Assembly: GCA_017609795.1 (NCBI GenBank)
Contig: JAFCDH010000001.1
Span: 1-52,934 of the forward strand
Source of the DNA: Candidatus Pacearchaeota archaeon
GTDB taxonomy: Archaea; Nanobdellota; Nanobdellia; Pacearchaeales; GW2011-AR1
Direction: 5' to 3'
DNA length: 52,934 bases
In this document: one piece after another, positions 1 through 52,934 of the stretch
Position numbering within the stretch: position 1 is the stretch's first letter
Layout: every line of letters begins with the position of its first letter
Made by a program: the position numbers and the translations under genes
The notes under the pieces: model-generated
Told to the model about the DNA's origin: nothing
Seen by the model: only the letters and a program-made list of their open reading frames with translations
The model's database searches: none

Positions 1-93
1 CTTAAGTGCTACTCTTTCTTGTTATATGTGGGGTATTTTAGCATTAATTATGGAAATGTATACACATATCTTAGAAAAGTTAGAGAGGAAAAA

Positions 94-303
94 ATGAAAA
101 AAAAGAATAAAATAACAATGAAAGAATTAAATAAACAAGAAAGAGAAATTAAAAAAAGAATTAAAAAAATAGATAAAAAATTAAAACAAAGAGAGAGAAA
201 AGAATTTAATTTAAAAAATCTAAAAACCACACAAAAATTAGCCCCATACCAAATATTTGATAATGATAAACTTGCACAGAAAATTAAGGGGATGTTAAGA
301 TGA
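94..303 (+). CDS. hypothetical Lys-rich coiled-coil protein
   Basis: Track ORF 19..303 starts at TTG; first in-frame ATG at 94 follows GAGAGG; stop overlaps next start (ATGA). Confidence 0.45.
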   Translation: MKKKNKITMKELNKQEREIKKRIKKIDKKLKQRERKEFNLKNLKTTQKLAPYQIFDNDKLAQKIKGMLR

Positions 304-527
304 ATAAAATAATAAAAATAATTGCTTGGACAATATTAATAGCTATAATTTGTTTAATTATTTATGGATTTACTTTAAGAATGATTAGTGGGAATATTTG
401 TAAAAAAGAATGTAGAGAAAGAGGAACTTTTGCTTATAAAGTTTTTCCAAATTCAGAATTAAATTTAAGAGATATTTGTATGTGCGTTTATCCTGATAAC
501 AAATTTGAGAGTTTTATAATAAAATGA
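300..527 (+). CDS. small membrane protein (N-terminal TM helix, Cys-containing tail)
   Basis: Track ORF; hydrophobic IIAWTILIAIICLIIYGF segment; ATGA coupling on both sides. Confidence 0.55.
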   Translation: MNKIIKIIAWTILIAIICLIIYGFTLRMISGNICKKECRERGTFAYKVFPNSELNLRDICMCVYPDNKFESFIIK

Positions 528-712
528 AAAGAGAATATTTTATAAGTTTTATTAGCACTAAAGATGAAAAATTTAGATATAGTCATAGAGTTATAATTGT
601 AAAAGATGGAAATTTTAATATTAATAAAGTTATAAAATTCTTAGAAGAAGCAGATAAATGTAAAGACATTGTTATATTAAACTTTAAAGAATTAAAATCT
701 TATGAAAAATGA
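524..712 (+). CDS. hypothetical protein
   Basis: Track ORF, start/stop overlaps with neighbours. Confidence 0.5.
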   Translation: MKREYFISFISTKDEKFRYSHRVIIVKDGNFNINKVIKFLEEADKCKDIVILNFKELKSYEK

Positions 713-1065
713 TAGATAAAGAAAAAAAACTTATAGATTGGAATAATTTTTTAAAAGAGAAATTTAAAATCCCAGAAAGATTTGAATTAGTAGATAAAGA
801 CAAACCTAAAGATAAAGGAAATCCTTATATGAAATTTATTTTAATATTCTTAGGAATTTTAGCCGTTGCTGGTTCTCTGGCCTATAATGGTTCTCAGGGA
901 AATTATAAAAGTGATATCGATTGTGGGAATAATACAATGATTTGTGAAGCAGATACATTAAATTGTGATTGTGAGAAATGTCCTGATAATAATTGTAATT
1001 GCGATTGTCCTGACTTTCCTTCAGATTTAGATATTGATTTAAATATTGTTAATGAAACAGAATAA
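709..1065 (+). CDS. membrane-anchored Cys-rich protein
   Basis: Central TM helix (FILIFLGILAVAGSLA) then CDCEKCPDNNCNCDCPDF cysteine cluster. Confidence 0.55.
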   Translation: MIDKEKKLIDWNNFLKEKFKIPERFELVDKDKPKDKGNPYMKFILIFLGILAVAGSLAYNGSQGNYKSDIDCGNNTMICEADTLNCDCEKCPDNNCNCDCPDFPSDLDIDLNIVNETE

Positions 1066-1067
1066 AA

Positions 1068-1268
1068 ATGACAACTAAAAAAGAAATAGATTATGAAAGA
1101 AAAGCAAAATTAGAAGTAGAAAAAATTAGGCACGAAAATCGTATGACTGAAATAGAAGAAGAAAGAAAAGCAAAAATACAGGTTGAAAATAAGAAATTTG
1201 ATAATCAAAAACAAATTCAAAGAATTAGAAATGCTGATATACAAAGGGCGCAATTAAGGAAATATTAA
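1068..1268 (+). CDS. hypothetical charged coiled-coil protein
   Basis: Track ORF; K/E/R-rich heptad-like sequence. Confidence 0.5.
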   Translation: MTTKKEIDYERKAKLEVEKIRHENRMTEIEEERKAKIQVENKKFDNQKQIQRIRNADIQRAQLRKY

Positions 1269-1270
1269 AA

Positions 1271-1408
1271 ATGAAATCTTACTGGGAAAGAAGAAGAGAA
1301 GAAAGAGAAAATAAGAAACAAATCACAAAAGAACAAGTAGAACAAGCTGAAAAAGATTTTGCTGAAAAATTAAATAAAAAAGCAAAAGGAATAAATGACA
1401 AGAGATAA
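1271..1408 (+). CDS. small basic ORF (45 aa)
   Basis: Hand-translated; ATG 2 nt after the previous stop; below the track size cutoff. Confidence 0.35.
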   Translation: MKSYWERRREERENKKQITKEQVEQAEKDFAEKLNKKAKGINDKR

Positions 1409-1415
1409 TTTGAAG

Positions 1416-1565
1416 ATGAAAAAGAAAAAAGAAGAAAGCTGGACTGATTATCCTAAATATAAAAATAAAAATGTTTTTGACAGAATTGCAGATAAATTTC
1501 ATGGAAAAGAATTTTTGATAGCATTTTGTTTAGTTTTAGGTTTTTATATATCAATAAAATTTTGA
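1416..1565 (+). CDS. small tail-anchored ORF (49 aa)
   Basis: Hand-translated; C-terminal hydrophobic FLIAFCLVLGFYISI; fills the gap before ATG 1568. Confidence 0.35.
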   Translation: MKKKKEESWTDYPKYKNKNVFDRIADKFHGKEFLIAFCLVLGFYISIKF

Positions 1566-1567
1566 AA

Positions 1568-2158
1568 ATGGAAGTAAAAAGTCAAACACAACAAATTGAA
1601 ACTTATGAAATGGTAGGGGATATAAAAAAATATAAAACTTCTGCAAAGACTATTAAAGGAATTGTTTTGGGTTTAATTCAAAAATTTAGAAATGATGCAA
1701 AAAAAGGAAAAATCTATTCTCCAACAGAATTAGAATGGGTTTTTTCAGAATCATTAAGAAGATTTAATGAATATTATCCTAATAAAATAGTAAAAAATGA
1801 AATCACAATTTTAGATGGTTGGAAAGGAAAAGATGTTAAAGAAGTTTATAAGGGATTTGATAAAGATTTTACAATAATACAACATGTTAAAGACAAAGAA
1901 ACTGGAGAAATCACTGAATTCCCTCATACTGTAAAAAAAGAGGATTTCAATAGAATACTATTCATAATTAAAAAACTGCCCTTAAATGAGCCCGTATCGT
2001 GTTATTTGATAGCTAAAAAATTAGGGTATGGTGAATGGAAGAACTTGTGGAAAGAAAGAAAAGAATATTTTAAATTTTACTACTTTCCTATTAAAGTATG
2101 TGAAGCATTAAAAATAATTAACTATTCTGGAAAAGGGACAATAATCAGAAAGGTTTAA
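1568..2158 (+). CDS. hypothetical protein
   Basis: Track ORF 1526..2158; in-frame ATG at 1568 directly follows the stop of the 1416..1565 ORF. Confidence 0.6.
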   Translation: MEVKSQTQQIETYEMVGDIKKYKTSAKTIKGIVLGLIQKFRNDAKKGKIYSPTELEWVFSESLRRFNEYYPNKIVKNEITILDGWKGKDVKEVYKGFDKDFTIIQHVKDKETGEITEFPHTVKKEDFNRILFIIKKLPLNEPVSCYLIAKKLGYGEWKNLWKERKEYFKFYYFPIKVCEALKIINYSGKGTIIRKV

Positions 2159-2180
2159 ATAGTATGTTACATTAGTTTAT

Positions 2181-2318
2181 ATGAGGTTACAAATGGTATG
2201 TAAGCACAATTGGAAAAGAATTTATTTTAGAAAAAAAGTTGGAAATAATAGAAAATGGGTAACAATACCTAATAAGTTTATTTGTGATAAATGTTTGGAA
2301 ATAAGGGAGTTAAAATAA
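2181..2318 (+). CDS. small Cys/His ORF (45 aa)
   Basis: Hand-translated MRLQMVCKHNW...ICDKCLEIRELK. Confidence 0.3.
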   Translation: MRLQMVCKHNWKRIYFRKKVGNNRKWVTIPNKFICDKCLEIRELK

Positions 2319-2322
2319 CAAA

Positions 2323-3045
2323 ATGCCATATAAAGATTATCAAAAAAGATTAGAATATCATAGAAAATATTATCAGGAGAATAAAGATAAATGGAAAAAG
2401 GAAAATTTTTGTGTAGATTGTAAAAAAAATATTTGGGATAATCATTTAAGGTGTATTTCTTGTGAGATTAAAAGAAGATGGAAAAAGGGAATTATTGATA
2501 TTGATAAAATGAGAATTTTAGCTAAACAAACACATACAGGAAAAATAGTCTCACAAGAAACAAGAGATAAGATTAGTAAGACACAAAAAGGAATGAAAAA
2601 GCCATGGGTTATTGAAAGAAATAAGTTTTATAATAAAATAGATAATACCTTTAGAAGATTAAGAAATACCGAAGAATTTAAAAAGAAGATGTTTAAAGGA
2701 ATGTGTAAAAAACCAACAAAACCAGAATTCTTTGTAATCGATTTGATAAAAGAAAAAAATCTTCCCTTTGAGTATGTTGGGGATGGGAAGGTTATTATAT
2801 CTAAATTAAACCCAAATTTTATATCTACAAATGGAAAGAAAAAAATTATTGAGGTTTTTGGAAGGTTTTGGCATGAAACATATCATAATGTTGATTATAC
2901 GAGAACAGAAAAAGGTAGAAGGGAATTTTTAAAAAGATTGGGATATGAATTACTTGTTTTATGGGATGATGAGTTAAATAAACAAAATAAAGAAAGAGTA
3001 TATAATAAAATTAATAATTTTGAAGTTCAAGGAGAATTTGAATAA
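2323..3045 (+). CDS. homing-type endonuclease: zinc ribbon + NUMOD3-like motif + Vsr/DUF559-like PD-(D/E)xK domain
   Basis: CVDCKK..CISCE; SQETRDKISKTQKG; C-terminal LPFEYVG..NPNF..IIEVFGRFWH..LLVLWDDE resembles Vsr-type nuclease core; paralog of 29157..29966. Confidence 0.7.
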   Translation: MPYKDYQKRLEYHRKYYQENKDKWKKENFCVDCKKNIWDNHLRCISCEIKRRWKKGIIDIDKMRILAKQTHTGKIVSQETRDKISKTQKGMKKPWVIERNKFYNKIDNTFRRLRNTEEFKKKMFKGMCKKPTKPEFFVIDLIKEKNLPFEYVGDGKVIISKLNPNFISTNGKKKIIEVFGRFWHETYHNVDYTRTEKGRREFLKRLGYELLVLWDDELNKQNKERVYNKINNFEVQGEFE

Positions 3046-3050
3046 ATGAT

Positions 3051-3494
3051 ATGGAAAATAATGTTAATAATCAATATAATAATACTGGTTTGGATAATAA
3101 AAATATGGGCAGAAAAATATTTAAAATGAATAATAAACTTTTATATTTTGTAATAATAATCTTAGTCTTAGTTGTAGTTGGAATGTTTTATAATTATTCA
3201 ATCAAACCAAAACAAGAAGAAAAAGTAAAAGATAAAGGAAAAATGGAATTAATTGACTCTATACTTCAAGAAGGAATACCGACAGGATATATATTTTGTC
3301 CTGATGTTAATTGGACTCAAATAGAAAATCTTAATAATACAGAAATTTTTAATACATATAAACAACTTTGTGCAACAGACGAAGATGTTTTTATAATAAG
3401 AAGTAATTTAGAAAATCTTTGTCAATCTGAATATCAAAGAGGATTAGGAGATGGGCAACAGCAAGGATATAATGTTGGTAAATCAGAATGTTAA
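3051..3494 (+). CDS. single-pass membrane protein
   Basis: TM helix LLYFVIIILVLVVVGMF, Cys-containing ectodomain. Confidence 0.55.
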   Translation: MENNVNNQYNNTGLDNKNMGRKIFKMNNKLLYFVIIILVLVVVGMFYNYSIKPKQEEKVKDKGKMELIDSILQEGIPTGYIFCPDVNWTQIENLNNTEIFNTYKQLCATDEDVFIIRSNLENLCQSEYQRGLGDGQQQGYNVGKSEC

Positions 3495-3575
3495 ATAATT
3501 TCAGGGGATAGAAATGGTTAAAGAAGATAAATTTGAAAAGGGGATTAAAATGAGGTGTGTCGTATAAGTTACAAA

Positions 3576-3770
3576 ATGGGAAATGAAATAATACATTATA
3601 TAAAGAAGCACAATAATAGATTAGTCTATATTTGTAATTGGGCTTGTGGAATAACTAAAGGGAAATTTACAGCTATGAAAGGAAAAGTAACTTGCAAAAA
3701 TTGTAAAAGAATACTTTATAAGGAGGTTAATAATAATGGGAAAACAACCAAAAAAAAGAAAACTAAGTGA
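3576..3770 (+). CDS. zinc-ribbon-like small protein
   Basis: Track ORF 3555..3770 starts at GTG inside a repeat; in-frame ATG at 3576; CNWACG...CKNCKR. Confidence 0.5.
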   Translation: MGNEIIHYIKKHNNRLVYICNWACGITKGKFTAMKGKVTCKNCKRILYKEVNNNGKTTKKKKTK

Positions 3771-4062
3771 AACAAGATTAATTGGTGGAGAAACAAGGGC
3801 TTTAGCAAATAAACTTCATAGAGATGAACATATAATTGTAGATAAACATTTACCAACCCATACAGCAGAATATTATTATCACATGGCTTGTTGGATTTAT
3901 GGAAATTTATTTGATGAGTTACAAGAGATTAAAGATTTAATAAAAAAGAAAAGAAAGAAGAGAAAACCATCAGAATATAATTTATTTGTTTCAGAAAAGA
4001 TGAAAGAAGGAATGACTTTAAAAGAAGCAGTTGCAGAATATAAAACTTCGTATAACAAATAA
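3736..4062 (+). CDS. basic protein with HMG/YABBY-like C-terminal motif
   Basis: AAGGAGGT RBS upstream; KRKPSEYNLFVSEKMKEGMTLKEAVAEYK; paralog of 5025..5264. Confidence 0.55.
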   Translation: MGKQPKKRKLSETRLIGGETRALANKLHRDEHIIVDKHLPTHTAEYYYHMACWIYGNLFDELQEIKDLIKKKRKKRKPSEYNLFVSEKMKEGMTLKEAVAEYKTSYNK

Positions 4063-4114
4063 AAACTGCAATGGAGATTATCAAAGAAAGAGCAGGAAAG
4101 GAGTTGATTTAATC

Positions 4115-4573
4115 ATGGTAAAAAAAGAAACATACGAAGAATGTTATAATAGGATTTACAAAATGATGCACCCTATTGGAATGAAAGATGGAAGAGAGTT
4201 ATCTAAATTAGTAAAAAAGAAAGGTAATTTTGTATTTCCACTTTATAGAAGTGTTTTAGTTGTAACCCCACTTAAAGGAGGACAAATTATGTTAGATTTT
4301 TTCCATGACCCTGCTTGGCTTGGAAATGAGAGAACTAAAAAAACAATTAAAAAATTTAAAGATGGAAAATCAATCCTATTGCAAGGACAAAGAAGTGGAG
4401 TAGATGTTTGGTATGGATTTGAAAGCAGAGATATTGCTATGAAAATATCAGATTTATTTTTTGAGGAATTAGAGGGAGTTGTAAAGAAACATCAGAAACG
4501 GATGGAAGATAGTTGGGATAAAGCAGTAAGGAAACAAAATAAAAGGAGAAAACAATATGATAAAAGTAAATAA
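4115..4573 (+). CDS. hypothetical protein
   Basis: Track ORF 4031..4573 (TTG); ATG 4115 follows GGAAAGGAG. Confidence 0.55.
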   Translation: MVKKETYEECYNRIYKMMHPIGMKDGRELSKLVKKKGNFVFPLYRSVLVVTPLKGGQIMLDFFHDPAWLGNERTKKTIKKFKDGKSILLQGQRSGVDVWYGFESRDIAMKISDLFFEELEGVVKKHQKRMEDSWDKAVRKQNKRRKQYDKSK

Positions 4574-4611
4574 AGATTTAATACAAGGGAGGAAAAAAGA
4601 TTAAATGAAAG

Positions 4612-4701
4612 ATGAAATTTGAAACTAAATTAAATATAATATTTGGAATAACTGCAATAGTGATGGTTTGGGCATCTTGGTATGTAAGTTCATTTATGTA
4701 A
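4612..4701 (+). CDS. 29-aa hydrophobic peptide
   Basis: Hand-translated MKFETKLNIIFGITAIVMVWASWYVSSFM; stop abuts ATG 4703. Confidence 0.25.
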   Translation: MKFETKLNIIFGITAIVMVWASWYVSSFM

Positions 4702-4702
4702 A

Positions 4703-4987
4703 ATGGGAATAAATGAAAAAATTGATGCACTGAAAAAGAAAACAAGAGAATATGAAGATGAATTGAAAGATTTAATAGAAAGTGATACATTTAAGATTTC
4801 AACAAATACTGCATTTTTACAAAATATAAAATTACAAGAAAAGTTTGAGGGATTTGGATTTTTTCCAGATTGGCTTAAATTAAAACATCAACAAATGTGG
4901 GATAAACAAACTGATGGAGATGTTGAAATTACTTTTAAAATTAAAATTCAAAAAGAAAAGGGGATTAAAATGAGGTGTGTCGTATAA
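4703..4987 (+). CDS. hypothetical protein
   Basis: Track ORF; its last 11 codons lie in the 41-nt repeat also found at 3535-3575. Confidence 0.5.
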   Translation: MGINEKIDALKKKTREYEDELKDLIESDTFKISTNTAFLQNIKLQEKFEGFGFFPDWLKLKHQQMWDKQTDGDVEITFKIKIQKEKGIKMRCVV

Positions 4988-5024
4988 GTTACAAATTACG
5001 AACTAAATACAATGGAGGTTAAAC

Positions 5025-5264
5025 ATGAAACGATTTGATTTAAAAGAAACAATAAGAAGATTAAGTGAGTTAGAATTAGAATCACAAAGAAAGGAATACT
5101 TTGGAGATGCAACTGAATATGCTTTTAGAAGGCATGTTTTAATATTACTCAATGGGTTAAAAAGAAAGCCAAGAACAATGTCTAAGTATAATTTACATGT
5201 ATCTAAAGAAATGAAGGCAGGAAAAACAATGGAAGAAGCTGTTAAAACTTGGAGGAAAAAATAA
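5025..5264 (+). CDS. basic protein with HMG/YABBY-like C-terminal motif (paralog of 3736..4062)
   Basis: GGAGGT RBS; KRKPRTMSKYNLHVSKEMKAGKTMEEAVKTW. Confidence 0.55.
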   Translation: MKRFDLKETIRRLSELELESQRKEYFGDATEYAFRRHVLILLNGLKRKPRTMSKYNLHVSKEMKAGKTMEEAVKTWRKK

Positions 5265-5282
5265 CTTCGCTTATCATAAAAA

Positions 5283-5432
5283 ATGGGAAATAAAAAACAA
5301 AAGAAATATGATTCAGGAAAAGAGTTTTTATTAATTAATAAGATTGATGATATTTGTGAATTTGAAATACCTGATTATTATAAGATTATTTTGATACTAA
5401 AAATAATAAGAAATTGGAGGGATGAATTTTAG
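5283..5432 (+). CDS. small ORF (49 aa)
   Basis: Hand-translated, frame and stop verified. Confidence 0.3.
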   Translation: MGNKKQKKYDSGKEFLLINKIDDICEFEIPDYYKIILILKIIRNWRDEF

Positions 5433-5473
5433 AGGGAAGAGATACATTTGGAAATTAATTGAAATCAAAGAAA

Positions 5474-5653
5474 ATGGAAAAAGAATTTAATTTAAGTGAG
5501 AAAATATTTGGAATTAGACAAGGATTTGTAGCTTATGAAGAAGAAATTAAAGAATTTATTAAGAGAGTGAAGATTGAATTTTATAGACCCTCAACTAATT
5601 GGGATAACTTTGAAGAGATAATAGACAAACTAGCAGGAGATAAATTAACATGA
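5474..5653 (+). CDS. hypothetical protein
   Basis: Track ORF 5459..5653 (TTG); in-frame ATG at 5474; stop overlaps next start. Confidence 0.45.
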   Translation: MEKEFNLSEKIFGIRQGFVAYEEEIKEFIKRVKIEFYRPSTNWDNFEEIIDKLAGDKLT

Positions 5654-6084
5654 AAACAATAAATTGGAATTTTAAATTGAAGAATTGTATTATTTGTAAT
5701 AATATTTTTAAACCAACTAATGGAAAACAAATAACTTGTTGTAAGGAATGTGAGGAAAAAAGAAAACTAAATTATAATAAGAAATATAACAAAAATAATC
5801 CTGAAATTGTTGCTAAATCTGTTAGAGAACATTATCAAAGAAATAAAAAAAAGAAATGTGAATATCAAATAAAATATAATCAAAATCATAAAGATGTTAT
5901 TAAATTAAGAAATGATACAAGAGAATATATTAGGAAAAATAAGATAAATTTTGTTGGTCTTTGTTTAGATTGTGGGAGATTATGTAAAAGAGAAATACAT
6001 CATATAACTCCAACCATTCAAGGATTTATTTTAATCTGTCAAGATTGCCATTACAAAAGACATAATAAAAGGAGTAGAAGATGA
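5650..6084 (+). CDS. HNH endonuclease with N-terminal zinc ribbon
   Basis: CIICNN..CCKECEE; C-terminal CLDCGR..EIHHITP..CQDCHYKRHNK. Confidence 0.6.
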   Translation: MKTINWNFKLKNCIICNNIFKPTNGKQITCCKECEEKRKLNYNKKYNKNNPEIVAKSVREHYQRNKKKKCEYQIKYNQNHKDVIKLRNDTREYIRKNKINFVGLCLDCGRLCKREIHHITPTIQGFILICQDCHYKRHNKRSRR

Positions 6085-6153
6085 GTTTTAAATCAATAAA
6101 AGAACTAAAAGCAAGGATTGAGGGAACTTCTGAAAATTAGGTAAATAACTGAA

Positions 6154-6375
6154 ATGGTATACAAAATTAAAGAAGTAAAAAATATGTATCAGTTCGTTGG
6201 AACAAGAGAAGTAGAATTACAAGAATATGATTTTGGAATAGTTTTTCCAGAGTTTTGTTTTGTTTGGAAGGATGGAAAAAAGATAAATAAGAAAATAATA
6301 AGGGAGTTATTGAAAATGAAAGATGAAGTAGAATTAGAAGATAAGAAAAGATTAAAGGAGAAGTCAAATGGTTAA
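6154..6375 (+). CDS. hypothetical protein
   Basis: Track ORF; ends KEKSNG inside a 17-nt junction repeat. Confidence 0.5.
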   Translation: MVYKIKEVKNMYQFVGTREVELQEYDFGIVFPEFCFVWKDGKKINKKIIRELLKMKDEVELEDKKRLKEKSNG

Positions 6376-6571
6376 AAACAATAAAGGTTGTGGAAGAATG
6401 TTAGCAATATCAGAAGATAGAGATTGTGGGGCATTTTGTCCTTTTTGTAAAGAAATTCATTATTGTGTTCTTTGTGGAGGGGGATATGAATTACATAGAA
6501 TTGCACTAAATATGATGGCTAAAGAAATGAAGAAGAAGAAAACTTCCCAAAAACAGAGGAAAATGAAATGA
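6368..6571 (+). CDS. Cys-rich zinc-binding small protein
   Basis: CGRM..CGAFCPFCKE..CVLCGG; ends SQKQRKMK, as does 8187..8378. Confidence 0.5.
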   Translation: MVKNNKGCGRMLAISEDRDCGAFCPFCKEIHYCVLCGGGYELHRIALNMMAKEMKKKKTSQKQRKMK

Positions 6572-6723
6572 CAATTAAAAACTTAGAACAAATGAGCAAA
6601 AGAATATGTAAAGGATGTAAAAAAGAAATAAGAATTGTAATAATTGAAAACCATAAAGCACCTTTACAAATATATCCAAAAGAAAGATTAAATTATTGTG
6701 ATGAATGTTGGGAGAAAAGATGA
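6568..6723 (+). CDS. zinc-ribbon ORF (51 aa)
   Basis: Hand-translated; CKGC...CDEC; ATGA coupling at both ends. Confidence 0.4.
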   Translation: MTIKNLEQMSKRICKGCKKEIRIVIIENHKAPLQIYPKERLNYCDECWEKR

Positions 6724-6854
6724 ACAAACATTGCATAAGGTGTGGAAGAAAATGTAAATCACAAATGGAAGAAGATGCTGAGCTTTGTGAATATCATTTG
6801 AGAAATAAATTAATAGATGATGTTAATAATGCAATATCAAGAATTTCAATATGA
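6720..6854 (+). CDS. Cys-rich ORF (44 aa)
   Basis: Hand-translated; CIRCGRKC...C..H. Confidence 0.35.
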   Translation: MNKHCIRCGRKCKSQMEEDAELCEYHLRNKLIDDVNNAISRISI

Positions 6855-6926
6855 ATAACAAAAACAAATAAACTATGACAAAAACTAAAACTTTAAATAA
6901 AAATTTAGGGCTTATTTGCCCTGTAT

Positions 6927-7000
6927 GGCAGAGGGCCTGGAAACCTACCAGTGAGCCCGCGGGTGTAAACTGGGAAGCAGGTTCGAATCCTGCCTCTGCT
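6927..7000 (+). tRNA. tRNA-like element (non-canonical; tRNA gene, tRNA-derived att fragment or TLS)
   Basis: 7-bp acceptor pairing GGCAGAG/CTCTGCT; perfect T-arm GCAGG-TTCGAAT-CCTGC (6977-6993). D arm and anticodon arm do not fold canonically: CCAGT/ACTGG stem with a 16-nt loop. Confidence 0.4.
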
Positions 7001-7026
7001 AATTGTGAGTAAACACAATAATAAAT

Positions 7027-7116
7027 CCAGTGTGAGTCTGTGCAAGCTCAGACACTCAGGAAAGACTGGGATTGAGGGGAGTGATTAGATATTAACTGTA
7101 TATGGATGCTCCCCTC
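7027..7116 (+). ncRNA. GC-rich structured RNA hairpins downstream of the tRNA-like element
   Basis: CCAGT(7027)-TGA-GTCTG-loop-CAGAC-TCA-ACTGG(7069) hairpin; GAGGGGAG(7074-7081)/CTCCCCTC(7109-7116) 8-bp stem; no ORF. Confidence 0.3.
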
Positions 7117-7132
7117 ATTAAATTCAAATAAA

Positions 7133-7279
7133 ATGGGAACTTTAAAAGAACAAATTGAAGAAGAAATAAAATTCTTATGGGCAATAAGACAAATTTGTTT
7201 CAATAAAAGAATTTTAAAGAAAATACAATTTAGAGAGAAGATACTAAAAAATAAATTAAAGGAGTGTAGTTTAAAATAA
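7133..7279 (+). CDS. small ORF (48 aa)
   Basis: Hand-translated; stop 2 nt before ATG 7282. Confidence 0.35.
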   Translation: MGTLKEQIEEEIKFLWAIRQICFNKRILKKIQFREKILKNKLKECSLK

Positions 7280-7281
7280 AA

Positions 7282-7560
7282 ATGGGAAATGGTTTATTTA
7301 TAACAGATAAGGAAGCAATTAGAATTATCAGAAAAGAGAATAGAGAATTAGAAAGTGAAGTTATTAAATTAAAAAAGGAAATTAAGAATTTAAAGAAAAC
7401 AAGTGTTTATTGTGAAACTTGTAAAAAACATATTGGATTTTATTTAAAAAAAGGAGGATATGAACTTTTGAATGGGGTAATTCAGCATGGACAAGGAAAA
7501 GGAAAAAAAGAATTATTAAGTTTTTGTTCAAGAAAATGTGAGGAGGAAAATAAAAAATGA
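7282..7560 (+). CDS. coiled-coil + zinc-ribbon protein
   Basis: CETCKK...CSRKCEE. Confidence 0.55.
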   Translation: MGNGLFITDKEAIRIIRKENRELESEVIKLKKEIKNLKKTSVYCETCKKHIGFYLKKGGYELLNGVIQHGQGKGKKELLSFCSRKCEEENKK

Positions 7561-7703
7561 TAGAAATTAGTTTTAATAATGTTGGAATGATTATCTTTAG
7601 TTGTAATCATGTTAAAGGATATAATAAAGGTAATGGAAAAAGATTATGTTCAAAATGTAGAAAGAAGATTATTAATAAATTAAATAGTTCGCTTTGTAGG
7701 TAA
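7557..7703 (+). CDS. Cys-containing ORF (48 aa)
   Basis: Hand-translated; ATGA overlap with the previous gene. Confidence 0.35.
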   Translation: MIEISFNNVGMIIFSCNHVKGYNKGNGKRLCSKCRKKIINKLNSSLCR

Positions 7704-7705
7704 AT

Positions 7706-8194
7706 ATGGGAAATAATGAAGATAAATGTTGTAGATGTAAGGAAAAAAGTTTAATGCAAGTGATGTTGCCAATAGCAGAAGTTACTGAAACTGGTAGGGT
7801 TGTTTTCCCACAAGAAACAGAACAACAATCAGTTCAAATACCAGTTCCTTTATGTTTTAAATGTATGCAATTTGCAAGTGAAGGTTGGATTAATTTAATG
7901 AAAGTTCCTAATAAAGAGAAATATCAATTAATAGAATGTTGTGATAGGAATAGTGATTTTTCTTTAAGAAAAATTGAGGAAAGATATAAAAGTGGGGAAT
8001 TGAAAAAAGACATAAAAGAAACTTTAGAAAAGTTGGGAAAAACAAAAGAACAAATTAAAAAACAGAAGATGAAAAATACTCCTTTTAGGATTTCAATAAT
8101 TGTTGATGAGATTATGGATAATTTTAAAGATTTTGAGAAAAAGGTTAAGGAAAAGAGTTCCGAAAACATAGGAAAGGAGAAGTCAAATGGATAA
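7706..8194 (+). CDS. hypothetical Cys-cluster protein
   Basis: CCRCKE...CFKC; ends KEKSNG in the junction repeat. Confidence 0.55.
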   Translation: MGNNEDKCCRCKEKSLMQVMLPIAEVTETGRVVFPQETEQQSVQIPVPLCFKCMQFASEGWINLMKVPNKEKYQLIECCDRNSDFSLRKIEERYKSGELKKDIKETLEKLGKTKEQIKKQKMKNTPFRISIIVDEIMDNFKDFEKKVKEKSSENIGKEKSNG

Positions 8195-8378
8195 TCCTTG
8201 TTTAGTGTGTCAAAAGAAAGAAGCAGTTGATAGTGGAATGTGTGAGGATTGTTATGATAAAGCTTGTGATTATGCTGAACAAAAATATTATGAAGATGAA
8301 GAAGAAAAGAGATTAAAAAAAGTAAAGATTAGAAAAACAATAAACAAAAGTTCCCAAAAACAGAGGAAAATGAAATGA
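8187..8378 (+). CDS. Cys-rich small protein
   Basis: CLVCQK..CEDC..C; ends SQKQRKMK. Confidence 0.5.
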   Translation: MDNPCLVCQKKEAVDSGMCEDCYDKACDYAEQKYYEDEEEKRLKKVKIRKTINKSSQKQRKMK

Positions 8379-8422
8379 CAATTAAAAACAAAGAACAAAT
8401 ACAAGGGAGGAAAAAAGATTAA

Positions 8423-9019
8423 ATGAAAAAGATATTAACAAAACAAGAAAGAGAAGATGCAATGGGTGATTTATTAGGAATAGCTTTTATTATATTTTTA
8501 ATAGTTATTGGAATAATGTTTTCTATGGGAATAGTTTCTGCAACTAATGGAACTGGAACAATTAATTTGAGTGAATCTAATATTACTTTAAATCCAAATT
8601 TATTGAAGGTTTCTGGTAATTTTTCAATCTTTGGAAATTTGAATGTTTCAGGTAGGTTGTATTTAGGGGAATTAATTGAAGGAAATTTTACAATAAAATC
8701 TATAACTATTGGAACAGAAAGAAACGCATCTGGGTTTTTAGAAGATGCAATCCAAATGACAAGTTATGAAGGAGATTTTTATAAACATCCTGAATTAAAT
8801 TTAACAAGTGAAGTTACTTATGCGAGTTTTATAGCTTCTGAAAGATTTTTGAATGAAAGTGAGTGTGTTAAGCTTTATGTAGTAGGAACAAGAGTAGAAT
8901 TAGTTGAATTAGAAAAAAAGTGGTGGCAATTTTGGAAAAATAAAGATAAATTAGTATTTAATCCAATAGTTGCTTATGTTTGTGAACAAAAAGTTAATGA
9001 AGTAAGGTATTATCCATAA
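8423..9019 (+). CDS. membrane-anchored secreted glycoprotein-like protein
   Basis: GGGAGG RBS; TM/signal anchor; many NxS/T sequons (NGT, NLS, NIT, NFS, NVS). Confidence 0.6.
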   Translation: MKKILTKQEREDAMGDLLGIAFIIFLIVIGIMFSMGIVSATNGTGTINLSESNITLNPNLLKVSGNFSIFGNLNVSGRLYLGELIEGNFTIKSITIGTERNASGFLEDAIQMTSYEGDFYKHPELNLTSEVTYASFIASERFLNESECVKLYVVGTRVELVELEKKWWQFWKNKDKLVFNPIVAYVCEQKVNEVRYYP

Positions 9020-9026
9020 AATCAAA

Positions 9027-9197
9027 ATGAGCAAAAAACAAATAGATGAATTGGATATGGATGTTGGATTCTTATTTGGGATTTTAATGTTAGGATTTTA
9101 TTTAATATTTTTAGATAAATTAATTTCATTTGGTTTAGCATTAGCATTGGGGTTATGGGGAGTTTTAATTAAATTAAGGAAATTAAACCTAAAATAG
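9027..9197 (+). CDS. two-TM small membrane ORF (56 aa)
   Basis: Hand-translated, frame verified. Confidence 0.4.
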   Translation: MSKKQIDELDMDVGFLFGILMLGFYLIFLDKLISFGLALALGLWGVLIKLRKLNLK

Positions 9198-9207
9198 GAG
9201 AGAATAA

Positions 9208-9384
9208 ATGAAAACACCAACAACACAAGAAATAATTGAAGTAGCAGAATGTTTAAAAGCTGGTTTCAAGGCACAAGATTTCCAATTAGGAATTGGAAAG
9301 GTTACTGAAAGATTATTTAAAAATAAATTAAATAAGATTATTAGGATGTTGAAATGTCCTATGAGAAAAATAGATATTAAATAA
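9208..9384 (+). CDS. small ORF (58 aa)
   Basis: Hand-translated; GGAGAG RBS; preferred over antisense track ORF 9189..9401. Confidence 0.4.
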   Translation: MKTPTTQEIIEVAECLKAGFKAQDFQLGIGKVTERLFKNKLNKIIRMLKCPMRKIDIK

Positions 9385-9401
9385 ATAATGGAAAAAGACA
9401 A

Positions 9402-9542
9402 ATGAATAAAAAAGAATATAATAAAAAGTTATTTGAATTAAAAAAACAATGTGGATTTTGGGGAAGAGGATATGTCCATTATGCTAAATTTCAAAAAGGA
9501 TTAGATAAATTAAATAAAGAGTTAGAGGAAAAGGACAAATGA
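9402..9542 (+). CDS. small ORF (46 aa)
   Basis: Hand-translated; ATGA coupling to the next ORF. Confidence 0.35.
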   Translation: MNKKEYNKKLFELKKQCGFWGRGYVHYAKFQKGLDKLNKELEEKDK

Positions 9543-9673
9543 CAACCAAAGAAGAAGCAGATAAAAGAAGAAAGGAGAAATCAAATAATGGGAACTCTGC
9601 AGGGATTGGGGTTTTATGTTATGGTTTAATAATGTTAATTTTTATAAATTTAAATATTATGTCACTAAAATGA
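9539..9673 (+). CDS. small tail-anchored ORF (44 aa)
   Basis: Hand-translated; C-terminal hydrophobic segment. Confidence 0.3.
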   Translation: MTTKEEADKRRKEKSNNGNSAGIGVLCYGLIMLIFINLNIMSLK

Positions 9674-9762
9674 AACAAAAATTTTCAACTAAATGGGTAG
9701 GAAGTAAACAACCAAGAAAACAAAGAAAATACAGAGCTAATGCTCAATCTTTGGAACGATAA
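9670..9762 (+). CDS. 30-aa ORF carrying the N-terminal signature of archaeal ribosomal protein uL24
   Basis: MKQKFSTKWVGSKQPRKQRKYRANAQSLER; SKQPRKQRK matches the uL24 N-terminus; truncated after about 30 aa. Confidence 0.35.
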   Translation: MKQKFSTKWVGSKQPRKQRKYRANAQSLER

Positions 9763-9763
9763 G

Positions 9764-9877
9764 ATGATAAAAATAATACTTGCTTTTATATTAGGATTTG
9801 GAGTGGGAGTTTGGTTTCAGTATTTAAATGTTTTATTTTGGAGGAATAAAGCTAAAAGAGATTCAATTAAATCTTAG
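9764..9877 (+). CDS. small TM ORF (37 aa)
   Basis: Hand-translated; stop lies in the TCTTAGAATGAA motif. Confidence 0.3.
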   Translation: MIKIILAFILGFGVGVWFQYLNVLFWRNKAKRDSIKS

Positions 9878-9909
9878 AATGAAATTAATAAATACTATGG
9901 AGGTTAAAA

Positions 9910-10092
9910 ATGAAGATAAAAACACACTTATATGATATTGAGATTAAACCAAAAGGTTTTTTTGAAAAAGGAGTAGATGAAAAAGAAACTATAGGTTTTG
10001 GGAGCAAGATTGTTAAATTGCTTTTGGATAAGTTTACAATGGACAAAATTAAAATAGAATATTCAGATGAAGAAAAAGATGCTACCTTATGA
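9910..10092 (+). CDS. hypothetical protein
   Basis: Track ORF; GGAGGT RBS. Confidence 0.5.
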   Translation: MKIKTHLYDIEIKPKGFFEKGVDEKETIGFGSKIVKLLLDKFTMDKIKIEYSDEEKDATL

Positions 10093-10339
10093 AGAGAAGA
10101 TACTAAAAGATATTTATGCTGACGAGCAGTTAGATATATTTGGTATTTTTAAAGAAAGAAGAATTAAGGAACAAAAAAGAAAAGAGTTAAAATCAATTAG
10201 AATTTTTGAAGAGAGAAAAAGAAGAAAGAACATTTTATTTTATAAAATTATTTGTAAGAAATTAATTGATATTTATGGTAAAGAAGGAGCAATTCCTTAT
10301 TTAAAGGTTTTATTCAAAGAAAATAAGGGAGAAAATTAA
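10067..10339 (+). CDS. hypothetical basic protein
   Basis: Track ORF; alternative ATG at 10079. Confidence 0.5.
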   Translation: MKKKMLPYEEKILKDIYADEQLDIFGIFKERRIKEQKRKELKSIRIFEERKRRKNILFYKIICKKLIDIYGKEGAIPYLKVLFKENKGEN

Positions 10340-10360
10340 ATCATCAGAGGAAGAGAATAA

Positions 10361-10519
10361 ATGAAAATTAAATTAAGAGGAAAAGTTTGGAAGCAAATTA
10401 CTTTAAAAGAATTTAAAGATTTAGAATTAAATAATGGAGAGATTGCTTTATTTGAAGATACTTGGGGTGAGAAAACTTATTTTAAATTAATTTCACAAAA
10501 AGAGGGGAAGAAAATATGA
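10361..10519 (+). CDS. small ORF (52 aa)
   Basis: Hand-translated, frame verified. Confidence 0.4.
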   Translation: MKIKLRGKVWKQITLKEFKDLELNNGEIALFEDTWGEKTYFKLISQKEGKKI

Positions 10520-10864
10520 TAAGTAAGAAAACAATAGAGAAATTTAGAGAAAAGAATTGTTATTGTGCTGAATGTAATGAGCAGGAATTGAAGGAATGAA
10601 AGAGAAGTTAGTAGAAGCAGGTTTAGATTTAAGTCCAATTGCTTTTATGATTATAGATTGTAATTCAGGAATAGGAAAGTTACTTGAAGAAGAAGCTAAA
10701 AGAAGAGTAAATGAAATCAAAGGAGAATAACAACAAATGACAGATAAAGAATTTATACAAAGCTGGTTGAAGTTTAAGAATGAATGTGTGGAAAATAAAA
10801 TATTTGAGGTAATGGAAATAATTAGGTTGTTTGAGATATGGCTTAATCAATCTTAGAATGAAAA

Positions 10865-10990
10865 ATGAAATGTTATAACTGCAAAAAAGAAATAGAAGAT
10901 TGGGCTTTTGATAATAAAGATTCTGATGGTAATGAGTATTGTATGGATTGTCAATCTAAAATTGTAGCGTTTATGGAGGAAGAAGATTAA
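10865..10990 (+). CDS. zinc-ribbon ORF (41 aa)
   Basis: MKCYNCKK...YCMDCQSK. Confidence 0.4.
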   Translation: MKCYNCKKEIEDWAFDNKDSDGNEYCMDCQSKIVAFMEEED

Positions 10991-11011
10991 ATCTTAGAAT
11001 GAATAGTTAAA

Positions 11012-11602
11012 ATGGAACAATATTTAGCAACACCCTTTGAAATGAAGAAGATGAAAGAAAGAGGAGCTGAAGAAGTTTTTGCTAATTGTATTTCTACTGA
11101 ACATTTTTTTAATCCAATGGTTGATGATTTAGATAAAATAAGTGATTTTATTAAGGATTGTAAAACAATAATTGATGTTGGTTCTGGCTATGGTTTATTA
11201 ATAACAAAGTTAGCTAAGATAAATAATGATAAGAAGTTCTTAGGAATAGATACTGTTTATTGGGATGGTAATATTTTTCCAGTTCCTAAGGGATTAAAAA
11301 ATCTGAAATTTGAGTTTAATGGAATTGAAGCTATGGCTTATTCAGATAAATTTAACCAAAAGGTTCGAAATTTTGATTGTGTTATATGTTCTTGGATGCC
11401 AGAGGGTTCTGATTGGAGAGAAATGTTAAGTATCTTATCAATTAAGAAGATTATTTTAGTTCTCTCAAAAGATTTTAATACTGGAACAATAGAAACTTAT
11501 TGTGGTTTTGAAAAGTTAGGATTTAAATTAAAAGGAAGAGCTTTTACAAGTTCAGACTCCATAATTCAATTATGGGAGAGAACCATTTGTTCTTTCGAAT
11601 GA
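11012..11602 (+). CDS. class I SAM-dependent methyltransferase-like protein
   Basis: IIDVGSGYGLL glycine-rich motif I followed by LGIDT acidic strand. Confidence 0.6.
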   Translation: MEQYLATPFEMKKMKERGAEEVFANCISTEHFFNPMVDDLDKISDFIKDCKTIIDVGSGYGLLITKLAKINNDKKFLGIDTVYWDGNIFPVPKGLKNLKFEFNGIEAMAYSDKFNQKVRNFDCVICSWMPEGSDWREMLSILSIKKIILVLSKDFNTGTIETYCGFEKLGFKLKGRAFTSSDSIIQLWERTICSFE

Positions 11603-11612
11603 GAGAAATAAT

Positions 11613-11816
11613 ATGGGAGCTGATGAAATATACGAGATTGTAACAGAAATTAGTGATGAGTTTGAAAATACTCTTACTATTAATGAAGGGCAAGATGAAC
11701 ATAGTACTTGGAGAGATTTGGAAATAAATAATGAAGATAAGCAAACCTTTTTTAGATTAAATAAAAATAGAGCAAAAAGATTAATCAAGGAATTAAAGGG
11801 GTTGTTTAATCTCTAA
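11613..11816 (+). CDS. hypothetical acidic protein
   Basis: Track ORF. Confidence 0.45.
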   Translation: MGADEIYEIVTEISDEFENTLTINEGQDEHSTWRDLEINNEDKQTFFRLNKNRAKRLIKELKGLFNL

Positions 11817-11829
11817 ATTGAAATAAAAA

Positions 11830-12033
11830 ATGAAAAATTGTGAATATAACCAAATATGCAAATTTTATAGTAATAATTGTGATAATGAAAAATATCAATT
11901 AACTTGTTGGATTCATACAACTTTAGAGGGAATTTTAAATAGAGAAGTTTTTAAATCAAGAATAAATAAAAGAATTCATAGAGAAGAACATGGACATAAA
12001 AGACACGAGACAATAAATTTATCAAATTTTTAA
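11830..12033 (+). CDS. Cys/His-rich small protein
   Basis: Track ORF; CEYNQICKFYSNNC..C..H. Confidence 0.45.
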   Translation: MKNCEYNQICKFYSNNCDNEKYQLTCWIHTTLEGILNREVFKSRINKRIHREEHGHKRHETINLSNF

Positions 12034-12044
12034 GGATTTTCTTC

Positions 12045-12077
12045 AACCAATATTGCATTAGGAATTATTGGTTTTTC
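12045..12077. terminator. bidirectional hairpin between convergent gene blocks
   Basis: AACCAATA(12045-12052)/TATTGGTT(12066-12073) perfect 8-bp stem followed by a T-run. Confidence 0.5.
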
Positions 12078-12080
12078 ATT

Positions 12081-14948
12081 TTAATTTGGAGTTAATCCTC
12101 CTTCTAATGCTTTTATTCTTGCTGTTAAATCATCAATATCTTGTTTTTGTTCCTGAATTACTGATGTTAAAATAGTTAAATATTCATTTCTTGAAAGTTC
12201 AACCGTTTCTAATTCATCTGTAATTTCAGTATAATCAATTACATTTACACATAAAGTATCATTTACTAATTTTCCATTAACCATTTCTGTTAAAACTTCA
12301 CACTCTTTTTTATAATGAATAATTGTTTTATTTGTTGTTAGTTGTGGAAATATTTTTACTAAATCTTCTGCAATTATTCCAATTTCATTAGTTCTACTTT
12401 CATCTATTCTATCATATATTCTTGGTTCTATATCATAAAATCCTTTAGTATCATCAGAAGTAATATCCCTAATATTTTCTTTATATCTTTCTGATGATGT
12501 TTCATAAACTAATCTCCCATCTGATTGTATTCTTAAATTTCTTCCAACTGAGGTATTAGCATCATTATAAACTAAGGGCATATAAACCCCACCATCTTCA
12601 TCTATCTTAACACCTAATGTTGCTGCCTGACCACCATTAGGAACAGTATAAAATTCCATTTTCATTCCAAAACCTTTATCAAAATCAGAAATATAATAAT
12701 GGTTTTCAGTAGCCATTACTTTAATTGCAGAATAAGTAGCATAACCTATCCCAGAAGTCCACGCTCTAAAATAAAATCTTCCAACATTATCTCCTGATAA
12801 TAAATGAGAAGGAGATTCAAGTGTTCCTCTGCTTCTTTTTGTGTTCCATATTGGTGAAGCAGTAGTGTCCCGAGCATCAGTTATAATATATTGATGAGCA
12901 TTTAAAGAGTGAGTGATATGGTCAGCATCTGTTGTTAAAACCATGCCTCCTGTTCTTGTAATATCCCCTGTTCCTGCAATATCTCCAATTACTGCAACAG
13001 GCTTATTTATAATAATAGAAGGACTTCCTGTATCTATTGTGGTAATTCCAGCATCACTTACTGAAAAACTTATAAATTTTGTAGCATCATAACCAATTTT
13101 AAATTGTGGTTCTGTTGTAGAAAGAATTGTTGTAGCTCCTGCTCTTATATTTCTTGTTACATTTAAATTAGTAAAATTCCCCCAATCAACATTAGTAATA
13201 TTATTTCCACCTAAATCTAAATTTCCATTCCAAGTTAATTCTCCAATATATGCAGTTCCTGTTACAGTCAAGGTTGTAAAATTCCCATAAGTTGAATTGA
13301 TATTTGATGCAAAAACACCTCCACCAATATTTGCATCATCACCAACAATTAAATTATTTTGAACATCTAAATTTGCCTTAGCATTGCTTCCTCCTTGTTC
13401 ATTTCTTATTTTAAGTGTTCTTGCATTATCAGTATAAAATTCAATTTCTGCATCACCACTTACAAAGAACCATTCAGGAGAGTTTATCCATTCGATTACA
13501 GTATCTCCTCCATCAATAGCAATTCTATTGTCATTATCACCAAAAGCCCCAATTTTTGCTGTACCATCACCTATTAAAATATTAGATGATACTCCCATAT
13601 CAACATCATTATCAAACACAACACCATGCCCTTCTTCATTCTCTGCTATGTGGTCTACATAAAGATTTGTTGCATTTGTTAAATTATATACTCCAAGATT
13701 TAAATTTCCTGCCATATTTCTTGAACCATCAGCTAATAAATATTGTGGATGGTCATCATCTGAAAGTCCTGCTAAATCTCCATGGTCTGTAACAATATTA
13801 AAACTTTCTTCACTTATTCCAGGTCTTACATCTTGCCAAACAGCATTACTAAAATCAGTATCTCCTTGTTGATAAACTACTGTTGTTAATTTTGGAGTTT
13901 GTGCTAAGCCTTCAGGAATAGGAGATAATGCTCCTGCTTCTGCTTGTGCTTTTGTATTGTAATAAGTAGTTGGATAAACCCAACCTAATTGATGATGTGC
14001 ATAAATAAAATATGCTTTTGTCCATTTATTTGCAGGAATATTATCTAAATCATTTCCATCATCATATTGTATTGTATCTATTTCTGCATTAGAATCATTA
14101 GTCCAATCTCCTCCTGAATGAAATAATCTTATTAAAGGGAGTGTTCTTGAATTTATTGCTGTTGGATTTCTTTCTTCAATTCCATCTTTAATTAATTTTC
14201 CAGCATCCATTGAAACATCAAGGGAGTTTGTAGCATCTGTATCTTCACTAACACTCATTCCATTTATTATTCTATTTGGAAAAGCAATTCTTAATCCTCT
14301 ACGAGTATCTGACATTGAAGCATCAATTAAACTCATTTCCCTATATCCTGCAATATTTCCATCCCAATTTGAAAATTTTGCAATTAATATTTCATCACCT
14401 GAACTTGAACTTGTTTGCAATTCTAAAGTAGAAGTTCCTGTATATTTGAGATAATTAACTTGGTCACTTACTAAAGTTCCTGAACCCGCATCTGTTTTAA
14501 CAAAATCTTCAATTGAAAAATCATAAACTTCTCCTGCTGTCCATTCAACATCTAATCCTCCTGTAAGTGAAACTGTAATTGTTTCGGATACTCCACGATT
14601 AATTATATGATTAAAAGTATCTTTGATTGAATGTCCATCATGGTCTATTATGTGAGTTGAGTTTAATTGAACTCCTTTAACCTGAAAACCTGTTGCATTA
14701 ATATAATTTGCTGAAAAATTGTAAATTCCAATACCTATATCTTGATTTGAGTTAGAACCATTTATTGAAAGATAATTAGAAAACATCGAAGTAATACCAT
14801 CTAAAATGTATGTAACACTTTGATTACCCCAATAAATTCCTGTTGTTTTATTTAATTGGTCTGTTGGATGAAATTGTATATTTGAAGAAGCTAAAGTTAA
14901 TGGAATTATCAATAAGATTAATGCAAACATTAGATATTTTTTTATCAT
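12081..14948 (-). CDS. fibre/spike protein with C-terminal peptidase-S74 intramolecular chaperone domain
   Basis: Signal peptide; G/N/T-rich beta-helix-like repeats; TSSERYKENIRDI...IGIIAEDL then coiled coil at the C-terminus. Confidence 0.8.
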   Translation of the reverse strand: MIKKYLMFALILLIIPLTLASSNIQFHPTDQLNKTTGIYWGNQSVTYILDGITSMFSNYLSINGSNSNQDIGIGIYNFSANYINATGFQVKGVQLNSTHIIDHDGHSIKDTFNHIINRGVSETITVSLTGGLDVEWTAGEVYDFSIEDFVKTDAGSGTLVSDQVNYLKYTGTSTLELQTSSSSGDEILIAKFSNWDGNIAGYREMSLIDASMSDTRRGLRIAFPNRIINGMSVSEDTDATNSLDVSMDAGKLIKDGIEERNPTAINSRTLPLIRLFHSGGDWTNDSNAEIDTIQYDDGNDLDNIPANKWTKAYFIYAHHQLGWVYPTTYYNTKAQAEAGALSPIPEGLAQTPKLTTVVYQQGDTDFSNAVWQDVRPGISEESFNIVTDHGDLAGLSDDDHPQYLLADGSRNMAGNLNLGVYNLTNATNLYVDHIAENEEGHGVVFDNDVDMGVSSNILIGDGTAKIGAFGDNDNRIAIDGGDTVIEWINSPEWFFVSGDAEIEFYTDNARTLKIRNEQGGSNAKANLDVQNNLIVGDDANIGGGVFASNINSTYGNFTTLTVTGTAYIGELTWNGNLDLGGNNITNVDWGNFTNLNVTRNIRAGATTILSTTEPQFKIGYDATKFISFSVSDAGITTIDTGSPSIIINKPVAVIGDIAGTGDITRTGGMVLTTDADHITHSLNAHQYIITDARDTTASPIWNTKRSRGTLESPSHLLSGDNVGRFYFRAWTSGIGYATYSAIKVMATENHYYISDFDKGFGMKMEFYTVPNGGQAATLGVKIDEDGGVYMPLVYNDANTSVGRNLRIQSDGRLVYETSSERYKENIRDITSDDTKGFYDIEPRIYDRIDESRTNEIGIIAEDLVKIFPQLTTNKTIIHYKKECEVLTEMVNGKLVNDTLCVNVIDYTEITDELETVELSRNEYLTILTSVIQEQKQDIDDLTARIKALEGGLTPN

Positions 14949-15211
14949 TTTCTTTTTCTTTTGTGTTTTTTTACATTGAATTTCTTTCCTTTCTTGCTTC
15001 TCTTTGTGTATTTCCTAACTTTAACTCTGCCAAAGATATGCCCCGCAAAACGGGGGTGGGTTTTTTTTACTCTCCTTACGCGAGTTAAATCTCCGGGAGC
15101 CCTTGTTAATTTCCGTCCTGTAAGTTGTCCTGTCTTAGAATCTCTTGTTGCAATAGTTCTTCCTGTTTTTTCAATTTTGATAAATTCCTTAGTAACTCTT
15201 TTTACCATCAT
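14945..15211 (-). CDS. very basic small protein (possible nucleic-acid binding)
   Basis: Track ORF; K/R-rich, ends KKHKRKRK; overlaps neighbours by 4 nt. Confidence 0.55.
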   Translation of the reverse strand: MMVKRVTKEFIKIEKTGRTIATRDSKTGQLTGRKLTRAPGDLTRVRRVKKTHPRFAGHIFGRVKVRKYTKRSKKGKKFNVKKHKRKRK

Positions 15212-15432
15212 GATTTTATGACAAGCATTCTTTCCTGCTTATCCATTAAATTTAATTTAGATTTTACATCATCTTGAATAAGTAAGATTCCTTTATATAT
15301 ATTTGGTTTGAAAAAAGTTCTTTCTATACCAACCTTAACTATCCCTTCATCTCCAAATTTTTGATAAATTCCTTGCGGTAGCTTAATTGATGCTTTGTCT
15401 TTAAATATTCTTACTACTATTCTAATTCTCAT
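15208..15432 (-). CDS. hypothetical protein (weak AbrB/SpoVT-like feel)
   Basis: Track ORF; IKLPQGIYQKFG segment. Confidence 0.45.
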   Translation of the reverse strand: MRIRIVVRIFKDKASIKLPQGIYQKFGDEGIVKVGIERTFFKPNIYKGILLIQDDVKSKLNLMDKQERMLVIKS

Positions 15433-16112
15433 CTTAATTTAATTTTTTGAAGTTCTTTACATTCTCCAAGATGTTTAGTATATTCATCATAATTTCTAAA
15501 TGTCTCTCTACAATATTCACATTTTCTTTTTCTTCTTCTCCAAAGTATTATAAAGAAGAAAACCCCGATTAATAAAAGTATTGGTGGAGCAATTTTTTTC
15601 ATAATTTCTTCAATTTCAACTTCTTCATCTTCTATAATTTCTTCTGGTTCTGTTGGTTCTCCACCTATTGTTGTTCTTGTTACACTCCCGCAGCAAAGTT
15701 TATAAGAATAATGGCTATAGTTTCCTAAATGGCTATTATTTAATTTATTTAATGAAGCAATATGATAATCTCTTGGACAAACACCTGAAGTAATAGTGCA
15801 TTGAACACTTGCACAAAGGTTGTAATCATAAAACTTTTCCACACTCGCCACATGACTATCATTAATTTTATATTGGCTTAAAACAAAAGATTGATTACCT
15901 GTGCAATTTCCTGTGGTTAAATTTATTGTAATAATTTTTGGATAACAAATTGATTGATTAAAGTAACCTGGCTGGGCAATATGAGAATTTTCGGTTTGGT
16001 ACAAACTAAACATTTCAGTTTCTCCTGCTTCACATCCGTTTTCTCTTGTTATAGCACTTATCGTCGGTATTAATACCAAACTCATTAAAAAAATTATATA
16101 TAACATTTTCAT
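15429..16112 (-). CDS. type I membrane protein with triple NxSH repeats and cytoplasmic C2HC zinc finger
   Basis: Signal peptide; ENSHIA / NDSHVA / NNSHLG repeats; TM; tail CEYCRETFRNYDEYTKHLGEC. Confidence 0.65.
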   Translation of the reverse strand: MKMLYIIFLMSLVLIPTISAITRENGCEAGETEMFSLYQTENSHIAQPGYFNQSICYPKIITINLTTGNCTGNQSFVLSQYKINDSHVASVEKFYDYNLCASVQCTITSGVCPRDYHIASLNKLNNSHLGNYSHYSYKLCCGSVTRTTIGGEPTEPEEIIEDEEVEIEEIMKKIAPPILLLIGVFFFIILWRRRKRKCEYCRETFRNYDEYTKHLGECKELQKIKLR

Positions 16113-16366
16113 TATCTTAAAACTCTCCTTTTTATTGGTTTCTTCTTCATCATAATTTTATTTAAAAGAACTTCTCTATATCTAAAATAAACTACTACAA
16201 TAATTATTAAGATTAATAAACCAGCAATTAAAGGATGGTTAGGACTTATTTTTTCACCTATTGAAATTATAAAATCTTTTCCTTGAGTTGTTATTTCTTC
16301 AAATGTCAAAGGATATATTGAATAGATGATTGCTGCTATCACCATCAAAAGTATTAAATCTATCAT
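16112..16366 (-). CDS. two-TM small membrane protein
   Basis: Track ORF, hydrophobic. Confidence 0.55.
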   Translation of the reverse strand: MIDLILLMVIAAIIYSIYPLTFEEITTQGKDFIISIGEKISPNHPLIAGLLILIIIVVVYFRYREVLLNKIMMKKKPIKRRVLR

Positions 16367-19300
16367 TTTCTTTTTTTAAAAGCCCTCCTTAACCATGATT
16401 TAGCTTTTCTTCTTGCTTCATAATATTGAGGAAATTTATATATTTTTCCTTTTGCTTTTTGTTTTTCTAAAACAATTACACCACTAACTCCTGAGATAGT
16501 TATTATAAAAATCCAAAAAAGTACTGGTGATTGGTTGGTTATACATCTTGATTTTATTTCAGGAGTATCTTCTACATCTAACCAATCTCCTATAGGATTT
16601 CCTGCAAAACAAGAAAAAATCAAATCATCCAGATTTAAGCCCCCACAATCACTTGGACAGCTATAAAAACTTTCTCCTGATTCACAAAGCCCATTTCCAC
16701 ATATCGCTTTTGCTTCTATTATTATTTCTGGTTCTTCTTCTTCTTCAGGTGGTGTTGGTTCTCCTCCTCCACCTAAACTACTCGGCGTGGTATAAGTTAT
16801 TGTAAATTCTTTTGTTGTTTTATTTTCATTACTTGCTAAGTCACTTGAATAAATAGTTAAATTATATGTTCCATAATTTCCTTGAACAGCAGCTAACCCA
16901 CGAACATTACAAGTATAAGAAATATTTTCATTAGTTCCATCAAGGCTTCCAGTTGCATTATAAATTGAATACTTACAAGAAAGAGTATTTGTGTCAGAGG
17001 TAGTTGAATTAAAATAAATCATTTTAGAATCTACAGTTGTACTTATTGAAGAAAGGTTTATTTCAGGAAAAATAGTATCCACACCAAAAGTAAAATTGTT
17101 TAAAGCCCAATCTCCATTATTACTCGTATCATTGCACCAAACATTCCAGACAAATTCCGTGTCTGTTAAAGTAAAATTTGTATAATTTTGAACTCCTGAA
17201 TTAGGTTTTTTCCATGTAAAATTCTTATGCCAAGTCCCTGTAGCATTATGATAAAGTCTACAAGTATCTAAACCATTAACATCTGTTGAAGTAAAATTAA
17301 AATGAGAATTAACCCCAGTATTTAACCAAAGCCCATCTGTAGGATAATCTAAAACAGTTGATGGTGCAGTAAAAGAAAGCCCAAAAGTAACAGAAGAAGA
17401 ATTTATATTATTAAGAGTATCATTTACATAAAAAGTCAAAGTATATGCACCCTCACCTATTCCATCGATTTTAGTAACATTAAAAGTCATATTTGCACAA
17501 TCTGGAACAGTAGTATTGCTTGTAATTATATCTGTTGAATTAAAAATTCTATACCAGCAAGATTGAACACCAAGAGTTTCATCTGAAACAGTAAAATTTA
17601 AAGGAAGACTCTGATTTGTAGCATAATTTTGTGGTAGGGGTCTATATAAATCTAATAAAGGATTAGCATTATCTAAGGTAATTCTTCTTGTCCTAGTTTC
17701 ATTATAATTAGAAGCACCATCCCAAACACTAATATTATAATTATAAAACCCATCATTAAGCCCTGTCCAATTTACAACCCTTTGAGCAGTTGAATAAGTT
17801 GTTATATTTACTTGAGTTCCATTTCTATGATAAAGTCTAAAAGTAATATTTTTTTCATTTGTCTCTGTAACATTTGCATATACATAAATCCAGGTTCTTG
17901 TAAAATTTGTTTCATTAAGTTCAGTGCCAGTTCCATAGGAAATTAAAGGGTTGGTTGTGTCAATCGTGAAGGTTGTGGATTGAGTAGAGTTTGTATTTCC
18001 TACTGTATCATTACAATAAGCAGTTATTGTATAATCTCCGTCGGCAATAGAAGTGTTGGAGTAGTTCCCACCAGTTGAACTTGAATTTATAGATAAAGAA
18101 TAATTATTTAATCCAGAATTTAAACTCACAACACAGGCATTAAAATTTGTGCTTGTTAAATTTATGTGGATGAAGTTTTGTGAATAATAATTTGTATTTA
18201 CTGGATTTAAGATTCTATAATCTGGTGGAATTGTATCAATAAAAAAAGTAACATTGGAAGAATTTGTATTTCCAGCAGTATCATTTGTCCAAACCCTTAC
18301 AATATGCTTTCCATCTGTCCAAGTTATATCAGTTATATTTACTCCACAAGTTATTGAGGTGTTTAAAGTAAAAGTATCATTAGAATACCAACAAGAAGCT
18401 ATGTTTGTGTCGGCAAAGGTATATTCAACATCTAAAGTATTATCAGATGAACTTGTTCCATTTGTTGGACTTGTAATATTTATATAAGGGTGAACATTAT
18501 CTAAACTAAATACATCATTAAAATTATTTTCATTAACAGTAACATCATAAAGATGAGAAATTGTAGGATAACTAATATTTTGAGCATAAATTGTATAATT
18601 ACTATAATAAGTTGTAACTCCTCCAGTTCGATAATAATCAAATATTTCAGTTTGTGGAGTATACCCAGTATCATCTGTTGTAAAATTAAACTGAGGAGTG
18701 CCTGTAATATTATAAGCAGTTATATTTATTCCCTCAAGTGCAGAACCTGTATTTGAATCATTAACATAAGTTCTATAATACCATTTTCTATAAAGAGAAC
18801 AACCAGAACTAACATCTTCTTTTACTTTATCATAAGTTACATTTAAAAAAACATTATTAATTGATGCTGTTTCAAAGGGTGTAATTGTAACATCTACTGT
18901 TGTACTACTAATTTTTCCATCTTTTAAAAGATTATTGCTTGCACCATCTTGAAAATATACTCCATTTAGGTTATCATAAAAACTAAAATTAGTTAAATTA
19001 TTATCTAAAACATACCAAAAACCAATTGCCCATCTTGTTTCGCTTATTGTTATATCTGACCATTTATTTTTAGAACTTAAATAATCATCCCCCCACATAT
19101 TAATTCCTTCTGAAACCCCATTAGTTCCTGTAATAGTTATATTTTCTAAAACATTATTAACTGAATCTACAATATCAATACCATGGTCATAAACCCCATA
19201 ATTTCCTGTATTTATATTTATATCCTTTATTTCGATATTATCTGAACCACTAAAAATAGTAATTGCAGTAACACCAAAATTATTAATATTTCCGTTTTTA

Positions 19301-20172
19301 ATTACTGCATTATCTACTCCATTTATTACCCAAAATCCATAATTTGATTGCCCTCCTGGTTCTTCACCATTTCCTGTTAAGGTTTTTCCGTTCATATCAA
19401 ATATAATATCAGATGCTCTAAATGTAAAACAATTTCCAGCAATATTTGAAATATCTTGAGATAAAGTATATGTTCCTCCTGAATCTACAAATCCACAAGC
19501 AGAAATCTCTGGGTCTAATAATATTTCTATCTCTCCACCACCTTCTTTCTTATAACTTATTTCAAAATCATAATAAGCTGATTCATATTGTGGGAATTCA
19601 AAATTTATTTTATAAGCAAAATTTGTATCATCATAAGTTGTCTTGACTTTATCTCCTAAATAAGTCCAGTTATAAAATCTTTTTCTTTCAATTTCAAAAG
19701 AACAATCTTTTTCACAATCATAAAATTCAGTCTCATCAATACATTCATCAAAACAAGTTTCATTTGATAAAGTCTCATTATATAATTCAAATTGAGTAGA
19801 AAAATAAACATTATATTTCTTATCTTTAACTTGAGCATCCTTATCTAATAAAAATTTAAATATATCTACTGTTAAAGTATAATTAGGATTATAACCTTCT
19901 ATTATAGCATCACAAATCTTATATCCATCATTTATTGAATCAGGTTTCCAAAAACAATGCTCAACTATTTTTGCTGAAATTATAACTCCATCATTTTCAA
20001 TAATCTTCCTATTATTTTCTATTCTTTCTGTTTGCGGTTCATCAGCCAAAACAAAATAAAGACTAACACTTAAAACCAACCCAATTAAAATTATTACACT
20101 AAGTTTTCCCACACTCTTTTTATCCATTTTAAAATGTTGATTCAAATGTTGAATATTAGTTTTATAAACCAT
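16363..20172 (-). CDS. giant surface glycoprotein: parallel beta-helix + multiple Ig-like modules + C-terminal TM anchor
   Basis: NAVIKNGNINNFG/IEIKDININTGNYG beta-helix turns; repeated modules opening DTIPPD, DTTNPL, DNANPL, DTIFPE; CGNGLCESGESFYSCPSDCGG; dense NxS/T sequons; TM + basic tail. Alternative start at 20127. Confidence 0.8.
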   Translation of the reverse strand: MVYKTNIQHLNQHFKMDKKSVGKLSVIILIGLVLSVSLYFVLADEPQTERIENNRKIIENDGVIISAKIVEHCFWKPDSINDGYKICDAIIEGYNPNYTLTVDIFKFLLDKDAQVKDKKYNVYFSTQFELYNETLSNETCFDECIDETEFYDCEKDCSFEIERKRFYNWTYLGDKVKTTYDDTNFAYKINFEFPQYESAYYDFEISYKKEGGGEIEILLDPEISACGFVDSGGTYTLSQDISNIAGNCFTFRASDIIFDMNGKTLTGNGEEPGGQSNYGFWVINGVDNAVIKNGNINNFGVTAITIFSGSDNIEIKDININTGNYGVYDHGIDIVDSVNNVLENITITGTNGVSEGINMWGDDYLSSKNKWSDITISETRWAIGFWYVLDNNLTNFSFYDNLNGVYFQDGASNNLLKDGKISSTTVDVTITPFETASINNVFLNVTYDKVKEDVSSGCSLYRKWYYRTYVNDSNTGSALEGINITAYNITGTPQFNFTTDDTGYTPQTEIFDYYRTGGVTTYYSNYTIYAQNISYPTISHLYDVTVNENNFNDVFSLDNVHPYINITSPTNGTSSSDNTLDVEYTFADTNIASCWYSNDTFTLNTSITCGVNITDITWTDGKHIVRVWTNDTAGNTNSSNVTFFIDTIPPDYRILNPVNTNYYSQNFIHINLTSTNFNACVVSLNSGLNNYSLSINSSSTGGNYSNTSIADGDYTITAYCNDTVGNTNSTQSTTFTIDTTNPLISYGTGTELNETNFTRTWIYVYANVTETNEKNITFRLYHRNGTQVNITTYSTAQRVVNWTGLNDGFYNYNISVWDGASNYNETRTRRITLDNANPLLDLYRPLPQNYATNQSLPLNFTVSDETLGVQSCWYRIFNSTDIITSNTTVPDCANMTFNVTKIDGIGEGAYTLTFYVNDTLNNINSSSVTFGLSFTAPSTVLDYPTDGLWLNTGVNSHFNFTSTDVNGLDTCRLYHNATGTWHKNFTWKKPNSGVQNYTNFTLTDTEFVWNVWCNDTSNNGDWALNNFTFGVDTIFPEINLSSISTTVDSKMIYFNSTTSDTNTLSCKYSIYNATGSLDGTNENISYTCNVRGLAAVQGNYGTYNLTIYSSDLASNENKTTKEFTITYTTPSSLGGGGEPTPPEEEEEPEIIIEAKAICGNGLCESGESFYSCPSDCGGLNLDDLIFSCFAGNPIGDWLDVEDTPEIKSRCITNQSPVLFWIFIITISGVSGVIVLEKQKAKGKIYKFPQYYEARRKAKSWLRRAFKKRK

Positions 20173-20173
20173 C

Positions 20174-20665
20174 CTAAGTATTTAAATTTAACTGAAACTC
20201 TCCAAATATAATAAATTTAAACTTATCTAAAAGGTTTTTTTCAGGTATTTTACAAAAAATCTGTTCTTTTTCTATTTGAAAATTGTCTTCAAAATTATTA
20301 TTATCCCCTTTTGTCTTAAAAAAATAACCACTTTTAGCAGAAATTCTATGACCAATTAATTCAATTTTTCCATTAACTGGAACATAGAAGGCTATAATAT
20401 CTCCAATATTATAATTTTTTTGAGGAATACAAAGACACTCATCATCACTATAGATGTTTGGTTCCATAGAATCACCATTCACCCTCATAATATAAAGTGG
20501 ATTTTTTTTCAGTTCTTCCCTTATTTCATTAACTACTTCTCCTTCATAAGTAACAAATGTTTCATAATGAATTTCTTTCCCAGGATAACAAAGTGGTGCT
20601 TTTACATTTATAAAAAAGATTCCAAGTATCAAGATTATTCCTAAGATAATTAATTCCCATTTCAT
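20174..20665 (-). CDS. type I signal peptidase, archaeal/ER (S26B, Sec11/SipW-like)
   Basis: N-terminal TM; NGDSMEP (Ser box), IGHRI (His box), TKGDNN (box E). Confidence 0.75.
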   Translation of the reverse strand: MKWELIILGIILILGIFFINVKAPLCYPGKEIHYETFVTYEGEVVNEIREELKKNPLYIMRVNGDSMEPNIYSDDECLCIPQKNYNIGDIIAFYVPVNGKIELIGHRISAKSGYFFKTKGDNNNFEDNFQIEKEQIFCKIPEKNLLDKFKFIIFGEFQLNLNT

Positions 20666-21183
20666 AGTTTCTTTAAGAACAATATTAATATTGCTATAAC
20701 CCCCGCTATTAAAGCTATTACAGTTGATTTATTTTTAAATAGTAATGAAATATGTGTTATAAAAGTTTCTGCTTCTTCTTCACAAGCATCTAAAGTAGTA
20801 AAATAAGTAGCAGGACATCCTTCTTCTTGTAAAAAATATTCTGAATAACATCTATCATCTTCCCCAATAAAATAACATTCTATTTTTGGTTTTTCTACTG
20901 CTTTTATCCCATATTTTAATTCACATTCGTGTTTTGTTGAATAATATCCTTCAGGGCAAACTAGTAAATTTTGTTCAGTGAAATTAATTAAATTAACTTT
21001 TTGTTGAACACAGGTATCAGAAGTAGATAAAGTATAACAGATTCCAGTAGTATTTGAAACAAACCCCACCATTTCCTGTCCACCAAAAAGTATAAAAGTA
21101 AATTGTGGTTGTTGTGTCGCCCAAATAAATAAGATTAGTACAATCAGTCCAAAAATTAATTTCTCTTTATCTTTCATTTTCAA
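20662..21183 (-). CDS. secreted Cys-rich protein with C-terminal TM anchor
   Basis: Signal anchor, 10+ Cys, C-terminal IALIAGVIAILILFL. Confidence 0.6.
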   Translation of the reverse strand: MKMKDKEKLIFGLIVLILFIWATQQPQFTFILFGGQEMVGFVSNTTGICYTLSTSDTCVQQKVNLINFTEQNLLVCPEGYYSTKHECELKYGIKAVEKPKIECYFIGEDDRCYSEYFLQEEGCPATYFTTLDACEEEAETFITHISLLFKNKSTVIALIAGVIAILILFLKKL

Positions 21184-21952
21184 TATTTAATATAATCTCT
21201 TGAGTTTCTGAATACTCATAATTATATTTTTCATTTAATAGTGATTGAAAGAATTTAGTCCAGTGTTTTCTGTTGAAATTCACTTCTGAGTGGCATCCCC
21301 AACACAAACTTATACAATTTTGAGGTATTGAGAGCTTTTTATCATAATTTACATGATGAATCGATAATGCTCTACTTTCTTTTTCTTGATGTTTCCCACA
21401 TTTTAGACATATATAATTGTCTCTTTTTCTTATTGCTCTTTTAAATTTTCTAGTAAATCTTAAATCATAAGGTTCAAAAGAAATCCCTCCCCTCCAAGCA
21501 GGGCTTTTCTCTCCACTTCTACCATTTAATTTACCCTCTGCATATAATTTCTTTAGTGTCTTACTAAGATTCTTTGAAAGTCTTCTTAAAGGTTCATAAT
21601 TCTCTTTTGTTTTTCCTTTACAATGGGGGATGTTTCCTTTTTTAAATTCTCTTAAAGGGGGCTTTCCGCTATTAAATTTACTACAACTAACTTTTACTTT
21701 ATTTTCATTAAGAATCATATAGATAGGAGTAAGACTACAATTAAATTTCTTTGTTATTTGTGGTCGTCCTGAAAGGTTTCCCTTAACATACATATCTACT
21801 ATTTTTTTCATTGGAAGATTTAATCTCTTTGGTAAATCTAATGTTTTCCCTTTATGATTAGGAGTGTGTCCTTTTTTAAATTCTGTTTCTGGAGAATAAT
21901 GTTCTCCTTTAACAAATCTTCCTTTTGAATCTCTTTTTGTATTTTCTTTCAT
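21167..21952 (-). CDS. HNH homing endonuclease with NUMOD-like DNA-binding modules
   Basis: FKKGHTPNHKGK / FKKGNIPHCKGK repeats; HTH IVDMYVKGNLSGRPQITKKFNC; CLKCGK..SIHHVNYD..CWGCHSEVN. Confidence 0.75.
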   Translation of the reverse strand: MKENTKRDSKGRFVKGEHYSPETEFKKGHTPNHKGKTLDLPKRLNLPMKKIVDMYVKGNLSGRPQITKKFNCSLTPIYMILNENKVKVSCSKFNSGKPPLREFKKGNIPHCKGKTKENYEPLRRLSKNLSKTLKKLYAEGKLNGRSGEKSPAWRGGISFEPYDLRFTRKFKRAIRKRDNYICLKCGKHQEKESRALSIHHVNYDKKLSIPQNCISLCWGCHSEVNFNRKHWTKFFQSLLNEKYNYEYSETQEIILNIENER

Positions 21953-21954
21953 TT

Positions 21955-23304
21955 TTAAAATACCCCCACCACACAGTAACCAACTCCAAATTTATCTGTT
22001 TCACAAATTCCATCTCCACCCCAAAGGATTTCACAATCTTGTTCAAATCCTATACACTCACCTAAACATTGATATTCTGTTAAAACATCACCTGTACAAA
22101 AATCAAAAAGTTCTCCAGTTTCTCCAATACAACTTCCAGGAGTTTCTATATCAAAACCATCATCTGTATCTAAACAAGCCCAATCCGAACAATAACAACC
22201 ACCGTCGTTAATACAATGCATTCCCTCATCACACCATCCACCACAAAATAAATCAATTACTTCAGAAACATGACAAGGAGTTTCAGTATAAGGCATAGGA
22301 ACACACCATCCAACTGTTTCACTTGTATACATAGGAGAACAAACAGTATCAATATCATCAGTATAACCATAACAACTTGGAAATTCACTATCATGCCTAC
22401 ATTCACAAAAAGGTATACAATCTGTATCAAAACAATCTATTGCTTCATCTAAATCATTATCTATTTCATCAGTACAAAGTTCTTCTGTATTTTCTTCTAT
22501 AATTACTTCCCCATCACAAACAGCCCTACAAGCAATTATATCACCTTCAAATGCTTCCATACAAGGAACAAATTCTCCTCCCTCATCATAATCTTCACCA
22601 CCACTATGTGAAACACAATAATCAAAAACTTCATCATAACATTCATCATAACATGCTTCTAAGTCTACATCATCATCATCATCATCTATTATTTCTCCAA
22701 CGTCTCTACATTCTCCTTCTTCACAAGTCCAAGTTTCTCCATATCTTGTTTTACAATTAATATCTTCTGAAGTATAAGTTAATTCATCATAACAATATCT
22801 TTCTCTTAAAATATTTCCCATACAAATATCATCTAAATTTGCCCCACTTAAAATACTTCCAAAAGTAATATAATCTCTTCCATCATCTGTTTCAACACAA
22901 GGAGGAATTGGAACTTCAACAATATCTCCTGGGCAATCTACTCCCGGCTTACAATCTTCTAGACTTGATTCAAATATAGCAAACTCCCCTAAGAAACTTA
23001 TATCAAAATTTCCAATAGACATATTTCCATCTACATCACAAACAGCCATATTCATTAAAATAATTCCGACACCTAAAATAATTAATCCAATCTTTAAATA
23101 ATGTTTTTTATTTTTCCAAGCAAAAAAAGCCATTACTACAAATACTATAGCAAAAATAATACAATATGTATGGTCACAGAAATGTAATTTTACTAAAAAA
23201 CCATTTGCCCAATCGTGGACTTGAGGTAAGACAAAGAACAAAGCTAAAGCTAATAATAATATTGCAAAGTTTTTCCATTTCTTTATTTCTTGTTGTATTT
23301 TCAT
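21955..23304 (-). CDS. polytopic N-terminus + large Cys/Asp/Glu-rich ectodomain protein
   Basis: 3 TM helices, then about 50 Cys in an acidic sequence including DDDDDDVD. Confidence 0.65.
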   Translation of the reverse strand: MKIQQEIKKWKNFAILLLALALFFVLPQVHDWANGFLVKLHFCDHTYCIIFAIVFVVMAFFAWKNKKHYLKIGLIILGVGIILMNMAVCDVDGNMSIGNFDISFLGEFAIFESSLEDCKPGVDCPGDIVEVPIPPCVETDDGRDYITFGSILSGANLDDICMGNILRERYCYDELTYTSEDINCKTRYGETWTCEEGECRDVGEIIDDDDDDVDLEACYDECYDEVFDYCVSHSGGEDYDEGGEFVPCMEAFEGDIIACRAVCDGEVIIEENTEELCTDEIDNDLDEAIDCFDTDCIPFCECRHDSEFPSCYGYTDDIDTVCSPMYTSETVGWCVPMPYTETPCHVSEVIDLFCGGWCDEGMHCINDGGCYCSDWACLDTDDGFDIETPGSCIGETGELFDFCTGDVLTEYQCLGECIGFEQDCEILWGGDGICETDKFGVGYCVVGVF

Positions 23305-24869
23305 CTTTTCTTACCACCTGCGAGTAATAATAACAATAATATAACACCTCCAGCTATTATAAATATTTTGTATTTATCCCAAAACTCTTGTAAATCAAAT
23401 AAATCATCTTCTTTATCTTTTAAATCTTCAATTAATTTTTGTTGTTCTTCTATTGTTAATCTTAATTGTTCAACTAATGCTTTTTCTTGTTCTAAACTTA
23501 ATTCTAAATTTGCTATGATTTCTAATTGTTCTTCTGTTGTTAATTCTAATTGATTAATTAAGTCTGCATTTTCTGCAATAGTTAATCCCATTGCTGTAAT
23601 TAATTTAGCTAACTCTTCTTTTGTAAATTCTAATTGATTAATTAATTGTGCTTGTTCATCTATTGTATCATATAAAGCTAAAATTATTTCTGCATCATCT
23701 CCAATTAAATTTTCAAGAGCTTTAATTATTTCTGCCTGGTCTGCAAAACTTAATTCCATTTCAGCTATTAGTCTTGCTTGATTTTCATTTTCAACTTGTA
23801 ATAATTGTATTAATGCCGCTTTTGCTGCGAGATTTATCTTCATTTGATTAATTAAATCTGCTTGTTCTTGTATTGTTAAATCTAATTGTTCAATTATTAT
23901 GTATTGTTCTGCAACAGTTAATTGCATTTCTGTGATTAATGTAGCTTGTTCTTCAAGATTTAATTCTAATTGTTTTATAATCTCTGCTTTTTCTGCTGTT
24001 AATAACTCTAATTGTGTTATCATAGCTAATTGTCCTTCTAAAGTAGTAGTTAAATTTTTGATTATTTCTGCTTTTTGTCCTATGGTTAATTCTAATTGAT
24101 TAATTATATCCATTAATCTTGCTTGTTCTTCATCTGAAAGTGCTACAAAATTTACTATTTCTATAAATCTTTGGTCTCTACAAATATAATAGATTCCTTC
24201 ATCTGCTTTTATCTCATTTTCAATACAATCTAAAGAAGGATAATCTATATCAAGAAATGGTCTATATTTCCATAGAGAATCTTTTGACCTAATTATTACT
24301 TTTTCAGCACAATCTCTATCATCATTTTGAATTACAATACTAAATACATTTTCATCAGCCCTTATCTTTGTTTCAATATAGTTTGCTAATCCTTGAAATC
24401 TAATATAGTCATCATCATCTGAAACTGAAAAACGGAAGGAAGTTATCGAAGCCCCTGTACTTGGTTTATTGTTCCAATTTATAGTATTTTCATTCCAATC
24501 ATTGGTTGTTTCGTGCATAACAATATCAACAGTATTACCTATAGTTGAAACATATACATACAAATCTGCTTTTGTTAAATGATTTCCTTCCCTAACTGTC
24601 CTATACAATTCACTATTTTTATCTAATTCAAATTTCATATAAGTTCTATATTCATCATCACAATCAGAACCACTTGCATATCCAAATCTTAAATAATTTT
24701 CAAATCCATAATTAGTGCTTTTATCCTCATCAACCCGAGAATCTTCTATTGGAAAAATTGCATCAGTGGTTGGTTGATAAACAGCAAATAAATCTAATTT
24801 AGGTAAAACAAATATAGCTAAGACTAATAAAATTCCAATGATTATTAATGTGTTATTTTGTTTTGTCAT
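23301..24869 (-). CDS. anchored stalk protein: DNRLRE/CBM96-like head + 17 x 14-aa coiled-coil repeats + TM
   Basis: TNYGFENYLRFGY..YMKFEL..WNENTINWNNKP; tandem ELTxxEQAxLIxQL units; C-terminal TM + KKR. Confidence 0.75.
   Translation of the reverse strand: MTKQNNTLIIIGILLVLAIFVLPKLDLFAVYQPTTDAIFPIEDSRVDEDKSTNYGFENYLRFGYASGSDCDDEYRTYMKFELDKNSELYRTVREGNHLTKADLYVYVSTIGNTVDIVMHETTNDWNENTINWNNKPSTGASITSFRFSVSDDDDYIRFQGLANYIETKIRADENVFSIVIQNDDRDCAEKVIIRSKDSLWKYRPFLDIDYPSLDCIENEIKADEGIYYICRDQRFIEIVNFVALSDEEQARLMDIINQLELTIGQKAEIIKNLTTTLEGQLAMITQLELLTAEKAEIIKQLELNLEEQATLITEMQLTVAEQYIIIEQLDLTIQEQADLINQMKINLAAKAALIQLLQVENENQARLIAEMELSFADQAEIIKALENLIGDDAEIILALYDTIDEQAQLINQLEFTKEELAKLITAMGLTIAENADLINQLELTTEEQLEIIANLELSLEQEKALVEQLRLTIEEQQKLIEDLKDKEDDLFDLQEFWDKYKIFIIAGGVILLLLLLAGGKKR
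23421..24140 (-). repeat. 17 tandem 42-nt (14-aa) coding repeats
   Basis: Exact 14-residue register from DEEQARLMDIINQL to RLTIEEQQKLIEDL; DNA string AATTCTAATTGATTAATTA recurs 3 times. Confidence 0.85.
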
Positions 24870-24881
24870 TTTAAATTTATA

Positions 24882-26192
24882 TTATATTAAACATGAAATA
24901 TCAAATGTTTCTTTTCTTACTTCGTAATTTGGATTTGAAGATGAAGATTCTGAACCAATTAAATCAACATAATATTCCTCTGTAAATTGTACTGGATTCT
25001 CAAAATTGATAACTCCTTCGTAATTAGAAAATGTACAACTACTATCATCTAAAGATAAAATAGTAAAAGTATTTGTAACTCCTAAATTATTTCTAAGTCT
25101 ATATTTAAATGTTATTTTGCCCCTGGTTGTTTGTTGTCTTACTTCTATATTATAACTTAAGGCATTACAAGAACTTCTAAATCCATCAGCCCCAGGGACA
25201 TTAAAAGGAGTAGACCTTATGACAACATCCTTTCCACCAGTAGAAAAAGAGGAAGAAGATATAAAATCATTATTTATTACATTAACATTTGTAGGAATTA
25301 TTGGAAAACTAAAATCAGTATCATAAGTATAACATAAACCAAAAGAATCTCCATTCATACTTACATCTCCTTCTAAAGTATATCCTGTTGGGCATGATTC
25401 CGCAGGAGTATATCCGCTACCACTTATAGAAATTCTATCCCTAGTAATAGGATTAAAACATTGCCTTAATTTTTGATTATAACTACGAACCTTACCAATA
25501 TAAGTATAACCTGCCTTCCCTAAACAAGTATAATCTGGAATATAATTATATTCACTAACTGTAAGATAATCTCCAGTTTGAGAATTATAGCAAATCCCCC
25601 AAGGATAAACAGCAACTCCAGTATATCCTTGTATGTTCCTATCAAAAGTATACCAAGGCATTCCATTACAAGTTAAATCATCTTTAGAAACAACCATATA
25701 ATCAATTGTATTTGGTCCTTCTGGCACTTCAGCCACAAAACTTATAATTCCTGAATAAGCCCTGTCTGGATAAATTGTTTCCTGAGTATAAGAATTTTCT
25801 CCTGAAAGTTCTATCCAAAAATTAACTGGCGAAATAGATTCAAATTGTTCTGTAAGCATTGGTTCTGAAGTCCATAATGTTTTTGATTCATCTATTGCTA
25901 ATGATTGAGGTGTAACTCCAACTAAAGAATCTTCAAATGCTTGAGGATAAGCATTTACAACTTGTATATTTTCTATTGGAACATCTTGATTTATTGCAGA
26001 AATATCAAAATAAATTTCATAAACATCTGACCTTCCATCAACTATTGTAAATCCACCTATTGAAAATATTTCATTTCCATCTTTATCTAAATAATGAACC
26101 TTTAATCCAACCCCTTCTGGCTCTTGATTTATAATAAACAAAGCTCCAACTAATAAGATTCCTAAAATAAAAAGGATTGTTTGGTCTTTCAT
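24882..26192 (-). CDS. secreted Cys-containing protein (shares N-terminal domain with 28131..28832)
   Basis: Signal anchor; VHYLDKDGNEI motif. Confidence 0.65.
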   Translation of the reverse strand: MKDQTILFILGILLVGALFIINQEPEGVGLKVHYLDKDGNEIFSIGGFTIVDGRSDVYEIYFDISAINQDVPIENIQVVNAYPQAFEDSLVGVTPQSLAIDESKTLWTSEPMLTEQFESISPVNFWIELSGENSYTQETIYPDRAYSGIISFVAEVPEGPNTIDYMVVSKDDLTCNGMPWYTFDRNIQGYTGVAVYPWGICYNSQTGDYLTVSEYNYIPDYTCLGKAGYTYIGKVRSYNQKLRQCFNPITRDRISISGSGYTPAESCPTGYTLEGDVSMNGDSFGLCYTYDTDFSFPIIPTNVNVINNDFISSSSFSTGGKDVVIRSTPFNVPGADGFRSSCNALSYNIEVRQQTTRGKITFKYRLRNNLGVTNTFTILSLDDSSCTFSNYEGVINFENPVQFTEEYYVDLIGSESSSSNPNYEVRKETFDISCLI

Positions 26193-26683
26193 ATTATTAA
26201 AAGATTGTATTTATTTAACATATATATCATAAAAATTGAAAAAGCAACACCAATTATAACAATATTTATTAGTCCTCTTTTTCCTACATTTTCAAAACCA
26301 AGTATTTTATTTTTCTGAGCTAATTTATCTGCAAAATATAAAGAAGGAATACCAATAATTCCTATAGTAATTGGAGCAATCCTAAACCAAGAACTTACAA
26401 TTGGGAAAAAAGCAGAAGGAACAAATAAAGATGAAAAAGAAGCTAATACCATTACAATTCCTGCAAAAAAAGCAATTAACCCTATTTTTAAATAATTTTT
26501 ATTATCTCCATTACTTATAATTCTTAAATCAGACAAAAAAACAACTATTGATAGTGCTGCCAAGCTTTCGACTAAATGATTCCCAAGGATTAAATCTCCA
26601 TCAACAGGGATATTAAAAATCCTTACAGCTAAGTTCACTCCTATTAAAAGAGATACCGACATCCAAGTTCTATAGTAACCCAT
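26189..26683 (-). CDS. polytopic membrane protein
   Basis: Track ORF, 4-5 hydrophobic helices. Confidence 0.6.
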   Translation of the reverse strand: MGYYRTWMSVSLLIGVNLAVRIFNIPVDGDLILGNHLVESLAALSIVVFLSDLRIISNGDNKNYLKIGLIAFFAGIVMVLASFSSLFVPSAFFPIVSSWFRIAPITIGIIGIPSLYFADKLAQKNKILGFENVGKRGLINIVIIGVAFSIFMIYMLNKYNLLII

Positions 26684-26684
26684 C

Positions 26685-26972
26685 TTAAAATATTCTCCTA
26701 TTTTTAAAATTTAACATTCTATATATTTTTGTCAAGACATAAGTAATAATAATTCCTAAAGGAAGGAGGATTAATCCAAAACCAAGATAAGATAAATAAT
26801 CTCTTAACCAACCAGTAAAAGGAATTAAATTAAATACAAAATCATAAATTTGTTCATTATAATTAACAATAATAAATCCCCAGATAAAACTTCCAGTAAG
26901 CCATTCAAAAATTCCTTCTGTTGTATTATAGTGTGCAAAAAGATAATCCATTTTTTCTTTAAATAATCCCAT
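26685..26972 (-). CDS. small membrane protein
   Basis: Track ORF, 2 TM. Confidence 0.55.
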   Translation of the reverse strand: MGLFKEKMDYLFAHYNTTEGIFEWLTGSFIWGFIIVNYNEQIYDFVFNLIPFTGWLRDYLSYLGFGLILLPLGIIITYVLTKIYRMLNFKNRRIF

Positions 26973-27183
26973 TCTTTTTCCTCCAATAAAAATACCAAAT
27001 TAATAATATTATAATTGCTATCAATGAAAAATTCGCAATTGAAATTCCTATATAACTTAAAATCCCTCTTGTTGAATCTGGTTTAATAAAATTTAATATT
27101 GCTATAAGTACAACTAACCCCATAAAACCAGTTCTAACTTTGTTCTTGTTCCACTCATTTTTTATTTCATTTATTATTTTCAT
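26959..27183 (-). CDS. small membrane protein
   Basis: Track ORF, 2 TM. Confidence 0.55.
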   Translation of the reverse strand: MKIINEIKNEWNKNKVRTGFMGLVVLIAILNFIKPDSTRGILSYIGISIANFSLIAIIILLIWYFYWRKKNGII

Positions 27184-27653
27184 AGTTTTTCTTTTAAAAA
27201 TTTAGTTAAAAAGTATACAATAATTATTCCAACAAAAGAACTTAATAAAAGAGCCGACCCTGTTACTTGTGAATATCCAAAGAATTCAGAAAGGCTACTT
27301 ATAATTGGCTGGTTGTTTAAATGCAAAAGTGATTTAGGAATTTTGTTTCCTTGAAGCCAAAAATAAAGAACATCAGCTAATCCAGTCATCCATAAAATAT
27401 AACTTCCTAATCCTATTGAAACTGCTTCTGATTTATCTTTATAAAGTAGATAATAAACTAAAGAAACAACTGCTATAATTAAAAGAACGATATTTCTAAA
27501 CAAAAACCACCACCCTTCTGGAAAATCTCCGCTTGTATATTGTTCATAACTCCCAAAGATTTGACTTTTTAATGCAAAAATATCAATTAATGAAATTGCT
27601 AATACAACTAAGAAAGAGATTAATATAATTTTTGTTAGTTTTTGCATTTTCAT
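27180..27653 (-). CDS. polytopic membrane protein
   Basis: Track ORF, 4 TM. Confidence 0.6.
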   Translation of the reverse strand: MKMQKLTKIILISFLVVLAISLIDIFALKSQIFGSYEQYTSGDFPEGWWFLFRNIVLLIIAVVSLVYYLLYKDKSEAVSIGLGSYILWMTGLADVLYFWLQGNKIPKSLLHLNNQPIISSLSEFFGYSQVTGSALLLSSFVGIIIVYFLTKFLKEKL

Positions 27654-27672
27654 TTTTCATTTTATTAAGGAA

Positions 27673-27924
27673 TTATAATCCCACATATTTTAATCCTAAA
27701 AAGATTAATACTGTTATTATGATATGTTTTAATGTAAAAGCTTCTCCTCTTCCTGCAATAAACTTAGCTACCCATCCTGCCAACAGAAAAACTAAAATCA
27801 TATGAACATTTACTACTTCAACATCTATATAGCTTGCTATCTTTTCTGCTATCCAATTAATTCCTGGACTAATCTTTTCTGTAATGCCCCTAGCTAAGCT
27901 TAGGGCTTCTTGGAGCAATTCCAT
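27673..27924 (-). CDS. small membrane protein
   Basis: Track ORF, 2 TM. Confidence 0.55.
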   Translation of the reverse strand: MELLQEALSLARGITEKISPGINWIAEKIASYIDVEVVNVHMILVFLLAGWVAKFIAGRGEAFTLKHIIITVLIFLGLKYVGL

Positions 27925-27933
27925 ATTGATTTA

Positions 27934-28122
27934 TTATAATACTTTCCAGAGTAAGTAAACTACAAACACATTAGCTATTCCAACAAGAGTCTTCAATTGA
28001 AATCCCATCAATTCATAGTCTAAATCAACTCCTAAAACTGATGATAAAATTCCCAATAAAAGCCCTGCTGTTACTAAAGCTGTAATCAAACTTATCCATC
28101 TAGCTATTTTCCAACTAAACAT
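27934..28122 (-). CDS. small membrane protein
   Basis: Track ORF, 2 TM. Confidence 0.5.
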   Translation of the reverse strand: MFSWKIARWISLITALVTAGLLLGILSSVLGVDLDYELMGFQLKTLVGIANVFVVYLLWKVL

Positions 28123-28130
28123 TTTTCCTC

Positions 28131-28832
28131 CTATTGTGGTACGGCTGTCTCTATTAAAACACTGAATGCCCCTGTTGGGTCTGCACTAAACTTCAAAGAT
28201 ATACTGTCTGAACTGTCTGCTCCTGAACCATCATAAGAATTTGTCCCATGAATATTAACTGAAAAAGTCTGTGTTGTTCCTATCCATCCAAGAGTTTCAA
28301 AATTCATAACACTTGACATCCAAGAAACTGTTGCTCCACCTAGTAGTTCCTTCTTGTTAGCTGTTCCTGTTGGTAATGCATCTGAAAATCCTACTGGGCT
28401 TGCTGTACTTATATAAACATCATTAAAATCAAATGATGCTCCATTAGTTACTTTGACTCCTACATCCATAGCTACTACATTTGCTAAAACACAAGAGTTT
28501 TCCCAACAAAGAATATTTGGATTTCCTGCATACCCTTCACAATCAGATGTTTCTGTACAAGTTGGTGCTGGAGGATGTTCCACAATAGCACCTATGACTC
28601 CTGTTGCTGATGCAATTTTAAACCAATCTGGGATTGTTACTGGATTTCCGTCTTTGTCATAGAAATTTACTTCCATTCCCTGTCCTTCTTCGTTTTTACT
28701 TATATCCACTGGTTCTGCATGTTCTTTCAAGGTTTTTGTACCTGTTCCATATCCGTAGTAAACAAATAATAGCATTAAAACTGCTATTATTCCCAATACT
28801 ATCAATATGTTTGTTTTTGCTTTTTTATACAT
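28131..28832 (-). CDS. secreted/anchored protein (paralogous domain to 24882..26192)
   Basis: Signal anchor; VNFYDKDGNPV; preceded by the TTAATTAAATAAATGAAA box. Confidence 0.65.
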   Translation of the reverse strand: MYKKAKTNILIVLGIIAVLMLLFVYYGYGTGTKTLKEHAEPVDISKNEEGQGMEVNFYDKDGNPVTIPDWFKIASATGVIGAIVEHPPAPTCTETSDCEGYAGNPNILCWENSCVLANVVAMDVGVKVTNGASFDFNDVYISTASPVGFSDALPTGTANKKELLGGATVSWMSSVMNFETLGWIGTTQTFSVNIHGTNSYDGSGADSSDSISLKFSADPTGAFSVLIETAVPQ

Positions 28833-28854
28833 TTTTTTGTTTTCATTTATTTAA

Positions 28855-29166
28855 TTAAGGTGAAATTGATGAAAAGATTTGAGGTATTAAATCTGGTAAA
28901 TAATAAAATAATCCAATTATTGCACCAGCTTCTATAATAATAAATATAATGTCTTTAGTATTCAAACTTCCAATTCTTTTACCTAAAGTATAAAGACTAA
29001 TTATTGCAACAACAACTAATACTAAAAGAAAAGTCCATCCTAATTTTAATGGAGTTGAATCTACAAATTCTGAATATATATAACTTCCTGCTTGCAGGGC
29101 TACAAAAATTATTAAAAGGGTGATGAATAATTTGTTAACGTCTAGTCCCCCTGCTTTTAATGCCAT
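28855..29166 (-). CDS. small polytopic membrane protein
   Basis: Track ORF, 3 TM. Confidence 0.55.
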   Translation of the reverse strand: MALKAGGLDVNKLFITLLIIFVALQAGSYIYSEFVDSTPLKLGWTFLLVLVVVAIISLYTLGKRIGSLNTKDIIFIIIEAGAIIGLFYYLPDLIPQIFSSISP

Positions 29167-29966
29167 TTTATAAACTCCTTAATTTTATTTACTACTTGAG
29201 GTGTATTTTTTAATTCGTGTTCCCAAATAACTAAAGTTTTATATCCATATTTAGAATAAGTTGCTAATCTTTCTTTGTCTTTCTTTTGGGTATTTCTATG
29301 CCAATAATCTCCAAACAATTCTATTATATATTTTGGGTTTTTTGATAGGAAGTCTGGATTGAAGCTCATTGTTTTCCCCCTAAACCAAATGTTTCCACTA
29401 CCAACATAATTGAAAGGAAGATTATTTTTTTGTATTAAATCAATCATATTTTTTTCTGGCTTGTTTGGTCTTATTTTTGCTCCTCTTTTTTGAGCTTTTA
29501 ATTGTCTTTCTCTATATTCATTATCTTGCCAAAGTTTTTTTTGAGCTAATCTATTTTTTTCGTTGCTTTCTTCTAATCTTTTTATTCCTTTGGTTGGAGA
29601 AATATTCTCTTTATTAAAATATTTAGCACCCTTCATTTTAATATTATGTTTTTTGAAAATATCATAAATAACAGAAAAATCACAACCAAACCTCTTAGCT
29701 ATCTTTGTCCCAGAAATGTCTTTATTTAAATACATCTTAACAATTTCTTTTTCAGGCAAATTAAGTTTGTTTGTTGGGGATTTGTTTTTCATATAAAATT
29801 TTTGTGGTATAATCTTTATATTATTCTCTTTAAGAATTCTTTTTATTACTGATTCATCACAATTCATTGATTTAGAAATATTTTTCATAGTAAAGTTCTT
29901 ACTATATAAACTTATAATTTCATCCTTTCTTTTATCTATATCCTTTCTCCTATTCCAAGATTTCAT
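29157..29966 (-). CDS. homing-type endonuclease: two NUMOD1-like HTH repeats + Vsr/DUF559-like PD-(D/E)xK domain
   Basis: IISLYSKNFTMKNISKSMNCDESVI and IVKMYLNKDISGTKIAKRFGCDFSVI; LPFNYVG..NPDF..IIELFGDYWH..TLVIWEHE. Confidence 0.7.
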   Translation of the reverse strand: MKSWNRRKDIDKRKDEIISLYSKNFTMKNISKSMNCDESVIKRILKENNIKIIPQKFYMKNKSPTNKLNLPEKEIVKMYLNKDISGTKIAKRFGCDFSVIYDIFKKHNIKMKGAKYFNKENISPTKGIKRLEESNEKNRLAQKKLWQDNEYRERQLKAQKRGAKIRPNKPEKNMIDLIQKNNLPFNYVGSGNIWFRGKTMSFNPDFLSKNPKYIIELFGDYWHRNTQKKDKERLATYSKYGYKTLVIWEHELKNTPQVVNKIKEFIKWH

Positions 29967-29970
29967 TTTA

Positions 29971-30189
29971 TTAGTATTTATCTACAGCATATCCTATAGC
30001 AATTCCAATCCCAATTATAATTAGGGGGATACTCCAATCTCCAGCAAAAGTTGTCCAAGCATCAGGTATAACTTGAATTATCCAGTTATAAACCTTATCT
30101 CCCCAAACAACAAATGCTCCCATGATTCCACCTAAAACTGTTCCATTTTTTGCTGTATCTTTTATGCTACTTTTCCAAAAACTTCCCAT
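29971..30189 (-). CDS. small membrane protein
   Basis: Track ORF. Confidence 0.5.
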   Translation of the reverse strand: MGSFWKSSIKDTAKNGTVLGGIMGAFVVWGDKVYNWIIQVIPDAWTTFAGDWSIPLIIIGIGIAIGYAVDKY

Positions 30190-30221
30190 TTTATTTTTTA
30201 TATTTTATTTATTTAATGATT

Positions 30222-30440
30222 TTATTTTTTACCCCACCTTCTAAATATAAATATAACTAATAATACCACCCAAGCCCAACCAGGGATTTTAGCTATCACA
30301 CTTGTTATTTTTAATATTGATGAGATTCCTCCACCACCTAAAAAAATTATTAAAACTACTCCTAAAAATAAAGCTAAAACTAATCCTGCACTTACATTAA
30401 ATCCTGCTTTTGGTTGTGCTTGTGCTTTTTTATTTATCAT
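30222..30440 (-). CDS. small membrane protein
   Basis: Track ORF, 2 TM. Confidence 0.5.
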   Translation of the reverse strand: MINKKAQAQPKAGFNVSAGLVLALFLGVVLIIFLGGGGISSILKITSVIAKIPGWAWVVLLVIFIFRRWGKK

Positions 30441-32227
30441 CTTTTTAATACCAATATTAATAATAATGCTCCTCCAATTATAACAATAATTAAACCATCA
30501 GTTCCATCTTTAATTCCATCACCTGTAACATCAAAAAATGCTGCCCATTCAAAGATTTCTAAACCTACTCCTTCTTTAATACAATATCCTGCTTTTGATA
30601 AATCTTTATCTCCAAAACTTTCAAAAATATCATTGATTCCTAATCCAAGAGCCCCTCCTGCTAAAGCACATAAAGGAAATAATATTGGTGCAGCAGGTAG
30701 TAAAACAAGTGATGCTGCTCCACAAGCAGCAATCCCTCCTATTGCTCCAGCAGATGTAAAAAAGATAGCAGACCTATCTATTATACTTTCTGCTTCCTCA
30801 TCAGTCAAAGAACCACTATCCACTAAAAATTGTAAAGATTGACATTCACTTTCTTCTTCACATTGAATTGTTTTTGTACAAGCAGAAGCTGCCAAATCTT
30901 CAGCAGTCATTTTTTTAATTTTTGAAGCAGAAATTCCTTTTTGATTTCCTCTTGAAGTATCGCTTGGTGAACAATATCCTTCCAAACACTGAAGTCCAGA
31001 TTGGCAATCAGTAGTTCTTTCACATGTCCATCCATTTCTACATTTATCACATTCAGAACCACCACAATCAGTATCAGTTTCTTCTCCATCCCTAATTCCA
31101 TTAGTACAACTTCCTACACAATCTATCCTAGGGGTAAAAGCAACATTAAATCTGTCTGAAGAGGTTACTCCAGTAGCTAATCCTGTATTAAAACAATTAA
31201 CAAAAGCAACTACTAATAAATCAAAAGTTCCTATTGGTTCTATTCCTTTTCTACAAACTTTTGGAGTAATTATTGTAAATGTTTCAGTTATTTCTTCCCC
31301 TGCATTTAATTCTATTAATTTAGTATCAACATTTTTTTCATTTGGTTCACAATTTATAGCATCTTGAATAACTACAAAACCCCAACTAGTAATATCTTCA
31401 TCTTTATATAATCCAACTTCAACTTTCATTGAACCTTTCTCACCATTATTTTTTATCTTTACATTTATATTTACATTTTGTTCAGAACTAAAAACAATAG
31501 GAGTTGCAGAAATTATATCTACTTGAAAATCAGCATCTCCAGTAACACCATCCCCATTTCCATCATCATCATCTAAGACACACTCAACTGCATCATCTTC
31601 ATCCTCATAACATTGTCTTGAATCATGACCTGGATGATACCACATTTTTCTGTCAGGGTCATTACACCAATAATTACTTCCATAATCTACATCTTGCCAA
31701 AATTCCCATCCAGTTTCTTCACACCTATAAACATCTGTTTCCCAATCTGGCTCTTCATAATAACAAGAACCATAAGCAATATTACAAATATCTCCGTATG
31801 GGTCATCACAATCAGAATTAGAATCACAAGAAGGATAAGGGCAACAATAAAATTCTATCCAAGTATTTTCATCAAATTTTAATCCATCCCATTCTGTAAA
31901 ATCATCTTCATATTCTCTATAAAAAAAATCATCATAATAAGTATTAATCAAGGCAGAATCTGAACACCCCCCATCACGATAATCATAACTATCCCATTGT
32001 TCTCCAATAGAGTGAGATATTATCTTATTAGGATAAACAGAACAATCTCTTGCTTGCCCTACTGAGGTAAATAATAAATTACTAATTTTATATTTTAAAT
32101 TACTTAAAAATAAATCAAAAGCACTTATTTTTGTTTCTTTTTCAGTTTGAGCATTTACAAATACTAACATAAGCATAACTAAGATTATTCCTACGCTTAT
32201 TAAGCATATCTGTTTTTTATATTTCAT
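30437..32227 (-). CDS. secreted Cys-rich acidic protein with CARDB-like module and C-terminal membrane region
   Basis: Track ORF extends to 32278 through a repeat array; ATG at 32227 gives signal peptide MKYKKQICLISVGIILVMLMLVFVNA; NVNINVKIKNNGEKGSMKVEVGLY; CTNGIRDGEETDTDCGGSECDKC. Confidence 0.7.
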   Translation of the reverse strand: MKYKKQICLISVGIILVMLMLVFVNAQTEKETKISAFDLFLSNLKYKISNLLFTSVGQARDCSVYPNKIISHSIGEQWDSYDYRDGGCSDSALINTYYDDFFYREYEDDFTEWDGLKFDENTWIEFYCCPYPSCDSNSDCDDPYGDICNIAYGSCYYEEPDWETDVYRCEETGWEFWQDVDYGSNYWCNDPDRKMWYHPGHDSRQCYEDEDDAVECVLDDDDGNGDGVTGDADFQVDIISATPIVFSSEQNVNINVKIKNNGEKGSMKVEVGLYKDEDITSWGFVVIQDAINCEPNEKNVDTKLIELNAGEEITETFTIITPKVCRKGIEPIGTFDLLVVAFVNCFNTGLATGVTSSDRFNVAFTPRIDCVGSCTNGIRDGEETDTDCGGSECDKCRNGWTCERTTDCQSGLQCLEGYCSPSDTSRGNQKGISASKIKKMTAEDLAASACTKTIQCEEESECQSLQFLVDSGSLTDEEAESIIDRSAIFFTSAGAIGGIAACGAASLVLLPAAPILFPLCALAGGALGLGINDIFESFGDKDLSKAGYCIKEGVGLEIFEWAAFFDVTGDGIKDGTDGLIIVIIGGALLLILVLKR

Positions 32228-32237
32228 TCTAACCTTC

Positions 32238-32335
32238 AAAAGACAAGCTAACATTAAAGGCAAGCCTAAATAAGGCAAGCTATCTAAAAGACAAGCTAAA
32301 CCTAAAAGGCAAAGCTACCTAAAAAGATTGGCTCG
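32238..32335 (-). repeat. six imperfect direct repeats (unit AAARRCAAGCTA on + strand, 14-18 nt period), intergenic
   Basis: Units at 32238, 32256, 32272, 32286, 32304, 32321, between stop 32338 and ATG 32227. Confidence 0.7.
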
Positions 32336-32337
32336 CC

Positions 32338-32793
32338 TTATATTAACTTAATTTTAAGTTGTTTTACTAAGCCGAAACTAAGAGCAACTGCTGCATAATA
32401 AACTGCTAATCCTACTAAAGTTCCCATACCTGGAAGCTTAAATCCTACTAATAATAAGTAGAAGGGTACAGTTCCATATAACAATGTTAATGCTAATCTA
32501 GACCACTCTGTTTTTCCACTAGGAAGCATTTTTACTTTATCTTTTATAAATGCTCCAACATAAATTATTAATGTTGCACTAATAAACAAGTAAACTATAG
32601 ATTCAAAAGTTACTAAATTCTGTAAAATACTAACAACCTTGTTTCCAATAGTTGTTGTTATACCTGTTGTTGCTGTAATTCCAAATATCTGCTTTACTGA
32701 TACATTAGCAAGGCTAAGTATCCAATTCAAGATTAACACAGTTAAGGTTATCCATGCTCCAGTTTTTACGGCTTTCATTATATCGCCTTTCAT
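32338..32793 (-). CDS. polytopic membrane protein
   Basis: Track ORF, 4 TM; promoter-like box upstream. Confidence 0.6.
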   Translation of the reverse strand: MKGDIMKAVKTGAWITLTVLILNWILSLANVSVKQIFGITATTGITTTIGNKVVSILQNLVTFESIVYLFISATLIIYVGAFIKDKVKMLPSGKTEWSRLALTLLYGTVPFYLLLVGFKLPGMGTLVGLAVYYAAVALSFGLVKQLKIKLI

Positions 32794-32872
32794 CTTAAAG
32801 ATTTTATTTATTTAATTAATATGAATTTAATTAAGATTAAGGAAGACTTCTTAAAAAATAAATTTAGTCTCC

Positions 32873-33691
32873 CTATTTCTTAAATCCTGATAAGATATTT
32901 TCAATTGCCCTTCCAATCCCTGAAAAGATATTTTTGATTATATCAAAAATTTCTCCGATAAATGGAATCTTTGTTACTGCTTTCTCTTCATATTTCACTA
33001 AAGGTCCTGAAGTTTTAACATCAAAAGTCACTGATGTTGAATTTCCATTCACTGCAGTTCTATCTGCTGCCGAACAACTTAAAGTATATGTTCCAGTAAT
33101 TGCTGTCTCATCAAAAAAGGCGTCATCTGCTGATGTACTAACACTATACACAGTTCCTCGTGGGTCTGTAATATTACAAACCTCAGTTCCATCTAAACCA
33201 GAGGTTGCATCACTCATAGCTGTTGAATACTTTAAGATTCTATGTAAGGTAATTTCACTATAGTCTACAGAGATATCTATTGTTGGCGCACGGTTATCAA
33301 TCCCAACTTTTGTAACAGTAAATGTTTTATTGTAAGTAGAACCATCTTCTCCAATTGACGCATTTCGCATATAACAAGTTATATTATAAAGCAATCCATC
33401 TGCAATAGCACTTATAGTAGCTGAACCAGTGAAAAGTCTTTGATAAGCAGTAGTATTTTCTATCTCTAAAAGCCATGTAGTAGCAGATGTAATACCATAA
33501 TAACAAGTAACATTTGACATATTATGAGAATTATGTCCATCATAATTAACAGTCACTGTAATTGTTGAAGTATAATTTACACCATCTATTGGAGATGACA
33601 TATTATTTTCTGCCGCAGCTGCACTAACTAAAACCAAAGTCATTACTGTAAACAATATCGCAATAGGCAATATCAATTTTTGTTTTTTCAT
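32873..33691 (-). CDS. secreted Ig-like repeat glycoprotein
   Basis: Signal peptide; DNRAPTIDIS module boundary like those in the 1269-aa protein; NxS/T sequons. Confidence 0.65.
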   Translation of the reverse strand: MKKQKLILPIAILFTVMTLVLVSAAAAENNMSSPIDGVNYTSTITVTVNYDGHNSHNMSNVTCYYGITSATTWLLEIENTTAYQRLFTGSATISAIADGLLYNITCYMRNASIGEDGSTYNKTFTVTKVGIDNRAPTIDISVDYSEITLHRILKYSTAMSDATSGLDGTEVCNITDPRGTVYSVSTSADDAFFDETAITGTYTLSCSAADRTAVNGNSTSVTFDVKTSGPLVKYEEKAVTKIPFIGEIFDIIKNIFSGIGRAIENILSGFKK

Positions 33692-33721
33692 TTTTTATTT
33701 CATTTATTTAATTAATATAAT

Positions 33722-33910
33722 TTATAATTGACGACCTGAAATTACATCAAAGTAAGCTATAATAAGCAAAATTATTCCAAAAGGGAGTGGATATTTAGAT
33801 ATTATGTCAGTTATAGCATCAATTCCAATAACCAATCCTAATCCAGCTATTCCTATTATTACTCCTAAAACTTTTTTCAAGGTTCGTGCAGTTCCTTTTT
33901 TTGGTAACAT
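33722..33910 (-). CDS. small membrane protein
   Basis: Track ORF, 2 TM. Confidence 0.5.
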   Translation of the reverse strand: MLPKKGTARTLKKVLGVIIGIAGLGLVIGIDAITDIISKYPLPFGIILLIIAYFDVISGRQL

Positions 33911-33911
33911 T

Positions 33912-34082
33912 TTATTTTTTTGGCTTCTTCCTATTATATTTTTCTACCCATTTATGATTTTTTTTCCTATATCCTGTTACTTCCACAACCTTATTATTAA
34001 CAAAGGCTAGTCTCTGTCTTTTTCCTGGGGATATTTTTTTATATCTATATCTTATTTTTTTCCTTGGATATGGAAGAGGCAT
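33912..34082 (-). CDS. very basic 56-aa ORF
   Basis: Hand-translated MPLPYPRKKIRYRYKKISPGKRQRLAFVNNKVVEVTGYRKKNHKWVEKYNRKKPKK; purine-rich leader. Confidence 0.35.
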   Translation of the reverse strand: MPLPYPRKKIRYRYKKISPGKRQRLAFVNNKVVEVTGYRKKNHKWVEKYNRKKPKK

Positions 34083-34138
34083 TTTACTACTTTTTCTTTT
34101 TTTTCTTTTTTCCTTTTCTTTTTTCTAGTCTTATCATT

Positions 34139-34921
34139 CTAAATTCTTTGTTTATTTAATTGAATATTTAATCTTGGAATTATCAAAATAGCAAGGGGGA
34201 TAATTATTAATGGGGCAACCATTAATGATACAATTCCAGTTAATGCCCCGAATAATCCAATTCCTGCGGCATTAGCAATTATATGAAAGAAAACTACTTG
34301 TTTTGCCTCACCAAACCACATTGCAAATCCTAAAGTAAAAACCATCATAAGGAATACAACTAATAATGCAATATTATTTGTAATACCTTTAGCAGTAACA
34401 TGATACATTAAAAATCCAAAAGCTAAAGGAAGGATTAAAACAAACCATGTTTTAACACTTTTTAATCCTGATTTTGAAATATTAATATTAAATGCAGAAG
34501 CTAAAAAATCCATTGAAATAATAAAAAACATAGTCTCAGCAAAAGGAACAAATAAAACAAAAGTAAGAGTATTTAAAATCACAGACTCTGCCAATGCAGG
34601 AGTTGTGGTTCCTATTAATTGAATCAACTGTCCAATATCAATTTTAGCAAAAAGAGGTGCTAAAACAGAAGCAAAAACAACAAAAACAACATAAATTAGA
34701 ATTCCCTTAACAAAACCAATCCCCCATTTTCCATCTTTACTTAATGGAATTGTTTTAACTTTATCCCAACCATAAATAATCATACTAACAATAGAAAAAA
34801 CTGCTAAGTAAATTACTCCAAGAATTGTATTTACATTAACTGCAATAAACCCAAACCAGAGGGCTACAAACCAAAACATTGTTAATATGAATGGTATTTT
34901 TTCTTTTTCTAATCTTGCCAT
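34139..34921 (-). CDS. polytopic membrane protein, divergent CPBP (CAAX/Abi-type) intramembrane protease-like
   Basis: PFAETMFF (degenerate EExxxR), FLMYH (FxxxH), FFHIIAN (HxxxN), in that order on separate helices. Confidence 0.45.
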   Translation of the reverse strand: MARLEKEKIPFILTMFWFVALWFGFIAVNVNTILGVIYLAVFSIVSMIIYGWDKVKTIPLSKDGKWGIGFVKGILIYVVFVVFASVLAPLFAKIDIGQLIQLIGTTTPALAESVILNTLTFVLFVPFAETMFFIISMDFLASAFNINISKSGLKSVKTWFVLILPLAFGFLMYHVTAKGITNNIALLVVFLMMVFTLGFAMWFGEAKQVVFFHIIANAAGIGLFGALTGIVSLMVAPLIIIPLAILIIPRLNIQLNKQRI

Positions 34922-34981
34922 TATTTTTTGTTATCATTTTATAAAAATCGGGGAAAAGAGAAAAAATAATTATTCCCCCTC

Positions 34982-35009
34982 CTCGCTACTGATTTAAAGA
35001 GTGAGCGAG
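34982..35009 (-). terminator. hairpin + T-run after the 315-aa gene
   Basis: CTCGCT(34982-34987)/AGCGAG(35004-35009); on the - strand it is followed by TTATTTTTTCTCTTTT. Confidence 0.45.
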
Positions 35010-35034
35010 TCTAACTCCATATATTTAGCAAATC

Positions 35035-35982
35035 TTAATCGCTGAAGTGAGTTTTACTTGTTTTTTGCTGAGATAGGTCAGTATCTGCGCCACCAAGCAA
35101 GTTTTCTTGTTCGTCTTCTGCTCCAAACTTAATTCCGTCTATAGTAGAATAACCTGGTTCAAGATATAATGCAGTGTCTATAAGTTGTCCCTGTATCCAA
35201 GATAAATCTCCTGGTGCTGTACTTCCAATTTTAACAACTGCATAAGTAATAATTGTACCATCTGTTGCGTAAGCATCACTGTCTCTTTGAAAACAATATA
35301 GTGTATGTTCTACTAAACTTGGGTCTTTTCTTCCTGGACAAGGTATTTCTGTATATTTTCCACCTGCACTGTCTGCTTTAGTGATTGTTATATCTTCTAT
35401 AACAGTCCTAGTCCCATTAGTTTCATAAACAATTATTGGTTTTCTTACTCCACTGTTACTAACATTAACTTTCCACTTTGCTCTAAATTCTTCTGTTGCT
35501 CCTGCTGTACCTGAAATGTTTTGATTAAGGTCAACTGGGTCATCCATTGCAGATAAAGTTAATCCTCCTCTCAAAACTAATTTTGTTGTTACTGTATGTT
35601 TTGGTTTGTTTCCACAATTAGCTGAAAACTTCTTAGCCAAATATCCTGAACTTTCTCCTAACTTATTATAAGCCCAAATATCATAATCTGTATTTACTCT
35701 TGCTGTTACTGTATCTTTTCCATCATCTCCTGCTTCACCTGAATCGAAAAATGTCCCATCTCCATTGAACATAATATAAGAAGCATTAACATTAGTATCT
35801 GTTGTTGATAATTCATCTTTGAATTTCAATATCAAATCACATTGTAAATCACTTGGAACAAGTTCATCATCAACACCATCATCAGCTGGTCCACCAATAT
35901 AGCCTGCACTGTAAGCGAAATAAATAGCAATAAGAACTACTGCAATCCATATAACCGGATTTGCTTTTCCTAATTTATTCAT
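35035..35982 (-). CDS. candidate major structural protein with pilin-like (class III-like) N-terminus
   Basis: MNKLGKA-NPVIWIAVVLIAIYFAYSA resembles archaeal prepilin N-termini; appears monocistronic, with its own upstream region and a terminator hairpin. Confidence 0.6.
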   Translation of the reverse strand: MNKLGKANPVIWIAVVLIAIYFAYSAGYIGGPADDGVDDELVPSDLQCDLILKFKDELSTTDTNVNASYIMFNGDGTFFDSGEAGDDGKDTVTARVNTDYDIWAYNKLGESSGYLAKKFSANCGNKPKHTVTTKLVLRGGLTLSAMDDPVDLNQNISGTAGATEEFRAKWKVNVSNSGVRKPIIVYETNGTRTVIEDITITKADSAGGKYTEIPCPGRKDPSLVEHTLYCFQRDSDAYATDGTIITYAVVKIGSTAPGDLSWIQGQLIDTALYLEPGYSTIDGIKFGAEDEQENLLGGADTDLSQQKTSKTHFSD

Positions 35983-36179
35983 TTTTATTTATTTTTTTGT
36001 CTAACTAAAAATCACCAAAACTTTTAGACAATTTAATACCAAAAAACCCTTTCTGGTAAGTATCACAAATAATGAATGTTAGGCAAATATTGAATGTTAA
36101 ATCAACCACCTATAAGGTTTTAGAGGTTGGTAATTTTCAATATTTTAAATAAGTTAATGTTTATAAATATATTCAAACT

Positions 36180-36196
36180 ATGTATTACAAATACAT
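36180..36196. promoter_or_regulatory. palindromic operator candidate upstream of the RHH gene
   Basis: ATGTATT-ACA-AATACAT, 7-bp arms, about 20 nt upstream of TATA-like TTTTATAAAG (36216-36225). Confidence 0.4.
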
Positions 36197-36248
36197 CATT
36201 GTGAGTAACAGAAAGTTTTATAAAGTATGTTTGTGTGTATAATTGTGT

Positions 36249-36410
36249 ATGGAGAACACAAAGACTTACAGATTAGAAGTTAGTGAAGATGTTTGGAATA
36301 AATTTAGGGCATATTTAAGAAAAGTTTATTGGGAAGAAGATGTGACGGTTAATGAGGGGGTTGTAAGATTAATAAAAAAATTTATTGAAGAAAATGAAAA
36401 TGGAAAATGA
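36249..36410 (+). CDS. ribbon-helix-helix (CopG/Arc-like) regulator, 53 aa
   Basis: Hand-translated MENTKTYRLEVSEDVWNKFRAYLRKVY...; beta-strand then two helices; below the track cutoff. Confidence 0.5.
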   Translation: MENTKTYRLEVSEDVWNKFRAYLRKVYWEEDVTVNEGVVRLIKKFIEENENGK

Positions 36411-36515
36411 ATAAATTTAAATACCTTAATATCTTAAATAAATTGTCTCCAAGGGGTTTTTTAACTCTTTTTGACAATCAACAACCAACATTTGGACAAC
36501 ATTCAAAATTCAAAA

Positions 36516-38261
36516 ATGGAGCAAAATTTTACTAGCCAGTATCTCAACTTTTTAAAAAAAGAAGGATTGATAGATGAAATAATAAGTGGGGCAACAAACA
36601 ACCCAGTAGATACAATTACCTTTTCTAAAACTCAAGATTCTTTTTCTTTTCCACAACCAAATTTAATTTATAGTAAAAATAATAGAGAAGAAATTGAACC
36701 TTATATTATAGAGTTAGATTACCAAGCCAAAAAATTAAAAGAATTAGGATTAGAAATCATTTCAAGAAGAATAAAAAAGAAATGGAAAAAGGGGCAGACT
36801 GTTGAATATAAATTAAGAAAAAAATCTTTTTTTGATGATGAATACATAGAAATCTTAAAAGGGATTCCTGCTAATCACAAGGTAAGAATTGACAAAGCAA
36901 ATGGAAAAGCTAAATTAGTTGGTCCTAATTGCAGAAACAAACTAAACATAAAAGGAGAAACAGATTGGATTTATTTTCAAGGACAAAAAAGAGAATATAA
37001 AAAAAATATAGAAGATGATTTTTCTCTGCCAGACATTTCTTTAACTAAACCAAAACCATTAAAGATGGCAATAAAAGATATTCCTATTATGGTTGGATTG
37101 GATGGAAGCATAGTCTGTATCCCCCACAGACACGAGCCAAATAATATTGCTGTTGTTGGAAGCAAGGGGACAGGAAAAACCCTAATACTTAATAGGCTTG
37201 CTTCAGAAATTCTTTGGAATTGGAAAGAAGCTCCCATAATTATAAATGACATCCAGCAAGAATGTGAGGTTTGGAGTGAGCCTTTAGAAAATATAGAATG
37301 GGCTAATCACTTAAAACTTATAGATGAAAAACCTTTTGCTTCTCCAATTATTTATATTTATCCTCACACTTCAGATTTAAAATTAGATTATAATGAATTA
37401 AAAAGCCAGATAAATTTTGTTGAAACAACACTTCCTTTTTCAGAAGTAATCAATAAAGCGGAAATTTATTTGAAATTAGAAAAAGACAAGGGAACAATAA
37501 GATATATTTGGGGGATGAAAGAAGAGCTATTGGGATGTGAAACCCCGGGGGAAGTTACTAGTTTAATCGAAGAGAAATATGACCAAAGGAAATATGAGAC
37601 TATGAAAAACAAAATGGTTGTTAGTTTTGAGAATGTCTTTAATGATGAAATCCTTAATATAACTAATAAAGAATATCCTTGTTTTTTAGAAAGTGGTGAC
37701 TTTAAAGGAAATCCTTTTGTTGTCTTAGCTAAGATTGGATTGATTCCTTGTTTTGAAACTTATGATTTAAACAACAAAAGATATATGCCAGAAGTGATAA
37801 GCTATCATTTAGAAAGTATTTTTGAAAGTAAATTTAGAGGAAAAATTTTAGAAGGGAAAACTGTCTATATAATATTTGATGAATTAACTCACATTTGTTC
37901 TGATGATAATAAAAATTCTGCTTATGATTCTGTCTGTAAATTATATACAAGGGGAAGAAAATTAGGAATTGGAAATGTTTGTGCAACACAAAACTATTCT
38001 AAGATTCCAAGAAAGGTCAAAAATAATATTGACTTTGTTTTTGCTTTTAAACATTCAAGTGAAGAAGAAGTAACCTTAATTAAAAAAGATTATGATTTAA
38101 AAGATATAGATAAAGATGAGATATTTAATTTAGAAAGTTTTGAGGTTTTAGGAATTACCAACGAATATTTTAATTGTTATAAAAATGGGGAAATAAATAA
38201 AAAAAAAGTTGTTCAGGGAAAAATAATTTTTCCAATGAGCAACCACATGGCGCCGTTATAA
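36516..38261 (+). CDS. HerA/FtsK/VirB4-superfamily P-loop ATPase
   Basis: Track ORF from TTG 36471; first ATG at 36516; Walker A VVGSKGTGKT, Walker B VYIIFDELTH, RGRKLGIGNVCATQNYSKIP. Confidence 0.75.
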   Translation: MEQNFTSQYLNFLKKEGLIDEIISGATNNPVDTITFSKTQDSFSFPQPNLIYSKNNREEIEPYIIELDYQAKKLKELGLEIISRRIKKKWKKGQTVEYKLRKKSFFDDEYIEILKGIPANHKVRIDKANGKAKLVGPNCRNKLNIKGETDWIYFQGQKREYKKNIEDDFSLPDISLTKPKPLKMAIKDIPIMVGLDGSIVCIPHRHEPNNIAVVGSKGTGKTLILNRLASEILWNWKEAPIIINDIQQECEVWSEPLENIEWANHLKLIDEKPFASPIIYIYPHTSDLKLDYNELKSQINFVETTLPFSEVINKAEIYLKLEKDKGTIRYIWGMKEELLGCETPGEVTSLIEEKYDQRKYETMKNKMVVSFENVFNDEILNITNKEYPCFLESGDFKGNPFVVLAKIGLIPCFETYDLNNKRYMPEVISYHLESIFESKFRGKILEGKTVYIIFDELTHICSDDNKNSAYDSVCKLYTRGRKLGIGNVCATQNYSKIPRKVKNNIDFVFAFKHSSEEEVTLIKKDYDLKDIDKDEIFNLESFEVLGITNEYFNCYKNGEINKKKVVQGKIIFPMSNHMAPL

Positions 38262-38290
38262 AATGATGAAATTAAATTTAAGGAGAAACA

Positions 38291-38962
38291 ATGAAAAAAT
38301 TGATTTTATTTAGTTTAATCTTTTTGTTTACACTAACAACAATAACAACAGTTTTAGCTTGGGAAGAAAGTTTAATCAAAGTTCCAATAAGAATCAAGTG
38401 GGATGTTGATGACAAAAATACAGCAAGAATAGTTATTGAAGGAGAAAATTTACAATGGTCTAAAACAATTCATTATGACACAACCATTAATAATGATACA
38501 AACCAAACCATCGGACTTCCTTCAGCCTGGATTGAAGATTTAGAGATAATCTTAATCAGAAAGTTTGGAAACTATACTGATGTTCAATATGCAATTATGG
38601 AATGTAATAAGATGGCCAATTTTTCAGATAAGTGGGAAATGTGTTTAGAACAGAGAACATATTTTGAATTACAGATTTTAAATGAGATGGTGAATAAAAG
38701 TGATTACGAAAATTTAGAAAACAATTTAAGTATAAAAATTGATGAATGGAAAACCAAATATAGTTCAGATACAAGTAGCAAGGATACAGAAATAACTGTT
38801 TTAACAGAAGAGAGAGATAGATTAACTTCTCAAAAAACAAGATGGCAATGGATTGGAATAATTGGAGTTTGTGTTGCAGCATACTTAGGACATAAATATA
38901 AGGGTTGGGGAAAAAGAAAACAAGAAGAAGAAACTGAATTACCTAAAGACACAAGCGTTTAA
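38291..38962 (+). CDS. secreted protein with C-terminal TM anchor
   Basis: AGGAGA RBS; signal peptide; TM WIGIIGVCVAAYLG. Confidence 0.6.
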   Translation: MKKLILFSLIFLFTLTTITTVLAWEESLIKVPIRIKWDVDDKNTARIVIEGENLQWSKTIHYDTTINNDTNQTIGLPSAWIEDLEIILIRKFGNYTDVQYAIMECNKMANFSDKWEMCLEQRTYFELQILNEMVNKSDYENLENNLSIKIDEWKTKYSSDTSSKDTEITVLTEERDRLTSQKTRWQWIGIIGVCVAAYLGHKYKGWGKRKQEEETELPKDTSV

Positions 38963-38977
38963 ATTAAAAAGTTTAAA

Positions 38978-39148
38978 ATGGAATGTAATCATCCTGCGTA
39001 TAGGAAGGAAATCAAAGAAGGTAAAGAAGTGTTAACTTGCACTCATTGTGAAAATGAATTTGGAGAAGAAGAAATAGATGAATTCAAAAAAATATTAGAA
39101 AATGGCAAAGAAATATCCAGGACAAGAGATACAAAGAGAACCTCCTGA
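38978..39148 (+). CDS. zinc-ribbon ORF (56 aa)
   Basis: MECNHP...LTCTHCENEF; overlaps the next ORF by 47 nt. Confidence 0.3.
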   Translation: MECNHPAYRKEIKEGKEVLTCTHCENEFGEEEIDEFKKILENGKEISRTRDTKRTS

Positions 39149-39650
39149 AGAGGGCTGGGGTCAAATAATCTTTATAGATTCTTTAAAAGCCCAAGTAGCT
39201 GGAGCAAAAGAATTTAAAAAAGATGGGGTGGAATTAATAGAATTTTATTTAATGCCTTTTGATTCAACTGCAAAAAGATTTGGAATAGACTTAAAAAAAG
39301 ATTTAGATAATAGAGGGTATTGTTATAAAGTTTATCCAAAAGAGGTGATTATAAACTTAAATGAATATGACCCCGGAAGAAGATTTTATTTGTCTTTTTT
39401 AAATTGGGCAGGAAAAAAATCTGGAGCAAGTGATAAGATTTTAGGATTAGCACAAGCAGAAGATATTATTAGATTAAAAAGAAAAATAAGAGAATTAATG
39501 GCACACAATGAAGAATTAAAAAATGAAAATTTTATAATAAAGCATAATGAAAAAAAACATATTAAAGACACAATGGATGGTGTGATAAATCCATTAATGC
39601 CTTTTATTAAAGGACTTTTAGAATCAGAAGCAAAGAAGGAGGAATCATAA
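39102..39650 (+). CDS. hypothetical protein with C-terminal coiled coil
   Basis: Track ORF. Confidence 0.55.
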   Translation: MAKKYPGQEIQREPPEEGWGQIIFIDSLKAQVAGAKEFKKDGVELIEFYLMPFDSTAKRFGIDLKKDLDNRGYCYKVYPKEVIINLNEYDPGRRFYLSFLNWAGKKSGASDKILGLAQAEDIIRLKRKIRELMAHNEELKNENFIIKHNEKKHIKDTMDGVINPLMPFIKGLLESEAKKEES

Positions 39651-40267
39651 TGGAAGAGGAAGTAGAAACAACTGAAGAAGAAGCTTATGAAGAAGAGGAT
39701 TGGGAAGATGATGAAGAAAAAGAAGAGCCCCAACTTTATGTTCGTGGAGGAGATAAGGATGTTGTAGATATTTTCCATACTCAATCTGAAAATGCAAAAA
39801 AACAATTAAAAACAAAAATAAATGAATTTAATAAATGGATTAATGAAAGAGAAGGGTTAAAAGACTTACCAAATGTAAGGATGGCACTAGAGATACATAA
39901 TCAAATTATAAATGTTATGATGTGTTTAATTAGAGAAGCTAGGATTTTACAAAAGATTAAAAACCAATCAATCACTTATGTAAGGAATGAAAAAGAAAAA
40001 GCAAAAACAAAATATGAAAAAAAAATTAAAGCACTAGAGGAGAGAATAGAAAAACTCAAAGAAAAAGAAAAAACAATACTCAAACCTCACCAAATAGAAA
40101 TCTGTAAAAGAATCGTGGCTGGGGAGACACAAGTTGATTTAGCAAAGAAACTTAAATTGAATAGAGACACCTTAGTAAGATGGTATAGAATATACAAAAA
40201 GATGCCGAAAAACACGTCACAACAAGAAAAACCCAAAAATAATATTGAAGATTTGAAAAAAACATAA
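39650..40267 (+). CDS. acidic N-terminus + coiled coil + C-terminal HTH protein
   Basis: ICKRIVAGETQVDLAKKLKLNRDTLVRWYRIYKK. Confidence 0.5.
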   Translation: MEEEVETTEEEAYEEEDWEDDEEKEEPQLYVRGGDKDVVDIFHTQSENAKKQLKTKINEFNKWINEREGLKDLPNVRMALEIHNQIINVMMCLIREARILQKIKNQSITYVRNEKEKAKTKYEKKIKALEERIEKLKEKEKTILKPHQIEICKRIVAGETQVDLAKKLKLNRDTLVRWYRIYKKMPKNTSQQEKPKNNIEDLKKT

Positions 40268-40309
40268 ACCCCCAGAAAAATTCACCTTAATTAAATAAAT
40301 GAAAACAAA

Positions 40310-40621
40310 ATGGAAGAAAAACAGGAATATGAAGGACACATTTTAACTATTGGAAAAAAAGATGTTGATAGGTATGTTTATACTATAATGAAGTTATTAC
40401 AGTCACATAACTACGAGAAACACCAAGAATTAATAGTACATACAATAGAATCAAATCTTTTTAAGACAGAACAAGTTTTAAGTTTGTTTAGAAATCTAAA
40501 AGTTTTAGAAGAGATTAATAGAGAAAAGAAAACCATAGAGAAACTAAAAGATGATGGAACCAGCTATACTTTAGAAACTATTGAAATAACTTTAAAACTT
40601 AACCCAAGACTTAGACATTAA
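40310..40621 (+). CDS. hypothetical protein
   Basis: Track ORF; TTAATTAAATAAATGAAA box at 40287-40304. Confidence 0.55.
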   Translation: MEEKQEYEGHILTIGKKDVDRYVYTIMKLLQSHNYEKHQELIVHTIESNLFKTEQVLSLFRNLKVLEEINREKKTIEKLKDDGTSYTLETIEITLKLNPRLRH

Positions 40622-40627
40622 ATTCTA

Positions 40628-41179
40628 ATGGCAGATATTGAAACAGAACAAGAGTTTGAAGAAGTAAAAAAACGTAGGACTGGGGGGTTTAATCAACTTA
40701 TTAAAAATACTAAGGGCTGGGTTTTTGTTGTAATTATATTTTTAATCATGTTATTTGTTTGGACTTTAAGAGACCCTGAAATGAAAAACCAAGCAATACT
40801 TATGGGGGGCGTTATTGTTGCTTTAGTTTTCTTCTTTACAAAAAAAGCAGAATCAGCAGGATTGATTTCTGAAGATGTTGCAAAAAAAATTGCTGTCAAA
40901 GGATTGGAAGATAAAAAAGAAGAATATCATATTTCTTCTGGCTCAGATATAGCCCCAACTAATTTTTGTAGATTAGGGAAAAATAGTTTTGGAGATTATG
41001 ATGAATGGCATATTGGAATTAAAGTTGAAAGTGAATTTGGAAAAATAGATTATTGGAGAATTGATATTGATTGTTATACTGGAGGGATTACAGGAATTGT
41101 TGAAACACCAACAGGATTTACTGGAGATGAAATTCCTAATGTAAAATATGTAACTCCAAAATATTATACAGAAGAATGA
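40628..41179 (+). CDS. membrane-anchored protein (weak PepSY-like C-terminus)
   Basis: 2 TM; WRIDIDCYTGGITGIVE. Confidence 0.5.
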   Translation: MADIETEQEFEEVKKRRTGGFNQLIKNTKGWVFVVIIFLIMLFVWTLRDPEMKNQAILMGGVIVALVFFFTKKAESAGLISEDVAKKIAVKGLEDKKEEYHISSGSDIAPTNFCRLGKNSFGDYDEWHIGIKVESEFGKIDYWRIDIDCYTGGITGIVETPTGFTGDEIPNVKYVTPKYYTEE

Positions 41180-42102
41180 TTATTATATTTTCCACACCTA
41201 GAACCCAATGTTCCAATTAATTTAGAATCTTGATAAATCTCATTCAATTCACAATTATTTTCACAATCTTCACAATTTCTTATTTTAGTTTCAAAATCAT
41301 GATTAATCAAATTAAATCCTTTAAATCTTGTCTGTTTAATTCTAGCATTTTTAATCATTAAAGCAATTCCAATTGCCCCCATAACATCACAATAATCTGG
41401 AACAATAACTTCATAATCTAATTGTTCTTCAAAAGCTTTTACAATAGCTTTATTTTTAGCAGTTGCTCCTTGATAAATAAATGGTGGTTTTAAATCAATT
41501 CCTTTTGCCATAGTCAAATAATTATTAACTAATCCTCTGCATACCCCCATTAAAATATCTGATTTATTTTGACCTGAATTTAATTTACTAACAACTGTAG
41601 ATTGCATAAATACCCCACACTTTGTTGGAAAGTCTATTTTGTTGTAACTTTGTAATGCTAAATCTCCTACATCTTCAATTTTAATTCCCATACGGGTTGC
41701 TATGGCTTCTAAAGAACTTCCTGTTCCTGCTGAACAAATCATATTCATTCTGAAGTCTTCTAAAATCCCATTATTTAAAACCATTAATTTTGAATCTTCT
41801 CCACCAATATCAAAAATAGTTCTAACATTTGGATAATACTTTAAGGTGCCTATGGTATGTGCAAGGATTTCTGTTTTAATTAAATCTGCTCCAACAAGAA
41901 GCCCAGCAAAATTTCTTCCTGAACCAGTAACACCAACCCCCTTAATCCCCTCACAAACAACGTGCTCTAAACCCTTTTGTATTGTTTCTATAAGTCCTTG
42001 ATTTCTTAAATAAATTGAATTAATAACTTTATCTTTTTCATTAACTATAGCTAATTTTACTGATACGCTTCCACAATCAATTCCTAAATATTTATTTCCC
42101 AT
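41164..42102 (-). CDS. BcrA/BadF/HgdC-type ATPase (radical-enzyme activase family, ASKHA fold)
   Basis: LGIDCGSVSVKLA phosphate-1; DIGGEDSK; cluster Cys in MICSAGTGS and PTKCGVF; C-terminal CEDCENNC..C. Confidence 0.8.
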   Translation of the reverse strand: MGNKYLGIDCGSVSVKLAIVNEKDKVINSIYLRNQGLIETIQKGLEHVVCEGIKGVGVTGSGRNFAGLLVGADLIKTEILAHTIGTLKYYPNVRTIFDIGGEDSKLMVLNNGILEDFRMNMICSAGTGSSLEAIATRMGIKIEDVGDLALQSYNKIDFPTKCGVFMQSTVVSKLNSGQNKSDILMGVCRGLVNNYLTMAKGIDLKPPFIYQGATAKNKAIVKAFEEQLDYEVIVPDYCDVMGAIGIALMIKNARIKQTRFKGFNLINHDFETKIRNCEDCENNCELNEIYQDSKLIGTLGSRCGKYNNHSSV

Positions 42103-43003
42103 TTTTTACCTTAATCAATTCAATAAAAGTTTCAAGACGAGTTTCCAAATTAGCTTCTGAATTATTTTCATCTATTGGAATTCTTAAAAGAGGAGTCTTA
42201 TTTTCTTGACAAATATGATTAATAAATGGTTCAACAGTGGTTTCTGGCATACAACTTAAAGGCAAGATATGAATTATTCCATTAACCCCTCTATCAATTA
42301 ATTCTAAAAGATGAGAAACATTTTCTATTCCATGCCCCCCAAGTTTTCCATTAAAATATTTTTCAGCTTGTCTTTCATATTTTGTTTTTCTATTAATAAT
42401 AGGTAAAAAATTATGATTTAAAAAATCTGAAATTGTAACAGCATTATAAGGATTAGCAACATATTTTTTTATCTTTTCTTCAATATTTTGATTTATAGTT
42501 TCATCAATTGCTGAATAAATCTCTCCAACAATTCCAATGTTTGGTTTTTCTTTACTCCAAATTCTTTTATTATCATGAGCTTTAATATCCTTAATTAAAT
42601 TATAAAAGGTTTTAATAATTTGATAATAAGATTTTCCACTAAACTTTTTCATTAATTTCAAAGCGTTTTTTCTATTAATCCCATATAATTCAAAATCTTC
42701 ATAGCCAAGATTTTTTAAAGTAAATTCCTGAATCTTATGATAATGTTTGAGCCGACATTGCCCAAGAGAATCGTACATTAATAAAACATTTGCTCCATTA
42801 TCTAAAGCTTCCATAAAATTTCCAAGTGTAACTTTATAAGGAAAGCACATCATATCTGATGAATGTCTTACTCCAAGATTATAAGTTTTTTTAGTTGTTT
42901 TGGGTGGAAGCTGAATACTTAATCCTAATTTTTCTAAATTTCTCTTTATAAGTTTTGTATATTCTCTCCCGATGTATGGAAAACTAATTATTCTTTTTTC
43001 CAT
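42092..43003 (-). CDS. DUF2229-like partner of CoA-enzyme activases
   Basis: FPYIGREY..LPP..G...SSDMMCFPYK..GQCRL; 11-nt overlap with the activase gene. Confidence 0.6.
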   Translation of the reverse strand: MEKRIISFPYIGREYTKLIKRNLEKLGLSIQLPPKTTKKTYNLGVRHSSDMMCFPYKVTLGNFMEALDNGANVLLMYDSLGQCRLKHYHKIQEFTLKNLGYEDFELYGINRKNALKLMKKFSGKSYYQIIKTFYNLIKDIKAHDNKRIWSKEKPNIGIVGEIYSAIDETINQNIEEKIKKYVANPYNAVTISDFLNHNFLPIINRKTKYERQAEKYFNGKLGGHGIENVSHLLELIDRGVNGIIHILPLSCMPETTVEPFINHICQENKTPLLRIPIDENNSEANLETRLETFIELIKVKNGK

Positions 43004-43514
43004 TTCTTTTTTTCTTTAATCTTTTAAATATAATTATGACTAAGGTAATTAAAATTATAAGACCAATTACTATACAAAGTGCAAGCCAATTAATATCTTT
43101 TTCAAGTTGTTCAATTAATTCATCTGGTAATGGAATAGGTTGAGTTGTTTGGTTAGGTGTTGTTTCATTAATTTCTACTTCTTTTTTCTTTCTCCAAGGA
43201 TAAGTATAATATCCTCCATCACCAGGTTCTTCTTCACTACCCCCACTACTATAATATTCTTCAACAACTTCTTTTCCCTTATAACCATAAAATACTATCT
43301 CAAAACTTCCAACTTTATAATCTAAAGGGATAATTATTGTTGCTATTAAATTGTTTACTGAAATATTTAAAGAACTTGTATTCCCCTCAATTGTGTAATT
43401 TGAATATGATTCAAATTCATTTAAATTTACTTCTATAGAATCTCCTGGATAATAAGCACTAACTAAATTTATTAAATTTAATATTAATATTATAGTTATT
43501 ATTTGTATTTTCAT
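42984..43514 (-). CDS. secreted protein with C-terminal TM anchor
   Basis: Signal peptide, TM near the C-terminus, basic tail. Confidence 0.55.
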   Translation of the reverse strand: MKIQIITIILILNLINLVSAYYPGDSIEVNLNEFESYSNYTIEGNTSSLNISVNNLIATIIIPLDYKVGSFEIVFYGYKGKEVVEEYYSSGGSEEEPGDGGYYTYPWRKKKEVEINETTPNQTTQPIPLPDELIEQLEKDINWLALCIVIGLIILITLVIIIFKRLKKKRNGKKNN

Positions 43515-43566
43515 TTGTTTCTCCTCAATAAATAAAAAAATAAAAAAATAAAAAATTTAAATCTTT

Positions 43567-44379
43567 TTATGCAGTCTTTGTGTATGTTATCAAATCTGTT
43601 TCAAATAAGTAAGTTTCTGGTTCACTCCAACTTGAAAGTGTTGCTTTTGCTTCTTCCTCATTACCTGGAATTAACCATAACTTAGCACCATTACAAACTT
43701 TTGCATTTGGATTAAATCCATTATCACAATAATCATCTCCTACATCTATTTCTAATGGTAAACTATCAATCTCATTTGAACCTTCAGATAATACAATTAC
43801 ATTAGCAATATTAGTTGCAAAATCATCACCTTCAGTATTTGGATAATATATTAAAGTATACCCTTCTGGAATTCCTGTTGCAATAAAATTAGTTCCAGTT
43901 ACACTATATGTAATTTCAGCAGTTTCACCAATATGTTCCCAAGTACTTGTATCTTTTTGAGTAAAGTATGCTATTGCAATTATGTCCCCTTCTCCTCTAG
44001 ATAAAATCACATTTCCACTAACTTCTCCAATTACACTTTCTGAGTCATAACATAATTCAATAGTTATTGTATTTATACCATTAGATAAGGTTTCTGTTCT
44101 TGGCATATCTGTTATAGCATAAGTAACTCCATTTGGATTTGAAGTCTCAACCCAATTTAATTGGATTGGTAAGTCACTATTTGCATCATTAGTAACATCA
44201 AATGATTTCTCAACACAATCTCCAACCACTCCTGAAAAATCTAATTCAACTGTTTCAGTAGACAAAGCTTCACTTACTGTAAATGTAACATTAATAGTTG
44301 CAAAATATATTGCTACTGCACTAACTAAAACAACAGCTAACAAAGGTAAAATTAATCCATATAATAATTTCTTTTTCAT
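43567..44379 (-). CDS. secreted beta-rich protein (weak TasA/camelysin-like N-terminus)
   Basis: Signal peptide then AIYFATINVTFTVSEAL. Confidence 0.55.
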   Translation of the reverse strand: MKKKLLYGLILPLLAVVLVSAVAIYFATINVTFTVSEALSTETVELDFSGVVGDCVEKSFDVTNDANSDLPIQLNWVETSNPNGVTYAITDMPRTETLSNGINTITIELCYDSESVIGEVSGNVILSRGEGDIIAIAYFTQKDTSTWEHIGETAEITYSVTGTNFIATGIPEGYTLIYYPNTEGDDFATNIANVIVLSEGSNEIDSLPLEIDVGDDYCDNGFNPNAKVCNGAKLWLIPGNEEEAKATLSSWSEPETYLFETDLITYTKTA

Positions 44380-44885
44380 TTTTTTTCTAAGCCTCCTTTC
44401 AGTGTCTCGCCCTCAGGCACATTTACTTTTTGAGTGTCTTGTTTTTCTGTTGGGATTGCATCTATACCCTTTTCTAAAATAGGTTTTAAATCTTCTTCTT
44501 TTTTAATAACCTTTGCTCCAATTATTTTATGTTTAAATTCTGTTTCATCTAAAATCCCCTGTGCTGATTTCTGTTTTAAATTATTCTTCTTTGCATATTT
44601 CATTGCTCTAATATCAGAACGAGTTGGAATCCCTGTTTTCTTTTTATGCCAAAACCTATGTTCTCCTGACCTTTCTATTTCTTTAATGTCTAAATAAAAA
44701 AAGATTATAAAACTAAAGATGGTTGTTATTATTTTAATTTTCAAACTTATCTTAGTAAAAAAAACAATATAGAGTAATAAAAAAAGAATTAAATACCTAT
44801 AAAAAGAAATACTCTTTAGAAATTTCTTTGGATTTATAAATTCATAATATATATACTGCCATAATATTTTTTTATCCCATTTCAT
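44376..44885 (-). CDS. membrane protein
   Basis: Track ORF, 2 TM. Confidence 0.5.
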   Translation of the reverse strand: MKWDKKILWQYIYYEFINPKKFLKSISFYRYLILFLLLYIVFFTKISLKIKIITTIFSFIIFFYLDIKEIERSGEHRFWHKKKTGIPTRSDIRAMKYAKKNNLKQKSAQGILDETEFKHKIIGAKVIKKEEDLKPILEKGIDAIPTEKQDTQKVNVPEGETLKGGLEKK

Positions 44886-44886
44886 T

Positions 44887-45072
44887 TTAATCTTTGCTCT
44901 TTTGTTTTTTTGTTCTTCTTTTAAATTTTCTAATTATTTCTAAATCTTTTAATGTAATTATTTTCCCACAATCTTTACATTTTATAGTTGGAGTAGATTT
45001 TTTTCCATGAGCATAATTCCTCTTTAATCTTCTATGATTACATCTTCTCCCAAATTTATTATTAAATTTCAT
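44887..45072 (-). CDS. basic zinc-ribbon-like small protein
   Basis: RRCNHRR...CKDCGK. Confidence 0.45.
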   Translation of the reverse strand: MKFNNKFGRRCNHRRLKRNYAHGKKSTPTIKCKDCGKIITLKDLEIIRKFKRRTKKQKSKD

Positions 45073-45377
45073 TACTTTTTCTTTAGTATAATATCTAATG
45101 TCGAGACTTTTGTTTTTTTATCTGTTTCTTTTCCATCTTTGTCTTTCTTGTTAAACTCTTCACTTCCGGTCTTTATGCTTTCTGTTTCTACTTCATCTTT
45201 CATAAATCTCTGAGTTATGATTTGTTCTACATCAATTGCTGCGTTCATGTTTTTCCCTCTTGCTGAAATCTGAACTTTTTCCTGTCCTTCTTTGAACTGC
45301 ATCTGAACTGCATTAACATATGCCATCAATGGTTTGCTTCCTATAAAAACAATGTTGTCTTTTTTTTCTTCAGTCAT
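45072..45377 (-). CDS. albA: Alba chromatin protein (Sac10b family)
   Basis: IGSKPLMAYV, ISARGKNMNAAIDVEQIITQRF and KVSTLDIILKKK align with the Sso10b hallmarks. Confidence 0.9.
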   Translation of the reverse strand: MTEEKKDNIVFIGSKPLMAYVNAVQMQFKEGQEKVQISARGKNMNAAIDVEQIITQRFMKDEVETESIKTGSEEFNKKDKDGKETDKKTKVSTLDIILKKK

Positions 45378-45408
45378 TTTTTGGTTTTTTGTTTATTTAA
45401 TTTACTCA

Positions 45409-45822
45409 TTATTCACCTTTCTTTTTCTTAGGATATAAATTTATTATTAGTAAAATAATTAAAGCTATTGTCATAATCCAAGCCCATATCTTATAAGATT
45501 TTTGGTTTTTTAATAATTTTATCTCTTGAATTTTTTCTCTAATCTTTCCATTTAAAGTAGCAACAACATAATTACATTCTCCAAGTTTTGTTATATCTGA
45601 TAATTCTTCACTTAATTTACAATCTGCTAATACATCGCTCCCACCCATAAATTCCTTTATACCTTCTTTTTCTTCCTGTGTTAGATTTTGTGTAGTCCAT
45701 ATTTTAGTCCTACCAGTTATCCCTTGTTCTGAATCATTATAAAAACAAGTTATCTCAAAAGAAGCTGAAGCTAAGTTTATTGAAATTATAAAAATAAATA
45801 AAATAAGTAAATAAATTTTCAT
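45409..45822 (-). CDS. secreted protein with C-terminal TM
   Basis: Track ORF extends to 45879 and overlaps the upstream gene; ATG at 45822 gives signal peptide MKIYLLILFIFIISINLASA. Confidence 0.55.
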   Translation of the reverse strand: MKIYLLILFIFIISINLASASFEITCFYNDSEQGITGRTKIWTTQNLTQEEKEGIKEFMGGSDVLADCKLSEELSDITKLGECNYVVATLNGKIREKIQEIKLLKNQKSYKIWAWIMTIALIILLIINLYPKKKKGE

Positions 45823-45823
45823 C

Positions 45824-46204
45824 TTATTCTGATTTTTCTTCTTTAGCTTCTTCTTTTTTCTCTTCTGAAGTTTCTTCACTTGTTTCTTCAGCCTTTGAAT
45901 CTTCTTCAGATTTCTCGGCTTCTGTTTCTGTTGTTTCTTCTTCTTGTGTTGTTTCGTCTTCTGCCATTTTTACCTCCTTTAATTTAATTTTAGTTTTATC
46001 TAAAATATCCCAAATATCTTTTTTTGAAATATCTGATTTTCCTTGATTCATTAAATATTTTCTTATCTCATCTCTCAATAGGTCTTCTTGGAATTCTTCT
46101 AAATCCTTTAGAACCCCTTTTGCTTTAAGTGTCCTATGATTATTTAATAAATCCCAAATCTTATCAACTTGTTCTTTTGTTATAATAAATTTTTCTTCAG
46201 TCAT
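45824..46204 (-). CDS. hypothetical protein with acidic E/T/K-rich tail
   Basis: Track ORF. Confidence 0.5.
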   Translation of the reverse strand: MTEEKFIITKEQVDKIWDLLNNHRTLKAKGVLKDLEEFQEDLLRDEIRKYLMNQGKSDISKKDIWDILDKTKIKLKEVKMAEDETTQEEETTETEAEKSEEDSKAEETSEETSEEKKEEAKEEKSE

Positions 46205-46206
46205 TT

Positions 46207-46335
46207 TTATTTCTCTTTCTTTTTGTCTAATTTTTCAATATGCCCACAAGTCTTACAAACCCTTTCATTAGTTTTAAATCTAATCCAGGTTTGAGTAGAA
46301 CCACATTTTTTACATCTTATTTTTTTATTTTCCAT
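46207..46335 (-). CDS. zinc-ribbon ORF (42 aa)
   Basis: Hand-translated MENKKIRCKKCGSTQ...CKTCGH. Confidence 0.4.
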   Translation of the reverse strand: MENKKIRCKKCGSTQTWIRFKTNERVCKTCGHIEKLDKKKEK

Positions 46336-46389
46336 TTTAATTCATATCCTAATTTTATTTTTTCCATTTCTTATTAAGTATTTTTTAGT

Positions 46390-46752
46390 TTATAAATGTT
46401 TTGTTTTTGTTTTTTTATATTCTTCTCTTAACTCACTAATATTCTCGTTCATCTTTTCTATATTGAAATCAAAAGTTCTTATTTGCCTCTGGAGTTTTCT
46501 TTTCTTAATCAATTCATTATAAATTTCCATTACTAAAGGATTAGATTTCTTTTCTACTATCTTATGGATTTTTTTTGTAAGAACCATTAAATTATCTAAG
46601 TCCTCGTTTCCCCCCTTCCGTTTTGGAACAATATGATGAACACTAAGATTCTTTTTGCTCAATGTAATTTCACAAAACCTTTCATCCTCAGGAAATAAGG
46701 AAATTAATTCTATTACAATTTTATCTCTCCCTCTTCTTTTTATAACTTTCAT
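46390..46752 (-). CDS. HNH endonuclease
   Basis: SVHHIVPKRKGGNEDLDNLMVLTKKIH. Confidence 0.65.
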   Translation of the reverse strand: MKVIKRRGRDKIVIELISLFPEDERFCEITLSKKNLSVHHIVPKRKGGNEDLDNLMVLTKKIHKIVEKKSNPLVMEIYNELIKKRKLQRQIRTFDFNIEKMNENISELREEYKKTKTKHL

Positions 46753-46753
46753 C

Positions 46754-47749
46754 TTAAAACATTTTATTTAATTCTTTATAAATCTCTTCTGAAGTAAATT
46801 TAACTATCCTTTTTCTTCCACCACCCCTTCCAAGATTTTTATGATAAGTTTCTATTACAGAATATTTTTCAAAAGTATTTAATAATTGAGAAATCCTAGC
46901 CTTAGAATAAAATTTCATTTTCTTTTCCAGATTCTCTGCAGTGGTTTCATTTTTCCAATCACAAGACCCTATAATATATCTTAAAAATTCTCTTTCTGTT
47001 TCATTAATATCATTAACAAAATCAAACCAATCTTGTTTTAACATTTGTTTATAAACATTGTCTATAAAGCTATGGGTAAAATTTCTTTTTTGAATACATT
47101 TAAGGGCTATATGGATTAATACTCTTGCAGAACCTTGCTGTCCTGCTATTGCAGAAATATAATTTAAAACCCCATCCTCAATCTTAGGTATCTTTGTTTT
47201 TATTTGTTTAATCCTTGAAATTAAAATATCTTTTAATTCTATAGAATTATAAGCAGGAAGACTTACTTTTTCAAAAAACAAAGTCTTTCTAGCATCTACA
47301 GGCATCTCAGAAATTATATTTCTTTTCATTGTTATAATAATTATTGGAATCATTGTGTTTCTATAAATTGTATTTAAATTATTAAACAATTGATTGACCC
47401 TGCTTATTTTATCTATCTCATCTATAATTAAAATGATTGGTTCTTCCTTAATCTTTTCTATTGTTCTTTTTAATAATTCCTCATTAGTTTTTATATTAAA
47501 ATTAAAGATTTTTTTTAAGGTCTTGTAAGGTGTTTGTGTTTCTAAACCAGAAACATAAATTGCATTATCTTGTTCTTCCAAAATCTTTTTTATAATGGTT
47601 GTTTTTCCACTCCCTGTAACACCTAATATTGCTAAATTAGTCCCACATTTATATTCTTTAAAATTAATAAAAACCTCCCTTATAACCTTCATTTGTTTGT
47701 CTCTATGTAAAATTTCTTTGGGTATATAAAAGTCTGATAATTCTAACAT
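46754..47749 (-). CDS. cdc6: Orc1/Cdc6 AAA+ replication initiator
   Basis: Walker A GVTGSGKTT, Walker B LIIDEIDK, C-terminal winged-helix-like region; adjacent ORB repeats. Confidence 0.85.
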   Translation of the reverse strand: MLELSDFYIPKEILHRDKQMKVIREVFINFKEYKCGTNLAILGVTGSGKTTIIKKILEEQDNAIYVSGLETQTPYKTLKKIFNFNIKTNEELLKRTIEKIKEEPIILIIDEIDKISRVNQLFNNLNTIYRNTMIPIIIITMKRNIISEMPVDARKTLFFEKVSLPAYNSIELKDILISRIKQIKTKIPKIEDGVLNYISAIAGQQGSARVLIHIALKCIQKRNFTHSFIDNVYKQMLKQDWFDFVNDINETEREFLRYIIGSCDWKNETTAENLEKKMKFYSKARISQLLNTFEKYSVIETYHKNLGRGGGRKRIVKFTSEEIYKELNKMF

Positions 47750-47792
47750 TAAACATTTAAAACACCAGAGTTTATAAATGTTTTGTTTAATT

Positions 47793-48065
47793 ATTTAAGT
47801 GTTTTACTATTCTTAAGTGTTTACATAAAATAATCATACGCGCGTGATTTAAGTGTTTGTGTTTCTAAGAAGAGTCAATCAACTCCCCTTAACACTTAAA
47901 TCACTCCCCTTAACACTTAAATCACGACATTTAAGTGTTCTTTATTATTATATTTGTTTATAAATTTTTATATTATATATTATATATATTGGAATTCCAA
48001 AATCAAAAAGTGTCGAATATAATAGTTAGTTATGGTGAATTAACAAGAACACTTAAATCACGCGC
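47793..48065. other. putative replication origin: 7 ORB-like repeats flanking an AT-rich DUE
   Basis: Core AACACTTAAAT(CAC) at 47891, 47912, 48048 (forward) and 47793, 47812, 47844, 47929 (reverse). Tandem 21-nt CTCCCCTTAACACTTAAATCA x2. 18-bp inverted repeat 47840-47857/48048-48065. Nearly pure A/T at 47941-47990. Confidence 0.7.
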
Positions 48066-48078
48066 ACGTAATTTTTCT

Positions 48079-48300
48079 TTAAATTTCAGCTTTCATACAA
48101 ATAATTCCAAATTCTTTCTTAAAATCATTTTCAATTTCTTCATCTGATTTTTTCTTATCCATTAATTTTAGAACAAATTTTCTTAAATATCTTATCATAT
48201 TATCTAATTTTTCATTTGCTTCATAATTAGTCAATCCTGATTGTTTATACTTCCAAAACAACATTTGCTTTTCTTCACCCTTTAAACTAAAACATGGCAT
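48079..48300 (-). CDS. hypothetical small protein (possible HTH)
   Basis: Track ORF. Confidence 0.4.
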   Translation of the reverse strand: MPCFSLKGEEKQMLFWKYKQSGLTNYEANEKLDNMIRYLRKFVLKLMDKKKSDEEIENDFKKEFGIICMKAEI

Positions 48301-48410
48301 CTTCCCCTTTTTGTATTTTACTTAATATTTCTAAACACCCCCCATTTAAATAACTTTTGTTAATGGTTAATGTTAGTTTATTTAAATGACAAAAACAGTC
48401 CGAAAAGTTA

Positions 48411-48857
48411 TTAATATCTGAAAACTGTCCGAATAGTCATTCTTTCTCCAAACCAAGTAGAATCTACAATTAAAGTATCTTCATTATCATTAAAAAACAA
48501 AGCAGAGATTTGTATTAATTTTTCTATAATAAATTTTGTGCTTTCATCATTATTTAATGTGCTTCTTGGAGGAACATAGCTAATTAATCCTTGCTCAAAC
48601 ATCCATTTTAAATCTGTCTGAGTTCTTCTGTAACTCATTCCATTATAAGACATCATACAAAGAGACTTTATTATATCTTTAAAATTTGATTTTGGTCTGC
48701 CAGTTATTTGTAATCGTTCAAAATTGAGGGGTTCGATAAAATCGCATAGATTTTGGATAAAATTTTGTTTTTCAGTTTCAAGAGTTAAAGTATTCTTCTG
48801 CAAAGCTATAACTGAATCTTGTTTCTGATGAATACTTAATTTTGTTTGAAGTTCCAT
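48411..48857 (-). pseudogene. truncated IS5-family-like transposase (N-terminal DUF772-like part only)
   Basis: GRPKSNFKDIIKSLCMMSYNGMSYRRTQTDL resembles the IS5/InsH N-terminal domain; no DDE domain follows. Confidence 0.4.
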
Positions 48858-48864
48858 ATAACTA

Positions 48865-48949
48865 TTGGTACCAACTACTATTTAAACTTATTGGTACCAA
48901 AACATATATATTCGTTGGTACCACAATATTTATATACTCTTGGTACCAA
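48865..48949. repeat. four TTGGTACCA(A/C) palindromic boxes at 24-26-nt spacing (iteron/operator array)
   Basis: Boxes at 48865, 48891, 48915, 48940, each followed by an A/T-rich TATA-like stretch; they fill the 101-nt divergent intergenic region. Confidence 0.75.
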
Positions 48950-48958
48950 TTAATAAGA

Positions 48959-49780
48959 ATGAGGCTTCAAAAACATAAGGTTAGAAAAAGTGGTGATAAA
49001 GAATATTACAAATGGGTTCTTGTTGTGCCACCCAATAGAATTGAACAACTTGGATGGAAAGAAGGAATTGAGTTGAAAGATGAAGTTAAAGGAGAATCTC
49101 TTTGCATACAACCTCTTTCTAAAGAAGAATTAAAAGGAATCCAGGAAAAACCTTTATACGATGATTTCAAGAAATCAATAAAGACCATCTTAGAGAGACA
49201 TCCAAAAGGATTAACTTGGACACAGATAAGAGACAAATTAAACTTTCCACAAAAATATCCAAACAATCAATGGGTAAAGAAGTTAGAAAAGGATATTGGA
49301 TTAAAGAGAATTAAAACTGGTGGAGATTTGTTCTGGAGCTCAGAAAATGAAACGATTTACACAATAGGTTATGAAGGATATACTATTGAGAAATTTATTA
49401 AAAAATTAAGAGACAGCAACATTCAGCAATTAATAGACGTAAGAGAGATTGCTCTTAGTAGAAAAAATGGATTTTCAAAAACAATTTTAAGTAAAAGTTT
49501 GAAAGATGCTGGAATAAAATATAAACACATTCCAGAACTTGGTTCTCCAAAGCAAGTAAGGCACCAGTTACATAAAGACTTAGATTATGAAAAATTCTTT
49601 AAGGAATATAAACAACATATCAATGACCCAGACATTTTAGATAATATCTCAGATATAGAAGGAAGGGCGAGAAGGAAAAAAACAGTTCTATTATGTTATG
49701 AAAGGGATTATAAAATATGCCATAGAAGCATCATAGCAGAAGAGCTTAAGAGAAGGGGGTGGAAGGTTAATCATCTATAA
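48959..49780 (+). CDS. AbrB/SpoVT-like + winged-helix + DUF488 protein
   Basis: Track ORF from 48842 runs through the repeat array; ATG at 48959. VLVVPPNRIEQLGWKEGIEL; IYTIGYEGYTIEKF..LIDVREIALSRKNGFSK..YKHIPELG..LLCYERDYKICHR. Confidence 0.7.
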   Translation: MRLQKHKVRKSGDKEYYKWVLVVPPNRIEQLGWKEGIELKDEVKGESLCIQPLSKEELKGIQEKPLYDDFKKSIKTILERHPKGLTWTQIRDKLNFPQKYPNNQWVKKLEKDIGLKRIKTGGDLFWSSENETIYTIGYEGYTIEKFIKKLRDSNIQQLIDVREIALSRKNGFSKTILSKSLKDAGIKYKHIPELGSPKQVRHQLHKDLDYEKFFKEYKQHINDPDILDNISDIEGRARRKKTVLLCYERDYKICHRSIIAEELKRRGWKVNHL

Positions 49781-49781
49781 A

Positions 49782-50537
49782 ATGGTATTATTAAAGAATT
49801 TAATAGTTATAGGTCAAGGAGCTCCAAACCAATTAAAAGATGGGAGACAATCGGTTTGTGTTTGTGCTTGTAAATTAGATAGCAAGGAATTGATAAGAAT
49901 ATATCCCGTCCCAATTGGTTGGTTAAGAAAATGGGATATTTTTGACGCAGAAGTTGAAAAAAATCCAAGAGACCATAGGGAAAATACCTGGAAAATAAAA
50001 AATTCTAAACAAGATTGGAAGAAAATTTATAAATGGATAGACAGAAAAGAGGAAAAGTATCCAGATAAAAATAAGGAGGGATTAATAAAATCAATTGGAT
50101 TTAGTGTATTAAGCGATTTGATTGATAACAAGAAGAGTTTTGGCATCATAAAGCCCAAGATAGAAAATTTCGAGCTTGAACAAAAAAATAAAAGCACCTC
50201 AAAACAATTAACACTAAATTTTGGAGATGAACAGGACTTAGATGAGCCATTCACAATTATTAATCAGAAAGACTATAAATTTAAACCATATGTAGCTTAT
50301 AAATGTGCAGGAAACTGTAAATGTAAAAAGAAAGTACACAGACAAAGCATTTCAGAATGGGGATGTTATGAATTTATGAGGAAAAATCCTGGAAAAGAAG
50401 AACAGCTAAAAGATAACCTTAGATTATTTGACCCTGAGTGGAATGTCTATCTTTTAGTCGGAAATATTCATAAAGCACCACAAACATATATTATCATTGA
50501 TATTTTAAGATTTAAAAAGAAGGAGTTTAAAAAATGA
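49782..50537 (+). CDS. hypothetical protein (operon partner, Cys cluster CAGNCKCKKK)
   Basis: Track ORF; 1-nt gap upstream, ATGA overlap downstream. Confidence 0.55.
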   Translation: MVLLKNLIVIGQGAPNQLKDGRQSVCVCACKLDSKELIRIYPVPIGWLRKWDIFDAEVEKNPRDHRENTWKIKNSKQDWKKIYKWIDRKEEKYPDKNKEGLIKSIGFSVLSDLIDNKKSFGIIKPKIENFELEQKNKSTSKQLTLNFGDEQDLDEPFTIINQKDYKFKPYVAYKCAGNCKCKKKVHRQSISEWGCYEFMRKNPGKEEQLKDNLRLFDPEWNVYLLVGNIHKAPQTYIIIDILRFKKKEFKK

Positions 50538-51205
50538 ATTTTAAACTTTCTCCTTCTACTCTTAATATTATGCAAGAATGTCCAAGATGTTTCTGTCTCT
50601 CTCAACATAATGTCTGGAAAAGACCACCATCAATTTTTCCATCACTCCCCTCTGGGATGGATAGAATCCTAAAAACACATTTTGATAAATTCAGAGATAA
50701 AGGCGAGCTTCCACCAGAACTTTGTGATAATTCTCATTGCAAGAACATTGATAATTCTCATTGCAAGAACATGAAACTATTTGATGATGTAGAGAAAATG
50801 AAAGTTTGGCAATCAAATTTTAAAGGTATAAGTTGGACAGATAAAAATGGAAACAAATTACATGGAGCTGTAGATAATATTTTAGTAAAAGGAAAGAAGC
50901 TTATTGTTTTAGATTACAAGACAAGAGGTTATGCTCTTAAGGAAGATACAGCAGAACATTATAGATTACAACAAAATATTTACAATTTCTTGTTAAGAAA
51001 AAACGACTATCAAACAGAAGATTATTTTTTCTTGTTATTTTATGTTCCAAAAGAGGTTATGCCAACAGGAGAAGTTATATTTGATACAGAATTAGTCAAG
51101 ATGAAAGTAGATGTTTCTCAGGCAGAGAAGACTTGGAAAAAAGCACTAAAACTTTTAAACTCTGATTGTCCAACTAAATCATGCGAATGGTGTGAAGGAA
51201 GATGA
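50534..51205 (+). CDS. Cas4/RecB-like PD-(D/E)xK nuclease with Fe-S-type cysteines
   Basis: N-terminal CPRC, HGAVDNI, VLDYKT, QQNIYNF, C-terminal CPTKSCEWC. Confidence 0.6.
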   Translation: MNFKLSPSTLNIMQECPRCFCLSQHNVWKRPPSIFPSLPSGMDRILKTHFDKFRDKGELPPELCDNSHCKNIDNSHCKNMKLFDDVEKMKVWQSNFKGISWTDKNGNKLHGAVDNILVKGKKLIVLDYKTRGYALKEDTAEHYRLQQNIYNFLLRKNDYQTEDYFFLLFYVPKEVMPTGEVIFDTELVKMKVDVSQAEKTWKKALKLLNSDCPTKSCEWCEGR

Positions 51206-52934
51206 AAAAAGCAAAGAAAAAAACAACGAAGAAGACTAAGAAAAAGCAAAAGAAAGAATCTATTAAATTAGGAGAGTATATTAGGGAATCCAAAAAAGAG
51301 ATTAAGAAAGATGAAGTAGAAATAAATGTTGAGATTCCTAAACAAGTAGAGTTCTTTAAAACCCCTGTAAGATTTGGAAACATCCCTGTTGACACTCTTC
51401 CTCTTGGGTGTGATGAAAAGGAACAATACAGAAAACTATATCCAAAGGTTTCTCTTCCTTTCCAGATTGTTGAAAGAGTTACATTAGGACATCCAAAATT
51501 AGAAGCAAACAAATTAATCTTTGGAGATAATTTACATTTAATGAGGATGTTGCCTTCTAATTCAATTGACCTCATTTATATTGACCCCCCATTTTTTTCT
51601 GGTAGAAATTATAATGTGGTTTTCGGAGATTCAAATGAAGTTAGAAGTTTTACAGATATATGGGAAGGTGGAATGCCTGGTTATTTAACTTGGTTAAATG
51701 CAAGATTATTAGAGATGAAGAGGTTACTGAAACCTACGGGTTCTATTTTGGTTCATTTAGACCATCATGCAGGGCATTATGTTAAGGTTGAGATGGATAA
51801 AATTTTTGGTTATGAAAATTTCCGAAATGAAATAGTTTGGCATTACTTTATGGGTGGGAAAGCATCTACTTTTTTTGGTAGGAAACATGATGTTATTTTA
51901 TGGTATTCTAAAGGAAAGGAATGGAGTTTTAATAAAATGCAAAAGAAGAGAAGATTGGACTTTAAGCCATCTCTTCCCGCAAAATCTTCAACAGGGAAAA
52001 AGATAGAAGATAAAACTGGAAAAGATGAATTTGGATATTATAGTATTGTTTCTATGGATGATGTGTGGGATATAAGAGGAGTATTTAATATGGGAAAAGA
52101 ATATATGGGCTATCCTACACAGAAGCCTGAAGAATTACTAAAAAGATTTTTAGAAGCATTATCCAAACCAGGAGACGTAGTAGCAGATTTCTTTTGTGGG
52201 GGAGGAACAACTCCTGCAGTTGCTCAGAAGTTAGGAAGAAGATGGATTGCTTCGGACATCTCAAAGATTGCTGTTTCTGTTACAAGAGATAGATTATTAA
52301 GAGATATTTTAGGAGATGATGGAAAAACAGTTCAACAATCAATAACAAAAGTTCCAGACATTGAGGTTTCTCACTGGGGAGTTTATGAAGTTCCAGAATT
52401 AATTAAAATGAATGAAGAGTCTTTTAGAAATTTTATTATCTCTGCTTATAACGGAAGATTATCAAGTATGGAAGGACTTATTCATGGATATAAACAATCT
52501 ATTCCCCTGTTTGTGGGGAGTCCATCTCAAGAAAAACCAATTACAGAAAAAGAAGTTGTTGCTTTTGCTAAAGAGATTGTTAAGAAAAGAGGACATCACT
52601 CTGGAACAATGATTTCTTGGGGATTCACGCCTGGAGCTCAAAAAGCCGCACAAGAACTTAAAGCACAGCATGCTTTGGCTATTGATTTTGTAAAAATAGA
52701 TTTGGTCAATATTGAATCAGAGAAGTTTAGAGAACATATTTCAAAGTACGGTGGAGAATATAAACAACTCCTTAAATTTATTCTTCCGCCACAAGTTAGA
52801 ATCTCTCATAAAAAAATTCAAGATACAAAATATGAATTTGATGTTTCAGAATCTGTTTCATTAAATCCAGAAGGAAGAATAATTAATGTTCAATGGGATT
52901 TTAGTTACAATGGAGAAAGATTCATTTCAACTCC
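51202..52934 (+). CDS. beta-class N6-adenine/N4-cytosine DNA methyltransferase (partial, runs off window)
   Basis: Hand-translated open frame from the ATGA overlap; IYIDPPFF (motif IV), YPTQKPEELLKRF, ADFFCGGGTT (motif I); not in the track because there is no stop. Confidence 0.85.
   Translation, partial: MKKAKKKTTKKTKKKQKKESIKLGEYIRESKKEIKKDEVEINVEIPKQVEFFKTPVRFGNIPVDTLPLGCDEKEQYRKLYPKVSLPFQIVERVTLGHPKLEANKLIFGDNLHLMRMLPSNSIDLIYIDPPFFSGRNYNVVFGDSNEVRSFTDIWEGGMPGYLTWLNARLLEMKRLLKPTGSILVHLDHHAGHYVKVEMDKIFGYENFRNEIVWHYFMGGKASTFFGRKHDVILWYSKGKEWSFNKMQKKRRLDFKPSLPAKSSTGKKIEDKTGKDEFGYYSIVSMDDVWDIRGVFNMGKEYMGYPTQKPEELLKRFLEALSKPGDVVADFFCGGGTTPAVAQKLGRRWIASDISKIAVSVTRDRLLRDILGDDGKTVQQSITKVPDIEVSHWGVYEVPELIKMNEESFRNFIISAYNGRLSSMEGLIHGYKQSIPLFVGSPSQEKPITEKEVVAFAKEIVKKRGHHSGTMISWGFTPGAQKAAQELKAQHALAIDFVKIDLVNIESEKFREHISKYGGEYKQLLKFILPPQVRISHKKIQDTKYEFDVSESVSLNPEGRIINVQWDFSYNGERFIST

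Follow-up and report, generated by a model that had tools for sequence, protein, structure and literature searches.

The window, the whole stretch of 52,934 nt of Candidatus Pacearchaeota DNA analysed here, is an entire contig. The locus of interest comprises the following features:

41164..42102, minus strand: ORF A, predicted ATP-dependent activase of 312 aa (PF01869, TIGR00241, alignment to HgdC 1hux)
42092..42102, minus strand: 11-nt overlap in which ORF B ends and ORF A begins, ATGGGAAATAA (sequence)
42092..43003, minus strand: ORF B, predicted DUF2229/HGD-D Fe-S subunit of 303 aa (PF09989 and PF06050; AF2/Foldseek)
42984..43514, minus strand: 176-aa protein, signal-like at its N-terminus and membrane-anchored at its C-terminus (hydrophobic segments)
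43515..43566, minus strand: AT-rich intergenic DNA in which a GAGGAG ribosome-binding site precedes the 176-aa gene (sequence reading)
43567..44379, minus strand: 270-aa protein with an N-terminal hydrophobic segment (local context only)

The 11-nt overlap implies a predicted translational coupling of ORF B and ORF A. The last 20 nt of the 176-aa gene are at the same time the first 20 of ORF B, and the two genes are probably co-transcribed. The intergenic stretch is likely the start of a transcription unit running from the 176-aa gene through ORF B to ORF A, with a putative promoter role. Hydrophobic segments cover residues 1-24 (N-terminal) and 137-168 (C-terminal) of the 176-aa protein, and the 270-aa protein has no Pfam family match. 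Both overlaps and the presence of secreted proteins beside the pair agree with an earlier note on this DNA, but the operon with secreted proteins does not hold up as a functional cue. In neighbourhood clustering of 17 loci, the 176-aa protein is a singleton and the 270-aa protein is not kept beside the pair; thus the operon link is a peculiarity of this contig and says nothing about function.

Judging from its sequence, ORF A is a single-domain activase of the HgdC/BcrA type with an ASKHA fold, for which ATP-coupled electron transfer is predicted. Its score is 140.5 bits with the Pfam model PF01869 (BcrAD_BadFG; cut-off 31.5, E-value 9.5e-41) and 183.8 bits with TIGR00241 (cut-off 125.4), and it aligns with HgdC (1hux) at 1.2e-33. 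In the HgdC alignment, C123 of the CSAGTG motif lies over CAAGTG and C162 of KCGVF over TCTVF, with an equal spacing of 39 residues, and the phosphate motifs GIDCGS and DIGGEDSK align with their HgdC counterparts. In HgdC, an inter-subunit [4Fe-4S] cluster is bridged by two cysteines of each monomer, Cys127 and Cys166. ORF A also has a C-terminal tail of four cysteines (C278-x2-C281-x3-C285...C304), which is kept in all ORF A homologs examined (n=16) and is lacking from the HgdC and HadI activases. A BcrA/BadF/HgdC-type activase with ASKHA phosphate motifs, two cluster-cysteine contexts and a C-terminal Cys knot is what had been read here before, and each of these elements is borne out, including the alignment of both cluster cysteines with a characterised activator.

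ORF B matches PF09989 (DUF2229) in its N-terminal part at 2.5e-12 (47.4 bits against a cut-off of 29.4), in line with the DUF2229 identity already suggested for it, and PF06050 (HGD-D) in its C-terminal half at 1.2e-9 (38.7 bits; cut-off 28.4), a match absent from the earlier note. NCBIfam holds no model for ORF B, nor one for PlsA/Ger. At the sequence level, PDB matches of ORF B (E 0.18) or of its profile are limited to the last ~65 residues, and the protein could be placed only by comparing folds. The AlphaFold (AF2) model has a pLDDT of 88.1 and a pTM of 0.85, and all 14 significant matches (E<=0.001) of this model in a Foldseek search of the PDB are BzdO, DCCP, HadB/C or MbdO/N. BzdO is the top match, and a probability of 1.00 is reached with 8s02_B, 7yzm_A, 3o3m_B/D and 9g87_B at TMq values of 0.45-0.59. 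Across 24 homologs, four cysteines (C53, C83, C251 and C265) are invariant, along with residues that include H224, H245, E254, E258, R274, D278 and R289; C251 aligns with a Cys of the C-terminal motif of HadC and DCCP. Given the PF06050 match, structural matches confined to HAD, BCR and DCCP proteins and the four invariant cysteines, we identify ORF B, on its sequence and model, as a compact Fe-S subunit of the HAD/BCR superfamily and the predicted electron-accepting partner of ORF A.

The same three observations overturn the claim that no HgdAB/BcrBC-type catalytic partner is present, since ORF B itself is such a subunit. A search found no second HGD-D/DUF2229 or BcrAD gene elsewhere in the 883-kb assembly; with one HGD-D/DUF2229 gene, there is no alpha/beta pair of two different catalytic subunits. 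The window being the whole contig, a canonical operon just beyond its edges, for which the earlier note had allowed, has no place there, and none occurs in the assembly. The proposed search for separate dehydratase-like genes likewise returned none in contig or assembly.

The closest characterised systems are Ger, the glycerol ester reductase of T. maritima (Tmari_0479), and PlsA/PlsR, the plasmalogen synthase of C. perfringens (CPE1194/1195) (PMC13159169; PMC12838417). Like the pair, they combine PF01869, PF09989 and PF06050, and they are anaerobic, ATP-driven Fe-S radical enzymes, the type to which the pair would belong. Their published domain architecture (BBD..H) comprises two activation domains together with reduction and dehydration domains, all carried by one or two large proteins (PMC13159169). 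An uncharacterised Pirellulales protein of 1457 aa with this canonical architecture (two PF01869 domains, PF09989 and PF06050) served as comparator and stands in for both Ger and PlsA. Against this comparator, residues 5-307 of ORF A align with Act2 at 36% identity (1e-55), four-Cys tail included, and ORF B matches the PlsR-like Red2 from end to end (9e-18; hhalign probability 99.2%), so that both proteins have full-length homology to the Act and Red domains. C53, C83 and C251, which are candidate cluster ligands, align with Red2 cysteines. The organisation differs: Ger/PlsA carry Act1-Act2-Red1-Red2 in ~1400 aa, whereas in the pair the 312-aa protein has just one PF01869 domain and the 303-aa protein one DUF2229/HGD-D unit, ~615 aa in all, and the pair lies in an archaeal mobile-element context. 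The pair would thus be the smallest known layout of the ester-to-ether enzyme family. Its function, which had been called open, is narrowed by the homology of both genes to Act2 and Red2 over their full length, while the substrate is still a matter of proposal. The two-gene form has no characterised member and is assigned here from sequence, predicted fold and gene context.

A survey of the neighbourhoods of DUF2229 homologs, as had been suggested, revealed adjacent genes in B-then-A order at 16 of 17 loci (Planctomycetota, Pacearchaeota, CPR, Sumerlaeia and Eubacteriales), and B+A fusion proteins of ~620 aa exist. On the basis of this adjacency and these fusions, we regard the pair as a self-contained module. 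In Planctomycetota, its neighbours include a BipL-like phospholipase (1.2e-73) and, at 1313 bits (above the cut-off), the acyl-ACP-phospholipid O-acyltransferase Aas. The canonical fused gene of a Pirellulales MAG is flanked by the same sigma-54 activator (61-65% identity) and hydrolase (55-60%), so that pair and canonical-architecture gene have flanking neighbours in common. This lipid-gene neighbourhood is found at the Planctomycetota loci, not at those of DPANN or CPR; on DPANN, CPR and low-GC contigs the pair is surrounded by ORFans and by methyltransferase and HNH genes. Genes for B12-radical-SAM proteins occur near the pair in Planctomycetota and on contig L037; they were considered as a conserved partner and rejected, being only ~25% identical to one another.

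Taken together, these data led us to propose that the pair is a complete, minimal ester reductase of the PlsA/Ger type within the DUF2229 branch, probably acting on glycerolipids; we consider this proposal about evenly poised between right and wrong. The lipid substrate is suggested by the BipL-like and Aas neighbours in Planctomycetota and by the flanks common with the canonical fused gene. By analogy with HgdC, ORF A would form a dimer in which Cys123 and Cys162 of both monomers hold a single [4Fe-4S] cluster. This cluster would be reduced by ferredoxin (ferredoxins are encoded in the genome), and upon ATP hydrolysis the Fe-S cluster of ORF B, putatively bound via C53, C83 and C251, with or without C265, would receive a low-potential electron from ORF A. 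ORF B is probably a homodimer, replacing the Red1/Red2 pair of the fused enzymes. With the electron received, it might then turn a carbonyl group into a ketyl radical. Likeliest as substrate is the ester carbonyl of a glycerolipid, which would become a vinyl-ether or alkyl-ether linkage, in the manner of PlsA/PlsR and Ger. Since the DPANN-type host appears unable to make its own lipid cores, the pair, an accessory on a mobile-element-like contig, would act on scavenged lipids.

Related systems help to delimit this proposal. Clostridia and some DPANN have a split version in the form of three-gene operons, which encode a Red1-like subunit (~330 aa), a Red2-like subunit (~360-410 aa) and a single activase (~330 aa); these operons, such as that of Monoglobus pectinilyticus (WP_102365312, WP_102365311 and WP_102365310), are likewise uncharacterised. 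Their stand-alone activase has the same Cys tail and is 42% identical to ORF A; for the Red2-like subunit, identity to ORF B is 26%. However, their two different reductase subunits imply a heterodimer, whereas the window has one reductase only. HgdC/HadI with HgdAB/HadBC resemble the pair in the activase core, both cluster cysteines, the ORF B fold and the C-terminal Cys motif, but have an alpha/beta pair, which the window lacks together with any CoA-transferase context. ORF A differs from HgdC/HadI in its extra four-Cys tail, and ORF B is 70-100 residues shorter than the HgdAB/HadBC subunits, with sequence similarity confined to the last ~65 residues. As for the class I benzoyl-CoA reductases (BcrABCD, BzdNOPQ and MbdONPQ), BzdO matches the fold of ORF B and MbdQ and MbdP match ORF A, yet equivalog scores fall far below the cut-offs and the four-subunit organisation is missing in the pair.

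The same machinery, an activase with a compact HAD/BCR-type reductase, might instead act on a substrate other than a membrane lipid, such as another ester, a thioester or a small unsaturated molecule of use to the archaeon or its mobile element, a possibility we take seriously while rating it clearly below the glycerolipid proposal. Neither a PlsC-type acyltransferase nor a GGGP synthase or UbiA prenyltransferase, for ester-lipid and archaeal lipid-core synthesis, was found in the 83%-complete assembly. Archaeal membrane lipids are already ether-linked, and with these genes absent an ester-lipid substrate in the cell is therefore not evident. Also counting against a lipid substrate are the lack of the fused BBD-H architecture with its two activation domains, the ~20-23% identity of ORF B to Red2 with ~100 residues missing, and the limitation of lipid neighbours to Planctomycetota, the DPANN, CPR and low-GC contigs having none beside the pair. 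The minimal pair and the canonical gene coexist in one Pirellulales genome, which could mean differing specificities, and the roles of additional PlsA-like homologs are unclear according to the literature (PMC13274423). Against a non-lipid substrate, all family ties of the pair closer than the superfamily level lead to the DUF2229 (PlsA/Ger) branch, the flanking neighbourhood common with the canonical fused gene is one of phospholipid remodelling, and outside Planctomycetota no CoA-transferase or CoA-ligase partner adjoins the pair at the loci surveyed.

A more far-reaching version of the glycerolipid proposal, which we find rather unlikely, is that a DPANN virus or plasmid carries an ancestral-looking homodimeric PlsA/Ger reductase as an auxiliary gene, remodelling host-scavenged lipids or the membrane lipids of the element itself. 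The contig appears accessory and resembles a mobile genetic element. Searches of at least 30 of its other proteins with PHROGs and Pfam gave few matches: a terminase-like/FtsK ATPase, Peptidase_S74, Big_13, CBM96, HNH, S24, MTases, a PD-(D/E)XK nuclease, Orc1/Cdc6 and Alba. These searches identified no capsid protein, and the contig has no terminal repeats. Scans of IMG/VR with the ORF B profile and the contig FtsK/HerA ATPase returned no relatives, the sole match among GenBank phages is 20% identical, and the sole match among PLSDB plasmids is the Monoglobus three-gene operon; these searches thus gave no evidence that the pair is viral.

That the pair is passenger cargo of such an element, acquired by inter-domain transfer and of no or marginal use to the archaeal host, we judge improbable. 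Its spread is patchy (1 of 37 genomes of the genus and 5 of 401 of the phylum), and in the tree a low-GC clade is nested among bacterial sequences, as such cargo on an accessory contig might be. However, both ORFs are intact and predicted to be translationally coupled, with all invariant residues kept, and their GC equals the low GC of the contig, which indicates that the transfer is not recent. The same pair is kept at 57-68% identity on related low-GC contigs, indicating long-term purifying selection.

A small-molecule reductase of the DCCP/DCCP-R type is very improbable. DCCP chains are among the top structural matches of ORF B and NF040772 gives a weak match, but its 19 bits fall far short of the cut-off of 350. 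Six cysteines reportedly hold the DCCP [8Fe-9S] cluster (Jeoung and Dobbek, 2018), and ORF B has just four invariant ones. The DCCP-R activase (7yyl_E, 243 aa) ends before the Cys-tail region of ORF A and scores below HgdC against it. Least credible of all is the earlier view of an orphan activase beside a domain of unassigned role: the assembly has no separate HgdAB or BcrBC genes and ORF B is only weakly similar by sequence to solved HAD subunits, but its PF06050 match, its exclusive HAD/BCR/DCCP fold matches, its end-to-end Red2 homology and its invariant cysteines, one of them aligned with the HadC and DCCP motif, contradict this view.

As far as is known, ester lipids are turned into ether lipids anaerobically by PlsA/PlsR and Ger alone, enzymes that are relevant to the "lipid divide" and to where the brGDGT proxies come from. 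They are multi-domain proteins of 1400 residues, and the literature has yet to settle their mechanism and the determinants that separate Ger from PlsA (PMC13274423). An enzyme made of two proteins, with a single activase and a single reductase domain between them, would be a much simpler subject for structural and mechanistic work, and it may resemble the ancestor before duplication. If a viral or plasmid reductase is indeed encoded here, two small proteins totalling only ~615 residues would suffice for ether-bond formation, and mobile elements would carry the trait between Bacteria and Archaea. The occurrence of the pair in lipid-auxotrophic DPANN/CPR and on contigs that look like mobile elements raises the prospect that episymbionts or their elements chemically remodel scavenged lipids. 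At present such proteins are annotated as "hypothetical", "sugar kinase/HSP70/actin superfamily" or "2-hydroxyacyl-CoA dehydratase", annotations which the domain, fold and pairing results correct.

Contig C78, 52,934 bp long, makes up the whole window, and gene calling placed four co-directional genes on its minus strand between 41164 and 44379. The principal features are as follows.

41164-44379, minus strand: stretch of four co-directional genes
41164-42102, minus strand: ORF A, 312 aa, matching PF01869 (BcrAD_BadFG) at 9.5e-41
41164-41330, minus strand: four-Cys tail region, ORF A residues 258-312, from the homolog alignment
42092-43003, minus strand: ORF B, 303 aa, matching PF09989 (DUF2229) in its N-terminal part and PF06050 (HGD-D) in its C-terminal half

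Both Pfam matches of ORF B exceed the gathering scores. As the earlier note described, ORF B overlaps ORF A by 11 nt and is itself overlapped by 20 nt by a 176-aa gene, upstream of which lies an AT-rich gap with a GAGGAG site. According to a hydrophobicity check, hydrophobic segments occur at both termini of the 176-aa protein and at the N-terminus of the 270-aa protein, and ORF A and ORF B are soluble proteins.

ORF A passes the cut-off of TIGR00241 (acyl-CoA dehydratase activase) and was aligned to the solved structures of HgdC (2-hydroxyglutaryl-CoA dehydratase activator; 1hux, 1.2e-33), HadI (4eht) and MbdQ. C123 in CSAGTG aligns with CAAGTG of HgdC and C162 in KCGVF with TCTVF; these are the two predicted cluster-bridging cysteines. 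As for ORF B, C53, C83, C251 and C265 are invariant in an alignment of 24 homologs, together with a set of His, Glu, Asp and Arg residues. The AlphaFold2 model built from this alignment is confident (pLDDT 88.1, pTM 0.85), and all 14 of its significant PDB matches (E<=0.001) are HAD/BCR/DCCP catalytic subunits, each at a probability of 1.00, with BzdO, the double-cubane protein, HadB, HadC, MbdO and MbdN as matched proteins. By sequence, only the final ~65 residues reach HadC and DCCP, where C251 aligns with the motif cysteine of both. Furthermore, a whole-assembly profile search detected no other HGD-D or BcrAD gene. Given the invariant cysteines, the fold matches and this lack of a second candidate, the system consists of one activase and one compact Fe-S subunit, and its enzyme class is certain. 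The earlier note had regarded the activase as having no catalytic partner; we reject this, since ORF B, with an HGD-D match that could not be seen by the note, is that subunit.

Comparison with longer proteins allowed us to place the pair more precisely. In a Pirellulales MAG, a 1457-aa protein combines PF01869, present twice, with a full DUF2229 and HGD-D. According to published work, Ger, a glycerol ester reductase, and PlsA(/PlsR), a plasmalogen synthase, have this architecture (PMC13159169; PMC12838417). Residues 5-307 of ORF A share 36% identity (1e-55) with the second activase domain (Act2) of the 1457-aa protein, and the alignment takes in the C-terminal motif (NCEDCENNCEL...GSRCGKYN against TCSSCSNACEI...GSRCDRYN). 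The full length of ORF B aligns with Red2, the last reductase domain and PlsR-equivalent part of the 1457-aa protein (BLAST 9e-18; hhalign probability 99.2% against residues 1032-1446). C53, C83 and C251 are matched in Red2, and ORF B lacks ~100 residues of helical insertion. We consider the assignment of the pair to the PlsA/Ger branch strong.

The four-Cys tail, short of which the chains of HgdC and HadI stop, is kept in every one of the 16 ORF A homologs inspected. It reads CxxCxxxC...C in the window, CPR, Sumerlaeia, Eubacteriales, Monoglobus and the canonical Act2, and CxxxC...CxxC in Planctomycetota, the Pacearchaeota locus L022 and the low-GC contig L006. Judging from these motifs, one metal ligand of the tail appears to have moved from the motif start to the motif end between subclades.

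A whole-library HMM search retrieved 2038 relatives, among them stand-alone proteins (~310 aa), proteins in which B and A are fused (~620 aa) or Red domains are fused in tandem (~730 aa), and intein-bearing versions. One clostridial three-gene operon encodes a Red1-like protein of 329 aa, a Red2-like protein of 407 aa (26% identical to ORF B) and a 330-aa activase with the same Cys tail (42% identical to ORF A), and represents an intermediate layout. In the homolog P0020 (364 aa), the reading frame continues past the ORF B end and takes in the opening residues of the activase (…AAYLGIDCGSVGIKLALINEDR); either B and A are naturally fused here, as in the ~620-aa forms, or the gene call contains a frameshift. 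Several ORF B homologs (P0121, P0128 and P0133; forms of 715, 684 and 666 aa among them) carry LAGLIDADG-type inteins at differing positions, and the alignment of a Pacearchaeota copy of ORF B (L030:8876-10598) is split. Inteins are unusual in a gene for a metabolic Fe-S enzyme; their presence would fit frequent mobility. The DPANN relatives G010, G033 and G041 (L008-L015) possess DUF2229/HGD-D genes that are less closely related, have open frames of ~300-390 aa and are arranged as tandem pairs in G033 and G041; these genes are predicted to be the heterodimeric split form and not the minimal pair.

Ger homologs have been reported in Woesearchaeota and Pacearchaeota under a filter of >=30% coverage of a ~1400-aa query (PMC13159169), a requirement by which proteins of ~310 aa would escape that survey. 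PlsA-like homologs that have a single activation domain, or lack one altogether, have also been noted, their roles being unclear (PMC13274423). Since we found no description in the literature of a two-gene form with one activase and one reductase, we regard the pair as a variant of a known enzyme class.

In 16 of 17 loci, ORF B is followed directly by ORF A; the loci belong to Planctomycetota, Pacearchaeota, a CPR bacterium, Sumerlaeia, Eubacteriales and low-GC contigs. Neighbourhood clustering gave no other neighbour common to all 17 loci, the secreted proteins of the window being singletons; with no other gene kept throughout, the pair constitutes a self-sufficient module. In the Planctomycetota loci L016-L025 (e.g. 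L020:8147-20032), it lies within a recurrent cluster of the following genes.

Divergent sigma-54 activator
B12-radical-SAM protein
TPR protein
Alpha/beta hydrolase, nearest to phospholipase BipL (1.2e-73, under the cut-off of that model)
365-aa coiled-coil protein
1150-aa Aas-type acyl-ACP-phospholipid O-acyltransferase/ligase (1313 bits, over the cut-off)

This cluster resembles a regulated locus for phospholipid remodelling and appears to be undescribed so far. In the Pirellulales MAG, the genes flanking the canonical 1457-aa gene are orthologs of the cluster's sigma-54 activator (61%-65% identity) and of its hydrolase (55%-60%). That the minimal pair and the fused PlsA/Ger-type gene share flanks in a phospholipid-remodelling neighbourhood is the main argument, drawn from context, for a lipid ester as substrate, which we consider about an even bet. 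The main weakness of this reading in the present archaeon is that, to our knowledge, archaeal lipids have no ester carbonyl, so that ester lipids derived from a partner would be needed. The assembly (883 kb, 79 contigs, ~27% GC, estimated 83% complete) contains no PF01553 (PlsC-type acyltransferase), PF01884 (GGGP synthase) or PF01040 (UbiA prenyltransferase) gene, and the source organism probably scavenges lipids.

The analyses above show the domain identities, aligned cluster cysteines, fold, conserved translationally coupled pairing and Act2/Red2 homology; the steps of the model proposed here are inferred from established HAD/BCR enzymology. Initially, one [4Fe-4S] cluster bridged by an A2 dimer would be reduced by ferredoxin; on contigs C36 and C65, several short ORFs resemble 2x[4Fe-4S] ferredoxins and could encode this electron feed. 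ATP hydrolysis would then push the electron onto the cluster held by a B2 dimer, and this cluster would generate a substrate ketyl radical. Gene context suggests that the carbonyl may belong to an ester-linked glycerolipid, with reduction leading toward a vinyl or alkyl ether. Candidate roles of the four-Cys tail are Zn or Fe-S binding, and docking or relay.

The gene is rare in the lineage: of 37 genomes of the genus, the source genome alone has the close form, and across the phylum 5 of 401 genomes have it. Contig C78 itself carries many ORFans and the following genes.

12081-14948: 955-aa protein with a Peptidase_S74 (endosialidase-chaperone) domain
36471-38261: FtsK/HerA/A32-like ATPase
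45072-45377: Alba
46754-47749: Orc1/Cdc6
Large Ig-like/CBM proteins: a 1269-aa protein with Big_13 and another with CBM96
HNH nucleases, DNA methyltransferases, S24 peptidase and PD-(D/E)XK / Cas4-like nuclease

The endosialidase-chaperone domain is typical of tail fibres, and the ATPase was found in none of 60 relatives. No tRNA gene lies on C78, and a scan of 40-odd of its proteins gave no match to a housekeeping family. Of 34 large contigs, only one deviates more strongly than C78 in tetranucleotide profile, although the GC of C78 is host-like. C78 resembles a mobile element or a virus with a DPANN archaeal host; it has no terminal repeats, no capsid protein was identified among the scanned proteins, and the ORF B profile and the FtsK/HerA ATPase found no relatives in IMG/VR. 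The nearest ORF B homologs (60%-68% identity) reside on other low-GC contigs dense in small ORFans, methyltransferases and HNH genes, one of which, L006, adjoins housekeeping genes of a relative of the source organism. The pair may serve as a mobile-element or auxiliary gene. In a tree, the low-GC clade stands beside a Planctomycetota-plus-Pacearchaeota clade, with CPR, Sumerlaeia and Eubacteriales outside, a placement that would fit inter-domain transfer.

L037, a low-GC, ORFan-rich contig carrying the pair, encodes a 606-aa B12-binding radical-SAM/DUF4070 protein 1.2 kb upstream (L037:5973-7793), which shares only ~25% identity with the Planctomycetota radical-SAM neighbours. In the Pacearchaeota locus L030, an Alba gene (8581-8874) directly precedes the ORF B homolog and is 51% identical to the window Alba, which lies 2 kb upstream of ORF B on the same strand; this arrangement may be a vestige of a once shared gene order.

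Follow-up and report, generated by a model that had tools for sequence, protein, structure and literature searches.

The stretch of DNA analysed here (the window) is 52,934 nucleotides long and represents the entire contig C78 of a metagenome-assembled genome (MAG) that comprises 79 contigs and 883 kb, is 83% complete and has a contamination of 6.5%. On its reverse strand lies a gene for a compact initiator of the Orc1/Cdc6 family, which is preceded by a putative TATA box, some 28 nt from the ATG, and, 42–316 bp upstream of that start codon (47749), by a cluster of repeats and a block that consists almost entirely of A and T (Table 1). The repeat unit is an 11-nt box, AACACTTAAAT, which reads AACACTTAAAT(C/G)AC in its extended form, and direct reading of the sequence yields six exact copies within 266 bp. 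An earlier note on this DNA had counted seven copies, three forward and four reverse, and this number is reached when the six exact boxes are joined by a seventh that matches at 9 of 11 positions. The 18-bp inverted repeat that it had described, GCGCGTGATTTAAGTGTT / AACACTTAAATCACGCGC, is indeed perfect, and its arms can be extended to 35 nt at 80% complementarity.

Table 1. Features of the initiator gene and of the region upstream of it, in window coordinates
Feature	Position	Strand	Basis or remark
Compact Orc1/Cdc6-family initiator gene, 331 aa	46754–47749	−	ORF, profile, fold
Putative TATA box of the orc1 promoter, TTTATAAA	47771–47778	−	Read from sequence
Promoter-proximal boxes, exact and 9/11	47793–47803, 47811–47821	−	Sequence; orientation as orc1
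Exact AACACTTAAAT copies, reverse	Starts 47793, 47847, 47929	−	
Seventh copy, degenerate, TCTTAAGTGTT, 9/11	47811–47821	Reverse	
Outer long box, orc1-proximal arm, AACACTTAAATCAC	47840–47857	−	With GCGC(G) GC extension
Two 21-nt tandem units, ACTCCCCTTAACACTTAAATC	47882–47902, 47903–47923	+	Repeat family search; 100% identical; one box each (47891–47901, 47912–47922)
Exact AACACTTAAAT copies, forward	Starts 47891, 47912, 48048	+	
28-bp palindrome, AACACTTAAAT CACGAC ATTTAAGTGTT	47912–47939		Two head-to-head boxes, 6-bp GC-rich spacer
Predicted host-type duplex unwinding element	47935–47995	+	Core 47941–47990
Outer long box, distal arm, AACACTTAAATCACGCGC	48048–48065	+	

The repeats had been said to lie directly upstream of a 331-aa orc1/cdc6 gene, and both a profile search and a predicted fold agree with that assignment. 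The protein aligns end to end with TIGR02928 (residues 4–317 against profile positions 8–365 of 366, E 1.3e-25), although its score of 90 bits lies below the curated cut-off of 181.3 bits, while the canonical Orc1 encoded on contig C5 of the same MAG reaches 334 bits, which suggests that the 331-aa protein belongs to a divergent, compact Orc1/Cdc6 subfamily. Pfam recognizes only generic AAA domains in it (AAA_22, AAA_14 and AAA), and the top sequence match in the PDB is Sulfolobus solfataricus Orc1-1 (2qby_A). With 46 homologues as input, AlphaFold2 gave a model of pLDDT 91, which Foldseek places closest to the same structure, the Sulfolobus Orc1-1 bound to origin DNA (TM 0.77), with full-length superposition also on the Aeropyrum ORC1 on origin DNA (2v1u_A, TM 0.74). 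The Walker A (G43-x2-G46-S47-G48-K49-T50) and Walker B (D110-E111) residues are invariant or nearly so in the 46 homologues. The model ends in a C-terminal winged helix (helices 271–277 and 283–295, beta hairpin 299–318), in which R285, S287 and Q288 of the recognition helix and the basic wing (G307, R308, G311, R312 and R314) are conserved across the same set. Extra helices (68–71 and 74–82) follow strand 63–67 in the model and may correspond to the initiator-specific motif (ISM), a helical insert between strand 2 and the next core helix; the comparison covered the superposition of the whole model on the Orc1-1 and ORC1 DNA complexes. As judged from the profile alignment and the predicted structure, the protein is a real, full three-domain Orc1/Cdc6 that is both compact and divergent.

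The box cluster is not a product of chance. The exact 11-mer has no other copy in the 52.9-kb contig and only four further, isolated ones in the 883-kb genome, and the observed number of matches with at most one mismatch was reached in none of 100 shuffles. The boxes are arranged such that their AACAC ends point from both sides at the A/T core, which the inner box of the palindrome (47929–47939) directly abuts. The earlier note could not equate their sequence with the published consensus of origin recognition boxes (ORBs), and indeed the TTCC...GAA core of ORBs and mini-ORBs (TTCCA...GAAA) is not matched by any box at the locus, so that binding by Orc1 is argued from position and co-variation. 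A possible resemblance to the 13-bp mini-ORB of Methanothermobacter was not used as evidence. An Rfam scan of the region gave two sub-threshold chance matches only, and a reading as a non-coding RNA was rejected. Likewise, the matches of a sigma-70 promoter and terminator scan, a model not applicable to archaea, are no commoner than in shuffled sequence.

The same upstream region was compared in 11 distinct relatives, the initiators of which are 37–83% identical to that of the window. The GTDB representatives contributed a single family member (L009), the others being canonical Orc1s, and a scan of JGI metagenomes added four more. The earlier note had named a lack of the repeats beside orc1 in relatives as a finding that would speak against its reading, but in 11 of 11 they are present there, laid out on the same plan. 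In orc1 orientation, this plan starts with an outer box extended by CGCGCG, continues with an AT-rich block and a 28-bp palindrome, in which two boxes are separated by a 6-bp GC-rich spacer and one of them abuts the AT block, and proceeds through a second outer box with CGCGCG, inverted with respect to the first, to 2–4 direct boxes and a TATA box that precedes the ATG by about 28 nt. In the relatives as well, the boxes on both sides turn their AACAC ends to the AT block. The pair of outer boxes with CGCGCG was found in L006, L007, L008, L174 and L178, in all of which further direct box copies separate the TATA box from the outer box, and the palindrome with its 6-bp spacer in L006, L007, L008 and L178. 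The tandem 21-nt units with a CTCCCC extension, which had been likened to a G-string, are identical to each other as described, but they occur in the window only; the closest relatives possess one copy, without the GGGG/CCCC extension. By this comparison the tandem pair is a recent, window-specific duplication, and the GC-rich extension that is conserved is the CGCGCG on the two outer boxes.

While the plan is constant, the box word is not. The window shares CACTTAAA with L006, L007, L008, L172 and L174, whereas L178 has CACATTAA, L092 has CACGTAAA, L093, L094 and L176 have CACTTTA[AGT], and L009 has CACTGTAA and CACTGAAA; AACACATTAAT, AACACGTAAAC and AACACTTTAAT are likewise box words of relatives. 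The AACAC/CAC core is retained as the word changes with the initiator clade, and the clades with altered box words also carry substitutions in the recognition helix and the wing. Paired changes of this sort are what cognate replicators and initiators would be expected to show. The locus is very probably a real and conserved origin-initiator module that falls within the archaeal Orc1/ORB/DUE kind, its initiator being compact and its box family not described before.

The AT-rich block, taken here as the duplex unwinding element (DUE), provides a second and different line of evidence. The earlier note had drawn attention to a 50-nt stretch with a single G, and the core consists of 17 A, 32 T and 1 G, with no C. 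No other stretch of this length in the contig has at most one G or C, and the whole genome, even at 27% G+C, contains just six of them. The DUE is centred on TTTATAAAT(W)TTTATAT...ATATATATT, the block starts with GTGTT or a close variant in 8 of 12 aligned element sequences, and in the window the GTGTT end of the palindrome box is 17 nt from TTTATAAA. When this element is searched against the MAG, the top match genome-wide is a 59-nt segment of contig C5 (8485–8543; 80% identity, E 3e-10), and the second match, at 42 bits, falls far behind. The C5 segment belongs to the chromosomal oriC of the host, situated upstream of the canonical orc1, in which classical ORBs (TTCCA-N3/4-GAAA-N-GGGG) surround an AT block.

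Profiles made from the element sequences alone find chromosomal origins as well. An nhmmer profile of the 12 element sequences matched the C5 oriC (E 4e-4) and none of about 160 canonical-orc1 loci of other archaea at E <0.01. A sequence-only Infernal model from the alignment of the same 12 sequences was run on 41 related genomes, where its seven best matches outside the genome of the window all lie 300–400 bp upstream of a canonical orc1; in a class-wide sample, three of the four best matches outside that genome occupy the same position. Element-only profiles thereby locate chromosomal origins in the host as well as in 10 related genomes. The shared block spans about 45 nt with the signature TTTATTTATAAA-NN-TTTATAT...ATATATATT, and within the chromosomal origins no intergenic block can be aligned apart from the left ORB and the AT block. 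As far as these alignments and profiles go, the AT-rich block of the element is homologous to the unwinding elements at chromosomal origins in the host lineage. The element box, in contrast, is not shared: AACACTTAA is absent from the chromosomal oriCs of the host lineage, which use classical ORBs, so that two distinct box systems coexist. The origin of this element family is thus modular, a private initiator and its boxes being combined with a host-type DUE.

The replicon that this origin would serve is probably a sporadic virus-like or plasmid-like element of about 53 kb. Contig C78 carries no tRNA and no MCM helicase gene, the only MCM of the host being encoded on C43. Its virus-like genes encode an A32/FtsK-like ATPase, a tail-fibre chaperone domain, surface proteins of the CARDB, Ig-like and CBM types, HNH and PD-(D/E)XK nucleases, DNA methylases and Alba (45072–45377). 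Among the 301 genomes available for the order, only one has the element initiator, and the canonical Orc1 of the MAG is on C5 rather than on C78. These observations argue for a sporadic mobile element and against a chromosome. No terminal repeats, direct or inverted, were found on the contig, which is not closed. Close relatives of the initiator were found neither in IMG/VR (protein and alignment searches) nor in GenBank phage and archaeal-virus records nor in PLSDB (tblastn), the nearest proteins in IMG/VR, GenBank phages and PLSDB being at most 24–26% identical; metagenomes, in contrast, contain 146 or more homologues, each about 330 aa long, on contigs of up to 89 kb, and relatives of the element with a size of 45–63 kb are known from such samples. 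The assignment of C78 to this MAG is based on composition and the DUE match; the window variant of the DUE is no closer to the C5 oriC than to the oriCs of some related genomes, and with a contamination of 6.5% the binning could be wrong.

The locus has the layout of an archaeal ORB/DUE origin, with the initiator gene adjacent and inverted boxes flanking an AT-rich DUE. The earlier note had recognized this layout, which gains support from all 11 relatives and from the DUE homology, and had concluded that it defines the origin of the replicon. The origin reading stands, with the qualification that the replicon appears to be a mobile element and that the chromosomal oriC resides on C5. Very probably, then, the region 47771–48065 is the replication origin and initiator promoter of a virus-like mobile element of about 53 kb, which either resides in a DPANN archaeon or was binned with one. 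In keeping with this, the genes diverge from a point near 48.8 kb, a short distance past the origin. The GC-skew analysis that the note had proposed does give a cumulative minimum at 47–49 kb, but the sign of the skew follows the gene strand block by block. Since the skew tracks gene orientation, the minimum is not independent evidence of an origin, and the skew at fourfold sites is underpowered, with too few G and C counts.

A regulatory role for some of the repeats, besides one in replication, is suggested by the promoter region. Judging by the archaeal TATA consensus, TTTATAAA would serve as the orc1 promoter element, and eight of the 11 relatives have a TTATAAA between −26 and −47; its distance from the ATG in the window implies a leaderless or near-leaderless orc1 mRNA. 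The two promoter-proximal boxes (47793–47821) are candidate autoregulatory sites of orc1. It could be argued that the whole array is nothing but an operator of the orc1 promoter, read by the Orc1-like protein or another regulator, with replication starting elsewhere or otherwise. Such a role would fit the 2–4 direct boxes that immediately precede the TATA box in the window and its relatives, and non-initiator Orc1 paralogues that act as transcription regulators do exist, an example being Sulfolobus Orc1-2 (PMC9738581). However, an operator explains neither the inverted box arms 100–300 bp away nor the unique 50-nt AT block and its homology to chromosomal oriC DUEs, and searches of the contig found no other initiator and no second DUE-type site. 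We therefore regard a purely regulatory array as unlikely.

Two further alternatives are less probable still. The perfect 18-bp terminal inverted repeats could mark 47840–48065 as a 226-bp miniature transposable element or an invertible recombination switch instead of a replicator. In line with this, the core has the same orientation relative to orc1 in 6 loci and the opposite one in 7 (with the window and the partial locus L095 included), while it is fixed in all eight chromosomal oriCs examined, and this variability among elements implies repeated inversion between the inverted outer boxes. A symmetric origin, however, would be just as prone to inversion, through recombination between its inverted boxes. 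Moreover, the cluster is single-copy in the 883-kb genome, where the other four matches to the 11-mer stand isolated, it is always found beside orc1 in relatives, its arm sequences have co-evolved, no recombinase is consistently adjacent, and the inner segment resembles an oriC; a transposon or switch is accordingly very improbable. There is similarly little chance that the repeats form a packaging (pac/cos) or partition site read by a packaging ATPase or partition protein: a HerA/DUF87 ATPase gene does lie between the repeats and orc1 in L007 and just downstream in L174 and L177, and the element itself encodes an A32/FtsK-like ATPase, but only orc1 is invariably linked to the repeats, the ATPase gene of the window is 10 kb away, the box words co-vary with Orc1 clades, and the homology to chromosomal oriCs points to replication. 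An equivalence of the HerA-type ATPase of L007 with the A32-like ATPase of the window was rejected, the two sharing only a distant core similarity (24% over 163 aa). All three alternatives are at odds with the oriC homology of the core, with the single-copy state of the cluster, with its exclusive link to orc1 and with the absence of an ncRNA signal.

Returning to the reading of the locus as a replication origin, we infer a sequence of steps from binding and polarity to MCM loading, firing and autoregulation. The element Orc1/Cdc6 would bind the AACACTTAAAT(C/G)AC boxes as oriented monomers, using its winged helix and a DNA-contacting insert in the ATPase domain (the ISM). From either flank, the boxes would aim their AACAC ends at the central AT-rich element, and the CGCGCG of the outer pair, on the distal side, would take the position that the G-string has in classical ORBs. 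ATP-bound Orc1 may then recruit the only MCM of the host (C43) onto the DUE, the element encoding none. That the DUE is of host type is probably explained by a host component that has to act on it, either MCM itself or a DUE-binding factor comparable to Sulfolobus UBP at the ucm motif. Finally, autoregulation of orc1 by its product is the probable function of the additional direct boxes that precede the TATA box.

That an element with a private initiator keeps the DUE of its host suggests that the DUE is read by something other than Orc1. We tentatively consider the DUE to be a sequence-specific module that requires recognition by a host component, MCM or a UBP-like DUE-binding protein, a possibility that for now we would not put ahead of its opposite, and according to which DPANN mobile elements keep a faithful copy of the DUE while their initiator and boxes evolve freely.

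The proposed arrangement has a close counterpart in Sulfolobus. There, an 11-bp DUE motif termed ucm is common to oriC1, oriC2 and oriC3, origins with different initiators, and is bound by UBP, an MCM-interacting protein, and Orc1-1 in its ATP form recruits MCM at oriC1 (PMC12141716). As in Sulfolobus oriC1 (ORB3-DUE-ORB2), the initiator gene of the element lies beside the origin, inverted oriented boxes flank an AT-rich DUE, the DUE sequence is common to origins that appear to use different initiators, and the predicted fold resembles that of Orc1-1. In contrast, no relation exists between the box word AACACTTAAAT and the ORB dyad. The initiator falls short of Orc1-1 by about 55 aa and scores under the TIGR02928 cut-off, its replicon is a mobile element, and the shared DUE block covers about 45 nt instead of the 11 bp of ucm, a UBP-like factor being only putative here.

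The oriC of Pyrococcus and other Thermococcales contains 34-bp ORBs and 13-bp mini-ORBs such as TTCCAGTGGAACT (PMC1904270). The element origin shares with it the long outer inverted boxes and the short versions around AT-rich regions upstream of cdc6/orc1 (PMC1904270). Read as its reverse complement, TTTAAGTGTTAA, the present box also has the central AGTG and the 11–13-nt size of a mini-ORB, but it lacks the TTCC and GAA cores.

In haloarchaea, distinct Cdc6/Orc1 families are each paired with a cognate ORB family, as in oriP-cdc6K of Haloarcula hispanica; the specificity of these pairs, which are present on extrachromosomal elements, was inferred from co-variation, and ORB clusters near the gene have been implicated in regulation or autoregulation (PMC4010727). 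The present module is similar to those of haloarchaeal minichromosomes and megaplasmids in that an extrachromosomal initiator is accompanied by its own box family and in that co-variation is the basis of the pairing. It differs in its DPANN lineage, in its initiator subfamily and box word, and in that the conservation of its DUE sequence extends to the chromosomal origin. Among bacterial plasmids, those of the iteron type, for example RK2 (oriV) and pSC101, use their own Rep protein and iterons together with host-type AT-rich repeats and the host helicase, and repeats near the rep promoter give autoregulation. By analogy, the element may likewise combine a private initiator and repeats with a melting region shaped by the helicase-loading machinery of the host, although with an AAA+ Orc1 and MCM in place of Rep, DnaA and DnaB.

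The literature searched contains no description of a DPANN replication origin. With this module, a widespread family of large elements associated with uncultivated DPANN archaea gains a replicator and an initiator that can be tested as a pair. A reader of the DUE other than Orc1 would bear on the loading or release of archaeal MCM. If the DUE is indeed recognized by the host, origin firing would need a second, initiator-independent recognition step, the signature of about 45 nt would mark the chromosomal oriC across the lineage, and uncultivated elements could be placed with host clades by comparison of their DUEs. As a by-product, the analysis pinpoints the chromosomal oriC of the host lineage.

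The core of the element origin, taken as the unwinding element together with the inner palindrome, does not keep a fixed orientation relative to orc1. It faces opposite ways in close relatives (the related-element locus L007:3850-4090 versus 47840-48065 in the window, and the related loci L008 and L006), and across the element family its orientation is divided 6 to 7. This pattern suggests that the core has been flipped repeatedly by inversion between the inverted outer boxes.

Features of the window, of the host contig C5 and of loci from related elements and lineages
Feature	Location	Strand	Remarks
Alba chromatin protein gene, element-encoded	window 45072-45377	-	1.4 kb from orc1
HNH endonuclease gene	window 46390-46752	-	120 aa; begins 1 nt past orc1 stop
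148-aa ORF	window 48411-48857	-	between origin and strand switch
DNA-metabolism block	window 48842-52932	+	diverges from origin side
tRNA-Met (CAT) genes in related elements	L176:3194-3270; L174:3045-3132; L007:1234-1306		
Chromosomal oriC, host lineage	C5:8440-8770; loci L181-L187, L193, L194, L196		location found
Host canonical Orc1 reading frame	C5:8827-11142; loci L001/L003		772 aa; outside window

In the host lineage, the chromosomal oriC runs from one reversed ORB (CCCC..TTTC..TGGAA) through a TATA-like word and an unwinding element (DUE) of ~45 nt that is conserved in sequence to two forward ORBs, which precede orc1. Among genomes whose Orc1 is 50-84% identical to that of the host, only the DUE and the left ORB form alignable intergenic blocks. 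In alignments, the Orc1 proteins of relatives cover only residues ~7-98 and ~383/439-772 of the host protein, and since they match in these two end segments alone, they lack an insert of ~300-340 aa near the Walker A region, which is an intein candidate.

Close to the element's own orc1, the HNH endonuclease has its best NCBIfam match in the HNH region of IscB, a hit with E 1.2e-8 that falls far short of the cut-off. The Alba gene has a counterpart in L007, where it likewise lies downstream of orc1. In several related elements a tRNA-Met (CAT) gene is located within 1-3 kb of the origin; ARAGORN found no tRNA genes in the window.

On the far side of the origin, the 148-aa ORF bears a faint likeness to the N-terminus of IS5 transposases (E 0.015) and may be a gene remnant. 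The divergent block encodes a DUF488 protein that has a long extension at its N-terminus, together with a 251-aa protein of no assigned family and a PD-(D/E)XK nuclease. It also encodes an N6/N4 DNA methylase, the gene of which runs past the contig end.

What the first reader, a model, noticed from the sequence alone, without database searches (positions are those of the whole stretch)
48959..52934. Candidate DNA-modification/defence operon: AbrB-wHTH-DUF488, unknown 251-aa protein, Cas4-like nuclease, DNA methyltransferase
Four + strand genes are joined by a 1-nt gap and two ATGA overlaps. DUF488 has no established function. The 251-aa protein matches nothing I recognise, apart from a Cys cluster CAGNCKCKKK. 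The third protein has RecB/Cas4 motifs (D, DYK, QxxxY) plus a 2+3 cysteine arrangement. The fourth is a beta-class DPPF methyltransferase with a long C-terminal extension that continues beyond the window. This could be a restriction-modification variant that uses a Cas4-like nuclease, with DUF488 and the unknown protein as specificity or sensor subunits. It could also be a virus-encoded self-methylation and recombination module. The adjacent IS remnant fits a defence-island-like context.
Basis: inference. Interest (0 to 1): 0.6.

Follow-up and report, generated by a model that had tools for sequence, protein, structure and literature searches.

The report
Defence-gene cargo transposon in DPANN archaeon
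The four genes are the left part of a jumping-gene element, with a broken transposase, that carries three separate modules: a self-regulated DUF488 enzyme with a DNA-binding partner, a Cas4-like nuclease, and a type III-like restriction-modification system cut off by the contig end.

Summary
The single-system reading is only partly supported.

- **An intact twin exists.** A 7.8-kb metagenome contig has transposase | DUF488 | 251-aa protein | Cas4-like nuclease | methylase | Res helicase | small PD-(D/E)XK nuclease. It is bounded by 17-bp inverted repeats and a 9-bp target duplication.
- **The unit is mobile.** Three more relatives (4.8-10.2 kb) also have exact 9-bp duplications, and one has an empty site in a related genome. 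The window holds the left end (48392) and a transposase stump, so the "IS remnant" is the element's own gene.
- **The genes form three modules.**
  - DUF488 and the 251-aa protein are adjacent in 25 of 25 fetched loci. They match PADLOC candidate PDC-M19, which is untested.
  - The nuclease is common on its own: 90 of 400 genomes against 5 of 400 for the 251-aa gene.
  - Methylase, Res helicase and nuclease form a type III-like system that also occurs alone.
- **Folds.** The 251-aa protein models as a tandem OB fold. DUF488 resembles cysteine phosphatases.
- **Regulation.** Four TTGGTACCA palindromes, the only copies in the genome, bracket two divergent TATA boxes.

The biochemical role of the pair is still inferred.

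The parts
48392..48436 (.). Left end of the transposon: a 17-bp terminal inverted repeat (48392-48408, AAAACAGTCCGAAAAGT) and a second subterminal GTCCGAATAG motif at 48427.
   Evidence: These are the only two GTCCGAA(A/T)AG copies in the 883-kb genome. The stretch matches the left ends of L011, L014 and L030, whose right ends carry the inverted copy.
48411..48857 (-). Transposase stump. Residues 1-144 of an approximately 318-aa DDE_Tnp_1 (IS5-like) transposase, fused by an internal deletion to the left end. The DDE domain is missing.
   Evidence: tblastn gives 74% identity to residues 1-144 of the L003 transposase. The DDE domain maps to residues 131-312 of the intact L014 orthologue. No other copy exists in the genome.
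48865..48949 (.). Operator array: four copies of the palindrome TTGGTACCA(A) at 48865, 48891, 48915 and 48940. They bracket two TATA-like boxes: TTTAAA at 48881-48886, about 26 nt from the transposase ATG, and TTTATATA at 48929-48936, about 26 nt from the g1 ATG.
   Evidence: TGGTACCA occurs 4 times against 0.43 expected, and 0 of 100 shuffles reach 4. These are the only TTGGTACC copies in the whole genome. The sites hold the same positions in L003, L005, L011, L012, L014 and L016, and have changed to a TAGGCGCC-like palindrome in L015.
48959..49780 (+). g1: an N-terminal DNA-binding part (AbrB/MazE-like hairpin plus winged helix) fused to a DUF488 domain with a cysteine-phosphatase-like fold. 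Invariant residues include C246, C254-H255-R256, D160, R162 and H190.
   Evidence: Pfam DUF488 at 7.7e-30 and PADLOC PDC-M19A at 1.4e-43. Alignment A2. AlphaFold2 model, with Foldseek top hit SsoPTP 7mpc at probability 0.99.
49782..50537 (+). g2: a 251-aa obligate partner of g1, modelled as a tandem OB fold and probably a single-stranded-DNA or DNA-end binder.
   Evidence: PADLOC PDC-M19B at 9.6e-10. It lies directly after a DUF488 gene in 25 of 25 loci. The AlphaFold2 model has pLDDT 89. Foldseek hits are Teb1, RPA, two-OB SSBs, HIN-200 and baculovirus LEF-3.
50534..51205 (+). g3: a Cas4/RecB-like PD-(D/E)XK nuclease with four iron-sulfur-type cysteines. It is a facultative module that moves separately.
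   Evidence: PDDEXK_1 at 1.2e-8 and Cas4 models. Motifs are in alignment A3. The family has 3558 clusters and is present in 90 of 400 genomes. It also sits in front of a type I restriction-modification operon.
51202..52934 (+). g4: a beta-class N6/N4 DNA methyltransferase, the Mod-like subunit of a type III-like restriction-modification system. About 40 residues are lost at the contig end, and the partner Res helicase and nuclease genes are not in the assembly.
   Evidence: N6_N4_Mtase at 8.5e-44. It is 80% identical to the 616-aa P0056, which is followed by ResIII (671 aa) and a TnsA-like nuclease (114 aa). No continuation was found in G000.

Best explanation
**What it is (shown).** Window 48392-52934 is the left 4.5 kb of a cargo-carrying DDE transposon. 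Its intact relatives are about 7.8 kb or longer. The transposase is IS5-like. The ends are 17-bp inverted repeats with extra subterminal GTCCGAA(A/T)AG sites, and insertion makes a 9-bp target duplication. The element sits in a roughly 53-kb virus- or plasmid-like contig of a DPANN archaeon. This copy has lost the catalytic half of its transposase, so it could move only with help from another copy.

**Its cargo is three modules, not one system.**
1. g1-g2 is an obligate, translationally coupled pair equivalent to PADLOC candidate PDC-M19.
2. g3 is a facultative Cas4-like nuclease.
3. g4 belongs to a type III-like restriction-modification module. Its Res helicase and small PD-(D/E)XK nuclease lie beyond the contig end.

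**How it most likely works (inferred).**
- The N-terminal DNA-binding part of g1 binds the four TTGGTACCA palindromes. These bracket the two divergent leaderless promoters. g1 would therefore repress both its own operon and the transposase gene.
- The g1-g2 pair acts on DNA ends or single-stranded DNA next to a nuclease. The tandem-OB protein g2 would recognise single-stranded DNA or resected ends. The DUF488 domain would use its conserved Cys/His/Arg pocket for a phosphatase- or phosphotransfer-type reaction on the nucleic-acid terminus. The neighbouring nuclease (Cas4-like here; beta-CASP or PLD-helicase elsewhere) would make or resect the ends.
- The net effect would be to back up or complete restriction of invading DNA, as an accessory defence layer. 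It would also benefit the transposon by making its host keep it.
For: **Transposon.**
- L030 has the full gene order Tnp | g1 g2 g3 MTase Res nuclease.
- Four elements have terminal inverted repeats with exact 9-bp direct repeats: L030 24-7872, L014 1871-12073, L013 5304-15362 and L010 4713-9538.
- The flanks of the L013 element are contiguous in a related genome, G411, which is an empty site.
- The window's left end matches these ends, and its motifs are unique in the genome.

**Modularity.**
- g1 lies directly before g2 in 25 of 25 loci.
- MTase + Res + nuclease occurs alone in L031 and L032.
- g3 is in 90 of 400 genomes against 5 of 400 for g2.
- Res and the 114-aa protein cover one restriction-enzyme model.

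**Link between g1-g2 and restriction-modification or nucleases, in both clades.**
- L014, L027, L028 (embedded), L023 and L020 carry PLD-SNF2 helicase and/or Eco57I-type methylase or a beta-CASP nuclease next to the pair.
- PADLOC PDC-M19A and B match the pair. That candidate was defined by embedding in defence systems.

**Folds.** g2 is a tandem OB fold. DUF488 resembles cysteine phosphatases, and the invariant C...CHR is.

**Operators.**
- The same sites occur with two unrelated transposase types, and also in L005 where there is no transposase. The common binder is therefore g1, not the transposase.
Against: - No experiment exists for PDC-M19, DUF488 or g2. The biochemical steps are inference from folds with low TM-scores (0.25-0.4).
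- g1-g2 also occurs with no nuclease or restriction-modification system nearby (L005, L009, L021, L025). It therefore cannot strictly depend on them.
- The right end, Res and nuclease of the window's own copy are not in the assembly, so its completeness is unknown.
- The N-terminal domain assignment is sub-threshold.
- The locus sample is small: about 23 distinct loci, many cut by contig ends.
Confidence: 0.6

Rival explanations
1. g1-g2 is a toxin-antitoxin-like addiction module, possibly of the kind in which the antitoxin is an enzyme. It would stabilise the transposon or restriction-modification island rather than attack invaders. g1 would be the autoregulating antitoxin-like protein and g2 the growth-inhibiting partner. 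It would also tie transposase expression to its own operator, as proposed for toxin-antitoxin pairs inside Tn3-family transposition modules.
For: - The regulator-first gene order with a 1-nt gap or 4-nt overlap.
- Palindromic operators at the promoter.
- The N-termini of g1 in the two clades weakly resemble antitoxin domains: MazE/AbrB at E 0.012-0.021 and SocA/Panacea at E 0.019.
- g2 is more conserved than g1 between the same loci.
- The pair lies beside the transposase in two transposon families. The Tn3 precedent is PMC7157771.
- Its distribution is patchy.
Against: - g2 has no recognised toxin fold and looks like a DNA-binding protein.
- g1 keeps a conserved catalytic pocket, which a simple antitoxin does not need.
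- The domain hits are below threshold.
- The recurrent nuclease or helicase-nuclease directly after g2 is not explained.
Confidence: 0.22
2. g1-g2-g3 is a DNA-end processing or gap-repair kit serving the transposon itself. It would process donor breaks and the 9-nt target gaps in DPANN hosts that have few repair genes. It would not be a defence function.
For: - The pair always sits next to the transposase in the AbrB-type clade and shares its control region.
- The combination of an OB-fold single-stranded-DNA binder, a Cas4-like exonuclease and a phosphatase-like enzyme is what an end-processing set would look like.
- g2-like proteins in high-GC phage contigs sit in replication modules.
Against: - The other clade of g1-g2 has no transposase nearby and is embedded in restriction-modification operons.
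- L005 keeps the pair in a chromosome without a transposase.
- Ordinary IS5-type elements need no such kit.
Confidence: 0.12
3. All the genes form one integrated multi-subunit restriction-modification-like machine. DUF488 and the 251-aa protein would be obligatory specificity or sensor subunits, and the Cas4-like protein the restriction nuclease.
For: - The same order and overlapping stop/start codons occur in the window and in L030.
- A similar layout occurs in L003.
Against: - Each module occurs without the others.
- The methylase has its own Res helicase and nuclease.
- g1-g2 combines with unrelated restriction-modification types.
Confidence: 0.06

Closest known systems
PADLOC phage-defence candidate PDC-M19 (Payne et al. 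2024, bioRxiv 10.1101/2024.01.29.577857; defined by 'guilt by embedding', untested)
   Same: It is a two-gene unit of a DUF488 protein followed by a partner of about 250-270 aa. Both PADLOC models match: A at 1.4e-43, and at 1.4e-74 for the distant clade; B at 9.6e-10. The pair is found embedded in or next to restriction-modification-type systems.
   Different: - The g1 N-terminus here is a different domain (AbrB/MazE-like plus winged helix) from the PDC-M19A model, which covers only residues 95-269.
- The match to the B model is weak.
- This clade rides on DDE transposons with a four-site operator, which is not part of the PDC-M19 definition.
Type III restriction-modification systems (Mod + Res), specifically the BPTD_3080 family / PADLOC REase_III
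   Same: A beta-class N6/N4 methylase is followed by an SF2 ResIII helicase and a PD-(D/E)XK nuclease, with overlapping genes.
   Different: - Res is split into a 671-aa helicase and a 114-aa nuclease.
- All scores are far below the curated cut-offs.
- The methylase matches type II models slightly better than type III models.
- The Res half is absent from this window.
Toxin-antitoxin pairs inside the transposition module of Tn3-family transposons (Lima-Mendez et al. 2020, PMC7157771)
   Same: A small autoregulated two-gene module sits directly beside the transposase gene, inside the transposon, sharing the promoter region.
   Different: - The transposase family and mechanism differ: DDE_Tnp_1/IS5-like with a 9-bp duplication, and no resolvase.
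- The host is an archaeon.
- The proteins are not known toxin or antitoxin families.
IS5-family insertion sequences and 'transporter IS' (IS elements with passenger genes)
   Same: A DDE_Tnp_1 transposase has its best match to an IS5 family model (4.9e-27). The element has short terminal inverted repeats and a fixed-length target duplication, and carries passenger genes between the ends.
   Different: - It carries 4-9 kb of cargo, with several subterminal repeats at each end.
- The transposase score is below the family cut-off (95 against 140 bits).
- A 2019 survey stated that passenger-carrying DNA transposons had not been detected in archaea (PMC6563490).
Cas4 / RecB-type PD-(D/E)XK nucleases with an iron-sulfur cluster
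   Same: It has the D, D-Y-K and QxxxY motifs, plus one N-terminal and three C-terminal cysteines.
   Different: - There is no CRISPR context.
- The score of 23.8 bits is far below the Cas4 equivalog cut-off of 65.
- The C-terminal cysteine spacing is C-x4-C-x2-C instead of C-x2-C-x5-C.
Rhodanese/protein-tyrosine-phosphatase superfamily, RapZ-C-DUF488-DUF4326 clade (Burroughs & Aravind 2023, NAR Genom Bioinform 5:lqad029). The paper is not held here, so its content is cited from my own memory; only the citation itself was seen.
   Same: The DUF488 domain model is closest to the cysteine phosphatases SsoPTP, plant glucan phosphatase and KAP. It has a conserved cysteine at a strand end and an arginine at a helix start. 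As I recall it, that paper predicts DNA-end processing roles in conflict systems.
   Different: The loop is C-x7-C-H-R (C246 to R256), not the classical C-x5-R. No activity has been shown for any DUF488 protein.

Membership tests
PADLOC PDC-M19 | Gene A matches the PDC-M19A model | tested here: met
   PDLC04505 at 1.4e-43, covering residues 95-269 only. The distant-clade orthologue in L020 matches full-length at 1.4e-74.
PADLOC PDC-M19 | Gene B matches the PDC-M19B model and lies adjacent to gene A | tested here: met
   PDLC04508 at 9.6e-10, residues 22-208. The two genes are adjacent in 25 of 25 loci. The match is weak, so this is a divergent branch.
PADLOC PDC-M19 | Protects against viruses | not testable with these tools
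   PDC systems are candidates without experimental validation.
Type III restriction-modification | Beta-class N6-adenine (or N4-cytosine) Mod methylase | tested here: met
   N6_N4_Mtase at 8.5e-44, with DPPF before FxGxG. MTase_III models reach 3.8e-43, but MTase_II reaches 1.7e-55.
Type III restriction-modification | Res subunit with an SF2 helicase and a PD-(D/E)XK endonuclease, encoded next to Mod | tested here: inconclusive
   It is absent from the window and from the genome bin. It is present, split into 671-aa and 114-aa proteins, after the closest homologues in L030, L003, L031 and L032.
Type III restriction-modification | Asymmetric recognition site, hemimethylation, ATP-dependent cleavage | not testable with these tools
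   This needs methylome data or biochemistry.
Cas4 | RecB nuclease motifs plus a four-cysteine cluster | tested here: met
   D114, D127-Y128-K129 and Q146/Y150 are invariant. Of the four cysteines, C16, C217 and C220 are invariant and C212 is not.
Cas4 | Reaches the curated family score and lies in a CRISPR-cas context | tested here: not met
   TIGR00372 scores 23.8 bits against a cut-off of 65. No cas genes were seen in the regions that were searched against protein families.
IS5-family transposon with cargo | DDE_Tnp_1 transposase of the IS5 family | tested here: inconclusive
   Intact orthologues match DDE_Tnp_1 at 4.3e-19 and IS5_2 at 4.9e-27, which is 95 bits against a cut-off of 140. The window copy keeps only residues 1-144.
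IS5-family transposon with cargo | Terminal inverted repeats and a target-site duplication enclosing the transposase and the cargo | tested here: met
   This was shown in relatives: four elements with 13-17 of 17 matching inverted-repeat bases and exact 9-bp duplications, plus an empty site. In the window only the left end can be seen (48392-48408).
Type II toxin-antitoxin | Antitoxin with a DNA-binding domain that autoregulates through promoter palindromes | tested here: inconclusive
   The palindromes are clear. The MazE/AbrB and Panacea hits are sub-threshold. Binding was not tested.
Type II toxin-antitoxin | Second gene encodes a toxin of a known family | tested here: not met
   g2 has no Pfam or NCBIfam family and models as a tandem OB fold.
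Rhodanese/PTP superfamily (DUF488 clade) | Rossmann-like fold with a catalytic cysteine at a strand end and an arginine at the following helix | tested here: met
   The model has strand 242-246, then a loop, then helix 256-265. C246, C254, H255 and R256 are invariant. The Foldseek top hit is SsoPTP at probability 0.99, but with E 4.6e-3 and TM 0.26-0.42.

The most novel reading that the evidence does not exclude
These are the first recognised cargo-carrying unit transposons of archaea, in two unrelated DDE families. Both have adopted the same DUF488 / tandem-OB pair as a built-in controller. The pair's own repressor domain would gate the transposase and the cargo operon through a four-palindrome switch. 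The DUF488 enzyme and OB partner would together form a new kind of DNA-end-modifying defence layer that plugs into whatever nuclease or helicase-nuclease restriction system lies downstream.
Probability: 0.3. Interest if true: 0.8.

Novelty: new variant of a known kind. Interest (0 to 1): 0.6.

Why it matters
- **DUF488.** It is a large family with no demonstrated activity. This locus gives it a fixed partner (a DNA-binding tandem-OB protein), a recurrent context (directly before a nuclease and beside helicase-nuclease restriction systems) and a set of invariant residues to mutate. Its function becomes directly testable.
- **Archaeal mobile elements.** DPANN archaea, which have tiny genomes and few known defences, are shown to move restriction-modification and candidate defence genes on 5-10 kb DDE transposons with clean target duplications. 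A 2019 survey said this class of element had not been seen in archaea (PMC6563490).
- **Regulation.** The shared four-palindrome control region suggests that a cargo-encoded repressor sets the transposase level. This is a simple and testable regulatory design.

Tried and rejected
**1. Extending the contig to finish the methylase.**
- The window is the whole contig.
- No continuation, Res gene or right end was found in the other 78 contigs.
- The only twin contig, L029 (3.4 kb), ends earlier.
- An exact search for the last 47 nt of the window in the metagenome contigs found nothing.

**2. GGTACC as the restriction-modification target.** The site is rare: 6 copies in 883 kb. A Markov expectation is 9, so there is no clear avoidance. 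Its clustering at one promoter points to an operator instead.

**3. Relatives of the 53-kb host element.** A search through its Orc1-like protein in the viral contigs found none. I could not show an empty site for the window's own insertion.

**4. Empty site for L030.** An exact search found none. The empty site was found for L013 instead.

**5. Sequence searches of solved structures.** These gave nothing useful for g1 or g2.

**6. Literature.**
- No paper mentions PDC-M19 by name.
- The Burroughs & Aravind 2023 paper on DUF488 is not held. What I say about it is from memory.

**7. The transposase as the operator-binding protein.** Rejected, because the same palindromes occur with two unrelated transposases and with none.

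Full report
**1.

The four + strand ORFs are at 48959-49780 (g1, 273 aa), 49782-50537 (g2, 251 aa), 50534-51205 (g3, 223 aa) and 51202-52934 (g4, 577 aa, open at the 3' end). They are joined by a 1-nt gap and two ATGA overlaps.

| Gene | Family evidence |
|---|---|
| g1 | DUF488, E 7.7e-30, residues 142-262 |
| g2 | no Pfam or NCBIfam family |
| g3 | PD-(D/E)XK, PDDEXK_1 at 1.2e-8; Cas4 models at 1.7e-8 |
| g4 | N6_N4_Mtase at 8.5e-44, DPPF ahead of FxGxG |

In g3, D114, the D-Y-K motif, QxxxY and cysteines C16, C217 and C220 are invariant among relatives; C212 is not. The window is the whole contig C78 of an 883-kb, 79-contig bin. g4 is therefore cut by the assembly, not by biology.

**2. An intact copy shows what the locus is**

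The closest homologue of g4 (P0056, 80% identity, 616 aa) lies on a 7.9-kb metagenome contig, L030. Its gene order is DDE transposase (315 aa, - strand) | DUF488 (273) | g2 homologue | PD-(D/E)XK (227) | methylase (616) | ResIII helicase (671) | TnsA-like nuclease (114).

L030 positions 24-7872 are bounded by 17-bp inverted repeats (AACTCAGTCCGAAAAGT and AACACAGTCCGAATAAT). Extra GTCCGAA(A/T)A copies lie inside each end. The same 9 bp, TTGTGTTTT, flank both sides.

Three further elements show the same signature:

| Locus | Element | Size | 9-bp duplication | Note |
|---|---|---|---|---|
| L014 | 1871-12073 | 10.2 kb | AAATCAATA | |
| L013 | 5304-15362 | 10.1 kb | CTGATTGAA | |
| L010 | 4713-9538 | 4.8 kb | AGAAAGAAC | different transposase with a SWIM finger; different inverted repeat GGCTTTGTTAAATAAGT |

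For L013, the two flanks are contiguous in a related genome. G411 aligns across the junction at 69% identity with only a short spacer between the flanking genes.

The window contains the matching left end, AAAACAGTCCGAAAAGT at 48392-48408, with a second motif at 48427. These are the only such motifs in the genome.

The 148-aa "IS remnant" is residues 1-144 of the element's transposase (74% identity to L003). The DDE domain maps to residues 131-312 of intact copies and is deleted here. No other copy of the transposase is in the bin.

**3. Three modules, not one system**

*g1-g2.*
- tblastn over 25 fetched loci places a DUF488 gene directly before every g2 homologue. g2 identity in these loci ranges from 35% to 84%.
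- Both proteins hit PADLOC candidate PDC-M19, A at 1.4e-43 and B at 9.6e-10. The more distant clade matches model A over its full length at 1.4e-74.
- PDC systems come from a "guilt by embedding" screen and have not been tested.
- The g2 family is small and patchy. It has about 55 clusters at 90% identity and 459 representative clusters among 1.84 billion proteins. It is present in 5 of 400 genomes of the phylum and in none of the same genus or family.

*g3.*
- Its family is far larger, with 3558 clusters, and is present in 90 of 400 genomes.
- It follows g2 in the window, L030, L014, L016, L022 and G340.
- It also stands directly before a type I restriction-modification operon without g1-g2 (L040), and in a primase-type element (L041).
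- L003 and L007 carry a different, 393-aa Cas4-like protein instead.

*g4.*
- Its family has more than 7900 members at E<1e-30, in both bacteria and archaea.
- In every context I opened it is followed by the 671-aa ResIII helicase and the 114-aa nuclease. This holds with g1-g3 (L030, L003) and without them (L031, L032).
- The helicase and the small nuclease map to successive parts of one BPTD_3080 restriction-enzyme model and one PADLOC REase_III model. This is a type III-like system with a split Res.

**4. What g1 and g2 look like**

*g2.* The AlphaFold2 model, built on 34 homologues, is confident (pLDDT 89) and consists of two OB folds.
- The best solved-structure matches are Teb1 AB, RPA, the two-OB SSBs of Deinococcus and Thermus, and HIN-200 domains.
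- The best viral matches are baculovirus LEF-3 single-stranded-DNA-binding proteins.
- TM-scores are low (0.25-0.4), so this is a fold-class assignment only.
- Distant g2-like genes (24-28% identity) in high-GC phage contigs lie next to ParB-like and replication-initiator genes and have no DUF488 neighbour.

*g1.*
- The DUF488 domain models well. It is closest to the cysteine phosphatases SsoPTP (probability 0.99, E 4.6e-3), plant glucan phosphatase and KAP, and also to diphthine-synthase-type methylases.
- Invariant residues include C246 at the end of a strand and C254-H255-R256 at the start of the next helix, plus D160, R162 and H190.
- This fits the placement of DUF488 in the rhodanese/phosphatase superfamily by Burroughs & Aravind 2023. 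I could not read that paper here; only its citation was seen.
- The N-terminal 130 residues differ between clades. Here there is a beta-hairpin segment with weak MazE/AbrB similarity in two orthologues (E 0.012 and 0.021), followed by a winged helix. In the distant clade there is a weak SocA/Panacea-like match (E 0.019).

**5. The control region**

Between the transposase ATG (48857, - strand) and the g1 ATG (48959) lie four copies of TTGGTACCA(A), at 48865, 48891, 48915 and 48940.
- TGGTACCA occurs 4 times in the window against 0.43 expected.
- TTGGTACC occurs nowhere else in the 883-kb genome.
- The four sites keep their positions, about -93, -66, -42 and -17 from the g1 ATG, in L003, L005, L011, L012, L014 and L016. 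In L015 they have changed to a TAGGCGCC-like palindrome.
- A TTTAAA box lies between sites 1 and 2, and a TTTATATA box between sites 3 and 4. Each is about 26 nt from the start codon it faces. This is the usual archaeal spacing for a leaderless transcript (established knowledge; the reading is my inference).
- Only 5-40 nt separate the transposase start codon from site 1. No transposon end fits there, so the two genes share this region.
- The same sites occur with two unrelated transposases and also in L005, which has none. The common factor is g1.

**6. Context of the pair**

| Locus | What lies next to g1-g2 |
|---|---|
| L027 | after a PLD-SNF2 helicase and an Eco57I-type methylase |
| L028 | between such a methylase and a PLD-SNF2 helicase |
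| L023 | before a PLD-SNF2 helicase |
| L020 | between an Eco57I-type methylase and a beta-CASP nuclease |
| L014 | on a transposon, followed by g3, a PLD-SNF2 helicase and an Eco57I-type methylase |
| L013 | on a transposon that also carries an AIPR abortive-infection-type gene |

Loci with no restriction-modification system nearby also exist: L005, L009, L021, L025 and L010.

When a co-directional gene follows g2, it is usually a nuclease. Its type varies: Cas4-like, beta-CASP or PLD-helicase.

**7. Interpretation**

*Shown.*
- The locus is part of a cargo transposon.
- The genes fall into three separable modules.
- g1-g2 is an obligate pair.
- A conserved palindrome array lies at a shared divergent promoter.

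*Inferred.*
- g1 represses both promoters.
- g2 binds single-stranded DNA or DNA ends.
- DUF488 carries out a cysteine-dependent phosphate-type reaction on nucleic-acid termini.
- The pair works with the adjacent nuclease as an accessory to restriction.

*Rivals.* The main rival is a toxin-antitoxin-like addiction and regulation role, as proposed for toxin-antitoxin pairs inside Tn3 transposition modules (PMC7157771). A second rival is a self-serving end-repair kit for the transposon.

**8. Novelty**

Each protein family or candidate system is already catalogued: PDC-M19, Cas4-like nucleases, type III-like restriction-modification, IS5-like transposases. The new elements are:
- the assembly of these parts on TSD-verified 5-10 kb DDE transposons in DPANN archaea;
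- the fold assignment for the PDC-M19B-type partner;
- the four-palindrome switch shared with the transposase.

A 2019 survey stated that passenger-carrying DNA transposons had not been detected in archaea (PMC6563490). I did not find later reports, but my search was limited.

**9. Limits**
- The window's own right end and Res genes are missing.
- Many comparison loci are short contigs.
- All functional statements about g1-g2 rest on folds and neighbourhoods.

Noticed in passing
window 50534-51205 (g3 residues about 65-80): g3 carries an 8-residue tandem duplication (NSHCKNID / NSHCKNMK) that the 82%-identical L030 orthologue and the other relatives lack.
   Followed up: partly
L013:5363-7102 (= L003:3363-5102): In this relative a 579-aa AIPR (abortive-infection-type) gene lies inside the transposon, between the left inverted repeat and the transposase. 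The cargo can therefore be added on either side of the transposase.
   Followed up: partly
L033-L039 (IMG/VR contigs, GC 62-67%): Distant g2-like proteins (24-28% identity, same PHROG 25907) occur in high-GC phage contigs. They sit beside ParB-like and replication-initiator genes and have no DUF488 gene nearby.
   Followed up: partly
L025:5572-8082: A MoxR-type AAA_3 ATPase is interrupted by an intein with a LAGLIDADG homing-endonuclease domain, next to vWA proteins, a few kb from a g1-g2 pair.
   Followed up: no
G000 contig C26:14044-14820: The same genome has a second, unlinked Cas4-like PD-(D/E)XK gene. It is 40% identical to the 393-aa type that replaces g3 in L003 and L007.
   Followed up: no
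window 12081-14948, 16363-20172, 23301-24869, 36471-38261: The rest of the contig has virus-like content: a Peptidase_S74 intramolecular chaperone domain, Big_13 and CBM96 surface proteins, and a weak A32-like packaging ATPase hit. The transposon therefore sits in a mobile replicon, not in the core chromosome.
   Followed up: partly
window 46390-47749: An Orc1/Cdc6-like AAA+ gene and a free-standing HNH endonuclease lie just outside the transposon's left end. A search for relatives of the Orc1-like protein in the viral contigs found none.
   Followed up: partly
L012:2355-3125 and L015:2963-3742: In the loci with the second transposase type, the gene after g2 is a small class-I SAM methyltransferase (Methyltransf_25/31) rather than a nuclease. 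Both contigs end soon after.
   Followed up: no
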